A stretch of 64,000 bases of DNA, taken from the IMG/VR virus record IMGVR_UViG_3300031994_000011, positions 1-64,000 of that record; one strand, written 5' to 3'. This document shows positions 1 through 64,000 of this stretch, piece after piece. The notes under the pieces are model-generated. The model did no database searches. It was not told where the DNA came from and saw only the letters and a program-made list of their open reading frames with translations. The position numbers and the translations under genes are program-made. Every line of letters begins with the position of its first letter. Positions within the stretch are counted from its first letter, which is position 1. The stretch comes from a virus. Lineage: Duplodnaviria; Caudoviricetes.

Positions 1-8
1 TCCGCGCA

Positions 9-347
9 TTAGGAATGAAACAAGCGCAACTTTCCATTGATGCGCGGCGGAGCATCCTTTTTTACAACAGGATGATATTCCCACCATTCGGAACCGTCAT
101 ATTCCTGACGATCGTAATAACTACCGTCATTCATAACAATTTTCAAACTGCTATCAACTTCCTGCCTACCATAGCCGCTATCATAAATTTGATCCGCTTT
201 TTCTTCAAACAAGTCAAACGGAATAGAACGTTCAGCACGAGACTGAAAATCATAAATACTAATGTAGTTTACAGAGCCCGGCCAAACATATCCTTCATCA
301 ATCAACGCTTCCTTCGTTTCAGTAAGAAGATTCTTCATAATTCTCAC
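9..347 (-). CDS. hypothetical phage protein (EYDGSEWW motif)
   Basis: 112-aa ORF downstream of a minus-strand TTGACT-N17-TATACT promoter (~387-415); the EYDG-x-E motif recurs in 7531-7863. Confidence 0.7.
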   Translation of the reverse strand: MRIMKNLLTETKEALIDEGYVWPGSVNYISIYDFQSRAERSIPFDLFEEKADQIYDSGYGRQEVDSSLKIVMNDGSYYDRQEYDGSEWWEYHPVVKKDAPPRINGKLRLFHS

Positions 348-620
348 CTTTCTGGTTTGTGCAGTGCCCTTCTGCTTTATGTATAAAGTATAGCATATAA
401 CATAAGAAAAGTCAAATCAGAAAATTGGATGTATTACATCCAAATTCCAAATTTATCCACCAGTTAGACACCTCTAACCACCGCCTTAAATTTCCAACTT
501 TTACCAAGTTTGACTTTTTTTTGAAACCAGTTTTCCAATTTTTGACAGAAGTTCTCCCAGAAGCTGGAAAACCACACCAAAGAAGCTGGAAGCTGGAAAA
601 TATATACAAAAATAATAGGA

Positions 621-639
621 GCTGGATAAATTATCCAGC
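621..639. repeat. 19-bp palindrome GCTGGATAAATTATCCAGC, copy 1
   Basis: Identical copy at 2315-2333. Confidence 0.85.
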
Positions 640-2004
640 ATCCTATTCAATAGCAGTCCGCGCTGCTACCAGCTGCATAAAATCATTATCAGCTGCTATT
701 TCCACATCATGCCATTCACCAGTGATATAATAGCACTGAATCTGCTTTCCATTTATACGCTTACGCTTACTCTATATTTTGTATCCAATTACTGGTAAAT
801 ACTCCTTCAATCTATTCCACGTCATTACACGATTGATATTATGATTGTTCTTACTTATCTCAGGTACATTCATATAAGCTGCCAGCTAACGGCATTTTTC
901 CAAAGTTAACCAAGTATTCATGTACTAAGCTGGAATCTATGGCGCCAAAACTTTCAAATGCCGTTGATACTAAAAAGTCTGACGAGCTGCTTGTATGCGG
1001 TCCACTTGATTTACAGAATCAATGATTACGTGGTCAAAGCGCTTATCAACAATTGTAATGCCGCGAGCCAGCGCTTTATTGACAATAACAAAGTCATACT
1101 ATAGCGGAACAAGTCCCGTAGTAACTATAATATTATACACACGGCGCTGCTATTCATCCATCGGTTTCTATTCATTCTGTAAAGAATGTAATTCAATAGC
1201 CTTAAAACCACGCGCATTAGCTGCTTTTACCAATTCTTGATTCGGCTAAATCAAAGGAGAATAGCACCAATAACCCCTGTTTAATTCAGGAGTAAGCTGG
1301 TTAATATGCTATACAATGTTACAGAAGTAAATGTCTGTAGCCGCGCGGTATCCCATCTCTAACTTACCCTGATAACTTGCGCTCACTAGCGATTTATAAT
1401 AAGCATACGCCCGCTACGGAGAAGCTGAAAGACCAATACACATAATCTAACCTAGCTAAATAATATGTTGCCACGCACCCAAAAGTATTAAAGGCATATA
1501 CTCCTTCTTTGTGGAATGAGTTTGTATAACAGAGAGTACCTATGCATTTGATACATTTTTGCGCGCAAAGTCTGTTCTCCTGGCTTTTATGAAAGCCTAC
1601 GTCGCAAAATCAAATATGCTGTCGCACTAATCCCAGCATATAACATCTATCTACTTTAAGAAATCAGTATCCTACTTTATAAATTTCATGCCAAGGCGCT
1701 GATAACACATCACTCCAATTTTATTTATATCCTATTCTGACCAAAGTTTCCGACCAGTCTCCCATAGGTCATCCGCTTCAACGCAGCTGTCTCCATACTA
1801 AGTTAGAAGCTGCTACTTCAGCGCGCTGGTGTCTACCAAAAAAAGAATCCTATGTAAATTACCATCCCTGGTAAATTGTGCCAAGTTGTTTACGGCCCAG
1901 TAAGTCTTACCTGTACGGATACCGCAATCCAAGATGTTATAGTCGCCGCGCCGGAAAATTAATTTTTTCTGCTACTGTAAATCAGTAACTGTGGTTTTCT
2001 ACAT
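631..2004 (-). CDS. superfamily-2 helicase-like protein (457 aa, many in-frame TAG)
   Basis: Hand translation is open from ATG 2004 to TAA 631 if TAG is sense. Walker A CGIRTGKT, Walker B VICWD*CD, motif III LSASP*R, motif VI-like QAARQ; GGAGG RBS. Confidence 0.85.
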
Positions 2005-2030
2005 CCTACCACCTCCTCTATTCTACTTAT

Positions 2031-2059
2031 AGTATATCATAATTTTTATCTGTTGTCAA
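2031..2059 (-). promoter_or_regulatory. sigma-A/70 promoter of helicase gene
   Basis: TTGACA-N17-TATACT on the minus strand. Confidence 0.75.
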
Positions 2060-2719
2060 ATATTTGACTCGTTTTTTTGATAGCAAAAATTTATGAAATT
2101 ATATATACACAAATCTACGCTTTTCTTATTTTTATTAGTTTATTTTGTAATTATCAAAAACGAGTATTTTTCTGAGTACCCCCCCCCCCCCCTATATAAG
2201 AGGTACTCAAAAAAAAGCTCACTTTTTTTACTATAGCGATTTCGCTAATATATATATTATAATATATATAATAACTTATTTAGTAACTTATCTAGTAACT
2301 TATTGAGGTAAGAAGCTGGATAAATTATCCAGCAAGTAGTTAAATTTGTTAATGGGTAGGTTATTTTTATAACTTGTCAAGTATTTGACTTGTAGGTATA
2401 TTTTCTATTTTTTTTATTAAACAAAAAAATAATAAAAAAGAAAATAACTAAAATTATTATTTTTATTACAAATTTTTATTGAAAAATGATAAAAATTTTA
2501 AAGTTAAATATTTGACATTATAGTGAAATTTTGCCACATCCTACCTCCTAATACCCCATACCTATGTAGTCGGATTTTACCACCTCAAATTTCCCCCTAC
2601 CCACGATTTTTTCACCACCCCACCAACCCACGCCCACCCAACATACTTTTTTCCTACCTACTTCCTCACCAAGTACATTAGATGTAATTTTATTAACCCC
2701 ATTTTCTTCTTTTATTTAC
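2060..2719. other. probable replication origin / divergent control region
   Basis: ORF-free AT-rich tract with hairpins, AGTAACTTAT repeats and a poly-C run; gene orientation flips here and the plus strand changes from C-rich to G/T-rich. Confidence 0.55.
2315..2333. repeat. 19-bp palindrome GCTGGATAAATTATCCAGC, copy 2
   Basis: Identical copy at 621-639. Confidence 0.85.
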
Positions 2720-2748
2720 TTGACATTAAGAAAATTTTTTGATATAAT
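2720..2748 (+). promoter_or_regulatory. sigma-A/70 early promoter (one of ~15 near-identical copies in the window)
   Basis: TTGACA-N17-TATAAT; similar elements near 5330, 9929, 17092, 31152, 44886, 45605, 46586, 48028, 50514, 52301, 55241, 56125, 61689, 61906. Confidence 0.85.
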
Positions 2749-2766
2749 AATAGTATAGAAAGAGGA

Positions 2767-3642
2767 GTGATTTTGATGAGGGAAGTTTATGTGACGATAG
2801 GGCCGTCAGGTACGGGTAAAACATACTGGGCAACACATACCTTTGATGGCGTTGTGTTTGATTCGGATAGGTATAGAGAGATTGTGTGCGGTGACAGCAT
2901 GGATCAGAAGCACAATGATGAAGTTTTTAAGAGACTGCATAAGGATTTGTTTGATTACTTGGAGAAAAATGAGAATGGGAATTGTTGCTTTTGTGCGACC
3001 AACCTGGGTTATAAGTTTAGACACAGATTTATTCAGGAATGTAGAAAAAAGTTTAATGAGATGAGAATTGTGGCAGTTGTGTTTGTGGCGCCATTGGAAG
3101 TTTGTTTGAAGAATATTGAAAAGAGAAGCAGAAAGGTTCCTGAGTATGTAGTTAGGCGCCAAATTTCACAATTTCAAATTCCATTTAAAAATGAGGGTTG
3201 GGATAGTATACGGATAGCCCCTGCCTATGGCTATACCCCTGACGAATTTGATAATGAAATTTTAAATTTGGTTTGGGAATTTGGAAATCAAGATAACCCC
3301 CATCATAATTTCACTTTACAAAAGCATTTAGAGCAAACTATGTCACTTATGATATATGAGAGTAATGAGTCACCCCTACGAGTGGCGGCCTACTTACATG
3401 ATATAGGAAAGATTTTTACTAAAGTGTTTGATGATAAAGGTATTGCGCATTATTATGGGCACGAAAATTGGTCTGCGTATCTTGCGTTGTGTTGCGGCTA
3501 CTCACTAGAGGTAGCAACTTTGTGTAATTATCATATGTTACCTTATAATGAGCAAGGAATACCTACTTGGCGCGCAAGATTGGGCGATAAGCTTTGGAAC
3601 AAGATAATGTTGTTACATGAGTGCGATAGGAGGGCACATTGA
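2767..3642 (+). CDS. polynucleotide kinase (P-loop, AAA_33-like) fused to HD domain
   Basis: GPSGTGKT, DSDRYRE, ATN and R..VP..V motifs; C-terminal H...LHDIGK...GHE...YHM HD motif. Confidence 0.85.
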   Translation: MILMREVYVTIGPSGTGKTYWATHTFDGVVFDSDRYREIVCGDSMDQKHNDEVFKRLHKDLFDYLEKNENGNCCFCATNLGYKFRHRFIQECRKKFNEMRIVAVVFVAPLEVCLKNIEKRSRKVPEYVVRRQISQFQIPFKNEGWDSIRIAPAYGYTPDEFDNEILNLVWEFGNQDNPHHNFTLQKHLEQTMSLMIYESNESPLRVAAYLHDIGKIFTKVFDDKGIAHYYGHENWSAYLALCCGYSLEVATLCNYHMLPYNEQGIPTWRARLGDKLWNKIMLLHECDRRAH

Positions 3643-3889
3643 TATGGGTGAAACAAATTATGTAATTTTTATTGTTTTTATGTTAGTAATAGCCGCAATT
3701 TCATTTTGGAATTGGGATAATAATGGTGGTAACGCATGGTAAAAGTAATTTTACAAAAGTGCCCCCTACTTTTAATTGTATGTAAGTAGTGCGAAGCACT
3801 TTTGACATTTCATTTTGAAGATGTAAGAGATAGTTATATTGTTTGTCCTATTTGCGGCAACAAGGTGCTAACCCCTGTTATGGATAGAT

Positions 3890-4351
3890 ATGATGGGGTT
3901 ATTAGAAGAGAAGGAGAAATTTAGAAAAATGAATGATAAGCATATGTTTAAGGCTGCGCGCGAAATAAGTTTGGAATCGGATTATTGCGATGGTAGAGTA
4001 AAGGTTGGTTGTGTTATTGTTTATAAAGGAACTGTACTTGCTAAGGCTTGTAATAGTGATAAAACACATCCTGCGCAGGATAAATATAATGCTTATAGAT
4101 TTAATAAGAGACCGCATTTGTATACCCCCTCTAAAGGGCATGCAGAAGTATTGGCGGTTTCAAGAATAAAGTATTTGGATATTGATTTTAGTAAGGTTCA
4201 TGTATTTGTTTATAGGGAGTTGAAAACTGGTGAATTGGGACTGTGTAGGCCATGTAATGCTTGCCTAGCCGCGATTCGTGAATTGGGAATTAAGCATATT
4301 CATTATACGACGTATGATGGATTTTGCCATGAGGTTTTGAAATATGAATAA
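3890..4351 (+). CDS. cytidine/dCMP deaminase-superfamily protein
   Basis: VGCVIV, HAE and RPCNAC zinc motifs. Confidence 0.85.
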   Translation: MMGLLEEKEKFRKMNDKHMFKAAREISLESDYCDGRVKVGCVIVYKGTVLAKACNSDKTHPAQDKYNAYRFNKRPHLYTPSKGHAEVLAVSRIKYLDIDFSKVHVFVYRELKTGELGLCRPCNACLAAIRELGIKHIHYTTYDGFCHEVLKYE

Positions 4352-4522
4352 GTTAGATTGGTTTTGTATCATTTCAGGTTTGATTTTAGCTACTGTTTGC
4401 GGATTTCATTTAGCCTATTATAATTTTAAGTTGCTCCCCCTTATGGGATGTTTTGGAGTAGTAATGGGATTCGCTGATGTTTTAGTTGGTATTAGTGATT
4501 TATTAAGAAAGGGGTTTTAATT

Positions 4523-5311
4523 ATGAGTACTCTTGGTGATAGAATGAGGGCCTATGAGGATGTGAATAGAAATTATCTTACCGCGCGCCTACCTGTTATT
4601 TTGCGCCTTGATGGTAAGAATTTTTCTAATTATACAAAGGGATTTAAGCATCCTTATGATGAAAGATTTTTGGAAGCTATGCGGCGCACCGCAAAAAATT
4701 TGTGCGAGAATGTTGAGGGTTGTAAGTTTGCTTATACGCAGTCTGATGAGATTTCATTGCTACTTGTAAGCTATCGTAATTTGGATACACAGGGCTGGTT
4801 TGCTAATAACATTCAGAAGATGGTTAGTGTTGCCGCTAGTATGGCTGCCATTTATTTTTATCGCAATATGTGGGATGTAATTGATGAGTTTGCGGCCCAC
4901 TCTGATGATTATGAATATATTGATAAGATTAACAATATTTTGGATACTAAGTATGCGACTTTTGACTGTAGATGCTTTGTGCTACCTAAAGAAGAAGTTG
5001 TAAATTATTTTTGGTGGCGGCAATTAGATTGTAATAGAAATGCTGTTATGGGCGCCGCTAGGGAGTACTATAGTAGTAAGGAACTAATGAATAAAAGCAC
5101 CGCAGATAAACTTAATATGATGGCACAAGATGAAGGCATCAATTGGGAAGAAGATTTCCCTTGTTTCTTCCGTAGAGGAACTGGTGTTTATAAGGATTAT
5201 TATACAGTTCCAGGTGTAGACCAGGTTGATTGTTTGCGCTCTAAGTGGATGTTTGATATGAATCTGCCTTTATTTGTAAATGATAGAGAATATCTTGAAA
5301 AATTTATTTAA
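4523..5311 (+). CDS. tRNA(His) guanylyltransferase Thg1-like protein (3'-5' polymerase)
   Basis: LRLDGKNFS, YTQSDEISL, FDCR and YFWWRQLD motifs. Confidence 0.92.
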   Translation: MSTLGDRMRAYEDVNRNYLTARLPVILRLDGKNFSNYTKGFKHPYDERFLEAMRRTAKNLCENVEGCKFAYTQSDEISLLLVSYRNLDTQGWFANNIQKMVSVAASMAAIYFYRNMWDVIDEFAAHSDDYEYIDKINNILDTKYATFDCRCFVLPKEEVVNYFWWRQLDCNRNAVMGAAREYYSSKELMNKSTADKLNMMAQDEGINWEEDFPCFFRRGTGVYKDYYTVPGVDQVDCLRSKWMFDMNLPLFVNDREYLEKFI

Positions 5312-5386
5312 TGTAAAAAATGGTAATAGTTGATTTCATTTCAAATTTATGATATAATATATATGTAAGAAAGGAAAGGAGATAAG

Positions 5387-6193
5387 TTGATGAGTAAGAA
5401 GATTGAAATTTTTCAGCATTTTGAATCCGTTCTGGATGAGTTGATTAAGCGTTCGGTATTCTTCAAGACTTATCTCCAGTATCCCGAGTATATAGATAAT
5501 GAAGTTCTCGGCGGGCAGGGTGGTATTCCCGCTAATATTTCCCTTGCTACTGGTGTAACTAGGGCGTGTATTATTGATAATGATTATGATTGGGTAGTTA
5601 AGTTTGATATTGGAGAAGATGCGCGCGGCAGTGCTTGTGAGCGCGAGAATTATACTTACAAGCGCGCTCAGATGTATAACCTTTCTCAATATTTCTCTGA
5701 AGTAATTTATCTTGGTGTATATAGAAAGACTTATACGTTTTATCAGGGATGGAAAGTTGCTAGTACTCTTTACTATGACGATTTCAGTTATACTGATAAT
5801 GACTACGCGCGCAGCTTTTTTAAGTACAAAGATAAGTTCGGTTCTTTGGAACAAATTACTGTGTCAATCCCTCTGTATGCCTATCGTAAAGTTAATCAAG
5901 AAGGCTTCTATGCTAATTCTGAATGTACCAATGAAATTGAAAATGAAATTAGCAACACTCAGTCTCCATTGTCCGCAAAGAATAAGCAGGTTGCGATTAA
6001 CTTTATTAGTAATTACGGTGCACGCGAATATGAAAAGTTAACTGACTTCTTGTATGAAATGGACATTAACGATTTTCATAGTGGTAATGTTGGTTTTGTT
6101 GATGATAAATTTGTATTGATCGACTATGCTGGTTATTATGACCCCGATTGTGAGAGTAATGAAGAGGAGGAAAATGATAGATGGAACTCTTAA
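5387..6193 (+). CDS. protein-kinase-fold hypothetical protein
   Basis: GVTR...VVK, E helix, DFHSGNVG catalytic-loop-like and IDYAG DFG-like motifs. Confidence 0.6.
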   Translation: MMSKKIEIFQHFESVLDELIKRSVFFKTYLQYPEYIDNEVLGGQGGIPANISLATGVTRACIIDNDYDWVVKFDIGEDARGSACERENYTYKRAQMYNLSQYFSEVIYLGVYRKTYTFYQGWKVASTLYYDDFSYTDNDYARSFFKYKDKFGSLEQITVSIPLYAYRKVNQEGFYANSECTNEIENEISNTQSPLSAKNKQVAINFISNYGAREYEKLTDFLYEMDINDFHSGNVGFVDDKFVLIDYAGYYDPDCESNEEEENDRWNS

Positions 6194-7329
6194 ATTTTAT
6201 GAACGCGCATGAGGACTGGGAGCGGCTTCTATCTCAGCCTCCTTATTGCTTAACTATTAAGCATGATGGTGAATATGTTTTGTTGAAGTATGACCAGATG
6301 CTTAGTGATATGACTTTGGAAATTTGTCTTGAGGCGCGCGGCGCTATTTTTCGGCAGGATAATGAAGGCCATTGGTGGTGCGCGAGCTACGGTCTGAAGA
6401 AGTTTTTTAACTATAATGAAGTCTATTCTGACTTGAAGAATATTGATTGGAATAACTGTAGGGTTAGTGAAAAGGTTGACGGTAGTAACATCAGAATTTA
6501 TATGGATAATGGTGTTTGGCACGTTTCTACCTTGGGATGTATTGATGCATTCAAGGCCGAATTTGAAAATGGTTTGAGCTATGGCGATTTGGTTGTTAAG
6601 GCTTGCGGCGGCAACCTTGAGAATTTAACTAAGCAGCTCCAGCCTGGCTTCTGCTATATCTTTGAACTTACTGGCCCTAATAGAATTGTAATTAACTATG
6701 GTGATACTCCGTATTTGTGGTATCTTGGGCGGCGCAATCAGATTACTTTTAAGGAGAATTTTGATGAAGTAAAGTTTGAAGGATTGACTATTTTCCGGCC
6801 CGCAGTTTTTGAACTGAAGACTCTGGCAGCTTGTATTCATGCTATTGAAACTATGGGAGGGGATGAAGAAGGTTATGTAGTTACTTCCATTGATAAGAAT
6901 GGTGAGCCGCATAGAGTAAAGATGAAGGGTGCTGAATATCTGCGGCTTCATGGTTTGCGTTGTAATGGTACTCTGACTGTTACTAAGGTTTTGAAGATGT
7001 GGCGCGCCAACGAACTGGATGACTTTGTTAGTGCTTTCCCTGACTATCAGGAGTTTGTGAATAGCGTCTTTGATGGTATGAACCAGCTCGCGGAAGAAAT
7101 TGAATATAACTATGACGAAATTATAAAGACTGGCGGTGAAAGAAAGGATTTGGCGCGCATAGCTTATACCTATATTCCTCCTACCCCCGGTTATGTATTT
7201 CAGCGGCTTGATAATAAGGTAGAGTCTGGTTTGGATTATTTGAATACCTTGAGCACTACTAGACTGAGCAGCTATTTGGCTCGCTTTGTAAAAGATAAAG
7301 ACCATGTTGGGGTGGTGGAAGATGAGTAA
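6181..7329 (+). CDS. T4 Rnl1-type RNA ligase
   Basis: EARG, KFFNYNE, EKVDGS (motif I), EGYVV, VKMK. Confidence 0.88.
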   Translation: MELLNFMNAHEDWERLLSQPPYCLTIKHDGEYVLLKYDQMLSDMTLEICLEARGAIFRQDNEGHWWCASYGLKKFFNYNEVYSDLKNIDWNNCRVSEKVDGSNIRIYMDNGVWHVSTLGCIDAFKAEFENGLSYGDLVVKACGGNLENLTKQLQPGFCYIFELTGPNRIVINYGDTPYLWYLGRRNQITFKENFDEVKFEGLTIFRPAVFELKTLAACIHAIETMGGDEEGYVVTSIDKNGEPHRVKMKGAEYLRLHGLRCNGTLTVTKVLKMWRANELDDFVSAFPDYQEFVNSVFDGMNQLAEEIEYNYDEIIKTGGERKDLARIAYTYIPPTPGYVFQRLDNKVESGLDYLNTLSTTRLSSYLARFVKDKDHVGVVEDE

Positions 7330-7534
7330 GTGTGAGAACTATCACTACGGTGATACTTGTAATAAAAATGGTATATTACGCTCTTGTTCATGTAAGGGAA
7401 ATATAGAATACTGCACGGAAAAAGTAGTAAATTTATATGATGTTGCTGGATATATTATACATAGCACGAACAAAGTAAAACTTGAACTTATTATTGACAT
7501 GGCAGAAGAAAGAATAAAGGAGATTAGTAAATGA
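7322..7534 (+). CDS. hypothetical protein
   Basis: ORF translationally coupled to its neighbours. Confidence 0.6.
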   Translation: MSKCENYHYGDTCNKNGILRSCSCKGNIEYCTEKVVNLYDVAGYIIHSTNKVKLELIIDMAEERIKEISK

Positions 7535-7863
7535 AATATTATTATAATGAAGATAAAACCGCTATCGGCGCTCTTATTAGTTTTGGTTATGGTAATGGTT
7601 GGTCTAGTAATAATAACAACGAAGTTGGTTTGGCTCTTGATAGGGATGTAATTTCCTATTGGTTCTATTATAAGGACAACCGTACTGAAGAAGAACTGGA
7701 AAAAGACTTCGCGCGTATGGGGTATGATGTTGATAATTTTTATGGATGGAAAGATATTCAGCTAGTGTGGATCCCTGTTGGTGCTACCTTTAGAATTGCA
7801 GAATATGATGGCGCGGAATATGTGGAAATTTTTGATGCCAGCAAATGGATTACGATAAAATGA
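7531..7863 (+). CDS. hypothetical phage protein (GYGNGWS / EYDGAE motifs)
   Basis: 110-aa ORF with RBS. Confidence 0.7.
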   Translation: MKYYYNEDKTAIGALISFGYGNGWSSNNNNEVGLALDRDVISYWFYYKDNRTEEELEKDFARMGYDVDNFYGWKDIQLVWIPVGATFRIAEYDGAEYVEIFDASKWITIK

Positions 7864-8133
7864 TTGCATTTTTGAGATATAACGGACATTATTATTGTTC
7901 GTATTGCCTCATGCGGCAGAAAGAATTGCGCGAACGATGTGAATTTTGCGGCGCCAGCTTTAGTAATTATGAAGAGATGCTGTTGAAATGGTATGAAGAT
8001 AGTAACTCCCCTGAATAAGGGGATTTTTGTCGTTCCGTAATCAACTTTTTATAAAAAAATTAGAATGTGATAAAAAATAATAAAATTATTTCAGAAGATA
8101 CAATTATTAGTAATTAGAAGAAAGGAAAATGAT

Positions 8134-8343
8134 ATGCTTACGCAGGAACAACTACTTGATTATATTGATAAGAATTATAACTTCCATCTTATGGATTATC
8201 AGAAAACTGTACTATGGGAATTTTATAAGAAATGGAAGACTGATGGGGATTTTGTTTTTACTTATAGGCGTCGCAATGGGAAGATGTTTATGTATCAGAT
8301 AATGAAGGAACTTTTAGAATATGAGCATCAGATGAAAGAGTAA
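8134..8343 (+). CDS. hypothetical protein
   Basis: ORF with AAGGA RBS. Confidence 0.6.
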   Translation: MLTQEQLLDYIDKNYNFHLMDYQKTVLWEFYKKWKTDGDFVFTYRRRNGKMFMYQIMKELLEYEHQMKE

Positions 8344-8436
8344 GGATTTTTATACTTTGATATTCATCAACTAATACTTTTTTTCTAGTAAGAGAAGAAA
8401 CTGCAGTAGTTCTCTTATTGTCTTTATACCTATCCA

Positions 8437-8652
8437 ATGGAGGTGAGAAAAGTGGAAGTAATTAACAAACTAATTGCCCTAGAGCAAATGGGCATTCCTC
8501 AAACTTTACTTGCGCAATATTGTCATTGCCATAAGACTTCAATTAGTAAATTAGTTCACGGCGAATGTAATCCGAGTGAAAAAATGCTAATTCTTATTGA
8601 AGAAGGATTAAATAGATTTGTAAATGAAATTAACGAAAAGATGGGTGAATAA
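8437..8652 (+). CDS. XRE-type helix-turn-helix protein
   Basis: GIPQTLLAQYCHCHKTSISKLVHGECNPS HTH pattern. Confidence 0.75.
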   Translation: MEVRKVEVINKLIALEQMGIPQTLLAQYCHCHKTSISKLVHGECNPSEKMLILIEEGLNRFVNEINEKMGE

Positions 8653-8655
8653 GTA

Positions 8656-8823
8656 ATGAAACTTTATGCTATTTTTTCACGGCGTATTGTAGTTGAACTT
8701 GAAAAACGCGGCTTCAAGGTGGTAAAAATGGCGCCAAATCGGCACAAACCAGATTTAAATGTATATTATTTTGAAGAAACCCCTGCCCTACGCCAAGCCG
8801 CCCAAGAACTTATTAGTAAGTAA
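8656..8823 (+). CDS. small protein, DUF5659-like (55 aa; not in ORF track)
   Basis: MKLYAIFSRRIVVELEKRGFKVVKMAPNRHKPDLNVYYFEET; coupled to the HTH gene. Confidence 0.6.
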   Translation: MKLYAIFSRRIVVELEKRGFKVVKMAPNRHKPDLNVYYFEETPALRQAAQELISK

Positions 8824-8863
8824 GTTCTTGATTCCAAAATACTATCTAGACGGATGTGATATT

Positions 8864-9193
8864 ATGAATGAAAAAGCAATTGCTTTAACAAGTGATGTAG
8901 ATAAATCAGAATATAGTGAAGCGCGCTATTTGTCAATCGCGCCGCTAATGTTTCAAAAAATAAATGAAAAAATACCAGGTAAATGTGGCAATCAACGAAC
9001 GCTACTTATATATCTTATTGGACAACAACAGAATGGAAGTTTTCATCCTTCTGAGCAAGCTATTTGTAAAGCATGCGGTTTTACTACTGCATCAAGATAC
9101 AGAGAAGCACGCGAAGCGCTTTGTACTTTAGGTTTCTTAACTCATATTCCTTACAAAGAATTAAGAATTAACTATAAAGAAATTATGAAATAA
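8864..9193 (+). CDS. winged-HTH / replication-initiator-like protein
   Basis: LLIYL...FHPSEQAICKACGF...YREAREALCTLGFL pattern; followed by iteron-like repeats. Confidence 0.55.
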   Translation: MNEKAIALTSDVDKSEYSEARYLSIAPLMFQKINEKIPGKCGNQRTLLIYLIGQQQNGSFHPSEQAICKACGFTTASRYREAREALCTLGFLTHIPYKELRINYKEIMK

Positions 9194-9278
9194 CCCTATG
9201 TGGCGGGCGGGCTTTGCCCGCCCCGCCCGCCACACAATTATTATATTTTTATAATATATATATTTATTATATTAAGGG

Positions 9279-9426
9279 TCCGCTCAACGGTTGTTTTAAA
9301 TTTAATTCACGCAGCCGTTCACCGGACGTTTTTAAGTCTGCTCACCGGACGTACAGCCGTTCAACGGTTGTTTTAACCTATATATAAAATTTATATTAAA
9401 AATAAACAGCCGTTCAACGGCTGTTT
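9279..9426. repeat. iteron-like repeats (CAGCCGTTCA(A/C)CGG core)
   Basis: About five related units, the last being the palindrome AAACAGCCGTTCAACGGCTGTTT, in AT-rich DNA. Confidence 0.75.
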
Positions 9427-9473
9427 AAATAAATAAACTAAAAATATGGCGGCTTCGCCGCGAAAGGACTTAT

Positions 9474-9677
9474 ATGAATAAAATAAAAGTTAAATCAAAA
9501 CTTATAATAGAAACAGAATATGAATTTGACGAAAGCAAGTGCTTTCTTGAACCCGGTGAGAGTATAATAGACTACGTAAAGAATTGGATAAACGAGGACT
9601 TTTATAAAGTATTAAATCGTGCGGATAATGTCTTACCAGATTATACATGGAATATTGAACATGAGGTAATAAAATGA
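9474..9677 (+). CDS. hypothetical protein
   Basis: ORF with AAGGA RBS. Confidence 0.6.
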   Translation: MNKIKVKSKLIIETEYEFDESKCFLEPGESIIDYVKNWINEDFYKVLNRADNVLPDYTWNIEHEVIK

Positions 9678-10027
9678 ATAAAAAAGTTTATATAATTAAA
9701 CCATACAACAAATATATTTAGCCCGCCCCATAGGAAAAAATCGTTTCAATTTTTCTTATTCATCAAGTTTGGTATTGTATAAGTGAAACTTCATTATAGT
9801 GGGGCTAGCCCCAGGTTGCGCGCCCACTATTAGAACAAGATGACTATGGTTATCGTATCTATAATACTTATGAAGAAGCGCAAGAATTTGTTCATGTATT
9901 AAAGCAAATTTCAAGATAATGAAAACACTTGACTACCTTTCAAATTTTTGATATAATAATTATAGAAAAAGAAAGGAAGATTTTATGTCAGAATTTATTA
10001 CGAAAGAGCCGCCAGGGGAGGAAAATT

Positions 10028-10381
10028 ATGCGACCGATTGATGCGGATGCGCTATTTAGAAAAGTCAAGACAGAGTGTAATCCGTATGGTAAACCAACCA
10101 TTGGATTTGAAGACGGTAAAAAGGTGATGGACTGGATTGAACAAGCTCCAACTGTCAACAACTGGATTAGCGTTAAGGACAGACCGCCGAAGAAGAGTGG
10201 TTGGTATCTGGTATCACTTGTAAATACACGCACGGGACACAGATGGGAAGTGCCGGTACCAGCTGACTACAGTCACGGGAAGTGGGATTACGCATATCTC
10301 GGAGAAGGTGGCATGCTAAATAACACGGTGACCCATTGGATGCCGTGCCCGAAACCGCCGGAGGAAAGCAAAAATGGTTAA
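10028..10381 (+). CDS. DUF551-like protein (MRPIDADAL...WISVKDRPP...VTHWMP)
   Basis: Typical prophage small-protein motifs. Confidence 0.75.
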   Translation: MRPIDADALFRKVKTECNPYGKPTIGFEDGKKVMDWIEQAPTVNNWISVKDRPPKKSGWYLVSLVNTRTGHRWEVPVPADYSHGKWDYAYLGEGGMLNNTVTHWMPCPKPPEESKNG

Positions 10382-13300
10382 TGGAATAATTATCGGCTTT
10401 ATCGTTGGTCTTTTAGGCGGAATGATTTTAATGGCTGGAGTAATGCTAAAAGATTTCGACAAAGCATGGGACGAAGCATATGAACTTGGATTCAAACATG
10501 GTGAAGAAGTTGAAAAGATACGACAAGTAAATGGACGCAAAGAAAAGATGTCGTTTGAATTACCAGAGGTAAATAAAAATGATTAATAGAGAGAAAATTA
10601 TTAAAGGACTTGAGTGCTGTAGCGCAATGAGCGGTGATAAATGCCAAAAGTGTCCATATAGTTCAGAATGTCTTAATGAAAGTTGGTCAGTTGGTATGTC
10701 ACATCTTGCTAGTGATGCGTTATGGCTATTAAAGACAGATGGCTGTGAAAATTGCGCTATGGCTATTGAAGATAGACAAATGGTTATCAGGTGTAAGGAT
10801 TGCGTATGGTGGGAAGACGGCAAATGTGAGAACGACTACGTGCGTCATCAGATATACGATAATGGATGCTATCCCGATTTTCATACAGACTCCGAATGGT
10901 TTTGTGCTGAAGGTGAAAGATGGTGAAACAGAATGCCTGACAAAGAAATTGTCATCAGGTCTCTTATGAATTGTAGTTCTGATGAATATGAATGTTCTGA
11001 CAAGTGTCAATATTTCGGGTACACTAACTGTGTTTATTCTTTGATGCGTGATGCCGCACAACTACTGAAAGCGCAGGAACCAATATTACTTGAAAATCAA
11101 CATAAACCTTATGGAATCAACACAAATGCCAACTCTCCATGGATTAGCAGATGTCCAAAGTGCGGTAAGAAAATAGAAGGTAAGCAAACGAGATTCTGTA
11201 AATATTGCGGACAGGCGGTAAAATGGAATGATTGATAGGAAGAAAGTAATTATCGGTCTTGAATGTTTGGCAGACCCTAATCCATATATGAATACGGAGG
11301 TAAATAAAGATGGCTGATATTAAGACGGTAATGAGTTGGTTGGAAGGACTGACGCAGGATGACTGGCGAATGTATTACTCCGACAGCGAAGTACAGGAGA
11401 TCGCAAAGGCCACACTTGCTCTGTTGAAAGAGCAAGAACCTGTGAAACCTATAAATGTATATATGTATCGAAAGATGTTCGTTAATGTCAGGTCTGGGTA
11501 TTGTCCGATTTGTAATAATCCAGTTGACGAAGAAGAAGGTAACAATTTCTGTTGCTCATGCGGAAGGAGACTAAATTGGGATGCCTGATAGGGAGAAAGT
11601 GATAAATGGTCTAGAGTGTTGTTTGGAATTTTGTGAACATTTGGTATACAAATGTGACGAATGTCCATATAGAGCAACAGAAGACGAACGTAATGTTATT
11701 GATTGGCGCTGTCATTTGAAAGAGTTGCGGAAAGATGCGCTTGAACTACTGAAAGCGTAGGAATCTATAGTAAGATGTAAAGATTGTAAACATTATGCAG
11801 TAGAAGATCATTACGGAAATTTTCACGGATACGAGATACTTGCCGCGTCAGATATTCCGACTTGTCATCGGTGGGGAAATGACGCTTGTATGGTTAAACC
11901 CGATGGATATTGTTTTCTCGCGGAAAGCCGGTGAAGTAAAATGAGCCTTGAGTTTGTAAATAGGATTTGTCCAAATTGTAAGAATCCAAACTATGTGGTT
12001 TCGCTTGGAGATTTTTCCAAAGCATATAAGTACAAGTGTAAGAATTGTAACAGATATTTCAACGATATTGATTTTGAGAAAGAACCACTTCAACCTGTTG
12101 AGAAAAACGAATGTATGAATACAAAAGTTGATATGGTTGAAGTAGTCCGGTGTAAGGATTGTAAATGGTATGATGAACGACTTTCCATATGCGACAATTG
12201 TGGATTGCCGCGGGAACAAACATTTTTCTGTGCTGACGGAAGGCGGTGAAATGAAAATGAAATTTTTTCCACTGGATTGCTCATATAAATGCCCATATTA
12301 CAAAGCATGCGATATGTCGATAGATGACTGGGTGTCTTACTGTGACTTGCTGAAAAAGCAGATTGATGATTGTGATGGTTGGTGCATTCGTTATCGTTGC
12401 CCTTTGGAGGTAGGAGAAGATAAGGTGAACCAGAATGAAAAATAAGAAGAAGATTTTAAATGTTTTGCAAAGTGTTCGTACTTTAGACGATAGCGTAATT
12501 GCACTAACACAGGAATTACTGAAAAGGCAAGAATCGTCCAAGGAAATCGTAAATGATGTCGTTAAAGGCCCTAGCGTCGCTATGTGTCCTGAGTGCTACA
12601 AAGTGTGGATAATGTTGCACCCAGAACAGATGCGTTACTGTCCTGGTTGCGGAAAAATGGTAAATTTCCAGTACATTGTTTAAATATTTAGGTTCTGTGC
12701 TGATGAAGAAGGACGGCGAAGTAGAGATGAGTGAAAAGATGACGATTGAAGAGACGATCGATGGACTTCAAAACATGATTCAAAGCAAAGTATTTATTGA
12801 ACACGATTTTAATGGAGTTGTAGATGAAGATGTTTGTGAACGTGCCATTGAATTGCTAAAAGAGCAGAATAAGATAATTAAGTCACTCACGGAAGAAAGG
12901 GAGAGGCGTTTATCAGAACGCATTGTGGAACTATAGCATAGTATAATGTGTTGCAATGTAGGATACAATACATGTAAATAATGCTATTAAACAAAGGGAG
13001 AGTAGTAAGTGTATGAGCGCGACAATTTACAAATGGATTATTGTTTATGAGAACGGTAATACAGAAGAAAAATAGGGAGAAAGCCCGTATGATTTTGTAG
13101 ATGATTTGACAGAAGTTCCTGTCGCTATTATTCGGAATGGATGGAAAGGTTGGTAAAGTGGGAATGATATTTAAGAAACGGAATGCATTATTTGGAAGAT
13201 ATCCTTGCTGCGATTTATTGAATAATGCACTTAGATTTATCTTTCGTGATAATGAATTATCTAAAAATGAATTAGAGGCCGCAAGTGAAATTATTATTGC

Positions 13301-14779
13301 GATACATAAAGCTAGAGGATACTTTCATAAAGATTTAAAAGAACAAGTTGAATTTATTATGAAATATCATAAAAATAAACGAGATGATGAGATGGATAAA
13401 TAACTATTTGGAAGGAGACGTAACAAAATGAAAAAAACTGCGAAGATCATAGGTCTATTTGCGATCATTATAGGTTTGCTTGCGATCATTGCACTTTTGA
13501 TTTCTAGTTGCAGTCCGGGCGAACAAAAGGAGCAGTCCAATGGCGGAACGTTTGTCTGTATTGGAAGCGACAAAGGCATTCCAGTATGGAATAAAATCTT
13601 ATACGACAAAGAAACGATGGTGATGTATGTGAATACTGAGGATGGAATTTGCGTAATGTTGAACGCAGATGGATCGCCGAAAGTATGGAAGGAGGAATAA
13701 AAATGCAGAATAAAATATTCATCAACGTGCTTTTATCGTTAGATAAGCCTTTGGACGAAGATGATAGTGAACTCCTTATAAAACAAGATTTGGAATGTGA
13801 AATAGGTTCATGTTGGCATTTTTTCAATATTGAGGATATTAGACAAATTACCGAAACAACAAAAATTTTGACAATTCGAGACATTATTAAATTGTCCGAT
13901 GTGAAAAAAGGGGCAGAATAAGTAATGAACGATGATGGAATTGATTACAAGAAAGCCTTTGAATTACTAATGTGTGCCATGATTATGAAGACTTTAACTC
14001 CTTCGACAGAGTCGTATGTGGGAAGTCCCGATTTATGTATTCAATGCATGCAACAAGGACGTAATTTTGCATATGGAGATGACGGCGAGAAAAGGATTGT
14101 ATGCGAACGGTGTCCATACAATATTACAGCGTATAAAGGATTTGATAATTCGTAAGCACGACAAATTACGTTAATTGTAGAGTAATTAAGAAATTAGGTA
14201 CAATTACTGTGTGGAGATGAGATAGAATGAGATTGATTGATGTAGATGCTCTAAAACTGAAATTTCAAGAAGAATGCTTGGCAGAATGTGCGGTATGTCC
14301 TAATTATGAAAAAGATGAAAATGGTATATGGAGATGCTTGCTTATTGATCGCGCGCCAATAATTGATAAATGGGTTAATGCTAAAAGTGATCCACCATTA
14401 CCATACACACCTGTTTTAGTTGCTATATATGATGAAACTTTAGAATCTTATTATAGAGATATAGCTTGGGTAACTACTTTAGATAACTGGGGTGGAGTTC
14501 CTTTAACAGAAGATGAAAGAGTAGTCTATTGGGCTCCTTTATTGCCAGCGCCGGAGAAAAAACATGATAAATGAATCAATTAAATTTGAGAACACAAAAT
14601 TATTTTCACCAAAGCAAGGTAAATGTGAATGGTGTGAAAGACATAATCAAAGTATTCGGTGGGTTGTAGGCGAAACTAATGGAATTATATGGACTATGTG
14701 GCTATGCGATAGTTGTCGTGAATGTAATGATTTGCGCGCACGCTGGCTAAATAATGATTGGAGGAAAAATGATGGGTGA
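10374..14779 (+). other. array of ~15 small overlapping hypothetical genes, many with CxxC zinc-ribbon modules
   Basis: ORFs at 10374, 10579, 10933, 11310, 11581, 11941, 12251, 12435, 12728, 13428, 13703, 13925, 14227, 14564; shared REKVIKGLECC, ALELLKxQE and VRCKDCK...FCA modules. Confidence 0.75.
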
Positions 14780-15143
14780 GCGTACTTGAATTTATCAGTG
14801 AGTTATCACATTCATAATTGATTATTTGTTATAGGTATAATTTGGATTATCGCGCGCCCACGCTACAAGATGGAGGACATTGACATGAATTATGAAATTT
14901 TGAAATATGATATTATCGAAAATAATGAAAATATTGCTACTTTTAAGAATTTGAATAATGTTTGTCTCTTTATTAGTAAGTATTTTGAAGTTAATGATAT
15001 TAAATATGTTAACGTTGTCGCAACCGTTAGCCATAGTATGTATGGCATTGTTCATATTACACTACGTGTCACCAATACTGGTGAAGTAATTGACCTAAAA
15101 GAAGAAGATTTTACTATTGATGATGAAGATGAGGAGTAATAAA

Positions 15144-15905
15144 ATGAAAAAGATTTTTGCTATTTTTACTATTTTTGTTCTACTTTTTGTAAATGCTCTT
15201 GCTTGTGATGGTATTATTCCTGTAGAAGAAAATACTTATCATACCTATACCGACCCCTCCTATTGGGCTATTGAGCAAAATTATCATGAACTCTTTGGCA
15301 TGATTTCTCCAGAAGAGACTGTACGAACTTATAGCATTCAGACTACCACATCTAAAACTGTTCGTGGCTTTTCTTCTACCGGTCTAATTCGTGTTAAGGG
15401 TCGCGCGCAGTATTGTACTAATGGAAATGTTATCGTTGGTCTTACTTTCTTGGACAATGTATCTATTACTATTTACCCAAGGTATCAGGCTATTGTAGAA
15501 GAAGTTGTAACTCGTAGAACTGGCGGCGCTATGTGTGCGCGCACCATTGCTTCATCTACTCTTTGGCAAGTAAATAGAACCGTATCTCATATTTTCTATA
15601 CTACTCAAAAGACTTTTATCGTAGGCGTTGTCTATTTTAATGGCGGCCGCGATTCAACTGCTCTTTGGTGCGGTGATTTTGATGGAGACGGAGATAATGA
15701 ACTTGGTTTTAAAGCAGGTGTAACAGATTTCAAACCTACCCCCTCACCTGAACCCACTAAGCGTCCGCCCGCCAAGCCGCAAGTGACTCCAAAGCCAGAA
15801 CCTACCAAGCCACCGTGCGCTAAAAAAGAGTGCGTAGATATTTTTAAACTTTGTTTTCAGCTTTGTATTCAGGTAAAGACTTGTTTTACTCCTTGTGAGA
15901 AGTGA
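15144..15905 (+). CDS. secreted/surface protein with Pro-rich C-terminus
   Basis: MKKIFAIFTIFVLLFVNALA signal peptide, DFDGDGDNEL motif, PTPSPEPTK repeats, Cys-rich tail. Confidence 0.7.
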   Translation: MKKIFAIFTIFVLLFVNALACDGIIPVEENTYHTYTDPSYWAIEQNYHELFGMISPEETVRTYSIQTTTSKTVRGFSSTGLIRVKGRAQYCTNGNVIVGLTFLDNVSITIYPRYQAIVEEVVTRRTGGAMCARTIASSTLWQVNRTVSHIFYTTQKTFIVGVVYFNGGRDSTALWCGDFDGDGDNELGFKAGVTDFKPTPSPEPTKRPPAKPQVTPKPEPTKPPCAKKECVDIFKLCFQLCIQVKTCFTPCEK

Positions 15906-16219
15906 GGAAATAAAAAATGTTTTGGTATCTTATACTTATGGCTTTACTAGGCTTTGTCAGCGGCCTTATCTTCTATGATAGGGAATTAAAAAGAGGACTA
16001 ACAAAAGAAGAGAAAATGTACTTAGATAGCTTTTGTCGCGCCCTTAAAGAAGGTAAGTATAAAGTAAAATCAACTGATGAAGATGAATAAATATTATCTA
16101 CCCTCAAAAAAAATATTAAAGAATAGGTAATATAATTCTACTTTTAAAAAAGAGATTGTCCTTTTAAGGACAATCCTATTTTTAAATTTAATTCGCTTAT
16201 GTGAATTAAGGAGGATTAT

Positions 16220-16760
16220 ATGCGAATTATAGATGCTGATTAGGCTATCAAGTTTTTTCAATCTATGAGCGCGCTATCTGTTGTAAATGGCGATTATGAA
16301 CGTTCAAAAATGTACTAGGCCGCGGTTTATGCCATTGACTAGTTAGCAGATGCTAAAAATAATATTGGAAAACAAGCCATTTATAAATTATTAGGCTGGA
16401 TAACTTAGTGCGGCTTTGGTTATGATGAACTTGATGACCTTTATTGGAAGTATTAGGATAAATTAAAAGATATGGATTATATTCAAGGCTTATTATATAT
16501 GGCCTAGCAAGAGGTGCGAAATGAAAATACTTGATGGTACTTACTTAGAATAGAAAATCTTATAGATTACAGATATTACAAAGAAGCTTTCTTTAAAAGA
16601 ACTTTTACAGGCTGTATAGGAAGCATAGCTTCCCACTTGTGAAAGTTGTGTTTATGGCGCGACGCCGCCAATGCTAAATGGAAAGAAATGCTATTGTGAT
16701 TACTATCAAAAATTTTTCCCTTCTCCGTATTATTGCGGCAGAGGGGTAAAAAGGATGTGA
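16220..16760 (+). CDS. two small TAG-rich hypothetical genes (16220-16534, 16521-16760)
   Basis: AAGGAGG RBS, MRIIDAD start; open only if TAG is sense. Confidence 0.6.
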
Positions 16761-17289
16761 TTATATGGAAACTTATTATTATGTTACTGCTTATTTTATT
16801 AACCCAATTTAATATTTATATGGCCTTTTTCATATTATTTTTAAGTTTTGGTTCTTTTATGGCAGTAACATTATATTTAATAAATTGTTTTTCAAAATAA
16901 TTGGTGAGGTTTATGTTTAATTTAATTGTTTTAATTATTATGGCGGTTATGGCCGCCTGCATTGCTGTTATGCAATGGGCTACTGGTAATAGATATAGAG
17001 ATACATTATGGGCCTGGATGTGCGTTTATTGGGTACTACAACTAATAAAAAATGTAGTAGATATTGTCCCTCAAATTTTTCTTCTTAATCCTTGACTTAT
17101 AATGAAATTTTTGTTATAATATTTATAGAAAGGAAGTAAGAAGAATGATGATTGATATTCAACTTCGTATTGACCTAATAGAAAAGCAACTTAAGAAACT
17201 TGAAGACCTTGGCGCGCCACAAGAAGAAATAGATGGACTCTATCGTCAATTTTTTATTCTACAGGATGAAATTTATTGCTTAAAGCATT

Positions 17290-18117
17290 ATGATGAAATG
17301 GAGGACATTTATGATTAAAATTGGTGAGCAAGTAATTAACTATGGCGCGTATGCTGATGGAACATTTTTTGCCGCATTAGATTGTAGTAAATATCCAGAA
17401 CATGAGCCGATTACTTGGCTTTTCGATAGCGAAGCAGAGTTCCTTCCTCTTTATTTTATTGTACAACATTTTAGAGATAGGGAAGGATATAGGCGCGCAC
17501 TGCGTCTGCCATACATTCCAGAGGCGCGCATGGATCGTGAGCAGCAGGATGGGGATGTGTTCACCCTAAAATATTTTGCCCAACTATTGAATGAATTTAA
17601 TTTTGATAGCGTTGAAGTATTCGATCCGCACTCTGATGTTAGTTGCGCGCTAATTGACCATGTTCATGCTCAATCACCAGCTTTTCTAATTAACTCTCTT
17701 CTTGAAAAATATCCCAATGCTCTTCTTGCTATGCCAGACGAAGGTTCTCTTCTTCGGTTACGAAATGTAGTTAATGTGCCGGCTGTTTTTGGTGTAAAGC
17801 AAAGGAATTGGGAAACGCAGAAAGTAGAAAAATTGGTGCTTGGCGGCGCAAAGCATAATATTGCGGGTCATGATATTCTTATTGCTGATGATATTTGTGG
17901 CAAAGGTAGTACAATTTATTATATGAGTAAATTGTTAAAGGAACGCGGCGCCGCTAACATCTATGTTTATGTTTCTCATTGTGAAAATACTGTTCTTAAG
18001 CCGCATATCAATGGTCAGTCATTACTTGATATTCCTGACCTTATAACTAAAATGTATACTACTAATAGTATATTTCGTGGAGAGCATCCTAAAATTGAAG
18101 TTATTCATAAATTTTAA
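17290..18117 (+). CDS. prs: ribose-phosphate pyrophosphokinase (PRPP synthetase) family protein
   Basis: LPYIPEARMDR, FDPHS, MPDEG, LIADDICGKGSTI, YVSH motifs. Confidence 0.85.
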   Translation: MMKWRTFMIKIGEQVINYGAYADGTFFAALDCSKYPEHEPITWLFDSEAEFLPLYFIVQHFRDREGYRRALRLPYIPEARMDREQQDGDVFTLKYFAQLLNEFNFDSVEVFDPHSDVSCALIDHVHAQSPAFLINSLLEKYPNALLAMPDEGSLLRLRNVVNVPAVFGVKQRNWETQKVEKLVLGGAKHNIAGHDILIADDICGKGSTIYYMSKLLKERGAANIYVYVSHCENTVLKPHINGQSLLDIPDLITKMYTTNSIFRGEHPKIEVIHKF

Positions 18118-18140
18118 CCCTTTGTGGAGGAGATTAAATT

Positions 18141-18632
18141 ATGGATTTAAATGTATATAAATTTCATTGTGACGGAAATAAATGGTGGTATTTACGCCAT
18201 CCTTTCCGCTTTATAAAAGATTTTTTTAGAGCCAGACGTGCGGCTAAACGGCGTGCAAAATATGGTTTTGATAATGGCGATGTATGGAATATGGATGATT
18301 GGTTTTGTGCTATTATTCCAGAAATGTTAAGGAAACTTGCTGATGATGGTTGCGCCTATCCAGGAAGTGGAAAATTTGACACTCCAGAAAAATGGCATGA
18401 CTGGCTACATAGCATCGCTGATTTGTTTGATGCGGCTAGCATCGACCCCGATGAGGAAAATGAATTTTCTAAAGAATTTCATGAGACTAGACGCAATGAT
18501 ATTAAGTATCAAGAAATTCGTGAACTGTATTTAGAAAGAATGAAAGAAATAACAAAAGAAAAGAAAGCTATGCGTGCGAGCGCTATGAAGGCTTTCTCTG
18601 AAGGAATAGTTGAAGGACTATTCTGGGATTAA
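18141..18632 (+). CDS. hypothetical phage protein
   Basis: 163-aa ORF with GGAGG RBS. Confidence 0.7.
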   Translation: MDLNVYKFHCDGNKWWYLRHPFRFIKDFFRARRAAKRRAKYGFDNGDVWNMDDWFCAIIPEMLRKLADDGCAYPGSGKFDTPEKWHDWLHSIADLFDAASIDPDEENEFSKEFHETRRNDIKYQEIRELYLERMKEITKEKKAMRASAMKAFSEGIVEGLFWD

Positions 18633-18781
18633 AGGAGGATTTATTATGATTTTTTCACCAAAGACACAAATTATGGTACTTGAAGGACGTATTCAAAAGC
18701 TTCTTGCGCGCGACCCTATTGAAAACATGAAAATTGTTAAGGCTTTGAGGCGCAAAATTCGTAGCTTGGAGGCGCGCGATA

Positions 18782-18970
18782 ATGGATGAACTTGTTAATA
18801 TTCTTATGCGGCGTGACGGTATTTCTGAAAGTGAAAGCTTAGAATTGATTGGTAATTGTCAAGAGGAAATTGATGAAATTTTAAATAAAGGCGGCAGTTA
18901 TTATGAAGCAGAAGAGTCATTAAGGTATTGGCTTGGGTTGGAACCTGATTACTTGGATTATTTTCTGTAA
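18782..18970 (+). CDS. hypothetical phage protein (ILMRRDG...GLEPDY)
   Basis: ORF within an operon. Confidence 0.65.
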   Translation: MDELVNILMRRDGISESESLELIGNCQEEIDEILNKGGSYYEAEESLRYWLGLEPDYLDYFL

Positions 18971-18987
18971 GAAAGAGAGTGTAGAGA

Positions 18988-19415
18988 TGAGAAAAGGTAT
19001 TTTTATTAAAGAAGAAAACGTTAAGTTTATCGTTAAGGAAGAAGAAAGAAAAGTTATTTGTATCTTGGATAAAACTACGTATGATGCGCTAAGAATAATC
19101 AATCATATGTCAAATATTTATATGGCGAATTTTAATAAAGATAGAATGATGCCAGATAAATTTGTTGGAATTGCTACTTGCGCGCCCGAAGATACTTGGG
19201 ATGAAAAAATTGGAAAGGCAGTTGCCTTTAATAAAGTATGTGAAAAGTATTATAAAAGTTTGTTTAAACGACTTAATACTTATATACTAGATGTTGATTA
19301 TGAATTAAATAAAAGTATCAATGAAATGAATATTTATGGTGAACGCGTAGGAAAAATGCTAGATGCTAAAAAAGAACATTTAAATAAAATTCTTGGAGTA
19401 GAAGAAAAGAACTAA
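18988..19415 (+). CDS. hypothetical phage protein (GIATCAPEDTWDEKIGK)
   Basis: ORF followed by an intrinsic terminator (~19402-19434). Confidence 0.7.
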
Positions 19416-19520
19416 GGTTCTTTTCTTTTTTTTTGTTTAAACAAAGAGCTTGATTTTTTTAATAATATAACTACCTATCTTTAGATGGGTAAATTCCCAA
19501 ACAAGAATGGGGTGATATAG

Positions 19521-22500
19521 ATGATATAGGTTAAACAAAGTAATGTTAAATTTAAGTATAATGACTCTGGCAATATAAAATATAGTCCATTATTAGATTT
19601 ACTTATAGTGGACCATTAGTCAGAGTATATAGACCAAGCAAAAAATAGAATATAGGGAATTGTAAATCAAATAAATAATAATTCTTCTGTTATAAATAAT
19701 TTTTGCGATGGTTATGCCGCGGAGCAGAATTATAATGTTGGTGATTATGTATTTTATAATGGAGAATTATATTGTTGTATAAAAACTATTCAAAATAGTG
19801 GAGAAACTTTTCCTGAAGATAGTTTTAAAAAAAGCACCGTTGGAGATTAGCTATTAAAAATTAAAAATATATAGCTTGATAGAATTAAAAAAATCTTATA
19901 GTGTGAAGATTCTGAAGAAATTGTTTTAGATCCAGAAGAAGATTTTATTTCTAATAGTTATATAGAAGCTTCTTCTGGTGATGAAAAACCAATAAACAGC
20001 AGTTATTATTATTCTACTAATTTTATTGATATTAGAGACTCTTTAAAGCTTTTATATACTAGAGGAGTGAGTACAAGTAATAGTCCAACTGTAGGTATGG
20101 CTTTTTATGATAGTAATAAAATTTTTATTCCTGAGTCTGGTCAAACAATTTTGCCATCAGGTGGCTCAGTAACATAGGAATAGATTTTTGTTCCTATAAA
20201 CGCTTGTTATGCGCGTTTTAGTAGTTATAATAAAAGTGTTAAAAAAGATGAATTTAAAGTAATAAAAATAAATAAAATTGTTGATAAAATTGATAATATT
20301 AACGATAGAACCAATGGCAGAATTGATAATTTATCTAATAATTTAAGTGAAATATATTCATCTAATAAATCATATTAGGTAGGAGACTGTTGTATTAAAG
20401 ATGATAAGCTTTATCAATGTTTTAGTATGGTTGAGCAAGCTTAGAATGAAAATTGGGATAATATTAAAAATAATTTTAGGTAGATTAAAATAGATAAAGA
20501 ATTCGAAAAATTAAAGAATTTTAAAACAAAATTTTTTGATTGGAAGTTGGGACGTTATGGTAGTAGTCAAACTGAATCTGAAGGAGTTTTTCAACGAATA
20601 AATAAAGGTGGTAGTATATATGATTATTGTTTAAGGATATCATGTAAATAGGGAGATGTTTTTTTAATTAAAAAAGCCAAATCACATGATAATGTAAGAG
20701 GATATGTTTTCGCTAAAAAAGATGCTGATAATTATTATTGGACATATTTAGCAAATCCTAATTGGTGCGCGCCGAAAAATACTGAATTTACAAATTTAAT
20801 GCTTACTGCTCCAGAAGGTGCTGAATATTTATTTGTTACTTTTGGTATTTCAGAAGATAATACTTCATGGATAAATGATGACAGATATGCTACTTATTAT
20901 ATAAATCCTTTAGCATTTCAAATAATAAAAATTTTAGAGAATATTTCTTCTTAGTATAGTGAATAGAAAGTATATAATATAGATGAATATTGTTTATATA
21001 ATGGAAAATTATATAAATGTATAAATAAAGTAATTAATTCTTCTTGGAATGAAAATGATTGGATTGAAACCAAAATCAGTGATGAATTATATAATGGTAA
21101 TGATAAAACATATGTAAATAATAGATTAGCATAGATTTCTTCTATTATAAACGATGCCTAGGCATATGCGGTTGGCACTCGTAATGGTATACCAATTACT
21201 GATGAAGATGATCCAATTTATCAAAGAAGTGCTCGTGAATATGCTACAAATGCAGGTGGTAGTGCTGCTGCAGCTTATGCGCATCTTACTCAAGCAAAAG
21301 CTTGGGCAATAGGTGAAGGTGTAAATAGCACTCATCAGGCTTATAATAATAGTAGTAAATATTGGGCAAATAACGCAGCAACTTCTGCAACTAGTGCTGC
21401 AATTTCAGCACAGCAAGCATAGGCAAGCAAAACATAGGTTGAAAGTGGTATAGAAACATGGTTATATAATAATATTACACAATAGACTGGATATGTACTT
21501 GATAGTTCTTTAACAAGTCAAAATGCCGCTGCACAAGCTAGCGCAACTGGTAATGCTATAGCTAATCTATAGAGTATTATTGCTTCACCTTATGTTTCAG
21601 CAATATCATATAATGAAGGAGATTATTTTACTAATAACGGCAATTTATATCGTGTAACTTCCGATATTGCGGCGGTGGATAATGTGAATATCGATGCGGT
21701 CAATAAAATTCAGGTCACGGCTGGGGCTGAAATTGGTGACTTAAAGAGCGCCGTTACCAATTTAGATAATATTGTGGTTGGCGAAAATATACTCGACTCT
21801 GAGTTGATCAAGAGTAAAACGACAAATGCCATCACGAATAACGGGGACGGTACATATACCATCGGTACTACTGATTACGGTACGGTTATATTTGGCCGGG
21901 AAGATGCATATGTTCTCCAGCCGGGAATGTACCTTTTATATGGTGTGAGCAACGGGTTTTCATTCTTATCGACAACAGCATCTCATACTGATGCAATATT
22001 TACAAACACATCAAACGAACCAAAGTGGATCAATATTTTAACAGAAATATCAGTATATATCGGATATAGAAATAGAGCGAGGCCGTCTGCATCATATGAA
22101 ATAGCTCCATACCTGAAAAAAGAAGGAATGCAGAAGGAATTAACGGATATTATACAAAACGAATTACCGAAAATATCTGGTACGATCGAAGCGCTATCGA
22201 ATTACACTCAGAAGCAATTGGATTCCGATGATTTCATTTCCGGGTATTGGAATGCTGGCGGAACAGCATATGTCAACAAAGGGGCGACAAGAATATCGGC
22301 GAATCAGATTTACCCATTGTCCAGCGGTGATAAAATCGTTTTTTCGACGGATGAGATGTACCTTGGCATCTGGGTAAAAAAAGCAAGCGAAAACGATTAT
22401 ACGAATGTATTTCCGTATGGGCTTACGTCAGAGCAAATAGAGATCGTTTTTGATGAAGATTCGACGGTTATCATCCAGATGAAAAAATCGAACGATGGCA

Positions 22501-23741
22501 CAATCTCCCCGTCTGATTATGATGCGAATATTACGATTTATCATTGCGAAACCGGAACGCTGAAAAACTCCGTCCCGATCATTGAATCCAATACGATTGA
22601 GGTGGAGCAGATTACATCTGCCGATTTCGTAAACGGTTACTATACGTTGATTACGAATGCTTTTTCAAGTAGTAACTCGTGCATTTGTACAAAATTTATC
22701 AGGTCTGTACGCAAGGGAGATATTATTCGGTATCATTCACCGACAATTCGGCTTGGCGCTTGGGTGCTGTATGCCGGGGATACGGCAGCGACAAATATTG
22801 TTGAGTACACTACAACGGTAAACGCTCAATCTTTTGTCCTGCCCAAGGATGCGACCGAATTGCTGTTCCAATGCAAGAAAGCAACCGGCAATATTTCCCC
22901 GAGCGACATGAATGCGGATATATCTATTATCAGGGCAAAAGCAGTTCACGGCAGGGAAAAAGACAGGCTGGCGCGATATGAATTTATCAAATCCGTCAAT
23001 CATCGTGGATATCAGGAACTTGCACCGGAGAATACACTCCCTGCGTTCCGTCTTTCGGCAGAACATGGGTTTGAATGGATAGAAACGGATGTGCAGTTTA
23101 CATCCGACGATGTGCCTGTTATTCTGCACGACCGGTCGATCAACCGGACGGCAAGGAATGCGGACGGAACGAGTATTTCCAGCACAGTAAATATTGACGA
23201 TATAACATATGCACAGGCACTTGATTACGATTTTGGGATATGGTTTTCAGATGAATACGCCGGGACAAAAATTCCTACGTTTGAGCAGATGATTTGCTAC
23301 TGTAAGAATCTTGGCTTGAAGGTAAGAATAGAACTCAAAGCGGAAACGGTGACCACATCAAACATCCCTGCGTTGGTTGATATCGTCAAAAAATACGGCA
23401 TGGTGAGAAACGTTGAATGGGCATCCTTCGGACTGTCCTTGATGCAGTACATATCCACAAACTACCCGGATTTCGATCTTGGGTATATCGTATCATCGAT
23501 TACAGCAACGGTTGTGAGCAACGCGCTTGCACTAAGAACTTTAAGCAATCATGTTACGGTTGCCGCCTCCGTCAGCAATTCGGATGCGAATATCAAACTG
23601 CTGACAGACGCAGATATCCCGTTCGATGCGTGGACAATCACGAATCCGGGACAAATCATTAACGGAAATAAATATGTTTCGAGCATTACAACGAACCGTT
23701 ATAACGCGCAGGAAGTGTTGTATGGTATGTTGCCGTCATAA
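19521..23741 (+). CDS. large virion/tail protein (1406 aa) with C-terminal glycerophosphodiester phosphodiesterase (GDPD) domain
   Basis: One frame open from ATG 19521 through many TAGs into ORF 21675-23741; GDPD motifs NHRG, APENTLPAF, IETDVQFTSD, LHD, IELK. Confidence 0.85.
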
Positions 23742-23948
23742 GTAATTGGAGGCGTTATGGTGTACGCGATCGGGGTGCTTGTCGGCATAGCATTTCTGGT
23801 GTTCCTTGCAGCTTTGTTTAAACAGGCGCGGGGAATTAACGGAGGCTTTAAGTAACGAACGGAGGTGATGAAATGAGCATCACCGTATCTGATAATAAAT
23901 ATAATTTAATAAATTCTAATATAATAAATAAGAAGGAGATGATATTAA

Positions 23949-26645
23949 ATGGCTTCAAACATCTCTGTTCCTACATATACAATTTAGCATAGTGGCGGTA
24001 AATCTTCTTGGCAAGATGGTGAGATAATTACTGCCAATTCTTTAAATAAAATGTAGAGACAAATTAAAAAAAATACAGACGGTTTTTCTAGCGTTGTACA
24101 ATATAGCACAATGCAACCCACTAATGAATATAATCAAGTATGGGTAAAAGGTGAACCATAGCAAAATAATAGAACAGTTCGTCTTGCATAGATGGACGAT
24201 GTTAATGCAGTTGATAATCGATTGCTTACATTTAAGACAGATATATAGAAATTATTATCAATAAATTAGGCCACAGAATTAAATTATAATTTTATTAACG
24301 GTAATTATGGTTTATTAGTAAAAACCGGCTCAACTAAACAAGATAGTTATTATAAAGTAACAGGATATATTGATATTTCTAATTATAAAAGAATATTATA
24401 TAGTAAATGTAAATTTTTAACTGGTAATACTATAGGTATTTGTTTTTATAATGAAAATAAAACTTTTATTCCTCCGGGAATAGCTGGTTTATCTGATACT
24501 TTAAGTGGATATATTGATGCTGATTGCGATGTTCCAGAAGGCGCGAAATATGTAAGACTTACAGCTTTAAGTTCAAATCTCTAGAATTTTTATGTAAAAG
24601 GAACTTCAATTCCAGGTGGTATATTTGATGATATACAGGAAATAAAAAATGAATTATCTTCTATTAATATTTTATTAAATAGTAAACAAGATACATTAAT
24701 ATTTGATAATGCTCCTGCATTAACAAATCATCCAGTTACTAGTCAAGGTATTAAAACAGCGATTGATTAGCAAACATCCTATTTATAGACTTTAATTGAT
24801 AGTTATACAAATAATGCTGTAAAAAATTTTGCATAGGAATATAATAATAATATGTCATATGCGCCAGGAAGCTTGGTAACTAAAAATGGAAAAATATATT
24901 TAAGCCTTCAATTTGCTGATGATTAGCATAATATTAATGATACATAGTATTGGGTGCCTATAACTATAAATGATTATTTAGAAGGCAGCTATTATGGTAA
25001 AATTTATGATATGATAAGTGATAATATTTAGAGCGCCCTTCAATATGATCTTATTCCTACAGAAGATAGTTAGAATCTATTAACTTCTGGAAGATTATAT
25101 AATGTTTTTTAGAATATTGATTCTAGATTATCACTTATTAATAGTTCATTAAATGATAAGCAAGATGAATTGACATTCGATGATGAACCAAAAAATAATA
25201 GTTTTAATCCAGTTACTAGTAATGGTATTTATGTTACAAAAAATAATATAAATAATCAAATAGAATATCTTAATAAATTATCAGAAATTTATAACAATAT
25301 ACTAGAAATTGAAAGTCCTACACAAACTAGTATTGATAGTATAAATAGAGCAATAAACTATCTTGACGGTAGTTTAGTAACAAATTCAACGTATACAGCC
25401 ACTGGTAATTTTGATATACAAAATTTTGATTATATTTATTTTAAACGTATTAAAAAAATATCAAATGATAATATACCACAAACTTTTGGTATGGCATTTT
25501 ATAATAGAAATTCTGTATACATAGAAGGTATACCAGCAGTCTTAAATCAATAGAGTTTAGGATATACTGAAATGTATTTAGCAAAAGTTCCTGCAAATGC
25601 TGTGTATGCTAGATTTACTACTTATAGTGATACAAGTACTTATGGATAGTTTGAATTAAGAGGAATACCAAAAACTTTTTTAAATCCTATCACTGAAAAT
25701 TCATCAACTATATTATCTAATTTTGCTTTATAGTATGATAGATAGGCAACATATGCGCCAGGATAGTACGTTACTTATAATAATAGTTTATGGAAATGTG
25801 AAAACTTAACTGGCAATGGATTATGGAATCAAAGTGATTGGGTTAGAGCTTCTGTAGCGGGATCACTTGAATATTAGAATAATCTTCATTCTAATATGAA
25901 TTTAGATTTATTGAATCGCATAGGTTCAGTTTCTAATTCTTTACAAGAATTTTCTGTAATAGAAAATAATAAGATAAATGATATTATTAATTTAGGGAAA
26001 GTTAAATATTGGGCTGATAACAATGATGAAACATTAAATACCAATAATTTACAAATTGTAAGAAATAATAATTATATTACAATGAATGGTTCTGATACCG
26101 AAAATTATAAATTTTCTTGTTATTCTTTTAATGACCCTATTTTCTTAATTTCTGGAGACAACAGTCGTGAAATTGGTACTTTATCTAGTCAAGATTATCC
26201 AAGAACAACTCAGCTATATAAAGATCATGAATATGCTTTTATTATTGAGTCTGTAAGTGGTTCTTTTTATCGTAATAGTACAGACTCAATTTATGATACA
26301 GCAACTTGTGTCACCGCAGTCATTTATATCTAGGGACAAGATACACCATATAGAAATGTATCAATAGAAATTAGAGATGATATCGGAGGCGGCCTTGCAT
26401 TTACATGTGCTAATAATACAAAGGCTTTAATAATTTTTAAGATTACTCATAATCAAGATGTCATATTTGATAATTATTGCTTTAGAGTTCAATTATTAGA
26501 TGTTACAAATAATTAGTTAATTAAAGAAATTTGTAGATTAAAAAGAATAGAAACAATAAATAAAAAAAATATTCAGTGGTTATATTCCTCTCTTAATGAG
26601 AACAATGGTCAACCAAAATATTCTTATAATAGAAACTTCTTATAA
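23949..26645 (+). CDS. virion/tail structural protein (~898 aa, TAG-recoded)
   Basis: AAGGAG RBS; same frame joins ORF fragments 25170 and 25896; KQDxLxFD..P....NPVTS repeats shared with the 31466 protein. Confidence 0.75.
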
Positions 26646-26743
26646 AATTTTTAAGTCAGAAAAAAATATTATATATTTCTTAAAGCACTTTTACATATTC
26701 TATGAGAGAAAAAATTTTCTCTACTAACTTTAAGGAGCATTGT

Positions 26744-27082
26744 ATGAAAGAAATTCAAGATAATATAAATCAATAGCCTTATTAGGCTATTATCTATTCT
26801 TCTAACGGAAATTCTATAAATATGCGCTCTTAGCCATCATTTTCCGGAGAAATTCTTTATATACTTTCTCCTAATACCCCTATTTTAGTAGTAAAAAAAC
26901 TAAATGAATGGTGGAGCAAAGTTTAGTATAATCAAACTTCTGGTTTTATTATGAATAAATTTCTAATCAAAAAAGACTTTGATTTGAATCTATTAACTTT
27001 GAGTAAAAAACAAAAGTTAATAGAAGCAAAAAATAAAATTCAAGAAGCTTTAGAAGCTATTTAGCTTATTTTAAATCAATAA
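26744..27082 (+). CDS. SH3b-like domain protein (TAG-recoded)
   Basis: INMRS*PS...EWWSKV*YNQTSGFIMNKFL. Confidence 0.65.
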
Positions 27083-27109
27083 TGGCCGAGCCAGAAAGAG
27101 GGTAAGTAA

Positions 27110-27505
27110 ATGTATAATGATTATAATTATAACAGAACAGGTTGGAATTGGAATGGATATAATAACATGAACCAAATGTATTCTAATTCTGCTCCACATT
27201 ATGAAATTGTAAAAGTTAACGGTATTGAAGGAGCTAAGACTTTTCAAATGGCGCCAAATAGCAGTCTTTTTCTAGCAGACGCTACTAATCCTAATTTAAT
27301 TTGGCTAGTTCAAACCGATGGCGCCGGGTATCAAACTGCAACACCATTAGATGTGGCTATTCATCAAGAAAAACCGTTACCTGATGTATCTACTTTAGAA
27401 AAACGTATACAATAGTTGGAGGAAAAATATGAGCAACTCAATATTGGATTTAGTAAACAGCCAGAGAAATAGCCAATCGTTGCAGCAAGGAATGCAGATG
27501 GTTAA
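27110..27505 (+). CDS. hypothetical protein of conserved gut-phage cassette (TAG-recoded)
   Basis: KVNGIEGAKTFQMAPNSS...QTDGAGY; reads through TAG to TAA 27505. Confidence 0.7.
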
Positions 27506-27701
27506 GAACTTAATGGCGCAAATGAAAAATAGTCAAAATCCGCAAGCAATATTTCAAAACATTGCGAGACAAAATCCTAACTTTAATAATGTTTTGAATG
27601 CTATACAAATGAGCAATTTATCTTCTCAACAATTTGCTTAGAGAATGGCTCAATAGAAAGGCATTGATTTAAACTCTCTAATTAAGTAGCTTCAAAGATA
27701 A
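27429..27701 (+). CDS. small Gln/Asn/Met-rich protein (TAG-recoded)
   Basis: Open to TAA 27701; ends KGIDL. Confidence 0.65.
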
Positions 27702-27761
27702 GAAATTTATAAATGCCAATATGGCATTTAATATAAATTTTTTAAAAAGGAGGTCGTCAAT

Positions 27762-28394
27762 ATGGACGGAGGACTTTCTGCTGCAGATGTCGCTTTATTA
27801 AATAATGATGGAATGAATGGTAATGGTTGGGGCGGAATGATTTGGCTATTCGCTATTCTCGCTATGATGGGTGGCGGATTTGGTTGGAATGGCAATGGAA
27901 ACAATTCTAATGCTATTCAGGCTGACGTAAATCGTGGATTTGATAATCAAAATCTACAAGCTCAGACTCGTGATATTCTTGCTGCTGTCACTAGTGGTAC
28001 AGCACAAAATGTTGCGGCCGCAAATCAAGTATATCATGATGTTGTTGGTTATGTTGGAGACAAGTATTCTGAACTTCAACGTGATGTAGCCGCATTAGCA
28101 GTTGGTCAAGCAAATATGCTTGCTAATCAAAATCAGTGTTGTTGTAATACTCAACAACTAATCAATCAGATTAACTATGAAGCCGCCATGCGTGATGCTG
28201 CTACCAATGCTAATATTGTAGCCCAGAATCAGCGTGTGCTTGATGCTATTACCGGAAATAAGATGGACGCTATGCAGAATCGTATCAATCAACTTGAATT
28301 ACAAAATCAATTACAAGGAGTAGTACGTTATCCGCAAGGTTGGACTTATAATGCTGGTGCGGCTCCTTTCTGCGCTGGATGCGGTTGTATGTAA
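27762..28394 (+). CDS. Gly-rich, coiled-coil, Cys-tailed protein of conserved gut-phage cassette
   Basis: AGGAGG RBS, hydrophobic GWGGMIWLFAILAMMGGG segment, QCCC motif; TAG-free; terminator ~28424-28458. Confidence 0.8.
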   Translation: MDGGLSAADVALLNNDGMNGNGWGGMIWLFAILAMMGGGFGWNGNGNNSNAIQADVNRGFDNQNLQAQTRDILAAVTSGTAQNVAAANQVYHDVVGYVGDKYSELQRDVAALAVGQANMLANQNQCCCNTQQLINQINYEAAMRDAATNANIVAQNQRVLDAITGNKMDAMQNRINQLELQNQLQGVVRYPQGWTYNAGAAPFCAGCGCM

Positions 28395-28476
28395 TTTAGA
28401 GCGTATTTAGTACGCCATATATAAGGGACGTACGGAAGTACGTCCCTCTTTTTTTTTGTTATAAGGAGAAAAAAAT

Positions 28477-28788
28477 ATGAAGATTATAGAAGAACTATCC
28501 GACAAAATTACAGGCGAAATTGAATGCGCCGAAAATTATGCTAGGTGTGCGCTTCAATATAAGTAGTAGAGACCATAGTTAGGTGAAGTATTTTACCGTA
28601 TAGCTAATGAAAAAATTGCTCATATGGGATTACTTCATACTCAGGTGGTAGCAATAATAGATGAATATAAAAAGAACAAAGGAGAGCCACCAGAAGGAAT
28701 GAAAACTTTATATAACATTTTACACCGTAAGCATATGGAACATGCTGCGGCTGTAAAAGGAATGTTGGCTTTATATAAATAGTTTTAA
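28477..28788 (+). CDS. ferritin-like four-helix protein (TAG-recoded)
   Basis: EIECAENY...IANEKIAHM pattern; AAGGAG RBS. Confidence 0.6.
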
Positions 28789-28804
28789 TAAGGAGGAATA
28801 AATT

Positions 28805-29218
28805 ATGTTACAAGCATATAGTTCTAATCTTGATATAACCGCTAATGCAGCATATCCATTTAATAACATTACAGTAAATAAGGGGTGCGCCGAAACTTTA
28901 TCCGCGCCCGCAACTATACAACTAAATCAACGTGGGGTATATTTAGTAGAAGTAGATGGCTATGGAACTGGCGCTGAGATTGCTGATGGTACTACTCAAT
29001 TAGTAGTAAATGGAGTAGCTCAACCACAAGCAATTAGCTCTTATAGTGTCGCTGCGGTCGGAAATATTGTTAATTTTGGTTTTAAAACGTTTGTTCAAGT
29101 CACTGAAAATAACTGTCCTTGTAATTGTGTATCCAGCCCTACCACTCTTCAAGTAATTAACGGTGAGACTGATTTAACTGCCGCGCATATCAATATAGTA
29201 GTTACTAAAATTCGTTAA
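28805..29218 (+). CDS. BclA C-terminal/TNF-like beta-sandwich protein
   Basis: IQLNQRGVYLV...NIVVTKI pattern; TAG-free. Confidence 0.6.
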   Translation: MLQAYSSNLDITANAAYPFNNITVNKGCAETLSAPATIQLNQRGVYLVEVDGYGTGAEIADGTTQLVVNGVAQPQAISSYSVAAVGNIVNFGFKTFVQVTENNCPCNCVSSPTTLQVINGETDLTAAHINIVVTKIR

Positions 29219-29220
29219 TT

Positions 29221-29778
29221 ATGACAGTAGAAGAAATTTTTTCTAAAATTTCTACGCATATGGCGCGCGGAATTAGAATGCACAATCATATGGCTTTATT
29301 ATTTGGTTTTCTAAATCTTTATGGTTATCAGAAATATCAAGAATATCATTATTATGAAGAAATTTGTAACTATAAATAGTTACAGAACTTCTTTCTTTCT
29401 CATTATAAAAAAATTATAATTGAAGATTTAATAGTAGATGTAAAAGTTATTCCATAGAGTTGGTATAAATATAGTAAAAATGATGTAGATTCTACTAATA
29501 GATACTCTGCTATTAAAGATATAATGAAAATTTGGATAAAATGGTAGCAAGATACCAAAAAGTTATTAGAAGATAGTTATAAATAGCTATAGCAATTAGG
29601 ATAGATACATGCAATGTTAAAAATTAGTTAGTATATTAAATAGGTATGTGAATAGCTTCAATAGGCAGAATAGAAGCAAATTAGTTTTGAAATAACCTCA
29701 TATGATATGGTTTCTATTATTGAAGAACAATAGCATTTCTATAAAAAATATTCTAAAAAAATTAAATAGATTTTTTAA
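29221..29778 (+). CDS. ferritin-like protein (TAG-rich)
   Basis: HM..G...H, GY...QEYHYYEE, W*QDTK; followed by terminator ~29783. Confidence 0.6.
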
Positions 29779-29832
29779 TATTGGACGGTGTAAAAACCGT
29801 CCTTTTATTTTTTAGTAATAAAAGGTGATAGT

Positions 29833-31155
29833 ATGAATAACGCCGATTATATTTGGAAATGGCTCTTTAATAAAATTAAAAATAATTATGGCGTTGCTGG
29901 TCTAATGGGAAATTTATTAGCAGAGTCTAGTTTAAATCCTGAAAATCTTCAAAATAGTTATGAAAAAGCTTTAGGAATGTCAGATCAAGAATATACTAAT
30001 GCTGTTGATAATGGAACCTATACTAAAGATTAGTTTTGTAATGATAGCGCAGGATACGGTCTTGCTCAATGGACGCATAAAGATAGAAAAAAGGGTCTTT
30101 ATGCCGCCGCAAAAAATGCGGGAACAAGTATCGGCAATCTTGATATGCAGTTAAATTATTTATGGAAAGAATTAGGACAATATAAATCTGTTATGAATAC
30201 TCTTTTAACCGCAAAAAGTGTTAGAGAAGCATCTGACGCAGTGATGTTAAAGTATTAGATACCAGCAGATACAAGTGAAAAAAATTGTATAAATCGCGCA
30301 AATTTAGGCCAAAAATATTATAATCAATATGTTGAAAAACAATAGATAAAAAATGAGAAAGCCGAAAGAATTATTTATCTAGCTAAAGCACATATTGGCT
30401 GTTCATATGTATATGGTGCTTTAGGGAAGGCACAAGATGGTAAAGATTCTGAATAGATAAATTTAACAAGAGTTTTTGATTGTAGAGGCTTTACATATTG
30501 GCTTTTAAAGCAAGTTGGTATAAAAATTTCTACTGTTGGCGCGACTACGCAATATAATACAAAATCAGACTGGGTGGAACAAGGCAAAATAAATGCTATG
30601 CCAAATGTAGTATGCCCTGTATTTAAATATAATTCTTCTGATGGTAAAATGTCACATACCGGTATGCATCTTGGTGATGGTATAATATTACATTGTACAA
30701 CAAATGGCGGCGTCAAATATGGTAGTATAGCAGATACATCTTGGACACATTATGCCATTCCTAAGGGATTATATACAACAGAAGAATTAAAACAAGCAGG
30801 ACAGGTGATTTTAATGACCACTTTAAGATTAGGCAGTAGTGGAGATTCAGTAAAAAAATTACAAACTTGGTTAAATGAACTAGGATATAACACCGGTACG
30901 CCGGATGGTAAATTTGGAGCAATGACAAAAGTTGCTGTTATGGCTTTTCAATCTGATCATAATTTAGCGGTAGATGGTATCGTTGGCGCGCAAACTTGGT
31001 CTACTTTAGAAAGTTTAATACAAAAGAAGTAGCCTGAAGAACAAGAGGACGAATAGGAAAAAGAAGATAAGGATGAAGATGAAGATATGATTCTTATTCC
31101 TCGTTCTACTGCGAAAAAAATTTATGACTTGCTTGCTCCATATTTTAATATTTGA
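29833..31155 (+). CDS. endolysin/cell-wall hydrolase: phage-tail-lysozyme domain + NlpC/P60-like domain + PG-binding domain (TAG-recoded)
   Basis: AGLMGNLLAESSL, GYGLAQWT, Y*IPA; FDCRGF...SHTG..H; LRLGSSG..VKKLQ...DGKFG..T..AV..FQ...VDGIVG. Confidence 0.85.
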
Positions 31156-31209
31156 CTTTTATCAAATTTTTTGATATAATAATTATATAAAAAAGAAAAG
31201 GAGCGTCTT

Positions 31210-31413
31210 ATGAGATATTACGACGACGAAGAAGAATATTATGAAGAGTCTCAGCCAGAAGAAGACTCTTTTGTAGAAGAGGAATATGGCTGTGCTTTTT
31301 GCTGGGACAAAAAGAAAAATCGTGAATTTGAGCTTTATTTCTTTGATCGCGCAAATAACCTGCGCGTATGTCGTTATTGTCCAAATTGTGGCAGACAATA
31401 TGAACAAAATTAA
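31210..31413 (+). CDS. small acidic zinc-ribbon protein
   Basis: Own sigma-A promoter and terminator; CAFC...CPNCG. Confidence 0.65.
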   Translation: MRYYDDEEEYYEESQPEEDSFVEEEYGCAFCWDKKKNREFELYFFDRANNLRVCRYCPNCGRQYEQN

Positions 31414-31465
31414 CAGCAGCGGGAAACCGCTGCTTTTATTATTTAAGAAGGGAGGTTAGCAAGAT

Positions 31466-34400
31466 ATGATTAGATTAGTTCAACGTAAACTAATCCTTCC
31501 TCGTGGAGATACTGGTTCTTTTACTATACCAGTATTACCTGACTTTAATGTGGGGGATGTTGCAGTATTTGCGATTTTTAACCCGTTAAATAAAACAATT
31601 GTATTTAAAAAATAGGTTGAAATAGCAGATAATAAAATTACTATTCAATTCTCTCATAATGATACTGTTAATTTACCTGCTGGTAAATATTTATGGGACA
31701 TAAAAGCTTATCTAAACCCCGAGTATGTTGATGATAAATTAGTTAATGGAGATTAGATAGATTCTTACTATGCTAGTTATAAATTACCTGAGTGCTAGAT
31801 TAGAGAAACTGCTGATGATTATTTAATGGCAGATGACGCGCCAACTTCAACTTTATCTCCAAATCAATTAGATTTATTAAGTGCAATTTTGGTAGAATTA
31901 AGAGATGCTGTTCAGAAAAGTTAGGAAAATGTTACTCATTATCCTACTATTATAGATAACTATTGGCATATTTGGGATGCTAATACTGGAGAGTATGTTA
32001 ATACGAATGTTATGTCTGGCGGAGTGGTAGTTAAAGGAACTGGTGTTGGATCGGCAAAAACTATTGATTTTTCTTATGAAGCTGGTGGAGTTCAACATAA
32101 CGCTACTCAAACAGCCTCTGGCGCCGGGTCTTTCTCTGAAGGAATAAATACAATTGCTAGCGGTATAGGTGCTCATGCTTAGGGCAATACAAGTGAAGCT
32201 TCTGGAATTAACGCACATGCTGAAGGGTCAGGAACAAAAGCAACTAATTATGATACGCATGCTGAAGGATATTATACACAAGCAACTGGTCCATTAAGTC
32301 ATGCCGAAGGGAGCACAACCGTTGCTAGTGGTAACGATTCACATGCTGAAGGCAGTATAACTGTTGCTTCTGGCAATCATTCACATGCTGAAGGTGATAG
32401 AACAACAGCTTCTGGCGATGTATCACACGCTGAAGGTATTTTTTCAACAGCTTCCGGAAATTACTCTCACGCAGAAAATTATCAGGGTGAAGCTTCTGGA
32501 GAAAATTCTCATGCTGAAGGATATATTTCAAAAGCTACTAAAAATTCTGCTCATGCTGAAGGTTATAGAACTGAAGCAAAAGGCAATTATTCTCACTCTG
32601 AAGGTTATGAAACTGTAGTTACTGGTGAAGCGGCCCATGCTGAAGGACATCAAGCTTCTGCAAGTAAAGCTAGCGCCCACGCTGAAGGTTATCATACTCA
32701 AGCTACTAATAATAATACACATGCTTAGGGATATTTTACTGTTGCTAGTGGATTAAATTCACATGCTTAGGGAGAATTTACAAATGCTGTTGGAAAAGAT
32801 AGCCATGCTGAAGGATATTATACTTATGCTAATGGAATAAATAGCCATTCAGAAGGATACGCGACGTGGGTAAATGGAGATTATTCTCATGCTGGTGGAT
32901 ATTATACAATTGCTTCGGGTAATAATCAATATGTAAGTGGTAAATATAATATAGAAGATTTAAATAATTTATACGCTGTTATTGTTGGTATTGGTACATA
33001 TAACAATAATAGATTAAATGGTTACACGTTGGATTGGAGCGGTAATGGTTGGTATGCAGGAAAAGTGTCTGTAACTGATACTACTCCTGTACTTAATACT
33101 GATTTAACATCTAAATTATACGTAGATACAATGCTTGCCTTAAAAGCAGATATTCAAGATATACCTGATATTTCTGGCAAAGCAGATAAGGTGTCTAATG
33201 CCACAAGTGGAAACTTTGCTAGCCTTGATGCTAATGGTAATTTAATCGATAGCGGTCATAAACATTCTGATTATCTTACTGAGCATCAAGATATTAGTGG
33301 AAAACAAGATAAACTTACATTTGATGCTATACCTACACAATCAAGTAATAATCCCGTAACAAGCGGCGGAATTAAAAGTGCGCTCAGTGGCCTTGAATGG
33401 TCATTATCTGAAAGAGCTAATATGATTGATGATAGAGTCGATGATTTACAAAATGATATTGCTGGACATACAATGGATATAGCTTTGTTAGAATCTAATA
33501 TAACTAGTCTTGAAACTAATAAACAAGATAAATTAACATTTGATATTACTCCTAGAGCCTATAGCAATAATCCCGTTACTAGCGGTGGTATATATAATGC
33601 AATAACAAATATTAAAACAATGCAAATTCATATTTGCACTAATGAAGAATATAATTCTTAGACTGGTATTCCAATTATTAACTCTCCAGATACAAAAACA
33701 TTTTATTTAGTGCCTGGAGGAGAAGGAAATAATTTATATATTGAATGGGTATATATTAATAATACATGGGAACAATTTGGTAGCGCAACTATAGATTTAA
33801 GTGATTATGCTATAAAAAATGAAATACCTGAAATGATATTTGCCCCTCAGCCACTTATCGTAACTGTTCTTAATGGAGAACGAGCGATTAGATATAATAC
33901 TGGTGAATTATATAATAGTTCTGCTTATAACGCTAGTGATTATGTTGATTTGTCTGGTATATATGCTATTCGTTATAAACGTACAAAAACAACCGCTTCG
34001 TCTTCTGCTATTGGAATTGCATTTTATGATACTTCAAAAACTTATGCTAATTCTGGAGTACAAGTAGTTCTTAATTAGAAAGCTTTTGGTTATGCTGGAT
34101 TCTATGATGTTATTGTACCAGAAGGTGCAGCATATGTACGATTTACAATGATTGCTGATACATAGACTTATGGTGATTTTGAAGCGTATGGGTTAAGAAA
34201 AACTCTTACATTTGATAATACACCAACTGCTAATAGTACAAATCCAGTTACTAGTGGTGGCGTATATAGGGCTATTACAAATATAAAAACAATGGGTATA
34301 CATATTTGTACAAGTTAGGAATATAATTCATAGACGGGTATTCCAACAGTAGCCTCCCCCGATACTAAAACATTCTATCTTGTTCCTGGTGGAGAAGGAA

Positions 34401-37327
34401 GTAATTTATATATTGAATGGGTTTATGTTAATAATGCTTGGTAGCAATTTGGTAGCGCGACTATAGATTTAAGCGGCTATGCGCTATTGTCTGATATTCC
34501 TTCAAATGTAAGTGAATTTACAAATGATGCTGGATATCTTACTTAGCATCAAGATATTTCAGGTAAGGCAGATAAATCAGATACAGTTCTTAATACTACA
34601 TTATCTAGAGGAAGAAAAGCTAATACCACTATTGGAGAAGGTTCTTTTGCTTTTGGAATAGATACAACAGCAAGTGGAGCATATTCACATGCATAGGGAA
34701 ATAACACATCGGCTGCCAGAGACTATTCACATGCAGAAGGCTTTAATACAAAAGCTCATGGATATTATTCTCATGCAGAGGGTCATGGCTCAATAGCATC
34801 TAATACTTGTTCTCATGCTGAGGGCTCCGGCACAATAGCATCTGCTATTTGTTCTCATGCTGAAGGCTAGAGTACAACAGCTAGTGAAGCCGGTTCACAT
34901 GCTGAAGGTACAAATACAGTAGCTTCTGGTAATTATTCTCATGCTGAAGGTGGAAGTACAGTAGCATCTGGATTGGTATCACATGCAGAAGGTGGCACCA
35001 CAACAGCATCTGGAGACGGCTCTCATGCAGAAGGTACATATACAGTAGCTTCTGGAGTTTGCTCACATGCTGAAGGAACGAATACAGTAGCAACTGGTTA
35101 TATACAACATGTTAGTGGAAAATATAATATTTAGGATTTAAATAATAAGTATGCTGAAATTGTTGGTATTGGTACATATGATAACGCTAGAGCTAATGGC
35201 CGCACATTAGATTGGAATGGTAACGCATAGTATGCTGGTAAAGTAAGTGTTGGAAATACCATTCCTACAAAAAATAATGATTTAACTTCAAAAGCCTACG
35301 TTGATTCTGTAGTTCCAACAAATGTGTCCGATCTGTCGAATGACGTTGGATACATTACAGATGAAGATTTTATTCCCGAACAGCTTACGGCGATGGTTTC
35401 AGCAGAAGAGAAATTTATCGCGTATACAACAGGTAGCACAAATACAGCATCTTACTACAATGCGTCTGAGTTTGTAGATGTTTCGGATTGGTATGCCATA
35501 AGGTATAAACGTGCAAAGTCAACCGTGTCAACAACTACGGTCGGCATGGCATTTTACGATGATACGCAAACCTTTATCCCTGATTCTGGTGTGCAGAATG
35601 TCATCGGTGACGCTGTTGGTTATGCCGGGATGTATGATGTTATCGTTCCACAGGGCGCAAAGTATGCGCGGTTTTCTATCCTGTCCGACACAGCAACATA
35701 TGGGATATTTGAACTGTATGGCATTAGTCGGGAAGTGTACGAACTTGGATTGAAAGTTGATAAGGTCGTTGGTGCTGTCTCCGGTAATTTCGCCGCACTT
35801 GATTCAAACGGAAATCTGGCTGATAGTGGGGTAAAGGCAAGCGACTATTTGACAAAAGCTGAATATACGATTGATTCGTCTCTTGATTCACTGTCGGATA
35901 ATCCGGTAAAAAACAAAACCATAACTGCAGAAACACAGGGAATCCGAAGTGTTATTCTTTCTGGTTATGCTCCTGCTGAGTCACCGGCATTTGAATCAGG
36001 CAACTGGAAAACTTCGGACGGTTCGTCCGGTACGAATCCAAAGCGCATTCGTCAAACAAAGGCAACTCAGATAAATTCGCTTAATTATTATATTCGTGCT
36101 GAAGATGGTGTGCTTATTGTTCCATACTATTATAATGGTGATACATTTATCGGGTATGGACCAGAATGGCGGTCTGAATATTATGTTGCTGTTGATGCTT
36201 TAACTGGAGCTACCGGATTTAGACTGCTTGTAAGAACAGACCCGGAAGTTGATCTATCCGAATCGGTGCAGGAAACCGTGGCAAAGGTACATTTTTATCG
36301 TGAAAACAAGATTGATAAAGTAAGTGGTGCGACCGCTGGAAATTTTGCTGCTCTTGATGCGAGTGGAAGTTTAATAGATAGCGGGAACAAAGCAAGCGAT
36401 TTTGTAACGGATGTACAAGTCAATGGAACAAGTGTGTTGAACAATGGTATAGCTAATATACCTAAAGCTTCTTCTTCTGGCTTCGGTGTAATAAAAGCTG
36501 GCGGAGCTTTAAGGTCTGGGGCTGAAATTACCGGCGGAAATGCTGATGTAATGTACGTTCAATCAACAACAATAAATGGAACAAGATTAGGTACATCTGA
36601 CACTTTTCCTATTACTCCATCTGTTGAACATTCTGCCACATTTTACGGCCTTGCCAAAGCCGCAGGGGACGCCACACAGGCCACTTCAGAAAATGCCGTG
36701 GGTACATATACGGATGACGCAAAAGCATCAATCAGGACGATGCTCGGAGCAGTCGGAAATGCGAATTATGCGACATCATCAACTGGTGGCGTAGTAAAAA
36801 TAGATATAGCTAATGGATTATATATTAGTCCTGCCGGACAACTATATGTCAATCGTGCAAATGATGCACAAGTTAAAACGTCCTCTTCTGATACAAGAGC
36901 AATTACGCCAACCATTCAACATTCTTCTACTTTCTATGGACTGGCTAAAGCGGCGGGAGATACTACGCAATCAAGTTCAAGCAACGCTGTAGGAAGTTAT
37001 ACAACAGAAGCAAAAGCAGCAATACAAACAATGTTAGGAGTTGAATCTGGCGTATCTTTCGTAGAAACCATTTCTGGTACAGATGTTACTATTCCTGGTA
37101 TTCCAAATACTAGATATGTTTGTGGTGAGGTTAGCACAATTTCTATTACTCCACCATCTGCAGGAACCATCATTGTTCGCTTTACTAGCGGAACTACGGC
37201 AGCAGTATTAACATTACCTTCTACAGTTAAAATGCCCGACTGGTGGAATGGCGTTTCTACTAATTATATCTATTAGATTTGTATTTAGGATGGTGTGTAT
37301 GGGAGCGTGATGGCATGGCCAGTTTAA
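31466..37327 (+). CDS. giant tail fibre/adhesin (~1953 aa, TAG-recoded) with two blocks of 14-aa SHAEG (YadA-head-like) repeats
   Basis: GGAGG RBS; same frame as ORF fragments 33029, 33710 and 35324; repeat blocks ~32120-32920 and ~34640-35100; internal duplications. Confidence 0.8.
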
Positions 37328-39294
37328 CGCATACAATAAGTGGAAATATAGTACAAATAAGAAGTCCTGATGAAACTTCTATCAATTCATTAAAAGTATA
37401 TTTTTCACCAAAACAATCAGGAAGTGGCACTCCATCACCAACTAATATAAGAGCAATTACTGGATGGACTGATTTTAACATTTATAAAGGAAAAAATATA
37501 ATTCCATCTATAGCAGAGTATGTATCTGGAAAATTTATTTCTGATACTGGTGATATAGGATCAACTAGTTATTATATGTATTTAAAAAATTTTATTCCAG
37601 TTCAGCCTAATACAAATTATACATTTAGCTTTAATAAAGTTTCTGCTGCTAGTCGCGCGGTTACAGTACCATTTTACAACGCAAATCAAGAATTTATAAG
37701 TCGTATTGTCGCGATGAATAATACTAAAGAAACAGGAAATCTCAATTGTAGTTTTACAACTCCTGAAAATACATATTTTATACGAGTATCACTTCCAGAT
37801 CGTTCTGAAAATATACAACTTGAATTAGGCACAACAGCTACTTCATATATAGAAACTGCGCCAATTGAAATAACATTGGAGAATACATATTATTATGGTT
37901 ATATGGATCTCGTAGCTGGACAACTTGTAAAAACACATGGATATATTGAATATGATGGCAGCGAAGATGAAAATTGGGAAGATCAAATTTTTCAAGATAA
38001 TTATAATTTTTATATAACTGCACCTTCGGATGCAAAAGTTAATACAACTCTTAATGATGATCTTATATGTAACGTGTCTACTAGTTCTGAAGGAAGCTTA
38101 CAAAATAATAAAATAAAAATCTCTAAGGCAAGATATTTTAATGCTGATATTGGAACAGCATTAAATATTTCATCTGCTTCTGATTTTAAAACATGGTTAT
38201 CAGAGCATCCAATGCAAGTAGTATATAAACTCGCAACGCCGGAAACAATTCAACTCACTGCTCAACAAATGAAAGTCAATCAGGGAGCAACAAGCATATG
38301 GAGTAATTCTAATAATAATGTAGAAATAAATTATAATTTACATGAAACATCAGAAATACAAGCTATAAAACATAGCATACTTGTTATGTCTGCAGATAAT
38401 GGATATCAAGAGGTTGAATGGTTGTATAGGAATAAGAATAATGCCGGTCCATATTGTCGATTAAATTGGAATTTAGTTATAGGTGATCAAATAACAACAA
38501 AAACACTTATGCTTGATACAGCAAAAACAGAGTCAGCATTTGGCGCAAGCACAAGCCCAGGCTCGGTAGAATTATATTATAAAGTAACTAGTGGAGATTT
38601 AACAACATGGCAATCTACTAGTAATACATGGATTGATAATACTACAACTACTTTAAATATACCAAATGAACTTAATACTACAGTTATTAGTCCATTTACA
38701 TTTCAAATGTGGGGCTGCTATCGCATAGGCAGATATCCTTTTATGGGGCGTTTATATGGAGTTACTGTAAAAAATAGTAATAATGTTTTAATACACAACC
38801 TTGTTCCTTGTTTTAGAAAACGGGATAATATTCCAGGATTTTTTGATAAAATTACGAAACAATTTTATCCTAATGCTGCAGATACGGGTAGTTTTGAATT
38901 ACCTGTATATATAGGTGGTTTACCAGTACTTATAAATAATGCTTATTTTAGTTCTTCAATAGACGGAAATGGAAAATTTAATAATTATTCTGAAAATAAT
39001 GACTGGTTTCTTACTGGTCCATTTGATACTGGAAGTTCATAGTCTAAAAGTTATACGTGTACACGACATAGCTCAGCAATAATCGGTAATACAAGTAATA
39101 AAATACGTTTTTATAACGATATTAATGCAGATAGTATTGATTATTGGATATTAAGCGGTTCTGATGAACCACGAACTTTTACATCTAGTGGACGATATAT
39201 AATAATTGGTATATACAAGCCAAAAGCTGCAGACTCTTATTTATATGATAATACCAATCAACGTTATATTTTTAAAGGTTCTAATGTAACCTAA
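37315..39294 (+). CDS. tail-associated protein (659 aa, one TAG)
   Basis: PKQSGSGTPSPTNIRAITGW, IQLELGTTATSY and VVYKLATP tail motifs. Confidence 0.75.
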
Positions 39295-39308
39295 AGGAGG
39301 AATTTACT

Positions 39309-39578
39309 ATGACTTATTATGCTCAAAGAAAATCTATTTTAAATGGTGAACCCCAGACTGTTAATAACAGATATGGCACTAGAAAAGAAATGGAATATCA
39401 ATTTTATCTTTATTGCGCGAACGCGGTAAAGAATGATGCTGGCTATGAAGTAGACGCAGTAGAATGGGGTACTGTAGAACAGGGTGCTCTTGAAAGAAAG
39501 CGTTGGATCAATGAAGTTGAACCAGCTCAATAGGTTGAACCGGCTCAATAGGTTGAACCAGAGGAAGAAAATCCTTAA
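39309..39578 (+). CDS. hypothetical protein with EVEPAQ repeats
   Basis: AAGGAGG RBS; repeat EVEPAQ/*VEPAQ/*VEPEEE. Confidence 0.7.
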
Positions 39579-39701
39579 TTAACGTATGAAAAAAATAATG
39601 AAACTTTCATTTATAAAAAGTACTTTTAGAATGAAAGGAACTGGGGTTCTGATTATACAGAACCCCACTTTTTTTATAGTATATTATCAGGAGGGATAAA
39701 T

Positions 39702-39983
39702 ATGCCTTCACTAGATTGGAACACAGAAAGACATAGAACAAGAGATCTATTATTAGAACACATTTATCCTTGGGAAAGTGATGGAAGTCAAAACATTCCT
39801 TCTCAAAAATAGATTATGTTTGGAACTTTTGAAGATTTTCCTGAAATTGGAGATTCAGATAAACTTTATTTTAATACAGATGATAAAATTTTATATTATT
39901 ATGATAATAAAATATAGGAATATTATCCTATTCATAGTTATACTATAGATAATATAGCAGTAATTCCAGAATAGCAGGAATAA
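39702..39983 (+). CDS. hypothetical protein (TAG-recoded)
   Basis: GGAGG RBS; FPEIGDSDKLYF motif. Confidence 0.6.
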
Positions 39984-39995
39984 TGAGGTGATATT

Positions 39996-40493
39996 ATGAA
40001 TATAATGACGAAACGCGGACAAATGGATAATGTTGTTACCTATTAGTACTATTGTGATACAGCTAACGACCTTCAAAATATACCACAATAGCACACCACT
40101 CTAGGAAGCGTTGCTATTGTTTTATCTGGCAGTGATGGAGGTCTTTAGATATATATTGCTAATTCTAATAAATAGTGGAATCAATTAACTTCTATAGGTG
40201 GAAGTGGTAGTAGTAGTAGTGATATTGATTTATCTAATTATTTATTAAAAAGCGATATTGCTGCTTGGGCAAAGACAGAGAATAAACCTACTTATACTGC
40301 TCAATAGGTTGGCGCGCTACCCTCTAATACAGTTATTCCAAGTTTAAGTGGGTATGCTACATAGGCTTATGTAAATGCTAGAATTCCTACTCCTCCACAA
40401 AATAATGGTACATATAATTTACAATTAACTGTAAATAATGGACAATTAACTTATCAATGGATAAATATGAGTTCTTTCCTATAGGCTGATTAA
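39996..40493 (+). CDS. minor structural protein (TAG-recoded), paralog of 42154
   Basis: KRGQMDNVVTY*YYCD...TLGSVAIVL; KPTYTAQ*VGALP. Confidence 0.7.
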
Positions 40494-40524
40494 TTTTATA
40501 ATTAATAAAAAAGGAGTGATTTAC

Positions 40525-41130
40525 ATGAAAATTAGTGAATTAGCTTCAGTAAATGATGATACAGCGCCTTTTTCAGGCAATAGATATGTAATTATAGATC
40601 AAGTTGATAATGGTCCAAATTATTCTCATCAAACAAAAAAATATGCTTTATCAAATTTTGTTCTTACTAATGATTTATCTAACTATGCAACTTTTAATGA
40701 TTTATCTGATTATATAACACAAAATGATTTGTCTGGTTATATCACTCAAAATGATTTATCTAACTATGCAACTTTTAATGATTTATCTGATTATATAACA
40801 CAAAATGATTTGTCTGGTTATATCACTCAAAATGATTTATCTGACTATGTTACTCAGGATAATTTATCTAATTATATAACTATTAATGCATTAGGTGATG
40901 AACAAATTCCAATGATGATAAGTAGTAATGAATATAGCGGAGTAACCAGTGATTACATAGTAAGACGTGCTTATGCATCAGGGAATGTATACTCATAGAT
41001 TAATAATAATCCTCTTAGTGATTATGATTTATTAATTAGTGCACATGATCAAAATGGCAATTATCAATAGTTATTAAAAGTAAGTATTACTGAATTAGCC
41101 CAATATATCCAAAATTATTCTCCAACGTAA
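40525..41130 (+). CDS. structural protein with 9-aa NDLSxYITQ repeats
   Basis: 27-bp tandem repeats ~40669-40880; reads through TAG to TAA 41130. Confidence 0.7.
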
Positions 41131-41143
41131 AGGAGTTTAAATA

Positions 41144-42130
41144 ATGAAGCTACAATTATTAATTCCTCAATATAAAGAAACAGAAAAAACTATTAAGTTT
41201 ATGCTTAATAGTATAGAACAACAACTTAATATCAACTTTAATAAAGACTTTGAAGTCTTAATAGGAAATGATGGCTCTGATATACTATTATCTAAAAAAT
41301 TTCTTCAGAACTATTCATTTCCTATAAAATATTACAAATTCTAGCATACTCGACTAGCAGGTTGCCGCCAAAAGCTTTTTGAAAAATCTACAGCAGATTA
41401 TATTATGTACTGTGATGCTGATGATGCTTTTATAAGTACAATCGCGCTCTCACTTATATTTAATTTTATAAAAGATAATTTTGATATATTAAATTGTACT
41501 TTTTTTGAATAGCATCATAAAGAAAATGGAACATTTTATGTTCCTCATATAGATGATAAAACATTTGTACACGGTAAAGTATATCGGCGCGCCTTCCTAA
41601 TAGAAAATAATATTAATTGGCATCAAGAATTATATGAACATCAAGATGGTTGTTATACAGCATTAGCATTGTCTCTTTCAAAAAAAACACTTAATTGTAA
41701 TATACCCTTATACCTATGGCATAATAATCCAAACTCTATTGCTCGTAAAGATGGCGAATTACATATAATAAAAACATTTAATCATTTCTTAGATGCGCAA
41801 ACTTATCTTGTTAATGATTATCTTGAGCATAAATTATAGACAAGCGCTATATACCATGCCAATTATATTATGTATTATTGTTATTACATAATGATGAATA
41901 ATTTATGGTATTTAAACTAGAATTTTAGTTACCGAAATAATGCTTATGCTAGAATAGCTAAATTTTATAGAAACTTTAAATTTCTTTTAGAAAAAGAAGT
42001 TGATTAGGAAAAATTAAAAAAAATATTAACCTAGCTTAAAAAAATACTAAATGAAATGTATCCACAAAGACTAACTCATTCTTTACCAGAATTTGAAAAA
42101 TGGATGCAATGTATTTTAGCATTATATTAA
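41144..42130 (+). CDS. glycosyltransferase family 2 (TAG-recoded)
   Basis: LLIPQYKE, IGNDGSD, YIMYCDADD, FVHGKVYRRAFL. Confidence 0.85.
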
Positions 42131-42153
42131 TTATAAAAAGGAGTGTGACTAAA

Positions 42154-42351
42154 ATGGCATATATAACATCAAAACGTGGCCAAATGGATAACATAGTCAC
42201 ATATTAGCATATATGCGATCATATTGAAGATCTCGCTAATATAGATCCACATGATATTACCTTAGGTAGTGTAGCAATTGTTCTATAGGGCAATTCCGGT
42301 TTAGAAGTATATATGGCAAATAGTGAAAAATAGTGGGTCTCTTTAACTTAA
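42154..42351 (+). CDS. small protein, paralog of the 39996 N-terminus
   Basis: KRGQMDNIVTY*HICD...TLGSVAIVL*G..GLEVYMANS. Confidence 0.7.
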
Positions 42352-42377
42352 ATTAACTAAAAGAGGTGAAAAAATCA

Positions 42378-44183
42378 ATGGATATTATAGATATTTTACT
42401 AGCAAAAGCAATGACCCCGCAAGGTCAAATTGAAACTTATGCTGCTAAAGCCGCTACTGCCGCAACACAAGCAAGCCAAGCCTTATCAGAAGCAAATGAA
42501 GCAATAGAATATTTAGACACTATCTCTTCTAATGTTGGCGCGGCCGCAGCTACAGAAATTGATAAATTAGCTTTAACCTTAACACAAACAGATGCTTCTT
42601 CTTATATCAGTAATAATATTTAGGCTTCTTATCCCAGTAGTAAAGAAGAGACTCTTACAGATGTTGTAAAATATTATAAAACAACAGGCAATAATGAAGA
42701 TGGCACAATGACGCAAAAAGCTATTACTGAAGCGCTTTCTAATGCCGGTGGCGGGCCCTTTAATCTTGGTGCTGATAATGCAGGAAAAATTGTTGTTATT
42801 GATGAGAATGGTAATATTATTTCAAGTACTAGTATTAGCGAGTCTGATTTAATAGATATATTAATGAAAACAGATGATTTCTTAGTAGATGGTGTTGTTG
42901 GTTTAAATATTGATTATACTAACTATACTTATACCAGAACGCAAGAAGCAGAAAATTATAATGATAGCTCTGATTTTAATAAATACGCTATGTATGGTGG
43001 AAGAAAACGTTGTCTTGTTTCTAATAATGGTGAAATTGTAGCTTTTTATGGTGATAATAATTATAATGAAAACTCATCAAACGGGTATCAAGTAATGGTA
43101 TATCAGCCAAAATTTTATTATTATAGAAATATAATTAAAACAGACACTGTTTCTAATTCACAAATAGTTCGTAAAGAAAATATCATGATAAGCTCTACAC
43201 CACAACCAGGTTTTAAATTACATCCATTATTTATTAACGAAAATAATGAATAGATAGATTACGTCTTATTGCCAGCTTATGAAGGTTCTATCTAGTCTTC
43301 TGATAATAATTCTTATACTAATAATGTAATTCAAAATTTTGCTAACCAAAAACTTTCTTCTGTTTCAAATGCCTATCCAATTACAGGCGAAAATAACTAG
43401 TTAACAATAACTAATGCTGAAAAATTAGCAAATAACAGAGGAACGGGTTGGCACATAACAAATCTTCGTTTTGAAAGTGCTATGCAAATGCTACAAATGG
43501 TTGAATATGGTGGCTTAAATAGTCAAGAAAATATTGAATCTGGTATTTCAGATATTAGTGGTTCAAATGTATCTATAATTACTGGTTCAACTTCTACTTT
43601 AGGACAAGATAATTTTACTGGCCATGCGAGTCAAACTACTTTTTTAATCTCTGGAAGTTTAACAACTTATTCAGAAGAAGGAAAAAGAGCTATTGCTTAT
43701 CGTGGGGTTGAAAATCCTTGGGGTAATCTTTGGCGCTATGTTAATGGTATTAACTTAATTGGAAATGGTCTTAAACGTGGCGGTCAACCATACATTTGTA
43801 AAAATTATAATTATGATGAGGCAAATAATTATTAGGCATTAAACTTTACACTTCCGAATGCTTCTGGATGGATTTCTGGTTTTGGCTATAGTGGAGATAA
43901 ATATGATTGGGTATATCTTCCCGCAGAGTGCAATGGTGGAAATAGTTCTTTCCCTATTGGTGATAATGTTTGGCCAATGCCTAATTTAAATGGTACTAAT
44001 ATTGTTTCGTGTGGTGGCGCGGCATCTTATGGACTAAATAACGGAGCTTTTTATTATGCTGGAGATAGAAAAGCAACAGAATATACCTCTAGACAAAACG
44101 CCCGCTTAATGTATATTCCATTGTTATCTAATCAATATTATGCTTCTAATATTGTAAAATGGCAAAGTCATAACGGAGGATGA
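42378..44183 (+). CDS. tail fibre/collar-type protein (601 aa, TAG-recoded)
   Basis: Joins ORF fragments 42366, 42708, 43482, 43977; QVMVYQPKFYY, GFKLHPLF, YRGVENPWGNLW. Confidence 0.8.
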
Positions 44184-44188
44184 TTATT

Positions 44189-44446
44189 ATGAAAAAAATA
44201 ACTAAAGTTCATAGCGATATATGTCCTCCAGAAATAAAAGTTATGGAAGGATATGTATTTGTTGCTTCTAATATTACCTAGTATACTGAAACAATAGATG
44301 ATAAATAGGTAACTGGATATTAGTATTCTTATACAATATATACTAAAGATTAGTATATTACATTGATAGCACAGCAAACCAAAGCAATTGAATAGCTTCA
44401 AGACGAGCTTTAGGCCGCAAAAATATTATTAGGAGTTGATGACTAA
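44189..44446 (+). CDS. small tail-assembly-type protein (TAG-rich)
   Basis: GGAGG RBS; ends EL*AAKILLGVDD. Confidence 0.6.
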
Positions 44447-44847
44447 TGGCTAAAAGTTTGAAATAGTTAGCGTTACAGATGCGCCCTATGATATAGTAGG
44501 CGGCTAGTTCGTTATCAGATAATGAAGCGTTAAAAGCGGTTAATCTTTTTCCTAAATGGGCAGTAGACAAAACTTATGAAACAGGCGTAAGAGTAAGATA
44601 TAATAAGGTATTATATAGATGCTTACACTATCATACTTCTAGAGAAACTTGGAATCCTGAAGCCTCTAGTGTAATATGGGAAAGAGTTGTTGCTACAGAG
44701 TAGCCAGAAGAAATTATTGAAGAATGGGATACTAATAAAAAGCCTTATTCTAAAGGTTCTAAAGTAACCTATAACGGAGATACTTGGGAATCTACTGTTA
44801 ATAATAATATATGGACTCCTGGTATTTATGGTTGGAATAAAATATAA
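44446..44847 (+). CDS. CBM5/12-like carbohydrate-binding protein (TAG-recoded)
   Basis: FPKWAVDKTY..GVRVRYNKVLYRC, YSKGSKVTYNG..WES..NNNIWTPG.YGW. Confidence 0.7.
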
Positions 44848-44850
44848 AAT

Positions 44851-44880
44851 TGGGCTCGCGTATGCGAGCCCTTATTTTTT
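44851..44880 (+). terminator. intrinsic terminator ending the structural region
   Basis: GGGCTCGC-GTAT-GCGAGCCC followed by a T-tract. Confidence 0.85.
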
Positions 44881-45031
44881 ATTATTTGACTTTTTTTTAA
44901 AATTATATTATAATAAATATGTTGAAAGGGAAAATAATCCTGAGTAAACCCCTATGAAGAATCTGCAGAATTAGTAATAGGAAAATAGGGTAAGATAGGA
45001 CTTACCAAAAAAAATAAGGAGAGGAACTTAT

Positions 45032-45331
45032 ATGAAATACTATAGTGAAGTTACTAAGAAGTTCTACGATACAGCCGAAGCTTGTAATAAGGCAGAAGTA
45101 GAAATGGTTGAAAAGCAGAATGTTGAAAAGCTACGCAAAGAGAAGGAGGCCGCAGAACGTAAGGCTGCCGCGGACCAAGTAGAGGCCGCGAGAAAGGCTT
45201 ACGTTGAAGCGCATAAGAATTATAAAAAAGTTCTTACGGATTTTTGCGAAAAGTATGGACCTTATCATACTTCTCTGAATAAGAGTAATGCTGATGACTT
45301 TGATATTTTTGATATTTTCCACTGGCTATAA
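45032..45331 (+). CDS. hypothetical coiled-coil phage protein
   Basis: RBS and sigma-A promoter at ~44886. Confidence 0.7.
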   Translation: MKYYSEVTKKFYDTAEACNKAEVEMVEKQNVEKLRKEKEAAERKAAADQVEAARKAYVEAHKNYKKVLTDFCEKYGPYHTSLNKSNADDFDIFDIFHWL

Positions 45332-45356
45332 TAATAGGGCGCGTGAGCGCCCATGA

Positions 45357-45430
45357 CGGGGTATAGCGCAGTCTGGTAGCGCGTTCGGTTTGGGACCGAA
45401 ATGCCAGAGGTTCAAATCCTCTTACCCCGA
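45357..45430 (+). tRNA. tRNA-Pro(UGG)
   Basis: Cloverleaf; TTCGG-TTTGGGA-CCGAA anticodon arm. Confidence 0.92.
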
Positions 45431-45492
45431 TTATAAGTTAGCCCTTCAATTTTAAATTATATTTAAATCCTTACTTATTTGGGGCTAACTAT

Positions 45493-45565
45493 GGGGCATT
45501 AACTCAGTGGTGAGAGTGGCAGTCTTATAAACTGCTGGTCCTTGGTTCGAATCCAAGATGCCCTA
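45493..45565 (+). tRNA. tRNA-Ile(UAU)
   Basis: Cloverleaf; GCAGT-CTTATAA-ACTGC; A73. Confidence 0.88.
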
Positions 45566-45650
45566 CTAATTTTGAAACGAATTGTAAAATTCGTTTCTTT
45601 TTTATTTGACTAAAATTAAAATTTAGTATATAATATAAAGGGTGAAAGAA

Positions 45651-45998
45651 ATGAAAAACATTTTTATTTATGTAGATTATCTTAAAACCGATTATAGTTT
45701 TTCTAATGTAATCGCGCGCCATCTTAATCTATTAAATAATAATGAAACAATTGATGAAGTTTATATCGCACGCTCGTATAATAAAGCTATTGAATTACTT
45801 GAAACTTATAAAGGTGACAATATAATTATAGATTTAAGCTATAATCTATGTGAAGAAAAAACTGGGCTTGATATTTGTAAATACATTACAAAATTTAAAA
45901 TCCCAATATTATTCTTTCATATTCATTCGGTTGATTTAGAAAAACGTTTTGAAATGAGAGAAGAACTATCACAAAATGGATATAAGGAGTTTTCTTAA
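45651..45998 (+). CDS. cyclic-phosphate-processing receiver-like domain protein (possibly degenerate)
   Basis: IYVD...ARSYNKAIELL...IDLSYNL.EEKTGLDI...HIHS pattern. Confidence 0.5.
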   Translation: MKNIFIYVDYLKTDYSFSNVIARHLNLLNNNETIDEVYIARSYNKAIELLETYKGDNIIIDLSYNLCEEKTGLDICKYITKFKIPILFFHIHSVDLEKRFEMREELSQNGYKEFS

Positions 45999-46588
45999 TG
46001 TATAATATTTATTTTACTTCAGACCTACATTTTGGGCATGATAAAGATTTTATGTATGTTCCTCGTGGCTTTTCTTTTATTGAGGAACACGATAACGCAA
46101 TTATTAAAAATTGGAATGAAACCGTGCGGCCGCAAGATTATGTATATATTTTAGGAGATTTAGTCCTTGGCGATTTAGATAAGGGACTAGAAAAATTAAA
46201 TAAACTTAATGGCGCAAAATATATGATTCGTGGCAATCATGACACAGAAAATAAACTTGATAGATATTACATTGAAACCGATATTATGCCTATGGAAAGC
46301 GATGAATATACACTAGCATCTACTTTTCAAATTGGAAAATGGAATTTTTATCTAAGTCATTATCCAGTATGCTTGAATGATTATCGTTGTGCTTCTAGTA
46401 GTAGGAAATGGTGCCTTTGCGGGCATAGTCATACTAAAAATAAATGGCAGGATATTGAAAGATGTAGCTATCATGTAGAATTAGATTGCCATGATAATAG
46501 ACCCGTCTCTCTTGATGAAATTAAAAAAGATATAAATTGGTTTAAAGCATTATCCGACGAAGAAAAAATTAAACTCATAAATAATTGA
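45998..46588 (+). CDS. calcineurin-like metallophosphoesterase
   Basis: SDLHFGH, LGD, GNHD, SHYP, GHSH. Confidence 0.9.
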   Translation: MYNIYFTSDLHFGHDKDFMYVPRGFSFIEEHDNAIIKNWNETVRPQDYVYILGDLVLGDLDKGLEKLNKLNGAKYMIRGNHDTENKLDRYYIETDIMPMESDEYTLASTFQIGKWNFYLSHYPVCLNDYRCASSSRKWCLCGHSHTKNKWQDIERCSYHVELDCHDNRPVSLDEIKKDINWFKALSDEEKIKLINN

Positions 46589-46636
46589 CTTATTTTTAAA
46601 ATTCTGCTATAATATATATGTAAGAAAGAAAAGGAG

Positions 46637-46861
46637 ATGAAAAAAATGTTCCACTATGAAGTAAGGTACTATGATGAAATTGATGGCGAAAACACTGTTG
46701 ATGAAGGAATTGTTTACGGTCAGGACATTGATGAAGCTGCGAAAGAAGTTAAATTTTATTATGGTCGCGTTAACGTAATTACTGTTTCCCTTACTCCTCT
46801 TGAAGATGAAAAAGTAATGTCTCTTTCGGCAATTAAGGAAGAATTTAAGATGGAGGGATAA
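46637..46861 (+). CDS. hypothetical protein
   Basis: Promoter and AAGGAG RBS. Confidence 0.65.
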   Translation: MKKMFHYEVRYYDEIDGENTVDEGIVYGQDIDEAAKEVKFYYGRVNVITVSLTPLEDEKVMSLSAIKEEFKMEG

Positions 46862-47015
46862 TTATGAGGAAGCTAGTATTTTCATCTCGTTGGTCTAAAG
46901 TAAAGCAAGCACTTGAGGAAGATAACTGGCAGACTTACGCGCTTCGCACAAATTGCGGCCAAAGAATGCGCTACCGCTTGCTCGTATACAAACAAATATA
47001 AGAGAGGATAAATAA

Positions 47016-47663
47016 ATGAGAAAGTACGAAAAAATTGAAACTATCTATGCTCGGGATACTCAAGGAACGAAGAAACTGATTCCTGGTGAGTTTAGAGATG
47101 AAACTATTCATTCGCTTGCTAATATTAGGTGGATTTGGACTGAAAAAGTAGATGGCACGAATATTCGCATTTATTGGGATGGACATAAAATCAGTTTTGG
47201 TGGTCGGACTGACTCAGCAATGATTCCTAGTCCTCTCATGAATCGGCTTAATGAACTATTTGGCGGTACAGTAAATGAGGAAGTATTTGAACAAATCTTT
47301 GGTGAAAAAGAAGTGATTCTTTTTGGCGAAGGTTATGGTAACAAAATTCAAAAAGTTGGAAAAGACTACTTGCCCGATAGTGTAAACTTTATTTTGTTTG
47401 ATGTACTTATTGGAGATAACTATCAGCCTAGAGGAACTGTTGAAAAAATCGCGGCAGCTTTTAATGTTCCTGTTGTTCCTATTGTTGGATATGGTACTCT
47501 ATATGATGCAATCAGTTATGTAGAGGCCAATCCTAAGTCTATTGTGGCGCAAGAACGTTGTAGCATGGAAGGTATTGTATGCAGGCCTGAAATGGAATTG
47601 CGCGATAGGTGCGGCAATAGGATTATCGTAAAAATTAAGTGGGAAGATTTTAAAACAATTTAA
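47016..47663 (+). CDS. Rnl2-like RNA ligase (adenylation domain)
   Basis: TEKVDGTN, LFGEGYG, FILFDV, EGIVCRP, IVKIK. Confidence 0.85.
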   Translation: MRKYEKIETIYARDTQGTKKLIPGEFRDETIHSLANIRWIWTEKVDGTNIRIYWDGHKISFGGRTDSAMIPSPLMNRLNELFGGTVNEEVFEQIFGEKEVILFGEGYGNKIQKVGKDYLPDSVNFILFDVLIGDNYQPRGTVEKIAAAFNVPVVPIVGYGTLYDAISYVEANPKSIVAQERCSMEGIVCRPEMELRDRCGNRIIVKIKWEDFKTI

Positions 47664-47677
47664 TATGAGGTGAGAGA

Positions 47678-47917
47678 ATGGCTTATCATCACATTAGAAG
47701 TTGGAGACGACATCAAGATTGGACTAAAGCCCTTCATAAGCGTGAAATGGACAGAGAAGTAAAACCTGGTTCTAAAGATACTTATGATAATTTACATCAG
47801 TATAGTAAAAATAAAATAGGCAATTCTTCCCAAAAAGAATCTTACTACGGTAAAAGAATCAATGAACGTAAACAATATGATAGTTTGACAGAGCAGGAAA
47901 AAACTTATACAATTTAA
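47678..47917 (+). CDS. small basic hypothetical protein
   Basis: GAGGTG RBS; HQYSKNKI motif. Confidence 0.6.
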   Translation: MAYHHIRSWRRHQDWTKALHKREMDREVKPGSKDTYDNLHQYSKNKIGNSSQKESYYGKRINERKQYDSLTEQEKTYTI

Positions 47918-47926
47918 TAGAATTTA

Positions 47927-47985
47927 TAGGCGCAGTACAGCAAATTCAGAACAATAAATTGGCTATTTATTTATTCGCGCGCCTA
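47927..47985 (+). ncRNA. small stem-closed RNA motif with CAGCAAA (copy 1; others at 61301-61370 and 61942-62012)
   Basis: TAGGCGC...ACAGCAAA...GCGCCTA. Confidence 0.45.
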
Positions 47986-48090
47986 GTTATAAAATTCCGC
48001 TTTAGCGGAATTTTTTTATTTTTTCTCTTGACTTTCTTTTAAATTTCTGCTATAATATTTATGTAAGAAAGAGAAAGGAAGGTAAGAAAA

Positions 48091-48936
48091 ATGGCCGTTG
48101 CTAAATCTTATGAGAACATGGAACTGATGGGCCAGCCTTTTGAACGCAACAGTAAAATGTATGTTAAGGTTAAGAGCAAGTGCCCTCGCTGTGGTGGCTC
48201 TGGTCATTATTCTTACAACCAGATGGATGGCACCCGTTGCTATGGTTGCGGTGGAAGCGGCATTAAAGTAATGGAAGTGCGCTGGTATACTGATGCTCAG
48301 CGTGCCTCTATGGATAAGGCCGCTGAAAAACGCGCGGCTGAGCGAGTTGCTAAGCAGGAAGCTCGCCGCGTAAAATTTGCCGCGCGCAATGCTTTTGGTT
48401 TCGGTGAAAAAGGCTATATCACTCTTATTTGGGGTGATAATGAAGAAATTAAAAAATGGCGTGAAGATCTTCCTGAACATACTGTCTGGTATAATAATTT
48501 CTTTGGTTGGTTTATTCCCTCTAACCGTGAGTATGAAGGACTTGAAATTCCCGAAAATATTAAGCATGAGAAGTTTGATTGGGAAAAAATTCGTAATAAA
48601 GAAGACCCTGAGAACCTTGAAATGATTGATAACGAAGAAGTTAAAAAGATCGTTCAAGAAATTATTTATGAACCTAGTAAAAGCGAGTATCAGGGTGAGG
48701 TGGGTCAGTGGCTTGAAAAAGATGTAAAAATTACTAAGCGGCTTGCTTTTGAATCTAACTATGGCGTAAGTAACATGCATATTATGGAAGATGCCGATGA
48801 AAATGTGTATATCTGGAATACCAGTTCTAAGTCTCTAAATGAAAATCAAACTTATCATCTTAAAATGAAAGTTAAAGAGCACAAAGATTATCAGGGAACC
48901 AAACAGACTGTTGTATGGTATTGTAAAGTAAAATAA
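48091..48936 (+). CDS. zinc-finger (CxxCGG x2) protein with OB-fold-like C-terminus
   Basis: CPRCGGSG, CYGCGGSG; KVKEHKDYQGTKQT. Confidence 0.65.
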   Translation: MAVAKSYENMELMGQPFERNSKMYVKVKSKCPRCGGSGHYSYNQMDGTRCYGCGGSGIKVMEVRWYTDAQRASMDKAAEKRAAERVAKQEARRVKFAARNAFGFGEKGYITLIWGDNEEIKKWREDLPEHTVWYNNFFGWFIPSNREYEGLEIPENIKHEKFDWEKIRNKEDPENLEMIDNEEVKKIVQEIIYEPSKSEYQGEVGQWLEKDVKITKRLAFESNYGVSNMHIMEDADENVYIWNTSSKSLNENQTYHLKMKVKEHKDYQGTKQTVVWYCKVK

Positions 48937-48978
48937 TCCACAGCCTTGATAAAGGCCAAGATGAAAGGAGAATATTAT

Positions 48979-50517
48979 ATGAATGAACTTTTAAAGGCTC
49001 TTAAAGAAAATTTCAACACTACTCTTACTGAAAATGGCGCGACCACATATAAGTCTACACTTGATAGTGTATATGATATGTTCGCGCTGGGTGGCGCGTA
49101 TCGTGAACGCTCTGATGAAGATGTTATTATGCTTTTTAAAAAGGCATATCAGCAAGATCCTACGCTTGCTATGAAGTGTCTATTTTATCTTCGTGATGTA
49201 ACCGAAGGCCAAGGAGAAAGACGCTTTTTTAGAGTTATCATTAACTGGTTGGCGCGCACAATGCCAGAAGAAGCACTTAATTTCCTAAAGCAAATTCCAG
49301 AATATGGAAGATTTGATGACTTGTATTCACTTATTGGTGCTTCTATTGATGAGGATGTATTTCGTTTTATTAAATCTCAGTTAATTGCTGACCTACATAC
49401 TGATACACCTTCTCTACTTGCTAAGTGGCTAAAGTCAGAAAATGCTTCTTCTCCAGAAACTAAAAAGCTTGCTACAGAAACTAGGAAGCATCTAGGTCTT
49501 ACTTCTGCTCAGTATCGTCATATGCTTTCTATGCTTCGTAATAGAATAAAAATCGTTGAGACTCTTATGTCTCAAAATCGTTGGACTGAAATTGAATTTG
49601 ATAAAATTCCTAGCCGTGCTGGATTTATTTATCGTAAGGCATTTGCTCGTAATGAACTTATTGGCGATAAGTATGCCGAATTTATGAGTAAACCTAATAC
49701 TACGGTAAATGCGAGAACTCTTTATCCTTATGAAGTCGTTGAAAAAGCAGCTAAGCTAGCCAATGGTGGATGGGGTAGTCTTCCTTCTATTGATGATGTA
49801 GAAAGAATTACTATAAATAAATATTGGGACAATCTTACCGATTATTTCAATGGTGCTACTCTTAACGCACTTGCTGTGGTAGATACATCTGGCTCTATGT
49901 GGGGACAACCCATTAACGTAGCTATTTCTCTTGGCCTATATTGTGCGGATAAGGCAAATGGACCTTTTAAGAATCATTTTATTTCCTTTAGCCGCAATCC
50001 TAAACTAATTGAAACCGTAGGTGTAGATTTCTGTGATAAAGTTAATAGAATTTATCAGCAAAATTTGTGTGAAAATACTAACATTGAAAAAACTTTTGAT
50101 TTAATTCTAAATATCGCAAGAAAAAATAATTTATCACAAAAAGAACTACCTGAGTCTCTTATTATAATTAGCGATATGGAATTTGATGCAGCAATCAGTA
50201 ACTATGATTATTATAGAGAATCTAATGGGAATAGCAGCCTAATAGAGAATATTGAAAGAAAATGGAACGCGTTCGGATATAAAATGCCGAAACTGGTTTT
50301 TTGGAATGTTAATGCGCGCCATGATAATATTCCTATGAAAGAAAGAAATGGTATTACTTTTATATCTGGTTGTTCTCCTGTAATTTTTGATATGATTATG
50401 TCGGGAAAAACTGCTAAAGAACTCATGCTAGATAAACTACTATCTGATAGGTATGCTAAAATCTTTTCTGTAACTGATCATAAATATTTGCTATATAAAA
50501 ATCTTATAAATACTTGA
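48979..50517 (+). CDS. DUF2828-family (TROVE/Ro60-like + vWA) protein
   Basis: TENGA, LFYLRDV..GQGER, EYGRFDD, AKW, VVDTSGSM (MIDAS), ISDMEFD, VFWNV. Confidence 0.85.
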   Translation: MNELLKALKENFNTTLTENGATTYKSTLDSVYDMFALGGAYRERSDEDVIMLFKKAYQQDPTLAMKCLFYLRDVTEGQGERRFFRVIINWLARTMPEEALNFLKQIPEYGRFDDLYSLIGASIDEDVFRFIKSQLIADLHTDTPSLLAKWLKSENASSPETKKLATETRKHLGLTSAQYRHMLSMLRNRIKIVETLMSQNRWTEIEFDKIPSRAGFIYRKAFARNELIGDKYAEFMSKPNTTVNARTLYPYEVVEKAAKLANGGWGSLPSIDDVERITINKYWDNLTDYFNGATLNALAVVDTSGSMWGQPINVAISLGLYCADKANGPFKNHFISFSRNPKLIETVGVDFCDKVNRIYQQNLCENTNIEKTFDLILNIARKNNLSQKELPESLIIISDMEFDAAISNYDYYRESNGNSSLIENIERKWNAFGYKMPKLVFWNVNARHDNIPMKERNGITFISGCSPVIFDMIMSGKTAKELMLDKLLSDRYAKIFSVTDHKYLLYKNLINT

Positions 50518-50542
50518 CTTTCTTTTAAATTTATAGTATAAT
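50514..50542 (+). promoter_or_regulatory. sigma-A promoter driving the suppressor-tRNA operon
   Basis: TTGACT-N17-TATAAT. Confidence 0.85.
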
Positions 50543-50569
50543 AAAACAGTAAGGGGAGAAATCCCTTAT

Positions 50570-50642
50570 GGCGGTATCTTCTAGTGGTCTAGGAAAACGG
50601 TCTCTAAAACCGATAACCCGGGTCCGAATCCCGGTACCGCTA
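50570..50642 (+). tRNA. amber-decoding tRNA (CUA) with tRNA-Glu-type body
   Basis: GGCGGTA/TACCGCT acceptor, TTCT/GGAA D-stem, ACGGT-CTCTAAA-ACCGA (CTA at 50604-50606), 4-nt TAAC variable loop. Confidence 0.92.
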
Positions 50643-50646
50643 CTCT

Positions 50647-50756
50647 TAAGAGATGGCTGAATGGTTAAGGCAGCCTACCGAAGAGTAGGCGTAGGACGTT
50701 CGATTCGTCTTTAGGTTGAGGTAAACCATAGTGGGTTCGATTCCCACTTCTCTTAA
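50647..50756 (+). ncRNA. tRNA-like RNA with non-canonical anticodon loop and a second T-arm
   Basis: Ser/Leu-type D-arm; GACG-TTCGATT-CGTC plus GTGGG-TTCGATT-CCCAC. Confidence 0.6.
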
Positions 50757-50759
50757 TAT

Positions 50760-50900
50760 TGGGGTGTAGCCAAATGGTAAGGCAACGGACTTATCAGGAT
50801 AGCATAACGCAATGCGCTCCGGCAGGAGAGAAGCGTGGGTCATAACCAGCTCCTGATGCAATGACTCCGTGATTTGCTGGTCCGATTCCAGCCACCCCAG
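50760..50900 (+). tRNA. tRNA-Gln(UUG) interrupted by a 69-nt tRNA-like insert (50793-50861)
   Basis: Removing the insert gives ACGGA-CTTTGAC-TCCGT with U1-A72. Confidence 0.85.
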
Positions 50901-50923
50901 CTATTTTATTATTGGAGGCTAAT

Positions 50924-51364
50924 ATGCGTCAAATTATTATTGTTCGTAAAGATTTGAATATGAATTCCGGTAAACTTGCGGCACAGGTGGCGCATGCTTC
51001 CTTGGCTTTTATTTCTAATGCTATTCGTAATTGCGTAGAATGTTCAAGTTTAAGTCAAAATTATCTTATAAGTTTGAAAATTCCAAAAGATGTATACGAA
51101 CAGTGGTTCTGTGGAATATTTACTAAGACCGTTTGTGAAGCCAAAAATCACAGACAAATAATGAAAGCTATATCTATTGCCGAAGAGATTGGTCTTAAAG
51201 AAGGCACAGATTTTTTTCTCATTAAAGATGCTTGCCTTACAGATCTAGAACCAGAAGAAATCGATGAAAATGGGCAAGGCCGTACTCTTACTTGTATTGG
51301 TTTCAGGCCTCTTGACGATGAGACAGCTTGGAAAATTTCTAAAAAATTTCAACTGTATCACTGA
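50924..51364 (+). CDS. pth2: peptidyl-tRNA hydrolase, Pth2 family
   Basis: QIIIVRKDLNMNSGKLAAQVAHAS, IKDACLT, TLTCIGFRP. Confidence 0.9.
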   Translation: MRQIIIVRKDLNMNSGKLAAQVAHASLAFISNAIRNCVECSSLSQNYLISLKIPKDVYEQWFCGIFTKTVCEAKNHRQIMKAISIAEEIGLKEGTDFFLIKDACLTDLEPEEIDENGQGRTLTCIGFRPLDDETAWKISKKFQLYH

Positions 51365-51444
51365 TGCTATTAGTGCCCAAATCATGTCTCCATGATTTAC
51401 TGGTCCAGACTCAGCTTTGCAACTTTTTATTTTAGGAGGTAATT

Positions 51445-52017
51445 ATGGATCTTAATAGTGATGCTAATTATGACAATAAATTTTATGAAGTTTATCCTTC
51501 TCTTGAGGTGTCAGAAGAAGTAAAAAAAGAAAATAAACGTCTTTGTGATACTTATCCTTTTTTAATTCCTTCTAATCGTTTTAGTGGAAAGCGCATCAAC
51601 AGTGGTGAGGAAGGATACTGGCCAGGGACTCCAGAAGTAATGCCACAATGGGACTATGAATATACTGAATTAGATGAAATGCCAGACGGTTGGAGAAAAG
51701 CATTTGGAGAACAAATGTGTCAAGAGATAAAGCAAGCACTTCTTGATGTAGGTGAAGTTGGAGAAAAATTACTTGATAGATATAGAATAGTACAAATTAA
51801 AGAAAAATATGGATATTTGCGTTGGTATGATAATTTTTCTACTAATAAAATTCAAGGAATAATTCGTAAGTATGAAACCATTAGTCAATATACTTGTATA
51901 CATTGTGGCGCGCCCGCAACTAAAATTACTCGTGGATGGATTATGCCGGTTTGTGATGCTTGCGTTCCAGAGAATACTGACACTTTGCCTGTTAAAGAAT
52001 ATTGGGAGAATTGGTAA
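51445..52017 (+). CDS. hypothetical phage protein (QIKEKYGYLRWY, CxxCG)
   Basis: AGGAGG RBS; common phage motif. Confidence 0.75.
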   Translation: MDLNSDANYDNKFYEVYPSLEVSEEVKKENKRLCDTYPFLIPSNRFSGKRINSGEEGYWPGTPEVMPQWDYEYTELDEMPDGWRKAFGEQMCQEIKQALLDVGEVGEKLLDRYRIVQIKEKYGYLRWYDNFSTNKIQGIIRKYETISQYTCIHCGAPATKITRGWIMPVCDACVPENTDTLPVKEYWENW

Positions 52018-52088
52018 TGAAATTGTATACAAGTTATTGGGCACTGATAAAATAAAATCTTATATTGGTGAATTAAAGGAGAATTTAA

Positions 52089-52307
52089 ATGTATATAATT
52101 CCTTGTCCTAAATGTGGAAGAATGCCTAAAATTTATGAATGTATTCCAATAAAAGAGAAAAGACATAGAATAATTTGTTGTCCTAATCTTTGTTCTGTTA
52201 TCTCTACAAAAGAAAATGGATTTTTTAAATTTTATGTCACATATTTAGGAAATGGAGATGACAATACTCTTTTTAAAGAATGGAATAAAATGTTATCTAT
52301 TGACTAA
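52089..52307 (+). CDS. small zinc-ribbon (Lar-like) protein
   Basis: PCPKCG...CCPNLC...EWN. Confidence 0.55.
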   Translation: MYIIPCPKCGRMPKIYECIPIKEKRHRIICCPNLCSVISTKENGFFKFYVTYLGNGDDNTLFKEWNKMLSID

Positions 52308-52358
52308 TAATAAAAATTATATTATAATATATATGTAAGAAAGAGAAAGGAGAAAGAA

Positions 52359-52733
52359 ATGAAAATTATTGATTTTGAGCGTAAGGGCAATATAGTTCGT
52401 TTTTATCTTGGAGAAGACAGTCTTACTGAATGGTATGGCGATGATTGGGATGATGTGCCCTACGAGCATAATGCTGGAAGAGTTTATGATGAATTTATCT
52501 CCTCCTATAAAGATATAGCTTTTCCTTTTGATTTCACAGTGTTGGAACCTAAGAATGATTATCATTTCAATGGAAATTCTCCTTGGAGTAAAAAAGATAT
52601 GATTGCACGAAAAGTACCATGTATTATAGTAGCTCCAAAGGATGATGAATTCTGGGCAGATGAAAGTTTTATACTTTATGTTGCAAATGATAATGTTCAA
52701 AGATTTTACTTTGGCGATAAAATGGAACCTTAA
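52359..52733 (+). CDS. hypothetical phage protein (WYGDDWDDVPYEHNAG)
   Basis: Promoter and RBS. Confidence 0.75.
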   Translation: MKIIDFERKGNIVRFYLGEDSLTEWYGDDWDDVPYEHNAGRVYDEFISSYKDIAFPFDFTVLEPKNDYHFNGNSPWSKKDMIARKVPCIIVAPKDDEFWADESFILYVANDNVQRFYFGDKMEP

Positions 52734-52763
52734 TATTTAATATATAAAATATAGGAGAAAATT

Positions 52764-53315
52764 ATGAATAGTATGCTTAATGGAATGTTTGGAAAAATTG
52801 CCCCTGGCATGTGCCGTGTCTCTATGAATGGTGAAATTGCTATTAAAACCTCTAATGGTTATAAGACATATAATGTAGAAACTGGTACGCTAACTAATTG
52901 TGATAATTTCGCATTTGATATTGGTGAAGATTTCTTCTTCATTATCCCAACCAATAAAGTTCACAAGGGAGACATTATTCTCGCGGGCGGTAAACCTCGT
53001 TGCGTAATTGAAGCCGCGGCGAATGAAATTAAGACATTCTGCTATGAGGATGGTACTATTGGAACTATTGTTCCCGAACACCACATGTTTATGGGTAAGC
53101 AGTATTTCTATGGTAAGATTGTCTCGATGTTCGGTAATATGATGAGCGAAAAGGGTGGCATGAATAACATGATGAAGTATATGATGATGTCTGAAATGAT
53201 GAAAGGCAACAGCAATACTAATTCTATGCTACCAATGATGTTCATGATGAACGGCGGCCTTAACTTTGACGGAATTTTTGATATGGACGAAGAGAAAGAA
53301 AAGGAGGATAAGTAA
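52764..53315 (+). CDS. hypothetical protein with Met-rich C-terminus
   Basis: First gene of a three-gene operon with vWA and AdSS-like genes. Confidence 0.75.
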   Translation: MNSMLNGMFGKIAPGMCRVSMNGEIAIKTSNGYKTYNVETGTLTNCDNFAFDIGEDFFFIIPTNKVHKGDIILAGGKPRCVIEAAANEIKTFCYEDGTIGTIVPEHHMFMGKQYFYGKIVSMFGNMMSEKGGMNNMMKYMMMSEMMKGNSNTNSMLPMMFMMNGGLNFDGIFDMDEEKEKEDK

Positions 53316-53317
53316 GT

Positions 53318-54166
53318 ATGGGTGGCGGTACATGGACTACCACAGCTTATAATGCTAGTATCAAAAGCATGGGCTTCAAGAACGCAACCTCTGTAAGTTA
53401 TACTAGTAATATCCAGTCGATTTATAAAGAAAATCATCTACACCCTCTGCTGAATCCTTATGGAGTTACTCGTGAATGTCGCGACACGGAAGAGCATCCA
53501 GAAACAATTCCGGTTATTCTCGCGCTAGATGTTACTGGAAGCATGGGACGGGCAGCCGCAATGTGCGCGGGAAAACTAGATGAAGTAATGCAGGAACTTT
53601 ACTCAAAAGTAAAAGATGTAGAGTTTCTAATGATGGGCATTGGCGATTTGAGTTATGACGACGCGCCAATCCAGGCTTCACAATTTGAAAGCGACATCCG
53701 TATTCTAGACCAGACTACAAAGATTTATTTTGAAGGTGGTGGTGGCGGCAATTCGTTTGAATCCTATACTGCCGCTTGGTATTTTGGTCTACATAACACC
53801 GAGCTTGATTGTTGGAAACGTGGAAAGAAAGGTGTCATCATCACACTCGGTGATGAACCACTAAATCCATATCTTCCCGGTCATGATTTAAGTAAAGCAC
53901 TTGGATGCCCCGCACAGGATGTTAATACCCAAGAACTTTATAAAGAAGTCTGTGAAAAATTTGATGTATATCATATTGCTATTACCAATGAAAGTAGTTA
54001 TAGGCATTACGATGAAGAAATTAAGAACACTTGGGGCAAACTTCTAGGCCAACATTTAATCATCGCGTCTAGTGAAGAACTACCAAAGGTAATCGGTGAA
54101 ATTGTAGCAGAACATGAAAATGGCATTAGTACAATTAAGGTAACAGGGGAAGGAATTAGTTGGTAA
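53318..54166 (+). CDS. vWA-domain protein
   Basis: MGGGTW start; LALDVTGSMG MIDAS; EGGGGGN..ESY; TLGDE. Confidence 0.85.
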   Translation: MGGGTWTTTAYNASIKSMGFKNATSVSYTSNIQSIYKENHLHPLLNPYGVTRECRDTEEHPETIPVILALDVTGSMGRAAAMCAGKLDEVMQELYSKVKDVEFLMMGIGDLSYDDAPIQASQFESDIRILDQTTKIYFEGGGGGNSFESYTAAWYFGLHNTELDCWKRGKKGVIITLGDEPLNPYLPGHDLSKALGCPAQDVNTQELYKEVCEKFDVYHIAITNESSYRHYDEEIKNTWGKLLGQHLIIASSEELPKVIGEIVAEHENGISTIKVTGEGISW

Positions 54167-54167
54167 T

Positions 54168-55244
54168 ATGGAAGTCAAAGTTGTAATTGGCAGTAACTAT
54201 GGCGATGAAGGCAAGGGACTAGTATCAGCAAATCTCGCGCGCGTGGCAAAGCAAGAAAATAAAAAAACTCTAACCGTATTCTATAATGGTACTACACAGA
54301 GAGCACATTCATTTGGAGATACAGTACGTCATTGTACCGCCGCTGGCGAAGGATTTGGTAGTGATACTTATTATCATCCTATGTTTGTAGTTGATCCAAT
54401 TGCACTTTGGCTTACCCAGTCTTATGTGTATATTGACCCAAATTGTCGTGTAATTCTACCTTGCGATGTTATGGACAATCGCAAGATAGAGAAAAGCCGC
54501 GGTGACAAGCGTCATGGCTCATGTGGATTAGGTCTATTCGCTGCGGTAAAACGCAGCAAAAAATTAGAAGATAATGTTGTAATTAATGATTTTCATAGTC
54601 CATATAATCTATATTTTAAATTAAAAGAAATTGAACGACGTCATCCAACAGAAAAAGATACGCTATATAATATTGATATGTTTATGCGGGCGGTCGCGTG
54701 GATTGTGAATAATTGTAGAATTATTACATTTGACAACTTGGTAAAAAATCATCAGTATGATACAATTATTTACGAAGGCGGACAAGGACTACTACTTGAC
54801 CAAACCAATATGGATGATTTTCCGCACTTAACTCCTTCCAGTGTAGGTATGTACAATATTACACATGATATTAATAAATTAAATTGTACGCCTGAACTAT
54901 TCTATGTTTCGCGCACTTATATGACACGACATGGCGCGGGCCCCATGGAATTTGAATGTAAAAAAGAAGATATTAATCCAAGCATTGTTGACAATATTAA
55001 TCAACCAAACGAATGGCAAGGCACTTTAAGATTTGGTTATATTGATTTAGAAACTCTTTATAAACGTATACAAAAAGATGCCGCGTTATATAATAATAAT
55101 TCAAATATTAATCTTGTTTTTACTCAATTAAATTACACTAATAATAAAATTGAAACAAATAAAGGCCGAGTAGATATTATTAAACCAAACTTTTGTTCAA
55201 AAATTTATGTTTCTACTGATAAATTTTATATATATAATATTTGA
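54168..55244 (+). CDS. adenylosuccinate-synthetase-like protein (divergent PurA family)
   Basis: GSNYGDEGKG, HGSCGLG, EGGQGLLLD, TRHGAGP, WQGTLRFG. Confidence 0.85.
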   Translation: MEVKVVIGSNYGDEGKGLVSANLARVAKQENKKTLTVFYNGTTQRAHSFGDTVRHCTAAGEGFGSDTYYHPMFVVDPIALWLTQSYVYIDPNCRVILPCDVMDNRKIEKSRGDKRHGSCGLGLFAAVKRSKKLEDNVVINDFHSPYNLYFKLKEIERRHPTEKDTLYNIDMFMRAVAWIVNNCRIITFDNLVKNHQYDTIIYEGGQGLLLDQTNMDDFPHLTPSSVGMYNITHDINKLNCTPELFYVSRTYMTRHGAGPMEFECKKEDINPSIVDNINQPNEWQGTLRFGYIDLETLYKRIQKDAALYNNNSNINLVFTQLNYTNNKIETNKGRVDIIKPNFCSKIYVSTDKFYIYNI

Positions 55245-55291
55245 CTTCTAATAAAAATTATATTATAATATATAGGTAAGAAAAAGGAGGA

Positions 55292-55504
55292 ATGAAAATG
55301 GAACTTGAAAAACTTGATCGTGCGATGAATAATTTGATGGAAAAATACGATTGGCATGATACAAATAAACAAGAAGATTTCTTCCTTGAAAATTTGACCC
55401 GTGATTTGATGGAGCTTCTTTCTGAGCATGGCGTACCTGTTATTAAATGGGCCGAAGAGATTAAAAAAACGAATGAGTTTGTAGCAAATCTTAAGCGGGC
55501 ATAA
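55292..55504 (+). CDS. hypothetical protein
   Basis: Promoter and AAGGAGG RBS; 3' end overlaps tRNA-Arg. Confidence 0.6.
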   Translation: MKMELEKLDRAMNNLMEKYDWHDTNKQEDFFLENLTRDLMELLSEHGVPVIKWAEEIKKTNEFVANLKRA

Positions 55505-55566
55505 TTCAATGGATAGAATAACAAACTTCTAATTTGTATATCAGGGTTCAATTCCCTGTGCCTGTA
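55495..55566 (+). tRNA. tRNA-Arg(UCU)
   Basis: ACAAA-CTTCTAA-TTTGT; T-arm CAGGG-TTCAATT-CCCTG. Confidence 0.88.
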
Positions 55567-55569
55567 CTC

Positions 55570-55950
55570 GCGACATTAGTTCAGTTGATAGAGCTTTTGG
55601 CTTATGTCCAGCCATTGCGACTATTTTTAAGAATAGGTGCTTTCGTAACGAATCAAGGATATGGTAAGAGTGCAGTTTGATGAGCTGTACCAAAAGACTT
55701 GGGCGCCAAAAGGCAGAAGTTAAATGGTATTGAAAACCAGCCTATTTAAAATGAATAGCGGCTAATCTTTGCGGAGATTAGGAAGGATGAAAACCACTTC
55801 CGCCGAACTGTCGGTAGTAGCAAACACCTATGCGTAGGTAAAGGCAAACATTCGGGTCTACGTCTTTAATTTGGTTAGAAGCGTTAAGGGAACCAAGTCT
55901 GGGCAAGCAGCAGCAAACTGCGGCAGAGAAGGTAAGCAGGCTTCTCATTA
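55570..55950 (+). ncRNA. ORF-free structured RNA candidate beginning with a tRNA-like 5' half
   Basis: GCGACAT-TAGTTCAGTTGATAGAGC D-arm; CTTTTGGC/GCCAAAAG helix; several hairpins. Confidence 0.4.
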
Positions 55951-55951
55951 T

Positions 55952-56099
55952 GCGCCATTAGCTCAGTTGGTAGAGCACGTGACTTTGGGGCGGTAGTGTA
56001 AAGAACACGCTAGGAAAGCAAGGGCCTAGAAAATGAAGGGCGGTACTAAGACGCCCCGCCATAATCACGGCGTCCGCGGTTCAATTCCGCGATGGCGCA
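55952..56099 (+). tRNA. tRNA-Lys(UUU) interrupted by a 75-nt tRNA-like insert (55987-56061)
   Basis: Removing the insert gives CGTGA-CTTTTAA-TCACG. Confidence 0.85.
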
Positions 56100-56192
56100 T
56101 AAGTAAAATTTAAAAGTTAATTTCTTGACTTTAAGTAAAAATTCTGCTATAATATTTATGTAAGCAAGAGAGAAAGGATTGGAGGAAAGAGT

Positions 56193-56390
56193 ATGGAAAA
56201 CATTCTTAACTGTCAGTCTGGTTCTAAATTCATGGGTAACGAACTGAATTACTGGTGTCAGGAACAGATTATGAAACATCTTAGCTATGAGAAAGAAGCT
56301 CGTTACATCTACTCACACTTCAATTTTGGTGATGAAACTATGTACGAACTCGTTAGGTCGGGAGATATGATTGGTTTTAAAAAGATTTAA
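56193..56390 (+). CDS. hypothetical protein
   Basis: Promoter and GGAGG RBS. Confidence 0.6.
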   Translation: MENILNCQSGSKFMGNELNYWCQEQIMKHLSYEKEARYIYSHFNFGDETMYELVRSGDMIGFKKI

Positions 56391-56392
56391 TT

Positions 56393-56466
56393 GCGGATGT
56401 AGTTCAATGGTAGAATTTCAGCCTTCCACGCTGATTACACGGGTCCGATTCCCGTTATCCGCTCCA
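56393..56466 (+). tRNA. tRNA-Gly(UCC)
   Basis: TCAGC-CTTCCAC-GCTGA; U73; encoded CCA. Confidence 0.92.
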
Positions 56467-57720
56467 TTGGCGAAAGCCAAGACGAACGCCATAAGTCTTT
56501 AAAGTTTTCAGTCTTTCTAAAAACTGGCGGCAGTCCTAAAGCATATGGACATTAAATAAATAGCTTGACCAACCATTTTAGGTCAGATAAAATGGTGCGC
56601 TACACTTCGGAAATGGGAAGTGGGGATAAGTAAAGACCAGATTGAGATACACGTTGGGTGGTAAGTCCTATATAGGCCGTAATTCCAAGTACGTGGGCCG
56701 CCTCAAAACAAGAAGCGAATGGGTAAAATTGAGATGAGTCGTCTTAACTGCTTCACGCGCAAACTGAATGGTGCCGCATAGCCAGATTGCTCGGCGCGTA
56801 ATAAAAGAAGAGCAAAATAAGTGCTTTGTAATGAACGATAAAGTTGGTATGAAACGTTCCAGCCATTACAACCGCACATCGTTCGCGGTATATTAAGTAA
56901 GCGGTCTCGGCAAGCAGGGGCAAACTGCTGCAACTCTGGTAGGCAGGCAGAGTAACTGGATACAGACCCAGTATAAAAAGGTGCCGCGCTTATAAGCCGC
57001 AAGTTCGCAATAGCTTATACAGTTGCCCACTCTGTAAAAGGAGGCGCGCTGATAGACCGCAAGTATAAATAGTCTATTGCCACTAAGCCAAAGTGGGATA
57101 TAAATGAGAGCGGTAGACATCCTAACAAGAATGTTACGACGTATAGGACAAGGCTCCATCTAAATAGATGGGAAGCGCTATATAATAAGGTGCCCAAATG
57201 ACTACTAGGCAGTTTGAACTGCTAGCAGAGATGTACACTCTGATAAAAGTAAGAATGGGTTAAATGGAGTTTGAAGAACAGCCAATTGCAGAAAATGCTG
57301 TATAGTCATATCACCGAATGAAAGTTTAAGCGACATGTAATGTCGTCGGCTATGACGAGCGCAAACTGAAAGGGTTATGTACTATACCCATATTGCTCGG
57401 CGCAGTATAAAAAGGAGCAAAATAATGTACTACTAGTCAGCGGGTAAAGTGGAAATGAGTCGTTTCCACGACTAGTCACGGCTGAAAAACGGGATGGAAG
57501 GAAAATAATGGGTGAAGTCCTTACTGATTGTTAACAAATTAGAAAAGCGGCAGAGATGCCCTCCGCACCCGTCATACTATGTAGGCCAAAATGCGACCGC
57601 TGTAAACGGTTAGGGTGAAAACGAACCCTTGACAATGAATGTAGGAACAGCATTCTGACGCAGTGTGAGTGGATGAAATTTCCCTCCCCAGGAGGCGCGC
57701 CCTGGGTTATCAAAACACCC
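56467..57720 (+). ncRNA. large structured non-coding RNA candidate (GOLLD/ROOL-like context) with internal duplicated domain
   Basis: 1.25 kb with no plus-strand ORF, raised GC, many hairpins, flanked by tRNAs. Confidence 0.6.
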
Positions 57721-57724
57721 ATAT

Positions 57725-57795
57725 GCTCTGATAGTGTAGTGGAAAGCACGCTCCGGTTTGACGGGGAAGGATTGGTTCGAGTCCAATGAAGAGCA
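57725..57795 (+). tRNA. tRNA-like gene, anticodon indeterminate (6-nt loop GTTTGA)
   Basis: Good D- and T-arms; imperfect acceptor stem. Confidence 0.55.
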
Positions 57796-57945
57796 AACAG
57801 TTGACACGTATCTGTATAAAAAATGTGAGAGATAAAGCTGATGAAAGGCAAACATAGAAATTAAAAATTCGTTGTTATTATTGTTGGCGCAATAATAACT
57901 AGTCAGCGGCATCTCGTTGTTCCGGTGCGCCAACACTGGAATTAT

Positions 57946-58022
57946 GACCCCATAGTGTAGTTGGCTAACATATCTGTCTGTCACGCAGAAGATCGCGGGA
58001 TCATAACCCGCTGGGGCCGCCA
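57946..58022 (+). tRNA. tRNA-Asp(GUC)
   Basis: TCTGT-CTGTCAC-GCAGA; G73; CCA; variant T-loop ATCATAA. Confidence 0.85.
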
Positions 58023-58023
58023 T

Positions 58024-58577
58024 TCGCATCGCCTCCTTAACGATGCAAGTCTGCGGAACATACGGATTCTCACTAAACTACTACCGGCATATTTGGGAGA
58101 AGTGCTTATGAATGAACTTTCTAAGTAATACTTCATAATCAAATATGATATGTAGCACGCGGCTTAGCAGCAGACTATAATAAAAAGACAGGCGAAGTAA
58201 GTGAAAATAAAATATAAAAGAACAGAACGTATATAATACAATGTGAGATCGTATGCTCACATGGCTATGCTTCCTAACCATCGTTTGGTATATTCCCGCG
58301 CGGTGCCTTACGCAAGAAGCAAATAAAAGTGTCCGAATGGCTGAACGGACGTTAAACCGATAATGGGCAAATCTTCCGTATGGTAAAACCAAGAAGCCAT
58401 ACTAACAGACAAGGTTTTGGCGCGTGACAGCGAAAAGAGGGAGTCGCCCGTAAGGGAACGGTCATACCTCTTTAGCTGAACAGGGCGGTGGAACGCGAGT
58501 GGTTGGTAATTATATGGGACTAATCTATCTGGAGTTCCTGCGGCTCAAGGATAGGGTGCGGCACCTTACGCCGCTAT
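58024..58577 (+). ncRNA. second ORF-free structured RNA candidate (~550 nt)
   Basis: No plus-strand ORF; multiple hairpins; ends in a mini acceptor/T-arm element (GCGGC...TAGGG-TGCGGCA-CCTTA-CGCCGC). Confidence 0.5.
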
Positions 58578-58579
58578 AT

Positions 58580-58651
58580 GCCGGTCTAGCGTAGTGGTCA
58601 CGCGGCGGTCTGTTAAACCGTTATAGGCAGTTTCGAATACTGCGGCCGGCG
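58580..58651 (+). tRNA. tRNA-Asn(GUU)
   Basis: GCGGT-CTGTTAA-ACCGT; G73. Confidence 0.8.
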
Positions 58652-58804
58652 TTATCTTTCCTGAGCAAATGCGGAGATTAAACCGATGTGCGGTTGGCTG
58701 ACCTTAAAGCTAATTTTGGGGTAGCATCGGAGTAATTAACCGATGAGAAAATGCGCTCCATCGCAAGCCCAATATATTTTAATATAATCTATGGAGGGAT
58801 TATA

Positions 58805-59659
58805 ATGATAGGAATTTATAAAATAACTAATAAAATTACTGGAAAAAGTTATATTGGACAAAGTGTAAATATTGAAACGAGATGGTCACAACACAAATCA
58901 GTAAGCCGTTCTTATGAAACTTTAGATGGAAACGAACTACATAAAGATATATTAGAATTAGGAGTAGAAAATTTTTCATTTGAAGTAATAGAATAGATTA
59001 GTGTTGATAAATTAGATTAGCGAGAAATATATTGGATTTAGTATTATGATACTTACTATAATGGTTATAACCATACATTAGGTGGCAATGGAAATGTAAG
59101 ATTAGATTATAAGAAAATACAAGAATTATGGTCTAATGGTTTTACCGCTAAAGAAATTGCTAATATACTTAATACTTCTAGTTGTTCTATTAATATTGCT
59201 TTAACAAATTTAAACATTACAACCGCCGAAAAACGAGAACGAAGTAAAGAATTAATAGCAAAAGCTTATAATCCATATAAAAGAACAGTATTAAAAATAG
59301 ATATTAATACTAATGAAATAATTGAAATTTTTGATTCTGTCTCTGCCGCGGCTAAAGCTATTGGTATAAATAGAGCAACTTTTCGAGAAGGATTATAGAA
59401 ACATAATAATATATATAAAGGATATAAATGGTTTATTAACACTGTAACAGAAAAAACTCGTAATTTTTCATCAAAACAAGTTATTAAATTAGATCCAAAT
59501 ACAAAAGAACCTTTAGAATATTTTGAATCAGCAAGTGCTGCTGCGCGTGCGGTGAACCTTGCTGGGGCAACATTGATATGTCGTGCTTGTAAAAATGGTA
59601 CAAAATCTAGAGGCTTTTATTGGAAATATAAACAAAAGGAGAAATATAATTATGAGTGA
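58805..59659 (+). CDS. GIY-YIG homing endonuclease with NUMOD1-like repeats (TAG-recoded)
   Basis: GIYKITN...YIGQS...R...H; FEVIE*I...LD*REIYWI*YYDT..NGYN; two F.S...AA....GYKW-type modules. Confidence 0.88.
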
Positions 59660-60191
59660 ACCTAGATTAAAAATTTTACCCCCTTGGGTTATTATCATCC
59701 GTAAACTTTAGGCGCTATTTGATGGCGACCCTCAGATTGCTTTTAATTGTGATTTTTCAGGCGTACATCCTACTGTTACACTAGCTTGTAATAATGGCGA
59801 TAAGGTCACGGCGCTACTACAAATTCTACCACAGGAAGTTAATTTTGGCAATGTAACGCTAGACGTTATTGTTGATGGCATTCCTAGTAATCGTGCTTTC
59901 ACAAGTAAGGTAGAACTGTTCGATACCGCATTTAAAGGAAATCCTGCTTATGCTTATTCTGTTTGTCCTGCTGAGGAAGGTTATCAGTGGATTGGAACAA
60001 CTTATGTAGTGTTTAACAACTGTGTTGTACAGTTTGATGCTGATAATCTAAATGATTGCCATGGTGTAATTAGTACTCTTTATGAGACAATTGCAACTGA
60101 ACTTTTAACTGGTCCCGCTACTACTGGTGTTTTCTATAATACTAACGTATAGCGCGCGAATCTTGGATATCCTCTTGGCGAATGGCCGTAA
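59652..60191 (+). CDS. conserved hypothetical phage protein (two TAG)
   Basis: PPW...KL*ALFDGDPQI...FKGNP...VVQFDADNL; AAGGAG RBS. Confidence 0.75.
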
Positions 60192-60196
60192 TTAAA

Positions 60197-60368
60197 TATG
60201 TGGTGGCGGAATAGGTAGACGCTTTCATGTAAGGGGGACGCTCAACCCGTCTTCTGTGGCAAGAAACGACCACAGTGACAGATGCACCGGTATTTCGGTA
60301 TTGATGCACACCAAAGAGGGCAAAGGGACACGGAGAACCTATGTGAGGTGCAAATCCTCACCCGCATT
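60197..60368 (+). ncRNA. tRNA-scaffold RNA A
   Basis: TGGCGGAATAGGTAGACGC D-arm and GTGAGG-TGCAAAT-CCTCAC T-arm enclosing ~110 nt of hairpins. Confidence 0.7.
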
Positions 60369-60379
60369 TAAAAGAAATA

Positions 60380-60498
60380 TATGACGTGACGAAATAGGTA
60401 GACGTGCGAAACACGGAGAGAATAATCACCTCATCGCAGAAACTGCTTTATCCGTGTGCTGATGGTTTCTATGTATGGTGCAAATCCATACCGTCATT
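60380..60498 (+). ncRNA. tRNA-scaffold RNA B
   Basis: ATGACG/CGTCAT acceptor; same D/T arms; ~65-nt branched core. Confidence 0.7.
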
Positions 60499-60572
60499 TA
60501 GTCTTTTAAAGTTATTTGTAATAGTTAAATAACTCTCGTTTTGGTGAAGTAAAATATTCGGGGTATTTAATG

Positions 60573-60814
60573 TATATGGTGGCGGAATAGGTAGACGCTA
60601 AGCTACGGTTGGCTGATAATGAGAACAGGTGTGGTTCGATTCCACGTAGAGAGAAGCTCTGCATTTGGTTCAACTCCAGATGCATAAAACCCAGAGGGTG
60701 GGTGCCTGAGTAAAGTGTAGCAGAAGATGACGCTATAATGTTGATGCGCACAACGTATAGTAGTTAGTTGCGAAACGAAACTATTTCCTGTGAGGTGCAA
60801 ATCCTCACCCATAT
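60573..60814 (+). ncRNA. tRNA-scaffold RNA C
   Basis: ATATGG/CCATAT acceptor; same D/T arms; ~190-nt core containing two extra T-loop hairpins. Confidence 0.7.
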
Positions 60815-60932
60815 GCCAGATTAGCTCAATTGGTAGAGCAATCGCCTTGCGGAAATACTAGAAATAGTCAGTGCAATTCTGATGTTTCCGACTATAAGCG
60901 ATAGGCTTTCGGTTCAAGTCCGGAATCTGGCT
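60815..60932 (+). tRNA. tRNA-Thr(UGU) interrupted by a 45-nt mini-tRNA insert (60850-60894)
   Basis: Removing the insert gives ATCGC-CTTGTAA-GCGAT. Confidence 0.85.
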
Positions 60933-60956
60933 TATTAAAATAAAAAGGAGTTAAAT

Positions 60957-61160
60957 ATGAAAACTTTTAAAGATACCTATAAGGATACTTATAACTTTGA
61001 ATATTGGCCTGATGAAAATAACGATGAATCTTCTGTAAGATTAAGTTATGATGTAAATGGCGCACTTACAATAGAAGGGTTTCAAGAAATGTGTCGTTCG
61101 TTTGCTTTTGCCCTTGGTTTTGAAACAAAAAATATTGACAAATATTTCCCAACCGAATGA
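60957..61160 (+). CDS. hypothetical protein
   Basis: AAGGAG RBS. Confidence 0.6.
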   Translation: MKTFKDTYKDTYNFEYWPDENNDESSVRLSYDVNGALTIEGFQEMCRSFAFALGFETKNIDKYFPTE

Positions 61161-61238
61161 CGGAATGTAGCTCAGCTGGTTTAGAGCGCTTGTCTGATAA
61201 ACAAGAGGTCAGTAGTTCAAATCTACTCATTCCGACCA
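61161..61238 (+). tRNA. tRNA-Ile(GAU)
   Basis: CTTGT-CTGATAA-ACAAG; ACCA end. Confidence 0.92.
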
Positions 61239-61595
61239 TGAGGGAAGTTCTCTCTTATGCGTAGACCTCCCCGACAGGAGCGAGCAAAGCCTCTAGGAAT
61301 AGAGACAATTCAGCAAATAAAAATGAGAAAATTATGTATGGGTGCTCCTCTACAGACATAAAAATGTCTTTAAGAGAAAAAACTTACGACTAGCTAGCGT
61401 AATAATGGATAGTTTAGGGTTTTATTCCATTAATTGCGTCTGTTCACTCGACTAGCAGTGTACCACAACAAACAACATAAAACTTTACAAGAGGGAAGTT
61501 AGTGGTTTCAACTCTTTTTATAGCTATAAAAATCCCATAAAAACTTGGACATAAAAGTCTAAAGAAGCTAAGTAAGGGTTTATATGCTTCAAATT

Positions 61596-61681
61596 GGGAG
61601 GATACTCAAGTGGCTGAAGAGACGCGCCTACTAAGCGCACAGAGGTACATGCCTGCGTGAGTTCGAATCTCACTCTTCCCG
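61596..61681 (+). tRNA. tRNA-Ser(ACU), unusual A34
   Basis: CGCGC-CTACTAA-GCGCA; long variable arm; G73. Confidence 0.8.
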
Positions 61682-62100
61682 TCTAATATTTGACTTCTTT
61701 TTAAAATTATAATATAATAATTATATAAGAAAGAGAGGAGAGAATAAAATGAAAGTTATTTTCTTGAACAAAAAGGAAAAAGAAACTCTTATTAAATTAT
61801 TAGCTCCACTAATTATAACACCAGGATGTTCATATGAATTAACAACTATTTTAGAAAAACTAGATTGGAAAACATATGAATTAGTTTTTAAACATCCTGA
61901 ATTATTTGACAATAAATAAAAATTATATTATAATTATTATGTAAGGCGAGAACAGCAAAACTTTAATAGAACAAATCTTTAGTGAATAGATTCCTTCTTT
62001 AATATCGCCTTGTTTATAAGTTATTTAGGAGCTTTGATACGGTATTAAGCTTAATACTCGCCGCAGACTGCAGTGAACAAATCCTAAATAACTATTTTAT

Positions 62101-62232
62101 GCGGATATGGTGGAATAGGCAGACACCTCAGACAGCAGGTGCGCAGTCGTTACAATTGGGGCAGCACCAATACCTGCTACCATTAAAATCTGATGTCCTC
62201 TGGACGTGCCGGTTCGAGTCCGGCTATCCGCA
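62101..62232 (+). tRNA. tRNA-Leu(UAA) interrupted by a 49-nt mini-tRNA insert (62134-62182)
   Basis: Removing the insert gives TCAGA-CTTAAAA-TCTGA; long variable arm; A73. Confidence 0.88.
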
Positions 62233-62288
62233 TTTAAGGGATTTATCCCTAATTAAATAATAGGCCGAAAGGCCAAGGAGAAAAAATT

Positions 62289-62732
62289 ATGAAAAAGATT
62301 TTTAGTATTTTTTTGGTCTTCGTTATGCTCTTTGTAGCTAATGCGGCCTACGCAGCTCCGCCATCTAGAGATCTAAAAGATTTATACAAAGTAAATCCTT
62401 AGATTTTAATGGATGTCGGAGTTGATGTTTCAAAAACAGTTTATCCAATTGTCATTGATTTTTATGATGCTTTTCTAATTATGGGACTAGGCCCCGACTT
62501 TCATCTTGATGATGTTGTGATTCTATATCTTGATAATATGTATCAACTAGTGAATTTTAAATTCCCAATACTTTATAATCAAAATTCTGGCGTAATGGCT
62601 ATTTTCTTTGGCTCTGGGATTTGGATTCGCACTGGTATGATACTTGAAGATGGTTCTGTAACTTTTGATATGACTGAAGTTTATGGTGACGAAGTAGAAA
62701 TGTTTATTTTTTCAAATCAGGTGATGGAATGA
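62289..62732 (+). CDS. secreted hypothetical protein (one TAG)
   Basis: MKKIFSIFLVFVMLFVANAAYA signal peptide in frame with ORF 62409. Confidence 0.7.
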
Positions 62733-63052
62733 CATTTTAGGAATATCAAAAACAAGCATTAAATTTCCTTAATCCTGAAGTTAAATAGAAATAGCTATTA
62801 AATCTTGTAGCGCTAGGATTAAATGGTGAAGCAGGATAGGTGGCAGATTATTGGAAAAAAGTTAAATATCATAATCATAAAATGGATAATGATATAATAA
62901 TAAAATAGCTTGGCGATATTCTTTGGTATTTAGCCATTAGCGCGCGAGCATTAGAAATTTCTTTTGACGATATAGCTATTAGAAATATAGAAAAATTAAA
63001 AACAAGATACCCTAATGGTTGGGATAGTAATAACAGTATAAATAGAGAATGA
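62729..63052 (+). CDS. MazG-like nucleotide pyrophosphohydrolase (TAG-recoded)
   Basis: F*EYQKQA...LGLNGEAG*VADYWKK...K*LGDILWYL...NIEKLKTRYP. Confidence 0.9.
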
Positions 63053-63171
63053 GAGGCTATTTTGGCCTCTCTTTTTGTTTAATAAAACATTTTACCAAAT
63101 TTTTAAAAAAGATTTATTACTATTTATATGACGAAGGAATTTCGTCAAAAAACTTTCGGAGGGGAGTAATA

Positions 63172-63603
63172 ATGACAGAATAGCAGATCTTTTAGTGGAT
63201 CGGCCAACATATTGTTGGTATTTTGTTAGTCCTGTCTTTCTTTATACAAATTTCTCCAATAAAAATTAATCCTTGGTCTGCTCTAGTTAAATGGATAGGC
63301 AAAACTTTAACATCAACTTTAGCCGAAAGGCTTGATAAAGTAGAAAATACTTTAGTAAGTGTTGAAAATTCTATTGATGAAAACTAGAAAGATCGCATTC
63401 GGTGGGAAGTTCTTGACTTCGCGAACTCATGTCGTGAAGGACGGCATCATACAAAAGATTAGTTCCAACATATAATTACTTTAAATGATAAATATAAAGA
63501 ATTATTAAAAAGAACTGATGATAAAAATGGTGTGTTTGAAGCTGAATATGATTATATACAAGATATTTATAAAGAAAGACAATAGAGAAATGATTTTATA
63601 TGA
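63172..63603 (+). CDS. lysis-module membrane protein (TAG-recoded)
   Basis: N-terminal TM, IQISPIKINPWS, RIRWEVLDFANS...HTKD*FQH. Confidence 0.7.
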
Positions 63604-63614
63604 GGTGATGAAAT

Positions 63615-63902
63615 ATGAGTTAGAATACTAATAATAAAACTATTTCAGAATATATTCAATTTTCTAAACGAGTCACTCGTTGGAGTATGATATTAGTATC
63701 TGTCTCACTACTTTGTTGCCTTATTGTAATTTCATTTTTCAACCAATCCGAGAATGCGGTGAATATAATTGGTAAATTATATGGTTCTTATGTTACTATA
63801 ATTGGTATTATAGTCGGCGCATATCAAGGAAATAGCTCATTAGAAAAATGGGCAAAAGCTAAATATAATAATTTAATCAATGCTGAATAGCAAGGAGAAT
63901 AA
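63615..63902 (+). CDS. holin-like two-TM protein (TAG-recoded)
   Basis: QFSKR, two hydrophobic helices, GAYQGNSSLEKW. Confidence 0.6.
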
Positions 63903-63904
63903 TT

Positions 63905-64000
63905 ATGGATTACACACAGGTTGTTATTGGAATTATTGGCGTCTTAATTACTCTTTTACTTGGCTTAGTTTCTAAACAATTAATACCTTGGTTAAAAGAT
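63905..64000 (+). CDS. probable holin, truncated by the window end
   Basis: MDYTQVVIGIIGVLITLLLGLVSKQLIPWLK. Confidence 0.5.
   Translation, partial: MDYTQVVIGIIGVLITLLLGLVSKQLIPWLKD

Follow-up and report, generated by a model that had tools for sequence, protein, structure and literature searches.

The phage studied here carries a predicted SF2 helicase gene that combines a conserved host-type promoter with 24 in-frame TAG codons, and these codons encode Glu rather than Gln. The reading that we favor, at somewhat better than an even chance, is that the gene belongs to a host-transcribed class in which translation of the helicase awaits, and depends steeply on, the suppressor tRNA of the phage, which would place or limit the helicase after the early phase.

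The window analyzed was the opening 64 kb of an IMG/VR virus record (G000) that is complete at 171,958 bp, has a GC content of 34% and has only a 127-bp repeat in common between its ends. Plus-strand reading of positions 631–2059 met stops throughout all frames, so the gene lies on the minus strand, where the following features were located.

631..2004 (−): SF2 helicase gene, 457 codons plus TAA, with 24 in-frame TAG codons read as Glu
2031..2059 (−): sigma-A-type promoter of the helicase gene, TTGACA (2059..2054) and TATACT (2036..2031) 17 nt apart, the latter in the context TG-n-TATACT; 11/12 matches
2018..2009 (−): Shine–Dalgarno sequence GAGGAGGTGG, last base 4 nt ahead of ATG (read from the sequence)
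2004..2002 (−): start codon ATG (read from the sequence)
2001..1999 (−): TAG at codon 2 (read from the sequence)
1903..1923 (−): Walker A motif G-I-R-T-G-K-T, codons 28–34, with G32 and K33 invariant in 37 sequences down to ~20% identity
1627..1632 (−): Walker B residues D125-E126, with E126 written as TAG (1629..1627) in the context W-D-[TAG]-C-D-S
633..631 (−): stop codon TAA
639..621 (−): intrinsic-terminator-like hairpin, then a T-rich tail, overlapping the helicase stop codon

The first-pass annotation had described a gene with a consensus sigma-A promoter and ribosome-binding site, an ATG-TAG start, roughly 20 further TAG codons and a TAG at the Walker B Glu, and had stated that the standard ORF track misses it entirely. 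The promoter is near-consensus and is followed by a clear Shine–Dalgarno sequence, in the position of which orthologous genes have GGAGG or GAGGTG. The TAG codons at position 2 and at the Walker B Glu were confirmed, and the many further TAG codons number exactly 23. With table 11, no ORF of at least 40 aa was found in the helicase frame. Judged from these signals, the locus appears to be a self-contained single-gene transcription unit composed of promoter, Shine–Dalgarno sequence, ORF and terminator. Its transcription points away from a TAG-free early block that begins at 2767 behind a perfect consensus promoter.

The phage comes from the sheep gut and has a genome of ~172 kb. RNA data consisted of assembled contigs from two metatranscriptome runs (X1 and X2) of one sheep-gut sample. 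Error-free contigs of run X2 covered 1–366, 702–2009 and 2770 onward, with breaks at intergenic regions near the predicted unit borders; these breaks fit separate transcripts, one of them for the helicase (702–2009), in data that are blind to strand, ends and level and in which DNA carry-over is possible.

The meaning of TAG was assessed both in the helicase gene and across the genome. In an alignment of the gene with 41 orthologues from IMG/VR, Glu was the majority residue among orthologues in 15 of the 24 TAG columns and occupied positions 126, 155, 197, 285 and 302 in at least 93% of orthologues. At codon 126, all orthologues but one have Glu (40 of 41) and the exception has TAG, and this column was invariant in a wider alignment; the catalytic Walker B Glu, written as TAG, provides a functional check on this unusual code. 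In most relatives, the helicase TAG codons occupy Gln columns. All genes of G000 were then compared with those of four complete or near-complete relatives (G001, G002, G004 and G005). The TAG substitution profile of G000 (49% Glu, 11% Asp and 7% Gln) matched that of the GAR-codon control, and the genome-wide log-likelihood gap between Glu and the next residue exceeded 870, so that the TAG=E translation chosen in the first-pass annotation proved right. TAG was also read as Glu in G001 (likelihood gap of 245 log units) and was clearly Gln in G004 and G005, and G002 has essentially the standard code. Codon composition in G000 pointed the same way as the alignments: GAA and GAG together account for 7.4% of codons in TAG-free genes versus 5.45% in TAG-bearing genes, where TAG adds 2.83%. 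Alignment of TAG with Gln in standard-code homologues, the criterion for code 15, was seen for G004 and G005 and not for G000. A Gln meaning in G000, which would give a D-Q-x-D Walker B motif, was ruled out by alignment columns, genome-wide likelihood and codon composition. On these comparisons, TAG in G000 encodes Glu, not Gln. A search of the literature for a phage with TAG=Glu found none.

Structure prediction on the TAG=E translation, proposed earlier as a check, returned an SF2 helicase. The AlphaFold2 model (pLDDT 88.6, pTM 0.80) contains two RecA-like domains and a C-terminal domain of ~100 residues. Searches of the model with PDB Foldseek, VIA wide and BFVD gave generic SF2 matches only: the top structural matches were SF2 helicases (Z of 12–17.5 over 270–320 residues; Foldseek probability of 1.0), of the NS3-type, DEAH, FANCM, RecQ and Cas3 kinds, and INO80 matched as well, with no subfamily favored. 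At the sequence level, Pfam ResIII (PF04851) scored 36.6 bits with TAG read as Glu versus 31.8 bits with TAG read as Gln, against a gathering cut-off of 22.5. Among distant full-length relatives (20–36% identity), ResIII was found in 35 of the 37 aligned and DEAD (PF00270) in 24. Invariant across the 37 sequences were G32 and K33 of Walker A, D125 and E126 of Walker B, A194 of motif III and Q338 of motif VI, with R341 of motif VI nearly so. The protein thus has the Walker A motif, the Walker B D-E, the S-A-S/T motif III and the Q..R motif VI in common with SF2 DExD/H helicases of the ResIII and DEAD families, and differs from them in a C-terminal helicase domain that is too divergent for Pfam Helicase_C. 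No match was obtained by tblastn against 50,697 GenBank phages or by phmmer against PDB sequences at E values up to 1; PHROGs returned nothing for the TAG=Q translation and only weak matches (phrog_16, E = 7e-5) for the TAG=E translation. Both motifs and model indicate that the product is probably an accessory SF2 (DExD/H, ResIII/DEAD-like) helicase or translocase of an uncharacterized phage family.

A known accessory SF2 helicase of a large lytic phage is UvsW of T4, which is expressed late and shifts the mode of replication. T4 times UvsW by late transcription, not by codon choice. Helicase action of this kind may be wanted after early replication in the present phage as well. Its helicase had no PDB sequence match, and UvsW was absent among the fold matches listed.

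The first-pass annotation had taken the gene for a replication helicase, and had proposed that its need for the amber tRNA couples replication onset to the code switch. A replicative (DnaB-type) identity was rejected, as the product matches SF2 families only and DnaB_C is found in another gene.

89815–91419 of the genome: DnaB_C helicase gene, TAG-free and separate from the SF2 helicase gene

The other TAG-free replisome genes of G000 encode Pol III alpha, gyrase A/B, RecJ, an AAA_24 ATPase and NrdD. Across the five genomes, the DnaB-like and Pol III alpha genes contain 0–1 TAG, though the Pol III alpha promoter is as good as that of the SF2 helicase. Because the replisome is TAG-free and its DnaB-like helicase is encoded elsewhere, the onset of replication is not tied to the SF2 helicase gene, and that half of the earlier proposal falls; the dependence of the protein on the amber tRNA is upheld by the 24 TAG codons, the single CUA tRNA and the lack of a release factor gene in the phage genome. 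The DNA-metabolism genes that do bear TAG encode the SF2 helicase, a RuvC-like resolvase, PhoH and a GIY-YIG nuclease, a set that would be more in keeping with late DNA processing.

The machinery for reading TAG was traced to one tRNA gene and its promoter, which sits within a TAG-free tRNA region.

50570..50643 (+): amber suppressor tRNA with anticodon CUA, the only CUA tRNA in G000
50514..50542 (+): sigma-A-type promoter of the suppressor tRNA, TTGACT and TATAAT 17 nt apart

As read from its sequence, the tRNA has U11-A24, U13-G22, A46 and a 4-nt variable loop. We take U11-A24, U13-G22, A46 and the short variable loop to be the 'augmented D-helix' identity elements of bacterial tRNA-Glu. A tRNA 83–85% identical to it occurs only in G001, the other relative with TAG=Glu. 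Identity to the relatives' own tRNA-Glu and tRNA-Gln was 46–55%, phage tRNAs being too divergent for this comparison to discriminate between the two. Genes for a release factor and for GluRS or GlnRS were looked for in G000, and none was found; charging would therefore be left to a host enzyme, and decoding would compete with host RF1.

In the mechanism that we favor, host RNA polymerase could transcribe the helicase gene from the start of infection. With host RF1 reading TAG as stop, ribosomes would release fMet at codon 2, with 23 further TAG codons behind it, and full-length helicase would appear only once the phage tRNA(CUA), which the host enzyme would load with Glu, wins the competition with RF1. 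With 24 in-frame TAG codons, the first of them at codon 2, amber suppression would be required for the full-length protein. Yield would scale as (suppression efficiency)^24 and give a steep, threshold-like output: the computed yield is ~0.5% at a per-codon efficiency of 80%, 8% at 90% and 48% at 97%. Such timing and threshold behavior would suit a middle or late, low-dose function and not a starter of replication. Any delay may be short, as the promoter of the suppressor tRNA is host-type and as good as that of the helicase. The untranslated mRNA may also be unstable or prematurely terminated, which makes the earlier statement that the mRNA can be made at once an assumption.

The pairing of promoter and TAG load was followed through the orthologues. 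A host-type promoter is kept in 40 of 41 orthologous helicase loci, 16–36 nt before ATG, in the form TTGAC(A/T), 17–18 nt, TATA(A/C)T, nearly always with a TG extension. TAG is present in 34 of the 41 orthologues (1–19 each), in Gln-reading and Glu-reading lineages alike, and in many of them it accounts for most codons of its amino acid; genes flanking the helicase are TAG-free in most loci. In the helicase protein tree, the pair with TAG=Glu (the G000 phage and L010) is supported, with a sister clade that has few or no TAG codons and with the TAG=Gln clades further out, a topology in which the Glu-type load arose independently of the Gln-type loads. Two further genes resemble the helicase gene in promoter and TAG content.

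150105–151439 of the genome: sigma-like factor gene, with 11, 5, 8 and 5 TAG codons in G000, G001, G004 and G005, respectively, and 0 in G002
104052–105023 of the genome: GIY-YIG nuclease gene, with 27, 6 and 11 TAG codons in G000, G001 and G005, respectively, and 1 in G002; G004 is left out of the count, the match there being a partial 106-aa ORF

The sigma-like factor gene has a promoter of TTGACA, 17–18 nt and a TA(A/T)AAT-type element, and the GIY-YIG gene has an 11/12 promoter in G000, G001, G002 and G005. Intergenic promoter matches of at least 11/12 number 61 in G000, versus 9–18 in first-order Markov simulations (four to six times more). As had been noted for sigma-A-driven genes, most genes at most 200 nt downstream of such a match are TAG-free (16 of 22). 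From the sequences compared, the genes for the helicase, the GIY-YIG nuclease and the sigma-like factor would make up a small, conserved class in which a host-type promoter goes together with a high TAG content, and we infer that this pairing is adaptive. More tentatively, and at well under an even chance, the phage family may time part of its programme by codon choice in place of promoter choice: the helicase, the GIY-YIG nuclease and the sigma-like factor, whose gene heads the virion operon, would be kept TAG-loaded for a threshold switch-on as the suppressor tRNA overtakes host RF1, and late transcription would follow through the sigma-like factor. This arrangement would matter enough to have been rebuilt anew in the change of TAG to Glu from Gln or stop.

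The alternative that survives best, which we judge rather unlikely, is that TAG is a tolerated, less efficient Glu codon that has built up neutrally in non-early, low-copy genes and serves no regulatory purpose. The placement of TAG codons agrees with such drift. Their positions in the helicase are not conserved, and there is no 5′ bias among the orthologues (26 observed versus 22.1 expected from the gene-wide share) and no genome-wide excess of TAG as the first cognate codon (12 observed versus 11.6 expected). Conserved Glu columns are not favored either (8 TAG to 4 GAR there versus 16 to 12 in variable columns). Seven of the 41 orthologues have no TAG at all, which, like the unconserved positions, also speaks against a timing role. 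TAG-free genes make up 97 of the 182 called in G000; tail, portal and lysin genes bear TAG, but some genes inside the late operon avoid it, for example that of a virion structural protein (137034–137816 of the genome), so that TAG density may track protein dose rather than time. Such drift does not readily explain the load of the helicase, in which 24 of 40 Glu codons (60%) are TAG versus 34% in other TAG-bearing genes (binomial P ~7e-4), placing it above the late-gene average. By TAG density, the gene stands near the top in three genomes: third of 91 genes in G000, third of 84 in G001 and fifth of 94 in G005. The independent acquisition of the load in the Glu lineage also argues against drift, as do the replisome enzymes, which are equally low-copy and yet remain at 0–1 TAG in all five genomes.

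Control at the level of transcription is an improbable alternative, in which the sigma-A-like promoter would be inactive early, being occluded, repressed or dependent on a phage factor, and the TAG codons would merely mark an ordinary late gene. A perfect 14-bp palindrome, GTCAAATATTTGAC, lies over the −35 element in this phage, with similar copies at 2376 and 2503, and could be taken for an operator; the full palindrome was absent among the 28 orthologous promoters listed, and a conserved operator was therefore rejected. The orientation of the helicase gene, opposite to the adjoining early block, would also suit late transcription, as would run X1, in which contigs covered this neighboring block and not the helicase, a weak point given that a contig hole proves nothing. 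Against these stand the core promoter, which is conserved and equals those of TAG-free early genes in quality, and the fact that promoters of this kind are mostly missing from other late genes.

Least likely of all, and in our view very doubtful, is that ATG-TAG was shaped as a gate on a replication helicase, so that DNA replication would have to await the code switch. In favor of such a gate, TAG supplies each of the first four Glu codons of the gene, codon 2 included, the host-type promoter is conserved and the first TAG falls within 16 codons in 21 of the 34 TAG-bearing orthologues. Against it, the DnaB-like helicase gene is TAG-free, as are the other replisome genes, and early TAG codons are no commoner than their gene-wide share predicts. 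The conservation of the early TAG, named at the outset as a check, was not borne out, as codon 2 is TAG in none of the 41 IMG/VR orthologues, which vary at residue 2 or lack it, have many Gln and Glu residues at the N-terminus and show their earliest first TAG at codon 7. With 60% of its Glu codons written as TAG, the first Glu codon of the helicase gene is likelier TAG than not, and TAG there is expected. The ATG-TAG start is not special.

Returning to translation that awaits the suppressor tRNA, the closest known systems are the code-15 gut phages (crAss-like, Lak, Garnet and Agate among others; Borges et al., bioRxiv 10.1101/2021.08.26.457843; Peters et al., PMC9523058), in which TAG is dense in structural and lysis genes while replication genes keep the standard code, and which bring a CUA suppressor tRNA of their own. 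The same pattern was found in G000, with TAG-free replication genes, TAG-bearing tail, portal and lysin genes and one CUA tRNA; the difference is that TAG is Gln in those phages, whereas it aligns with Glu in G000. Where the code of a phage differs from that of its host, TAG=Gln and TGA=Trp are the only reassignments that Borges et al. (bioRxiv 10.1101/2021.08.26.457843) report, without discussion of promoters or of a host-promoter-driven recoded gene class. Reassignment of a stop codon to Glu has a counterpart in the nuclear code of peritrich ciliates, in which UAA and UAG are given as Glu (Sanchez-Silva et al. 2003, as cited in PMC4967479). That code is eukaryotic, involves both codons and applies to the whole genome, whereas in the phage only TAG is reassigned and early genes avoid it. 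Timing of late phage genes by recoded stops has so far been proposed from gene-class correlations. The helicase locus offers a clean testable unit, in which a conserved promoter of host type and a short leader precede an ORF unreadable without the phage tRNA, and its close relatives, with 0 to 24 TAG codons and two meanings of the codon, offer natural controls.

Public protein collections contain near-identical copies of the helicase that have Gln at the Walker B position (D-Q-C-D), along with many fragments, both of which probably result from code-15 or standard-code gene calling. The closest database proteins (84–99% identical, one at 79%) begin with 'MQ' and probably share the ATG-TAG start. 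Given that the helicase is probably miscalled in these collections, annotation pipelines need a TAG=Glu option.

A further gene that pairs in-frame TAGs with a host-type promoter lies outside the window. It encodes a sigma-like factor, contains 11 TAGs and heads the minus-strand late block; its promoter reads TTGACA, 17 nt, TAAAAT. The same combination of TAGs and host-type promoter was also found at the sigma-like factor orthologues of recoded relatives.

Sigma-like factor gene (genome coordinates refer to the full record)
150105-151439 of the genome (L006:14105-15439, a stretch of the same genome), minus strand, match to phrog_5767 with E = 4.5e-19

The relative IMGVR_UViG_3300021399_000003 (G002) behaves as a standard-code phage: aligned in-frame TAGs are nearly absent, and its helicase gene has none. 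A tRNA with a CUA anticodon is nonetheless present at 91293-91369 (-) of G002, dissimilar to the suppressor tRNA of the window. Close copies of the helicase in public protein collections (P0001-P0003, 84-99% identity) read W-D-Q-C-D-S, where Gln replaces the invariant Walker B Glu, and helicase fragments of 40-260 aa are also numerous there. Both the Gln and the fragments are probably artefacts of gene calling with code 15 or the standard code on phages that read TAG as Glu or Gln.

Around the tRNA region of the window, a set of RNA-repair-type genes was found on the plus strand, all TAG-free. These include an AAA_33 plus HD gene (kinase/phosphatase-like), two RNA ligase genes and one metallophosphoesterase gene.

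RNA-repair-type genes
2767-3642, plus strand
6181-7329, plus strand
45998-46588, plus strand
47016-47663, plus strand
48946-50517, plus strand
50912-51364, plus strand

The suppressor tRNA itself is flanked by two further genes of this TAG-free set, with a DUF2828/DUF7788 protein gene immediately 5' and a PTH2 peptidyl-tRNA hydrolase gene immediately 3'. Four Rfam tRNA matches are long (118-148 nt) and, as judged by ARAGORN, carry anticodon-loop inserts of 45-75 nt.

Long Rfam tRNA matches
50760-50900, plus strand
55952-56099, plus strand
60815-60932, plus strand
62101-62232, plus strand

Within the tRNA region, a DUF3800-I RNA (RF02969) was also matched by Rfam at 57281-57386 (+), scoring 57.3 bits (cut-off 44.2).

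The gene at 54168-55244 (+), likewise without in-frame TAGs, encodes a 358-aa match to adenylosuccinate synthetase (PF00709, E = 1.3e-15). PurZ enzymes, which belong to phages with 2-aminoadenine in place of adenine, are shorter than PurA, as is this protein.

Pol III alpha is split into two ORFs of 796 and 530 aa at genome 94657-99856 (+) (L003:11657-16856), separated by a 319-aa ORF with three TAGs (97143-98102) that may be an inserted mobile element; in four relatives, Pol III alpha is a single ORF of ~1,325 aa.

At the left end of the window, the gene is plausibly the minus-strand ORF 9-347, whose product is acidic and protein-like, rather than the plus-strand ORF 15-386, which is disfavoured by its hydrophobic, low-complexity product. 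Upstream of the minus-strand ORF are a promoter matching 10 of 12 consensus positions at 415..387 (-) and the palindrome TTGGATGTAATACATCCAA at 443..425 (-); many promoters at 153-170 kb of the genome have this palindrome in front of them as well. In the divergent intergenic stretch that separates the helicase gene from the early block, 14 consecutive C (G as read on the minus strand) occupy 2182-2195, with the inverted repeat GAGTACC/GGTACTC on either side.

Follow-up and report, generated by a model that had tools for sequence, protein, structure and literature searches.

A phage-borne tRNA(CUA) with a tRNA-Glu-type body as the probable basis for reading TAG as glutamate

The phage genome described here carries one tRNA gene with the anticodon CUA, which raises the question of which amino acid is inserted at its UAG codons and of how the tRNA would be charged with it. 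The window, i.e. the whole stretch of DNA that was analysed, comprises 64,000 nucleotides and represents the first 64 kb of a source genome consisting of a single contig of 171,958 bp with a GC content of 34%, rated in IMG/VR as having direct terminal repeats and as 100% complete. A megablast search of the region 45–64 kb against GenBank phages gave no match. An earlier note, made from the letters of this DNA, had proposed that TAG stands for Glu, the tRNA being charged with Glu either by a host glutamyl-tRNA synthetase (GluRS) of the non-discriminating kind or by a phage synthetase encoded outside the window, and then escaping transamidation.

The meaning of TAG

Reading through TAG raises the summed length of the ORFs of at least 200 residues from 17,388 to 41,570 residues and that of the longest ORF from 802 to 6,244 residues. 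The ORF set used contains 740 in-frame TAG codons, and these make up about one third of all Glu positions in the TAG-rich genes. Examples of such client genes, all on the + strand, are a tail-fibre-like ORF of 1418 residues with 21 in-frame TAG codons (19485–23741), an ORF of 898 residues with 23 (23949–26645) and an ORF of 2028 residues with 22 (31241–37327). Relatives were taken from IMG/VR on the basis of the portal. The portal-region loci form three groups, namely six loci with the standard code, a majority with TAG read as Gln, and two, the query and the locus L021, with TAG read as Glu; the portal tree gave no clear support for or against a sister relationship of these last two.

For the assignment of TAG, all ORFs of the query, with TAG as X, were aligned by tblastn with G006, a complete relative of 181 kb which uses the standard code, includes an ORF of 5,160 residues and has no suppressor tRNA. 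The 429 TAG sites in these alignments face E at 181 positions, D at 43, N at 30, and K and Q at 28 each, and the 176 sites with conserved flanks face E at 119, D at 17 and Q at 9. This corresponds to shares of Glu versus Gln of 42% versus 6.5% for all sites and of 68% versus 5% in conserved context. Using a substitution table built from the same query–G006 alignments, an empirical likelihood identifies Glu as the best assignment, ahead of Gln by 225 nats for all sites and by 230–250 nats for conserved sites. The amino acid profile opposite TAG (E 0.42, D 0.10, Q 0.065, K 0.065) is essentially the same as that opposite true GAA/GAG codons (E 0.51, D 0.10, Q 0.049, K 0.064). As a control, G003 and G004, two sister phages, were put through the identical pipeline, which returned Gln for both with a lead of more than 115 nats.

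Single proteins give the same picture. In PhoH, compared with 101 full-length homologues of the family extracted from a library of 1.8 billion proteins, TAG347 coincides with the invariant Walker-B Glu (E in 101/101), TAG41 with E in 97/101 and TAG43 with E or D in 95/101, and in the portal alignment the TAG columns of the query contain E in 22–23 of 23 relatives at several sites. Codon usage is shifted as well: Glu codons account for 5.6% in TAG-rich genes versus 7.4% in TAG-free genes, TAG itself for 2.8% of the codons of the TAG-rich genes, and Gln codons show no drop. The predicted reading of TAG as Glu, already put forward in the earlier note, holds up in all of these alignments.

The obvious competitor is an ordinary code-15 suppressor, i.e. 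a tRNA(CUA) that is charged with Gln or converted to Gln-tRNA, with TAG meaning Gln. All published TAG reassignments of phages are to Gln, and only TAG-to-Gln and TGA-to-Trp have been observed in phages with a code unlike that of the host (Borges et al., bioRxiv 10.1101/2021.08.26.457843), later phage surveys taking code 15 as given; in our full-text literature search no phage with TAG=Glu came up. Most relatives of the query phage use TAG=Gln, and the CUA anticodon has C34 and U35 in common with tRNA-Gln(CUG). Nevertheless, Gln stands opposite TAG in only 5–6.5% of cases, the same rate as for true Glu codons, the lead of Glu exceeds 225 nats, in PhoH the place of an invariant catalytic Glu is taken by TAG, and the tRNA(CUA) has neither U1-A72 nor G73. 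The alignment of TAG with Gln in homologues that characterises code 15 was seen for G003 and G004 and not for the query, and we regard TAG=Gln in this phage as very improbable.

The tRNA(CUA) gene and its surroundings

The tRNA(CUA) gene (positions 50570–50642, + strand, 73 nt) is the sole CUA tRNA in the complete 172-kb genome. ARAGORN and the Rfam model RF00005 agree on its place and on the anticodon CUA, the Rfam score being 55.3 bits for a cut-off (gathering threshold) of 29. ARAGORN labels it tRNA-Pyl, a label given to any CUA anticodon, which was rejected because the body is of the Glu type and TAG aligns to Glu. A search for a parent by simple pairwise identity to 93 tRNAs of related phages yielded no clear candidate. 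The features listed in the earlier note (G1.U72, U11:A24, U13.G22, A46 and a 4-nt TAAC variable loop without nucleotide 47) are all present in the ARAGORN and Rfam cloverleaf. The acceptor stem GGCGGUA/UACCGCU starts with the pair G1.U72 and is followed by the discriminator A73, with no CCA encoded; it is connected by U8 and C9 to a D-stem formed by U10-A25, U11-A24, C12-G23 and U13.G22. The D-loop, AGUGGUCUA, is 9 nt long and contains two extra bases past G18G19, which we number 20a and 20b by analogy. The anticodon loop reads CU-CUA-AA, and the variable loop UAAC has 4 nt, i.e. one position is missing, A46 and the missing nucleotide 47 being assigned by analogy with E. coli tRNA-Glu. An A27.A43 mismatch is found atop the anticodon stem, and the T-loop UCCGAAU has C55 where U55 is expected; we have counted both irregularities against the explanation preferred below.

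A sigma-70/sigma-A-type promoter, TTGACT-17-TATAAT (50514–50542, + strand), ends 27 nt upstream of the gene, in agreement with the earlier description of the tRNA as the first product of a consensus sigma-A promoter. The window holds 14 TTGAC-N18-TATAAT sites, all 14 on the + strand, for a chance expectation of 0.17. From this host-type promoter the tRNA(CUA) would be transcribed along with the other tRNAs of the cluster. The second of these is a weak class-II-like tRNA element with an insert (50648–50755, + strand), absent from the earlier note, which was detected by ARAGORN with introns allowed and scores 24.7 bits with Rfam, under the cut-off of 29. It sits between the tRNA(CUA) and a tRNA-Gln(UUG) (50760–50900, + strand; Rfam 50.3 bits, ARAGORN with introns). 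The latter is the phage's own tRNA-Gln with U1-A72 that had been noticed before, and G73 can now be added to its features; its anticodon loop carries an insert of 69–72 nt that had escaped notice. With U1-A72/G73 and a D-loop without supernumerary base, this tRNA-Gln provides an internal contrast to the tRNA(CUA). Directly 3' of the tRNA cluster lies a gene for a PTH2-type peptidyl-tRNA hydrolase (50912–51364, + strand; Pfam PF01981, E 1e-20), which may be linked to the recoding.

The second TAG=Glu phage allows the tRNA to be compared with a homologue. One sample yielded both the contig carrying L021 (G001) and a 37-kb contig (G011), which overlap at their ends by 109 nt at 100% identity, and we therefore treat them as one phage, hereafter phage B, which has about 70% nucleotide identity to the query. 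Its TAG sites face E in 52 of 180 cases and in 29 of 52 at conserved sites, which points to TAG=Glu, and it carries a homologous CUA tRNA (L079:5556-5627). The two tRNAs are identical in the acceptor stem, positions 8–9, the D-stem, the variable loop and A73, and the D-loop of phage B has one extra base only. They differ by four compensatory pairs, the anticodon stem and the T-stem contributing two each, and 97.6% of the cells in their helices are paired, against 40–57% with a slid partner (two sequences compared). Four compensatory changes with the identity-bearing parts kept fixed argue for a selected, functional tRNA.

These observations bear on the possibility that the tRNA(CUA) is a relic or a decoy and that another tRNA, of the host or encoded elsewhere, decodes TAG. 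In favour of it one may cite the sister phage G003, which reads TAG as Gln and in which no recognisable CUA tRNA was found, together with the A27.A43 mismatch and C55. However, a score of 55 bits on the Rfam tRNA model, the purifying selection on the fold that is indicated by the four compensatory changes, the consensus promoter upstream, and the agreement between suppressor type and code in all four phages that have a suppressor (4/4) make a relic or decoy a most unlikely reading. A related CUA tRNA is also present in a 429-kb megaphage with no evident TAG recoding.

Glutamate versus glutamine identity and the charging route

The identity set of E. coli tRNA-Glu consists of U34, U35, C36, A37, U11-A24, U13-G22:A46 and the missing nucleotide 47, with G1-C72 and U2-A71 as weak determinants (PMC9976931); the D-arm and variable-loop elements that the earlier note had called GluRS identity elements are thus part of it. 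The tRNA(CUA) has U11-A24 and, with 46 and 47 placed by analogy, the U13-G22..A46 triple and the missing 47. Only U35 and A37 are kept in the anticodon loop, where C34 and A36 are found, and the weak determinants are replaced by G1.U72 and G2-C71. C34 occurs in natural tRNA-Glu(CUC). GlnRS makes use of the pairs 1-72, 3-70 and 10-25 as well as of the discriminator, U35 and G36 (PMC9976931). Of the features of E. coli-type GlnRS substrates, namely U1-A72, G73, G3-C70, G10-C25, U35 and G36, the tRNA(CUA) shares only U35, since it has G1.U72, A73, C3-G70, U10-A25 and A36. The bacterial amidotransferase GatCAB selects U1-A72, as the earlier note had stated, and rejects tRNA-Glu via the extra D-loop base U20B (PMC2811023). 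Here the first pair is G1.U72, and two extra bases follow GG in the D-loop, where GatCAB substrates are devoid of 20a/20b.

The isotype of the body was further analysed by two scans. A search of metagenomes for the exact D-arm recovered 23 tRNAs, 16 of which are tRNA-Glu (UUC or CUC), several of these tRNA-Glu having G1.U72, A73, the UAAC loop and even C55 as well. A covariance model, R1, was built from the two suppressors of the query and phage B and used to search 101 Pseudomonadota genomes; its 33 best loci include about 24 tRNA-Glu (CUC/UUC) and 8 Glu-like tRNA-Gln(CUG), with nearly equal scores of 67.2 and 65.9 bits, respectively, a near tie that we have counted against the preferred explanation. 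The members of this tRNA-Gln(CUG) class combine a Glu-like D-arm and a variable loop of 4 nt with U1-A72, G73 and a 7-nt D-loop, and we read them as being of the transamidation type. By its nucleotides, the core of the tRNA(CUA) is to be classed as a GluRS-type body, common to the Glu-like tRNA-Gln class. Since D-arm and variable loop alone fail to separate Glu from Gln in transamidation users, it is the first acceptor pair (1-72), base 73 and the D-loop that carry the argument. In the phage family, G1.U72 with A73 is the rule for tRNA-Glu (6/6 genes in G002–G006), the tRNA-Gln genes all have G73 and, except for one with A1-U72, U1-A72, and U1-A72 with G73 is also found in the CUA tRNAs of G004 and G005, both TAG=Gln phages. 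By its acceptor end and D-loop the tRNA(CUA) goes with tRNA-Glu and not with tRNA-Gln.

As to the enzyme, six-frame searches of the query and four complete relatives detected neither a class-Ic synthetase domain (PF00749) nor an RF-1 domain, by which a phage-encoded GluRS/GlnRS or release factor was ruled out. The proposal of a phage synthetase outside the window is refuted, the terminal-repeat-complete genome being without PF00749, and because the complete genome has no GluRS/GlnRS a host enzyme must charge the tRNA(CUA). Regarding this host, consensus sigma-70-type promoters are present and Shine-Dalgarno cores precede 38% of crude ORF starts for a background of 8%; these signals would argue for a host that is Bacillota-like, or similar, rather than one of the Bacteroidota. 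A GyrA scan of genome contigs gave only a 32% match, in a Legionellales MAG, and a search with NrdD in the protein atlas gave viral clusters only.

Taken together, we consider it probable that the tRNA(CUA) is a functional suppressor that inserts Glu at UAG, with the host GluRS charging it and the routes to Gln being avoided. The host glutamyl-tRNA synthetase, the most likely charging enzyme, would recognise the Glu-type core (U11:A24, U13.G22..A46, the missing nucleotide 47, U35 and A37). The Glu-tRNA would then be kept, on the one hand since it has no U1-A72 and has extra D-loop bases, the two discriminators of GatCAB, and on the other hand since it has no G73, G3-C70 or G10, elements used by E. 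coli GlnRS. We infer both the charging enzyme and the avoidance of amidation; charging by the host GluRS followed by exclusion from GatCAB or GlnRS appears as the most economical mechanism, and a route in which a non-discriminating GluRS charges the tRNA, which then escapes GatCAB, is plausible. Some observations stand against this mechanism. C34 and A36 remove strong determinants of E. coli GluRS, B. subtilis GluRS relies on modified U34 as its main element and amber suppressors tend toward charging by GlnRS via U35 (PMC9976931). In addition, G1.U72 is a weak pair like U1-A72.

The loss of two strong anticodon determinants through C34 and A36 could also indicate a charger other than the canonical host GluRS, either a phage protein of an unrecognised family or a re-targeted host enzyme, and many ORFs of the phage genome are indeed without family match. 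No class-Ic synthetase domain was seen, however, in the six-frame searches of five complete family genomes, and the two TAG=Glu phages have the Glu-type core and acceptor end in conserved form, which is what recognition by a GluRS would lead one to expect, so that such a charger seems unlikely. Similarly doubtful is an ambiguous decoding in which a non-discriminating GluRS charges the tRNA and GatCAB, partly accepting G1.U72, amidates part of the pool to give a mixture of Glu and Gln. The discrimination of the first pair by GatCAB is known for U1-A72 versus G1-C72 and not for G.U (PMC2811023), and the phage B tRNA has one extra D-loop base only. On the other hand, TAG falls on Glu residues with a catalytic role, at which a Gln would leave the protein inactive, the TAG profile has no excess of Gln over that of true Glu codons, and G1.U72 is found in every tRNA-Glu(UUC) gene of the family too, so that this pair must allow faithful Glu decoding in these hosts.

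Returning to charging by the host GluRS, a wider reading is possible, which we put forward tentatively and with less confidence than the mechanism itself. A non-discriminating GluRS of the host may put Glu on both kinds of suppressor of the phage family, and the host amidotransferase, reading the first acceptor pair and the D-loop, would then set the meaning of TAG: U1-A72 would lead to Gln, G1.U72 with extra D-loop bases to Glu, and one phage family would read one stop codon as two amino acids. TAG=Glu would then be a natural new viral code that hangs on a few tRNA nucleotides.

Implications and comparison with known systems

Current descriptions of stop-codon recoding in phages know only TAG=Gln and TGA=Trp, and gene callers and annotation pipelines apply code 15 to recoded phages, under which about 740 sites of a TAG=Glu phage like this one, catalytic glutamates included, would be mistranslated. 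The tRNA(CUA) offers a concrete molecular basis for TAG=Glu. Among sister phages TAG has its standard meaning or is read as Gln or as Glu, a natural experiment that can inform on the limits which tRNA identity elements and the indirect Gln pathway set to codon capture and on the room they leave for it. An amber suppressor that is by nature specific for Glu and keeps clear of the routes to Gln could also serve work on nonsense suppression.

As in the code-15 phages (crAss-like, Lak and others), the query has a phage-borne tRNA(CUA) and TAG mainly in late and structural genes, and it is likewise without cognate phage synthetase and dependent on the host for charging (Borges et al.; PMC9523058). 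It differs from them in that TAG aligns to Glu and that the tRNA has a Glu-type body with G1.U72/A73 instead of U1-A72/G73. With bacterial tRNA-Glu, represented by the E. coli set, the tRNA(CUA) has U11:A24, U13.G22..A46, the missing 47, U35, A37 and a D-loop of 9 nt with additional bases past G19 in common, whereas U34 and C36 are absent and G1.U72, G2-C71 and U10-A25 are found for G1-C72, U2-A71 and G10-C25. The Glu-like tRNA-Gln of organisms with non-discriminating GluRS and GatCAB has the same type of D-stem, a 4-nt variable loop and a near-equal R1 score, but U1-A72, G73 and a 7-nt D-loop where the tRNA(CUA) has G1.U72, A73 and a 9-nt D-loop. An engineered E. coli tRNA-Glu(CUA), described by Normanly, Kleina, Abelson and Miller in 1990, reportedly inserted largely Gln via GlnRS; it combines a Glu body with CUA like the query, in which U10, C3-G70, A73 and G1.U72 remove the GlnRS elements. 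In the nuclear code of peritrich ciliates (NCBI table 30), TAA and TAG are read as Glu by suppressors derived from tRNA-Glu, and to our knowledge TAG/TAA=Glu is known only from these ciliates. The change from stop to Glu is the same as in the query, but the peritrich code is eukaryotic and nuclear and concerns TAA as well as TAG, whereas the query is a phage that recodes TAG only, in part of its genes and in a host whose code is presumably the standard one. The system is best seen as a variation on the suppressor tRNAs and stop recoding already known from phages, one in which the query and phage B would read TAG as Glu.

Absence of tRNA-Glu and possible origin of the suppressor

The tRNA genes of the phage, taken over its whole genome, all lie between positions 45357 and 62233 of the window, and no tRNA-Glu(UUC/CUC) is encoded among them; such a gene is present in each of the five relatives that have tRNA arrays. 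The role of tRNA-Glu may be filled by the suppressor, or the suppressor may descend from such a tRNA-Glu gene. Its T-loop (50625–50631) belongs to the type UCCGAAU/UCCGAUU, in which position 55 is C instead of the U (pseudouridine) that almost all tRNAs have there. This C55 is common to the suppressor, the phage tRNA-Gly and tRNA-Gln, and some metagenomic tRNA-Glu, the T-loop type occurring in several other phage tRNAs.

CUA tRNAs of other viruses

Two relatives reading TAG as Gln, G004 and G005, carry CUA tRNAs of 85–86 nt (L061:1158–1243 and L062:1547–1631), in which U1-A72/G73 and U11:A24 are accompanied by a conserved variable region of 20 nt. The Rfam tRNA model gives no match to these tRNAs; in a third TAG=Gln relative, G003, no CUA tRNA is recognisable. 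A related CUA tRNA is found on the minus strand of a 429-kb viral contig, the megaphage G012 (GC 24.5%; L064:7769–7836), combining G1.U72, A73 and a reduced D-arm with an anticodon arm and UAAC loop identical to those of the suppressor, and it is adjoined by a predicted intron-bearing tRNA(UUA). No TAG recoding is evident in G012, and its 190–270 kb region has low coding density with each single-stop code tried.

TAG-rich reading frames and promoters

Two giant ORFs on the minus strand outside the window, of 6,244 aa (195 TAG; genome 117298–136032) and 2,545 aa (96 TAG; 107772–115409), have TAG as approximately 3% of their codons. Within the window, 14 copies of an extended promoter motif, TTGACT..TTTTAAAWTT....TATAAT, lie between 2720 and 61934, always on the plus strand (0.17 occurrences expected), and they appear to form a class of phage promoters that depend on a host sigma factor.

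Other elements and interrupted genes of the tRNA region

A putative class-II-like tRNA element (50648–50755; Rfam tRNA 24.7 bits, under the cut-off) contains a 27–34-nt insert holding its own T-arm-like hairpin, and is predicted by ARAGORN as an intron-containing Lys(CUU). The region also includes a DUF3800-I RNA motif (57281–57386; Rfam 57.3 bits vs. a cut-off of 44.2) and a tRNA-like gene (57724–57796; Rfam 32.4 bits) to which ARAGORN assigns only a two-base anticodon (tt). A few kilobases downstream of genes for an RNA ligase and a metallophosphoesterase (45998–46588 and 47016–47663), four tRNA genes (50760–50900, 55951–56100, 60815–60932 and 62100–62233) have their anticodon loop interrupted by inserts, which together with these neighbouring genes may indicate protein-dependent tRNA splicing or repair; at 45–75 nt, the inserts are below the size of group I introns.

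Follow-up and report, generated by a model that had tools for sequence, protein, structure and literature searches.

Four tRNA genes in the 64,000-nucleotide stretch of phage DNA analysed here (the window, positions 1 to 64,000 of IMG/VR record IMGVR_UViG_3300031994_000011) carry, inside their anticodon loops, short inserts that are themselves shaped like tRNAs and occupy exactly defined boundaries. The reading towards which we lean is that the inserts are tRNA-shaped RNAs lodged in working tRNAs, excised by RNase P together with a cut after their residue A76, the exons then being sealed by an RNA ligase. The phage is uncultured and has a 172-kb genome. The genes, and the promoter-like sites found near them as pattern matches alone in a consensus scan, are:

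50760..50901, + strand: tRNA-Gln(UUG) gene; exon 1 50760-50792, exon 2 50862-50901, insert at 34/35
55952..56099, + strand: tRNA-Lys(UUU) gene; exon 1 55952-55986, exon 2 56062-56099, insert at 35/36
60815..60932, + strand: tRNA-Thr(UGU) gene; exon 1 60815-60849, exon 2 60895-60932, insert at 35/36
62101..62232, + strand: tRNA-Leu(UAA) gene, class II; exon 1 62101-62133, exon 2 62183-62232, insert at 32/33
50514..50542, + strand: putative sigma-70-type promoter, near-consensus, 5' of the cluster of suppressor tRNA and tRNA-Gln
55241-55269 and 61906-61934: similar putative sigma-70-type sites, before the Arg and Lys genes and before the Leu gene (12/12 matches), respectively

The Rfam tRNA model aligned to all four genes across its positions 1-71 with a large insertion inside, scoring 50.3 bits for Gln (50760-50900), 52.3 bits for Lys (55952-56099), 54.5 bits for Thr (60815-60932) and 40.9 bits for Leu (62101-62232). 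All four were also recovered by ARAGORN in intron mode and, once the inserts were deleted in silico, its normal mode called tRNA-Gln(ttg), Lys(ttt), Thr(tgt) and Leu(taa), all canonical. The identities that intron mode gave to the Lys gene (Gln) and the Thr gene (Ala) are wrong, because the intron position is fixed in that program; the anticodons of the original prediction are right. That prediction had also placed nested inserts at 50793-50861, 55987-56061, 60850-60894 and 62134-62182, at insertion points that differ between hosts, with exact excision restoring a 7-nt loop, and all of this is borne out by our analysis. Its statement that all hosts are U34 tRNAs holds within the window and fails among relatives, where such inserts are found in tRNA-Asn(GUU) and tRNA-Trp(CCA).

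The insert boundaries are set independently by insert-free alleles of all four genes, which a search of other phages for intron-plus and intron-minus alleles, as had been suggested, turned up. For Leu, the insert-free alleles of L001 (5385-5473) and L002 (5212-5300) align to 62095-62133 and then to 62183-62232. The end of exon 1 runs straight into the window's exon-2 start at 101 of 112 phage loci for Gln, 110 of 116 for Thr and 18 of 24 for Lys, 13 of the latter having the window's own 8-nt exon-2 start. In the Thr inserts of L010 and L015 the boundary was ambiguous by 1 nt and was settled in favour of the register rule given below. The inserts of the window are:

50793..50861, + strand: Gln insert, 69 nt, mini-cloverleaf; stem 50793-50799/50851-50857 (7/7), tail GCAA 50858-50861
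55987..56061, + strand: Lys insert, 75 nt; 6-bp acceptor stem 55987-55992/56052-56057, tail GCCA 56058-56061
60850..60894, + strand: Thr insert, 45 nt; 7-bp stem 60850-60856/60884-60890, tail ACTA 60891-60894
62134..62182, + strand: Leu insert, 49 nt; 7-bp stem 62134-62140/62172-62178, tail ACCA 62179-62182

Each begins at base 1 of a stem of 6-7 bp and ends 4 nt past it; with offset 0 and a 4-nt tail, pairing is 7/7 in Gln, Thr and Leu and 6/7 in Lys. This register, claimed in the original prediction, was examined as a rule (at least 6/7 pairs, offset 0, 4-nt tail) in 14 inserts, the window's 4 and 10 from other phage contigs: 13 of the 14 obey it, as against a mean of 0.17/14 and a maximum of 3/14 for shuffled inserts, and no alternative register scores in these 14 but the same helix slid inward. 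The exception is the insert of L168, which has a 2-nt tail. Every one of the 13 rule-obeying inserts has C74 and A76, while 4 of the 13 end in NCAA or NCTA instead of NCCA. In 9 of the 14 a perfect 5-bp stem with a 7-nt loop abuts the 3' strand of the first stem, and thus forms with it a tRNA-like acceptor/T stack of 12 bp.

The interiors are more varied. Inside the Thr insert are a 4-bp hairpin capped by GAAA and, abutting the 3' strand of the stem, a 5-bp T-arm-like hairpin (60867-60883) whose loop is 7 nt long; no second copy turned up when viral contigs were scanned for exact 19-mers. The Leu insert likewise has a 5-bp T-arm-like hairpin (62155-62171) abutting the stem, with the loop GGCAGCA. 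In the Gln insert two small inner hairpins accompany a T-arm-like hairpin that is bulged and has a 7-nt loop, and in the predicted minimum-energy fold of its whole precursor the host cloverleaf and the insert stem persist and the 4-nt tail is left unpaired. The Lys insert has a D-like hairpin and a 5-bp hairpin with a 10-nt loop, is devoid of a regular T-stem (as are its closest relatives), and the single-sequence minimum-energy fold of its precursor favours an alternative hairpin. Of the acceptor plus T-arm anatomy originally described, the acceptor-like stem and NCCA-like tail therefore stand throughout, whereas the T-arm stands for Thr and Leu, is imperfect in Gln and is absent from Lys. 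Nor are the inserts wholly unrelated in sequence, as had been thought: Lys and Leu have in common the non-canonical T-loop motif GGCRGYA.

An anticodon-loop site is typical both of the group I introns of bacterial and phage tRNA genes, such as tRNA-Leu(UAA), and of the introns of archaeal and eukaryal tRNAs (EndA/TSEN, RtcB or Trl1), which share with the present case a short insert and, as we propose here, protein-dependent removal and ligation; archaeal tRNA introns occur at non-canonical positions too. Introns of group I size (198-210 nt) are even present in phage tRNA-Leu(UAA) and tRNA-Thr genes of the same data set (group I-type introns in L010:1845-2120, L032:8709-9000 and L173). Nevertheless, it is hardly credible that the inserts are self-splicing group I introns, archaeal-type bulge-helix-bulge introns cut by EndA, or pairs of small self-cleaving ribozymes. 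Group I introns measure at least 200 nt and have a conserved catalytic core, whereas these inserts, as already argued in the original prediction, are far too short (45-75 nt) and have no such core. The 4-bp central helix of the bulge-helix-bulge is unformed, pairing no better than chance (1-2 of 4 pairs in 10 of the 12 inserts); the junctions lie at the stem foot and 4 nt beyond it rather than in 3-nt bulges; EndA and RtcB are absent from the genome; and the inserts are too diverse in sequence and length for a single ribozyme class. No Rfam family besides tRNA overlaps the inserts, even at E up to 5. Group I introns, bulge-helix-bulge introns and known ribozymes were therefore rejected on size, Rfam scan and missing motif; the recognised element would instead be the intron's own tRNA-like shape.

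The origin of the inserts is clearest for Lys. A covariance model of the kind that had been suggested, built here (R1), scores the Lys insert at 100.6 bits, and a search of relatives places it in a family of tRNA-like RNAs with the invariant 10-nt loop AAAGCAAGGG. The family stands free, adjoining tRNA genes, in at least 8 contigs (L266, L289, L293, L337, L395, L359, L286, L275), and the first and last bases of these free-standing members of tRNA arrays are identical to those of the nested copies. In the alignment, which was fitted to the model structure, 98.4% of cells are paired and changes on both sides are seen in 12 of 15 pairs; none of 500 shuffles was as high and slid controls reached at most 58%. 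G-U pairs make the stems strand-specific, indicating that the structure is selected in RNA. Nested members occur at 35/36 in tRNA-Lys of the window, at 36/37 in tRNA-Lys of L016 and at 35/36 in tRNA-Trp(CCA) of L277, all three extending from G1 to the final CCA; Leu-type inserts are found at 32/33 in the window and at 34/35 in L040. Since both types keep their ends at shifted host positions, the boundaries belong to the insert and not to the host. The Lys insert derives from tRNA-like genes that stand alone elsewhere in phage tRNA arrays, and the Leu insert, whose T-arm has an identical copy in a free-standing tRNA-Met(CAU)-like gene of L398, probably has the same origin. The free-standing relatives must mature like tRNAs, and their having the same ends strengthens the idea that the cuts are set by tRNA end-processing enzymes.

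These relatives show the inner RNA to be an independent gene, which could also mean that it is the sole product, the outer halves never being rejoined and the outer genes being inactivated or serving as a folding scaffold. The rarity of the inserts (14 in the 1734 tRNAs predicted for the loci sampled) and their patchiness among close relatives would match such recent selfish insertions. We consider this unlikely, as the host tRNAs look alive. In silico the spliced forms are canonical in 15 of 15 cases from the window and other phages, each with a perfect 7-nt loop and an anticodon matching the tRNA body, and the four window genes are the genome's only ones for Gln(UUG), Lys(UUU), Thr(UGU) and Leu(UAA). 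Compensatory changes, which the original prediction proposed to look for in the inserts, are present not only in the Lys-family helices but in host T-stems, between insert-bearing lineages (Thr, L010 vs L015; Lys, window vs L016), so that host pairing is kept even as identity between the inserts falls to 87% or below. It would also be improbable for a single genome to have four dead hosts, all of them preceded by a strong promoter-like site.

If the hosts are working tRNAs, excision may proceed as follows. The precursor would fold as a tRNA within a tRNA; host RNase P would cleave 5' of insert base 1, leaving exon 1 with a 3'-OH; an endonuclease, for which enzymes of the RNase Z/BN type that cut after an encoded CCA are candidates, would cut after insert A76 and leave exon 2 with a 5'-phosphate; and the halves, kept together by the acceptor, D and T arms of the outer tRNA, would be sealed by the phage Rnl1 or Rnl2-type ligase. 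RNase P accepts as substrates minihelices of acceptor and T stems that end in a 3' NCCA, and a 7-bp acceptor stem on a 5-bp T-arm with NCCA is the minimal element measured by RNase P and RNase Z/BN. RNase P cleavage leaves a 3'-OH upstream; RNase Z of Thermotoga maritima and RNase BN of E. coli cleave after encoded CCA; the products of these enzymes have 3'-OH and 5'-phosphate ends, the kind required and joined by Rnl1 and Rnl2; and T4 Rnl1 reseals nicked anticodon loops. The inserts resemble such minihelix substrates in shape. The RNA-processing genes of the phage are:

6181..7329, + strand: T4 Rnl1-type RNA ligase, candidate exon sealer (PF09511 E=6.6e-15; phrog_562 E=6.4e-44)
47016..47663, + strand: Rnl2-type RNA ligase nucleotidyltransferase domain, 215 aa (PF09414 E=4.9e-18; phrog_548 E=2.9e-22)
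2767..3642, + strand: Pnk fused to an HD phosphohydrolase domain (PF13671 + PF01966; phrog_505, polynucleotide kinase)
4523..5311, + strand: Thg1-like protein, tRNA 5' end repair (PF04446 E=8.3e-32; phrog_4717 E=3.4e-79)
45998-46588: metallophosphoesterase

The two ligases of the original prediction are thus real. An ATP-dependent RNA ligase is encoded by 4 of 4 complete insert-bearing genomes vs roughly half of 30 complete controls (PF09414 in 13, PF09511 in 4), an association that is weak and not significant. Several observations count against the mechanism: the non-NCCA tails (4/13), the Lys insert with its missing T-stem and alternative fold, the 2-nt tail of L168, and the absence from the phage of an RNase Z-type enzyme for the post-A76 cut, as of RtcB and EndA (a search of the genome found none of these and no CCA-adding enzyme). 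In many bacteria, moreover, precursors that contain CCA undergo exonucleolytic trimming, and exon 2 would be lost in the process. We know of no natural case in which cuts by RNase P and RNase Z/BN release an intron, nor, to our knowledge, has anybody yet shown tRNA splicing by tRNA-trimming enzymes and a phage ligase.

It is possible, though doubtful, that a dedicated endoribonuclease of phage or host recognises the minihelix and cuts both junctions to leave 2',3'-cyclic phosphate and 5'-OH ends, which Pnk-HD or the metallophosphoesterase would heal before Rnl1 seals. The complete set for this (Pnk with HD, metallophosphoesterase, Rnl1 and Rnl2-type ligase) is encoded and would be superfluous if the ends were already 3'-OH and 5'-phosphate, and no known enzyme class is established for a post-A76 cut in this phage's host. 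On the other hand, no candidate nuclease was found in the phage (EndA is absent, and the ORF that separates the Thg1-like gene from the Rnl1 gene resembles a kinase), repair genes are ordinarily explained as counter-defence against anticodon nucleases, and the RNase P-substrate shape from base 1 to CCA, as in the free-standing tRNA-like genes, makes general tRNA enzymes the simpler agents. A parallel may be drawn with repair of T4 tRNA-Lys (PrrC cut, Pnkp, Rnl1), in which the nicked tRNA stays folded and is resealed by an Rnl1-type ligase; the present genome has both Rnl1 and Pnk. In T4, however, the break is damage from a nuclease of the host and its ends are 2',3'-cyclic phosphate and 5'-OH, whereas an encoded insert would need two cuts. 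For the suggestion that the inserts shield or time tRNAs against host anticodon nucleases we found nothing in support, and the interpretation as excision and ligation is partly supported, these steps, their enzymes and their end chemistry being what we infer from the anatomy.

To speak of a new intron class was an overstatement as an observation. Inserts of this kind were noted, without explanation, as "enigmatic" tRNA introns in Lak megaphages (Devoto et al. 2019, Nat Microbiol, PMC6784885; preprint 10.1101/356790). In both cases short conserved inserts interrupt the anticodon loop of phage tRNAs, insert-plus and insert-minus alleles coexist, the tool predicts an excision point displaced from the true one, and the phages have TAG recoding (PMC6784885). 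The present phage is smaller (172 kb vs 540 kb), and the Lak paper offers no boundary rule, mechanism or free-standing relatives; the likeness is one of description. What is new here is the Lys-insert family with its invariant 10-nt loop, its free-standing and nested members and its covarying helices; since the insert occurs as a stand-alone RNA in other phages, ordinary tRNA-trimming enzymes and a phage RNA ligase may splice these tRNAs, with Pnk-HD healing the RNA ends should the cuts leave 2',3'-cyclic phosphate and 5'-OH.

The four insert-bearing tRNA genes of the window all escape the default tRNA scan (0/4 detected). The Rfam tRNA model spans each of them, with model positions 1-71 interrupted by a large insertion and scores of 40.9-54.5 bits, and ARAGORN in intron mode also recovers the four genes, two of them under the wrong name (Gln for Lys, Ala for Thr) because the program forces the intron next to position 37. 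The inserts, with their points of insertion between anticodon-loop positions and the last four nucleotides of each, are:

50793-50861, insert in tRNA-Gln(UUG), at 34/35, tail GCAA
55987-56061, insert in tRNA-Lys(UUU), at 35/36, tail GCCA
60850-60894, insert in tRNA-Thr(UGU), at 35/36, tail ACTA
62134-62182, insert in tRNA-Leu(UAA), at 32/33, tail ACCA

These insertion points agree with the original prediction, as does the placement of every insert within the anticodon loop: exact excision restores a 7-nt loop in 4/4 genes, and what is left is recognized by ARAGORN in normal mode as canonical tRNA-Gln(ttg), Lys(ttt), Thr(tgt) and Leu(taa). Alleles without inserts provide a separate line of evidence. 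Loci were taken from IMG/VR by scans for the exon-1 end of each gene and for one flanking protein. In the related contigs L001 and L002, whose adjacent gene block shares 85% DNA identity with the window, tRNA-Leu lacks bases 62134-62182. The Gln exon-1 end is followed directly by the window's exon-2 start in 101 of the 112 phage loci that share it, and the corresponding insert-free junctions are seen in 110/116 loci for Thr and in 18/24 for Lys, 13 with the window's own 8-nt exon-2 start. The four window junctions allow no alternative placement, since the bases on either side differ; the insert-free alleles independently fix the predicted boundaries of the inserts.

Each insert was thought to begin with an acceptor-like stem, and this is borne out: bases 1-7 pair with the seven bases preceding the 4-nt tail at 7/7 positions in the Gln, Thr and Leu inserts, and at 6/7 in the Lys insert. 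In Thr and Leu the 3' strand of the stem is directly adjoined by a perfect hairpin of 5 bp and a 7-nt loop, the two together forming a 12-bp acceptor/T stack as in tRNA. The Gln insert is a mini-cloverleaf, in which a bulged T-arm-like hairpin (3/5 pairs in strict register) is joined by two small hairpins, and the Lys insert has D-like and anticodon-like hairpins and no T-stem. The predicted minihelix anatomy recognized by RNase P (7-bp acceptor, coaxial 5-bp T-stem with 7-nt loop, single-stranded 3' NCCA) is exact in Thr and Leu, approximate in Gln, and confined to stem and tail in Lys. A strict minihelix descriptor recovers two of the inserts (Thr and Leu) along with three tRNAs from the window; with 16 matches versus about 8 in shuffles it is unspecific in such AT-rich DNA, and of no use for claiming that free-standing minihelices are absent. 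Minimum-energy folds of the full Gln, Thr and Leu precursors retain the outer tRNA with its four arms, as well as the inner stem and the free tail; that of the Lys precursor favours a competing hairpin.

The same kind of insert occurs in other phages. ARAGORN in intron mode, run on 265 loci (about 2.5 Mb), predicted 1734 tRNAs, 21 of them with introns, of which 10, from eight contigs, are of this kind: Asn(GUU) twice, Thr(UGU) twice, Lys(UUU) twice, Leu(UAA), Glu(UUC), and Gln(UUG) twice. Three more are group I-sized (in contigs L010, L032 and L173), and the other eight are spurious or of unclear type. When the four window inserts and the ten outside ones are taken together, 13/14 have at least 6/7 pairs at offset 0 followed by a 4-nt tail, a count in which a 1-nt boundary ambiguity in the Thr inserts of L010 and L015 was resolved in favour of the rule; the exception, in L168, has a 2-nt tail. 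Across the 14 inserts other registers score nil, bar the same helix slid inward, and shuffled inserts fit the register in a mean of 0.17/14 cases (maximum 3), although several of the 14 are mutually homologous and so not independent. A perfect T-arm in the tRNA register is present in 9/14, the tails invariably have C at position 2 and A at position 4, and NCCA is found in 9/13 of them. Nested tRNA-shaped inserts in the window are confirmed, far beyond chance. The pattern of U34 host tRNAs only breaks down in the relatives, where inserts reside in Asn(GUU) and Trp(CCA) tRNAs.

Known types of intron do not account for the inserts. At 45-75 nt they are, as previously argued, too short for group I introns (about 200 nt or more, with a conserved P3-P8 catalytic core), being a quarter of the group I lengths in the same data, and there is no Intron_gpI match. 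With Rfam at E values up to 5, tRNA is the sole family touching the inserts, and none of the small self-cleaving ribozymes (hammerhead, twister, HDV-like/theta, hatchet, pistol) matches anywhere in 50500-62500 at the same limit. A bulge-helix-bulge intron fares no better: the central helix has 1-2/4 pairs in the four window inserts, which is the level of chance, and the junctions lie at the foot of the insert stem and 4 nt beyond it rather than in 3-nt bulges. The phage genome encodes neither RtcB nor EndA (PF01974), archaeal controls for the latter being positive. Two other classes of insertion were seen. The group I-sized introns, of 198-210 nt, lie in phage tRNA-Leu(UAA) and tRNA-Thr(UGU) genes (L010:1845-2120, L032:8709-9000, L173:2344-2629, minus strand), and one tRNA array of L010 holds both these and tRNA-shaped inserts. 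In five contigs the 5' half of a tRNA-Lys or tRNA-Gln stops within the anticodon loop, and an insert with an ORF comes next (L009:3949; L013 and L019, both minus strand; L023:1002; L114:1064), a class distinct from the tRNA-shaped inserts.

A homologue of the Lys insert lies in the homologous tRNA-Lys of contig L016 at 36/37, versus 35/36 in the window, and has the same ends, from G1 to the final CCA. Further copies were sought by scanning for the conserved loop and for the D-like arm. One, in L277, is 93% identical and nested at 35/36 in tRNA-Trp(CCA). Others stand alone: five, beside ordinary tRNA genes, have the same first and last bases as the Lys insert, and three are more distant, that of L359 being identical in L362 and L364. 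All of these free-standing tRNA-like RNAs sit in phage tRNA arrays and have an NCCA end and the 10-nt loop AAAGCAAGGG:

L266:10072-10146
L289:3395-3469, minus strand
L293:8792-8866, minus strand
L337:170-244
L395:1375-1449, minus strand
L359:5945-6018, minus strand, more distant
L286:761-833, minus strand, more distant
L275:12966-13039, more distant

The loop is invariant in every member that the loop scan recovered. A covariance model (R1) was built from seven members and comprises the acceptor stem, the D-like hairpin, a 5-bp hairpin with the conserved loop, and the NCCA end; it gives 16 matches in the loci searched, scores 100.6 bits at window positions 55987-56061, and finds in the phage's own genome the nested Lys copy and no second one. 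The structural covariation anticipated for such a family is present: in the R1-fitted alignment 98.4% of the cells pair and 12/15 pairs show changes on both sides, values that are an upper estimate, as alignment fitting favours structure; no shuffle scores as high, and slid controls reach at most 58%. Rfam matches neither tRNA nor any other family in the copies of L266, L289 and L359. Within a rumen subgroup of the family, positions 7 and 65 covary as G/A or A/G, a purine-purine combination. As judged from these comparisons, the boundaries, from base 1 to A76, are a property of the insert, which keeps them across different tRNAs and loop positions, and the Lys insert derives from tRNA-like genes that are also found on their own.

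A similar origin is probable for the Leu insert. Its T-arm, with loop GGCAGCA, recurs exactly in a free-standing gene of L398, a 375-kb metagenome contig, and a second free-standing gene has a loop of the same type:

L398, about 2870-2940, tRNA-Met(CAU)-like gene, T-loop GGCAGCA, encoded ACCA
L001:3807-3880 and L002:3597-3670, tRNA-Ala(UGC)-like gene, T-loop GGCGGTA, encoded ACCA

Both genes have normal 7-nt anticodon loops and are missed by ARAGORN, and this non-canonical type of T-loop is common to the Lys and Leu inserts. A Leu-type insert with loop GGCAGTA is found in contig L040 at 34/35, versus 32/33 in the window. BLAST within the fetched loci, to which the search for the Gln insert was limited, turned up nothing related to the insert of Gln, Thr or Leu, and an exact 19-mer of the Thr insert has no further match in viral contigs.

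Several observations argue against the outer tRNAs being decayed pseudogenes, while falling short of proof of splicing: 15/15 forms spliced in silico are canonical tRNAs, the four window genes are the genome's sole genes for the anticodons Gln(UUG), Lys(UUU), Thr(UGU) and Leu(UAA), near-consensus promoter-like sites precede them, and their T-stems show compensatory changes. In the latter, pair 50:64 of the Thr host goes from C:G to U:A between L010 and L015, both insert-bearing, and two pairs of the Lys host differ between the window and L016 with pairing kept; the inserts diverge to 87% identity or less while the host T-stems stay paired. A repeated block of about 50 nt with a TTGACT-17-TATAAT promoter-like site (44879, 48027, 50509, 52300, 55235, 61684) heads tRNA clusters and early genes, and is also present in L001 and L002. 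Several other features of the region were recorded:

50570-50643, tRNA with a CUA anticodon, from the default tRNA scan
50647-50756, 110-nt tRNA-like gene between the CUA tRNA and tRNA-Gln (Rfam tRNA 24.7 bits, under the cut-off), with a class II-type D-arm, a 6-nt anticodon loop, and a 41-nt variable region with a second hairpin that bears the canonical T-loop TTCGATT
57281-57386, match to the Rfam DUF3800-I RNA motif (57.3 bits, gathering score 44.2), in a tRNA-rich, ORF-poor stretch
57724-57796, tRNA (32.4 bits) with the 6-nt anticodon loop GTTTGA and two mismatches at the foot of the acceptor stem
61595-61683, class II tRNA-Ser, anticodon ACT (A34)

The phage genome, of which the window is the first 64 kb, measures 171,958 bp and has direct terminal repeats according to IMG/VR; its tRNA genes are confined to 45-62 kb. 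Megablast found no close relatives among GenBank phages, and a distant search returned only generic tRNA matches. Large plus-strand genes at 19485-44183 are open only when TAG is read as sense (for example, ORFs of 1418 aa with 21 TAGs, 898 aa with 23 and 2028 aa with 22), a change that raises stop-to-stop ORF coverage from 59% to 85%; no in-frame TAG occurs in the early, RNA-repair and tRNA-region genes. Two ORFs hint at a modified nucleotide metabolism: an adenylosuccinate synthetase homologue, perhaps PurZ-like, at 54168-55244, which directly precedes the tRNA array, and one resembling dCMP deaminase at 3890-4351, inside the RNA-repair cluster.

Both RNA ligases invoked in the original prediction are real, and they belong to a larger set of genes for RNA repair and related functions:

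2767-3642, polynucleotide kinase with HD domain (Pnk-HD)
4523-5311, Thg1-like protein
6181-7329, Rnl1 ligase
45998-46588, metallophosphoesterase
47016-47663, Rnl2-type ligase domain
48946-50517, DUF2828/DUF7788 RNA-binding protein (phrog_850), beside the tRNA genes
50912-51364, Pth2

Genes for an RNase Z-type fold, a CCA-adding enzyme or a reverse transcriptase are absent from the phage genome. An ORF at 5387-6193, between the Thg1-like and Rnl1 genes and overlapping the Rnl1 start with its end, belongs to no known family and has 57 viral homologues; it was considered as the missing nuclease and rejected, its invariant residues (K72, E87, D229, H231, N234, D246) being protein-kinase-like. An ATP-dependent RNA ligase is encoded in 4/4 complete insert-bearing genomes versus about half of 30 complete tRNA-rich controls, a set screened for inserts only in part. 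About half of the insert-bearing genes escape the tRNA search when it is run genome-wide. The link between inserts and ligase is only suggestive, too weak to count. A sub-threshold match to the Y RNA-like YrlA in a related tRNA array (L277:12607-12717, 34.9 bits, gathering score 69), together with the DUF2828/DUF7788 protein, gives a hint of a possible Ro/Y-RNA-like module.

These results can be read in terms of a splicing route. The best-supported reading is that the precursor would be a tRNA within a tRNA, from which RNase P would cut at base 1 of the insert, as its established substrate rules predict and as the free-standing relatives, whose maturation must take this course, also imply. An endonuclease would then cleave behind A76; with its halves kept together by its own arms, the outer tRNA would have its anticodon loop sealed by a phage ligase. 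The cut after A76 is the weak point of the proposed mechanism: exonucleolytic trimming of the 3' end would destroy exon 2, so that an enzyme cutting exactly after the encoded CCA is needed. Thermotoga RNase Z and E. coli RNase BN cut in this manner. Alternatively, the cuts would leave a cyclic phosphate and a 5'-OH, to be healed and sealed by the phage's Pnk-HD and Rnl1 in a manner resembling T4's healing and sealing of ends. Splicing by tRNA-end-processing nucleases and a ligase, as first suggested, is plausible and now better grounded. The further suggestion that the inserts shield or time tRNAs that anticodon nucleases attack finds no support in these results. It is possible, if still somewhat short of probable, that bacterial viruses possess a third, protein-dependent route of tRNA splicing, in which RNase P and a post-CCA endonuclease release the tRNA-like intron as a second product and the outer tRNA is made whole again by an ATP-dependent RNA ligase of the phage.

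Without exception the inserts match, from base 1 to A76, precisely what is predicted as the mature form of RNAs that occur free-standing elsewhere, and their position within the anticodon loop varies. For these reasons it may be, and this is pure speculation, that they arose when a ligase joined a mature tRNA-like RNA into an anticodon loop opened by a nuclease, the product being copied into DNA afterwards; a reverse transcriptase is not encoded in the phage genome.

The tRNAs of Lak megaphages carry introns described as 'enigmatic', with alleles that have or lack them, for which neither a boundary rule nor a mechanism was given (Devoto et al. 2019, PMC6784885). Our literature searches, with most subscription journals outside their reach, returned no account of the mechanism. 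What is new here, on comparative grounds, is the boundary proof from insert-free alleles, the recurrence of one element at shifted loop positions and in more than one kind of host tRNA, and the free-standing relatives with identical ends, together with family covariation; also new are the explicit tests for group I introns, bulge-helix-bulge introns and known ribozymes, all of which failed. The prevailing view is that the tRNA introns of bacteria and of their viruses are all self-splicing (group I). Since standard annotation misses or misnames insert-bearing genes, phage tRNA repertoires and analyses of codon supply are biased. If the proposed mechanism is true, tRNA splicing would have a new route, in which RNase P and a 3' tRNA nuclease take out the intron and an RNA ligase joins the exons, phage RNA ligases would gain a routine role besides damage repair, and the megaphage introns reported in 2019 would be explained. 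The free-standing relatives, for their part, suggest that phages have a family of tRNA-like RNAs, so far unstudied, whose 10-nt loop is invariant.
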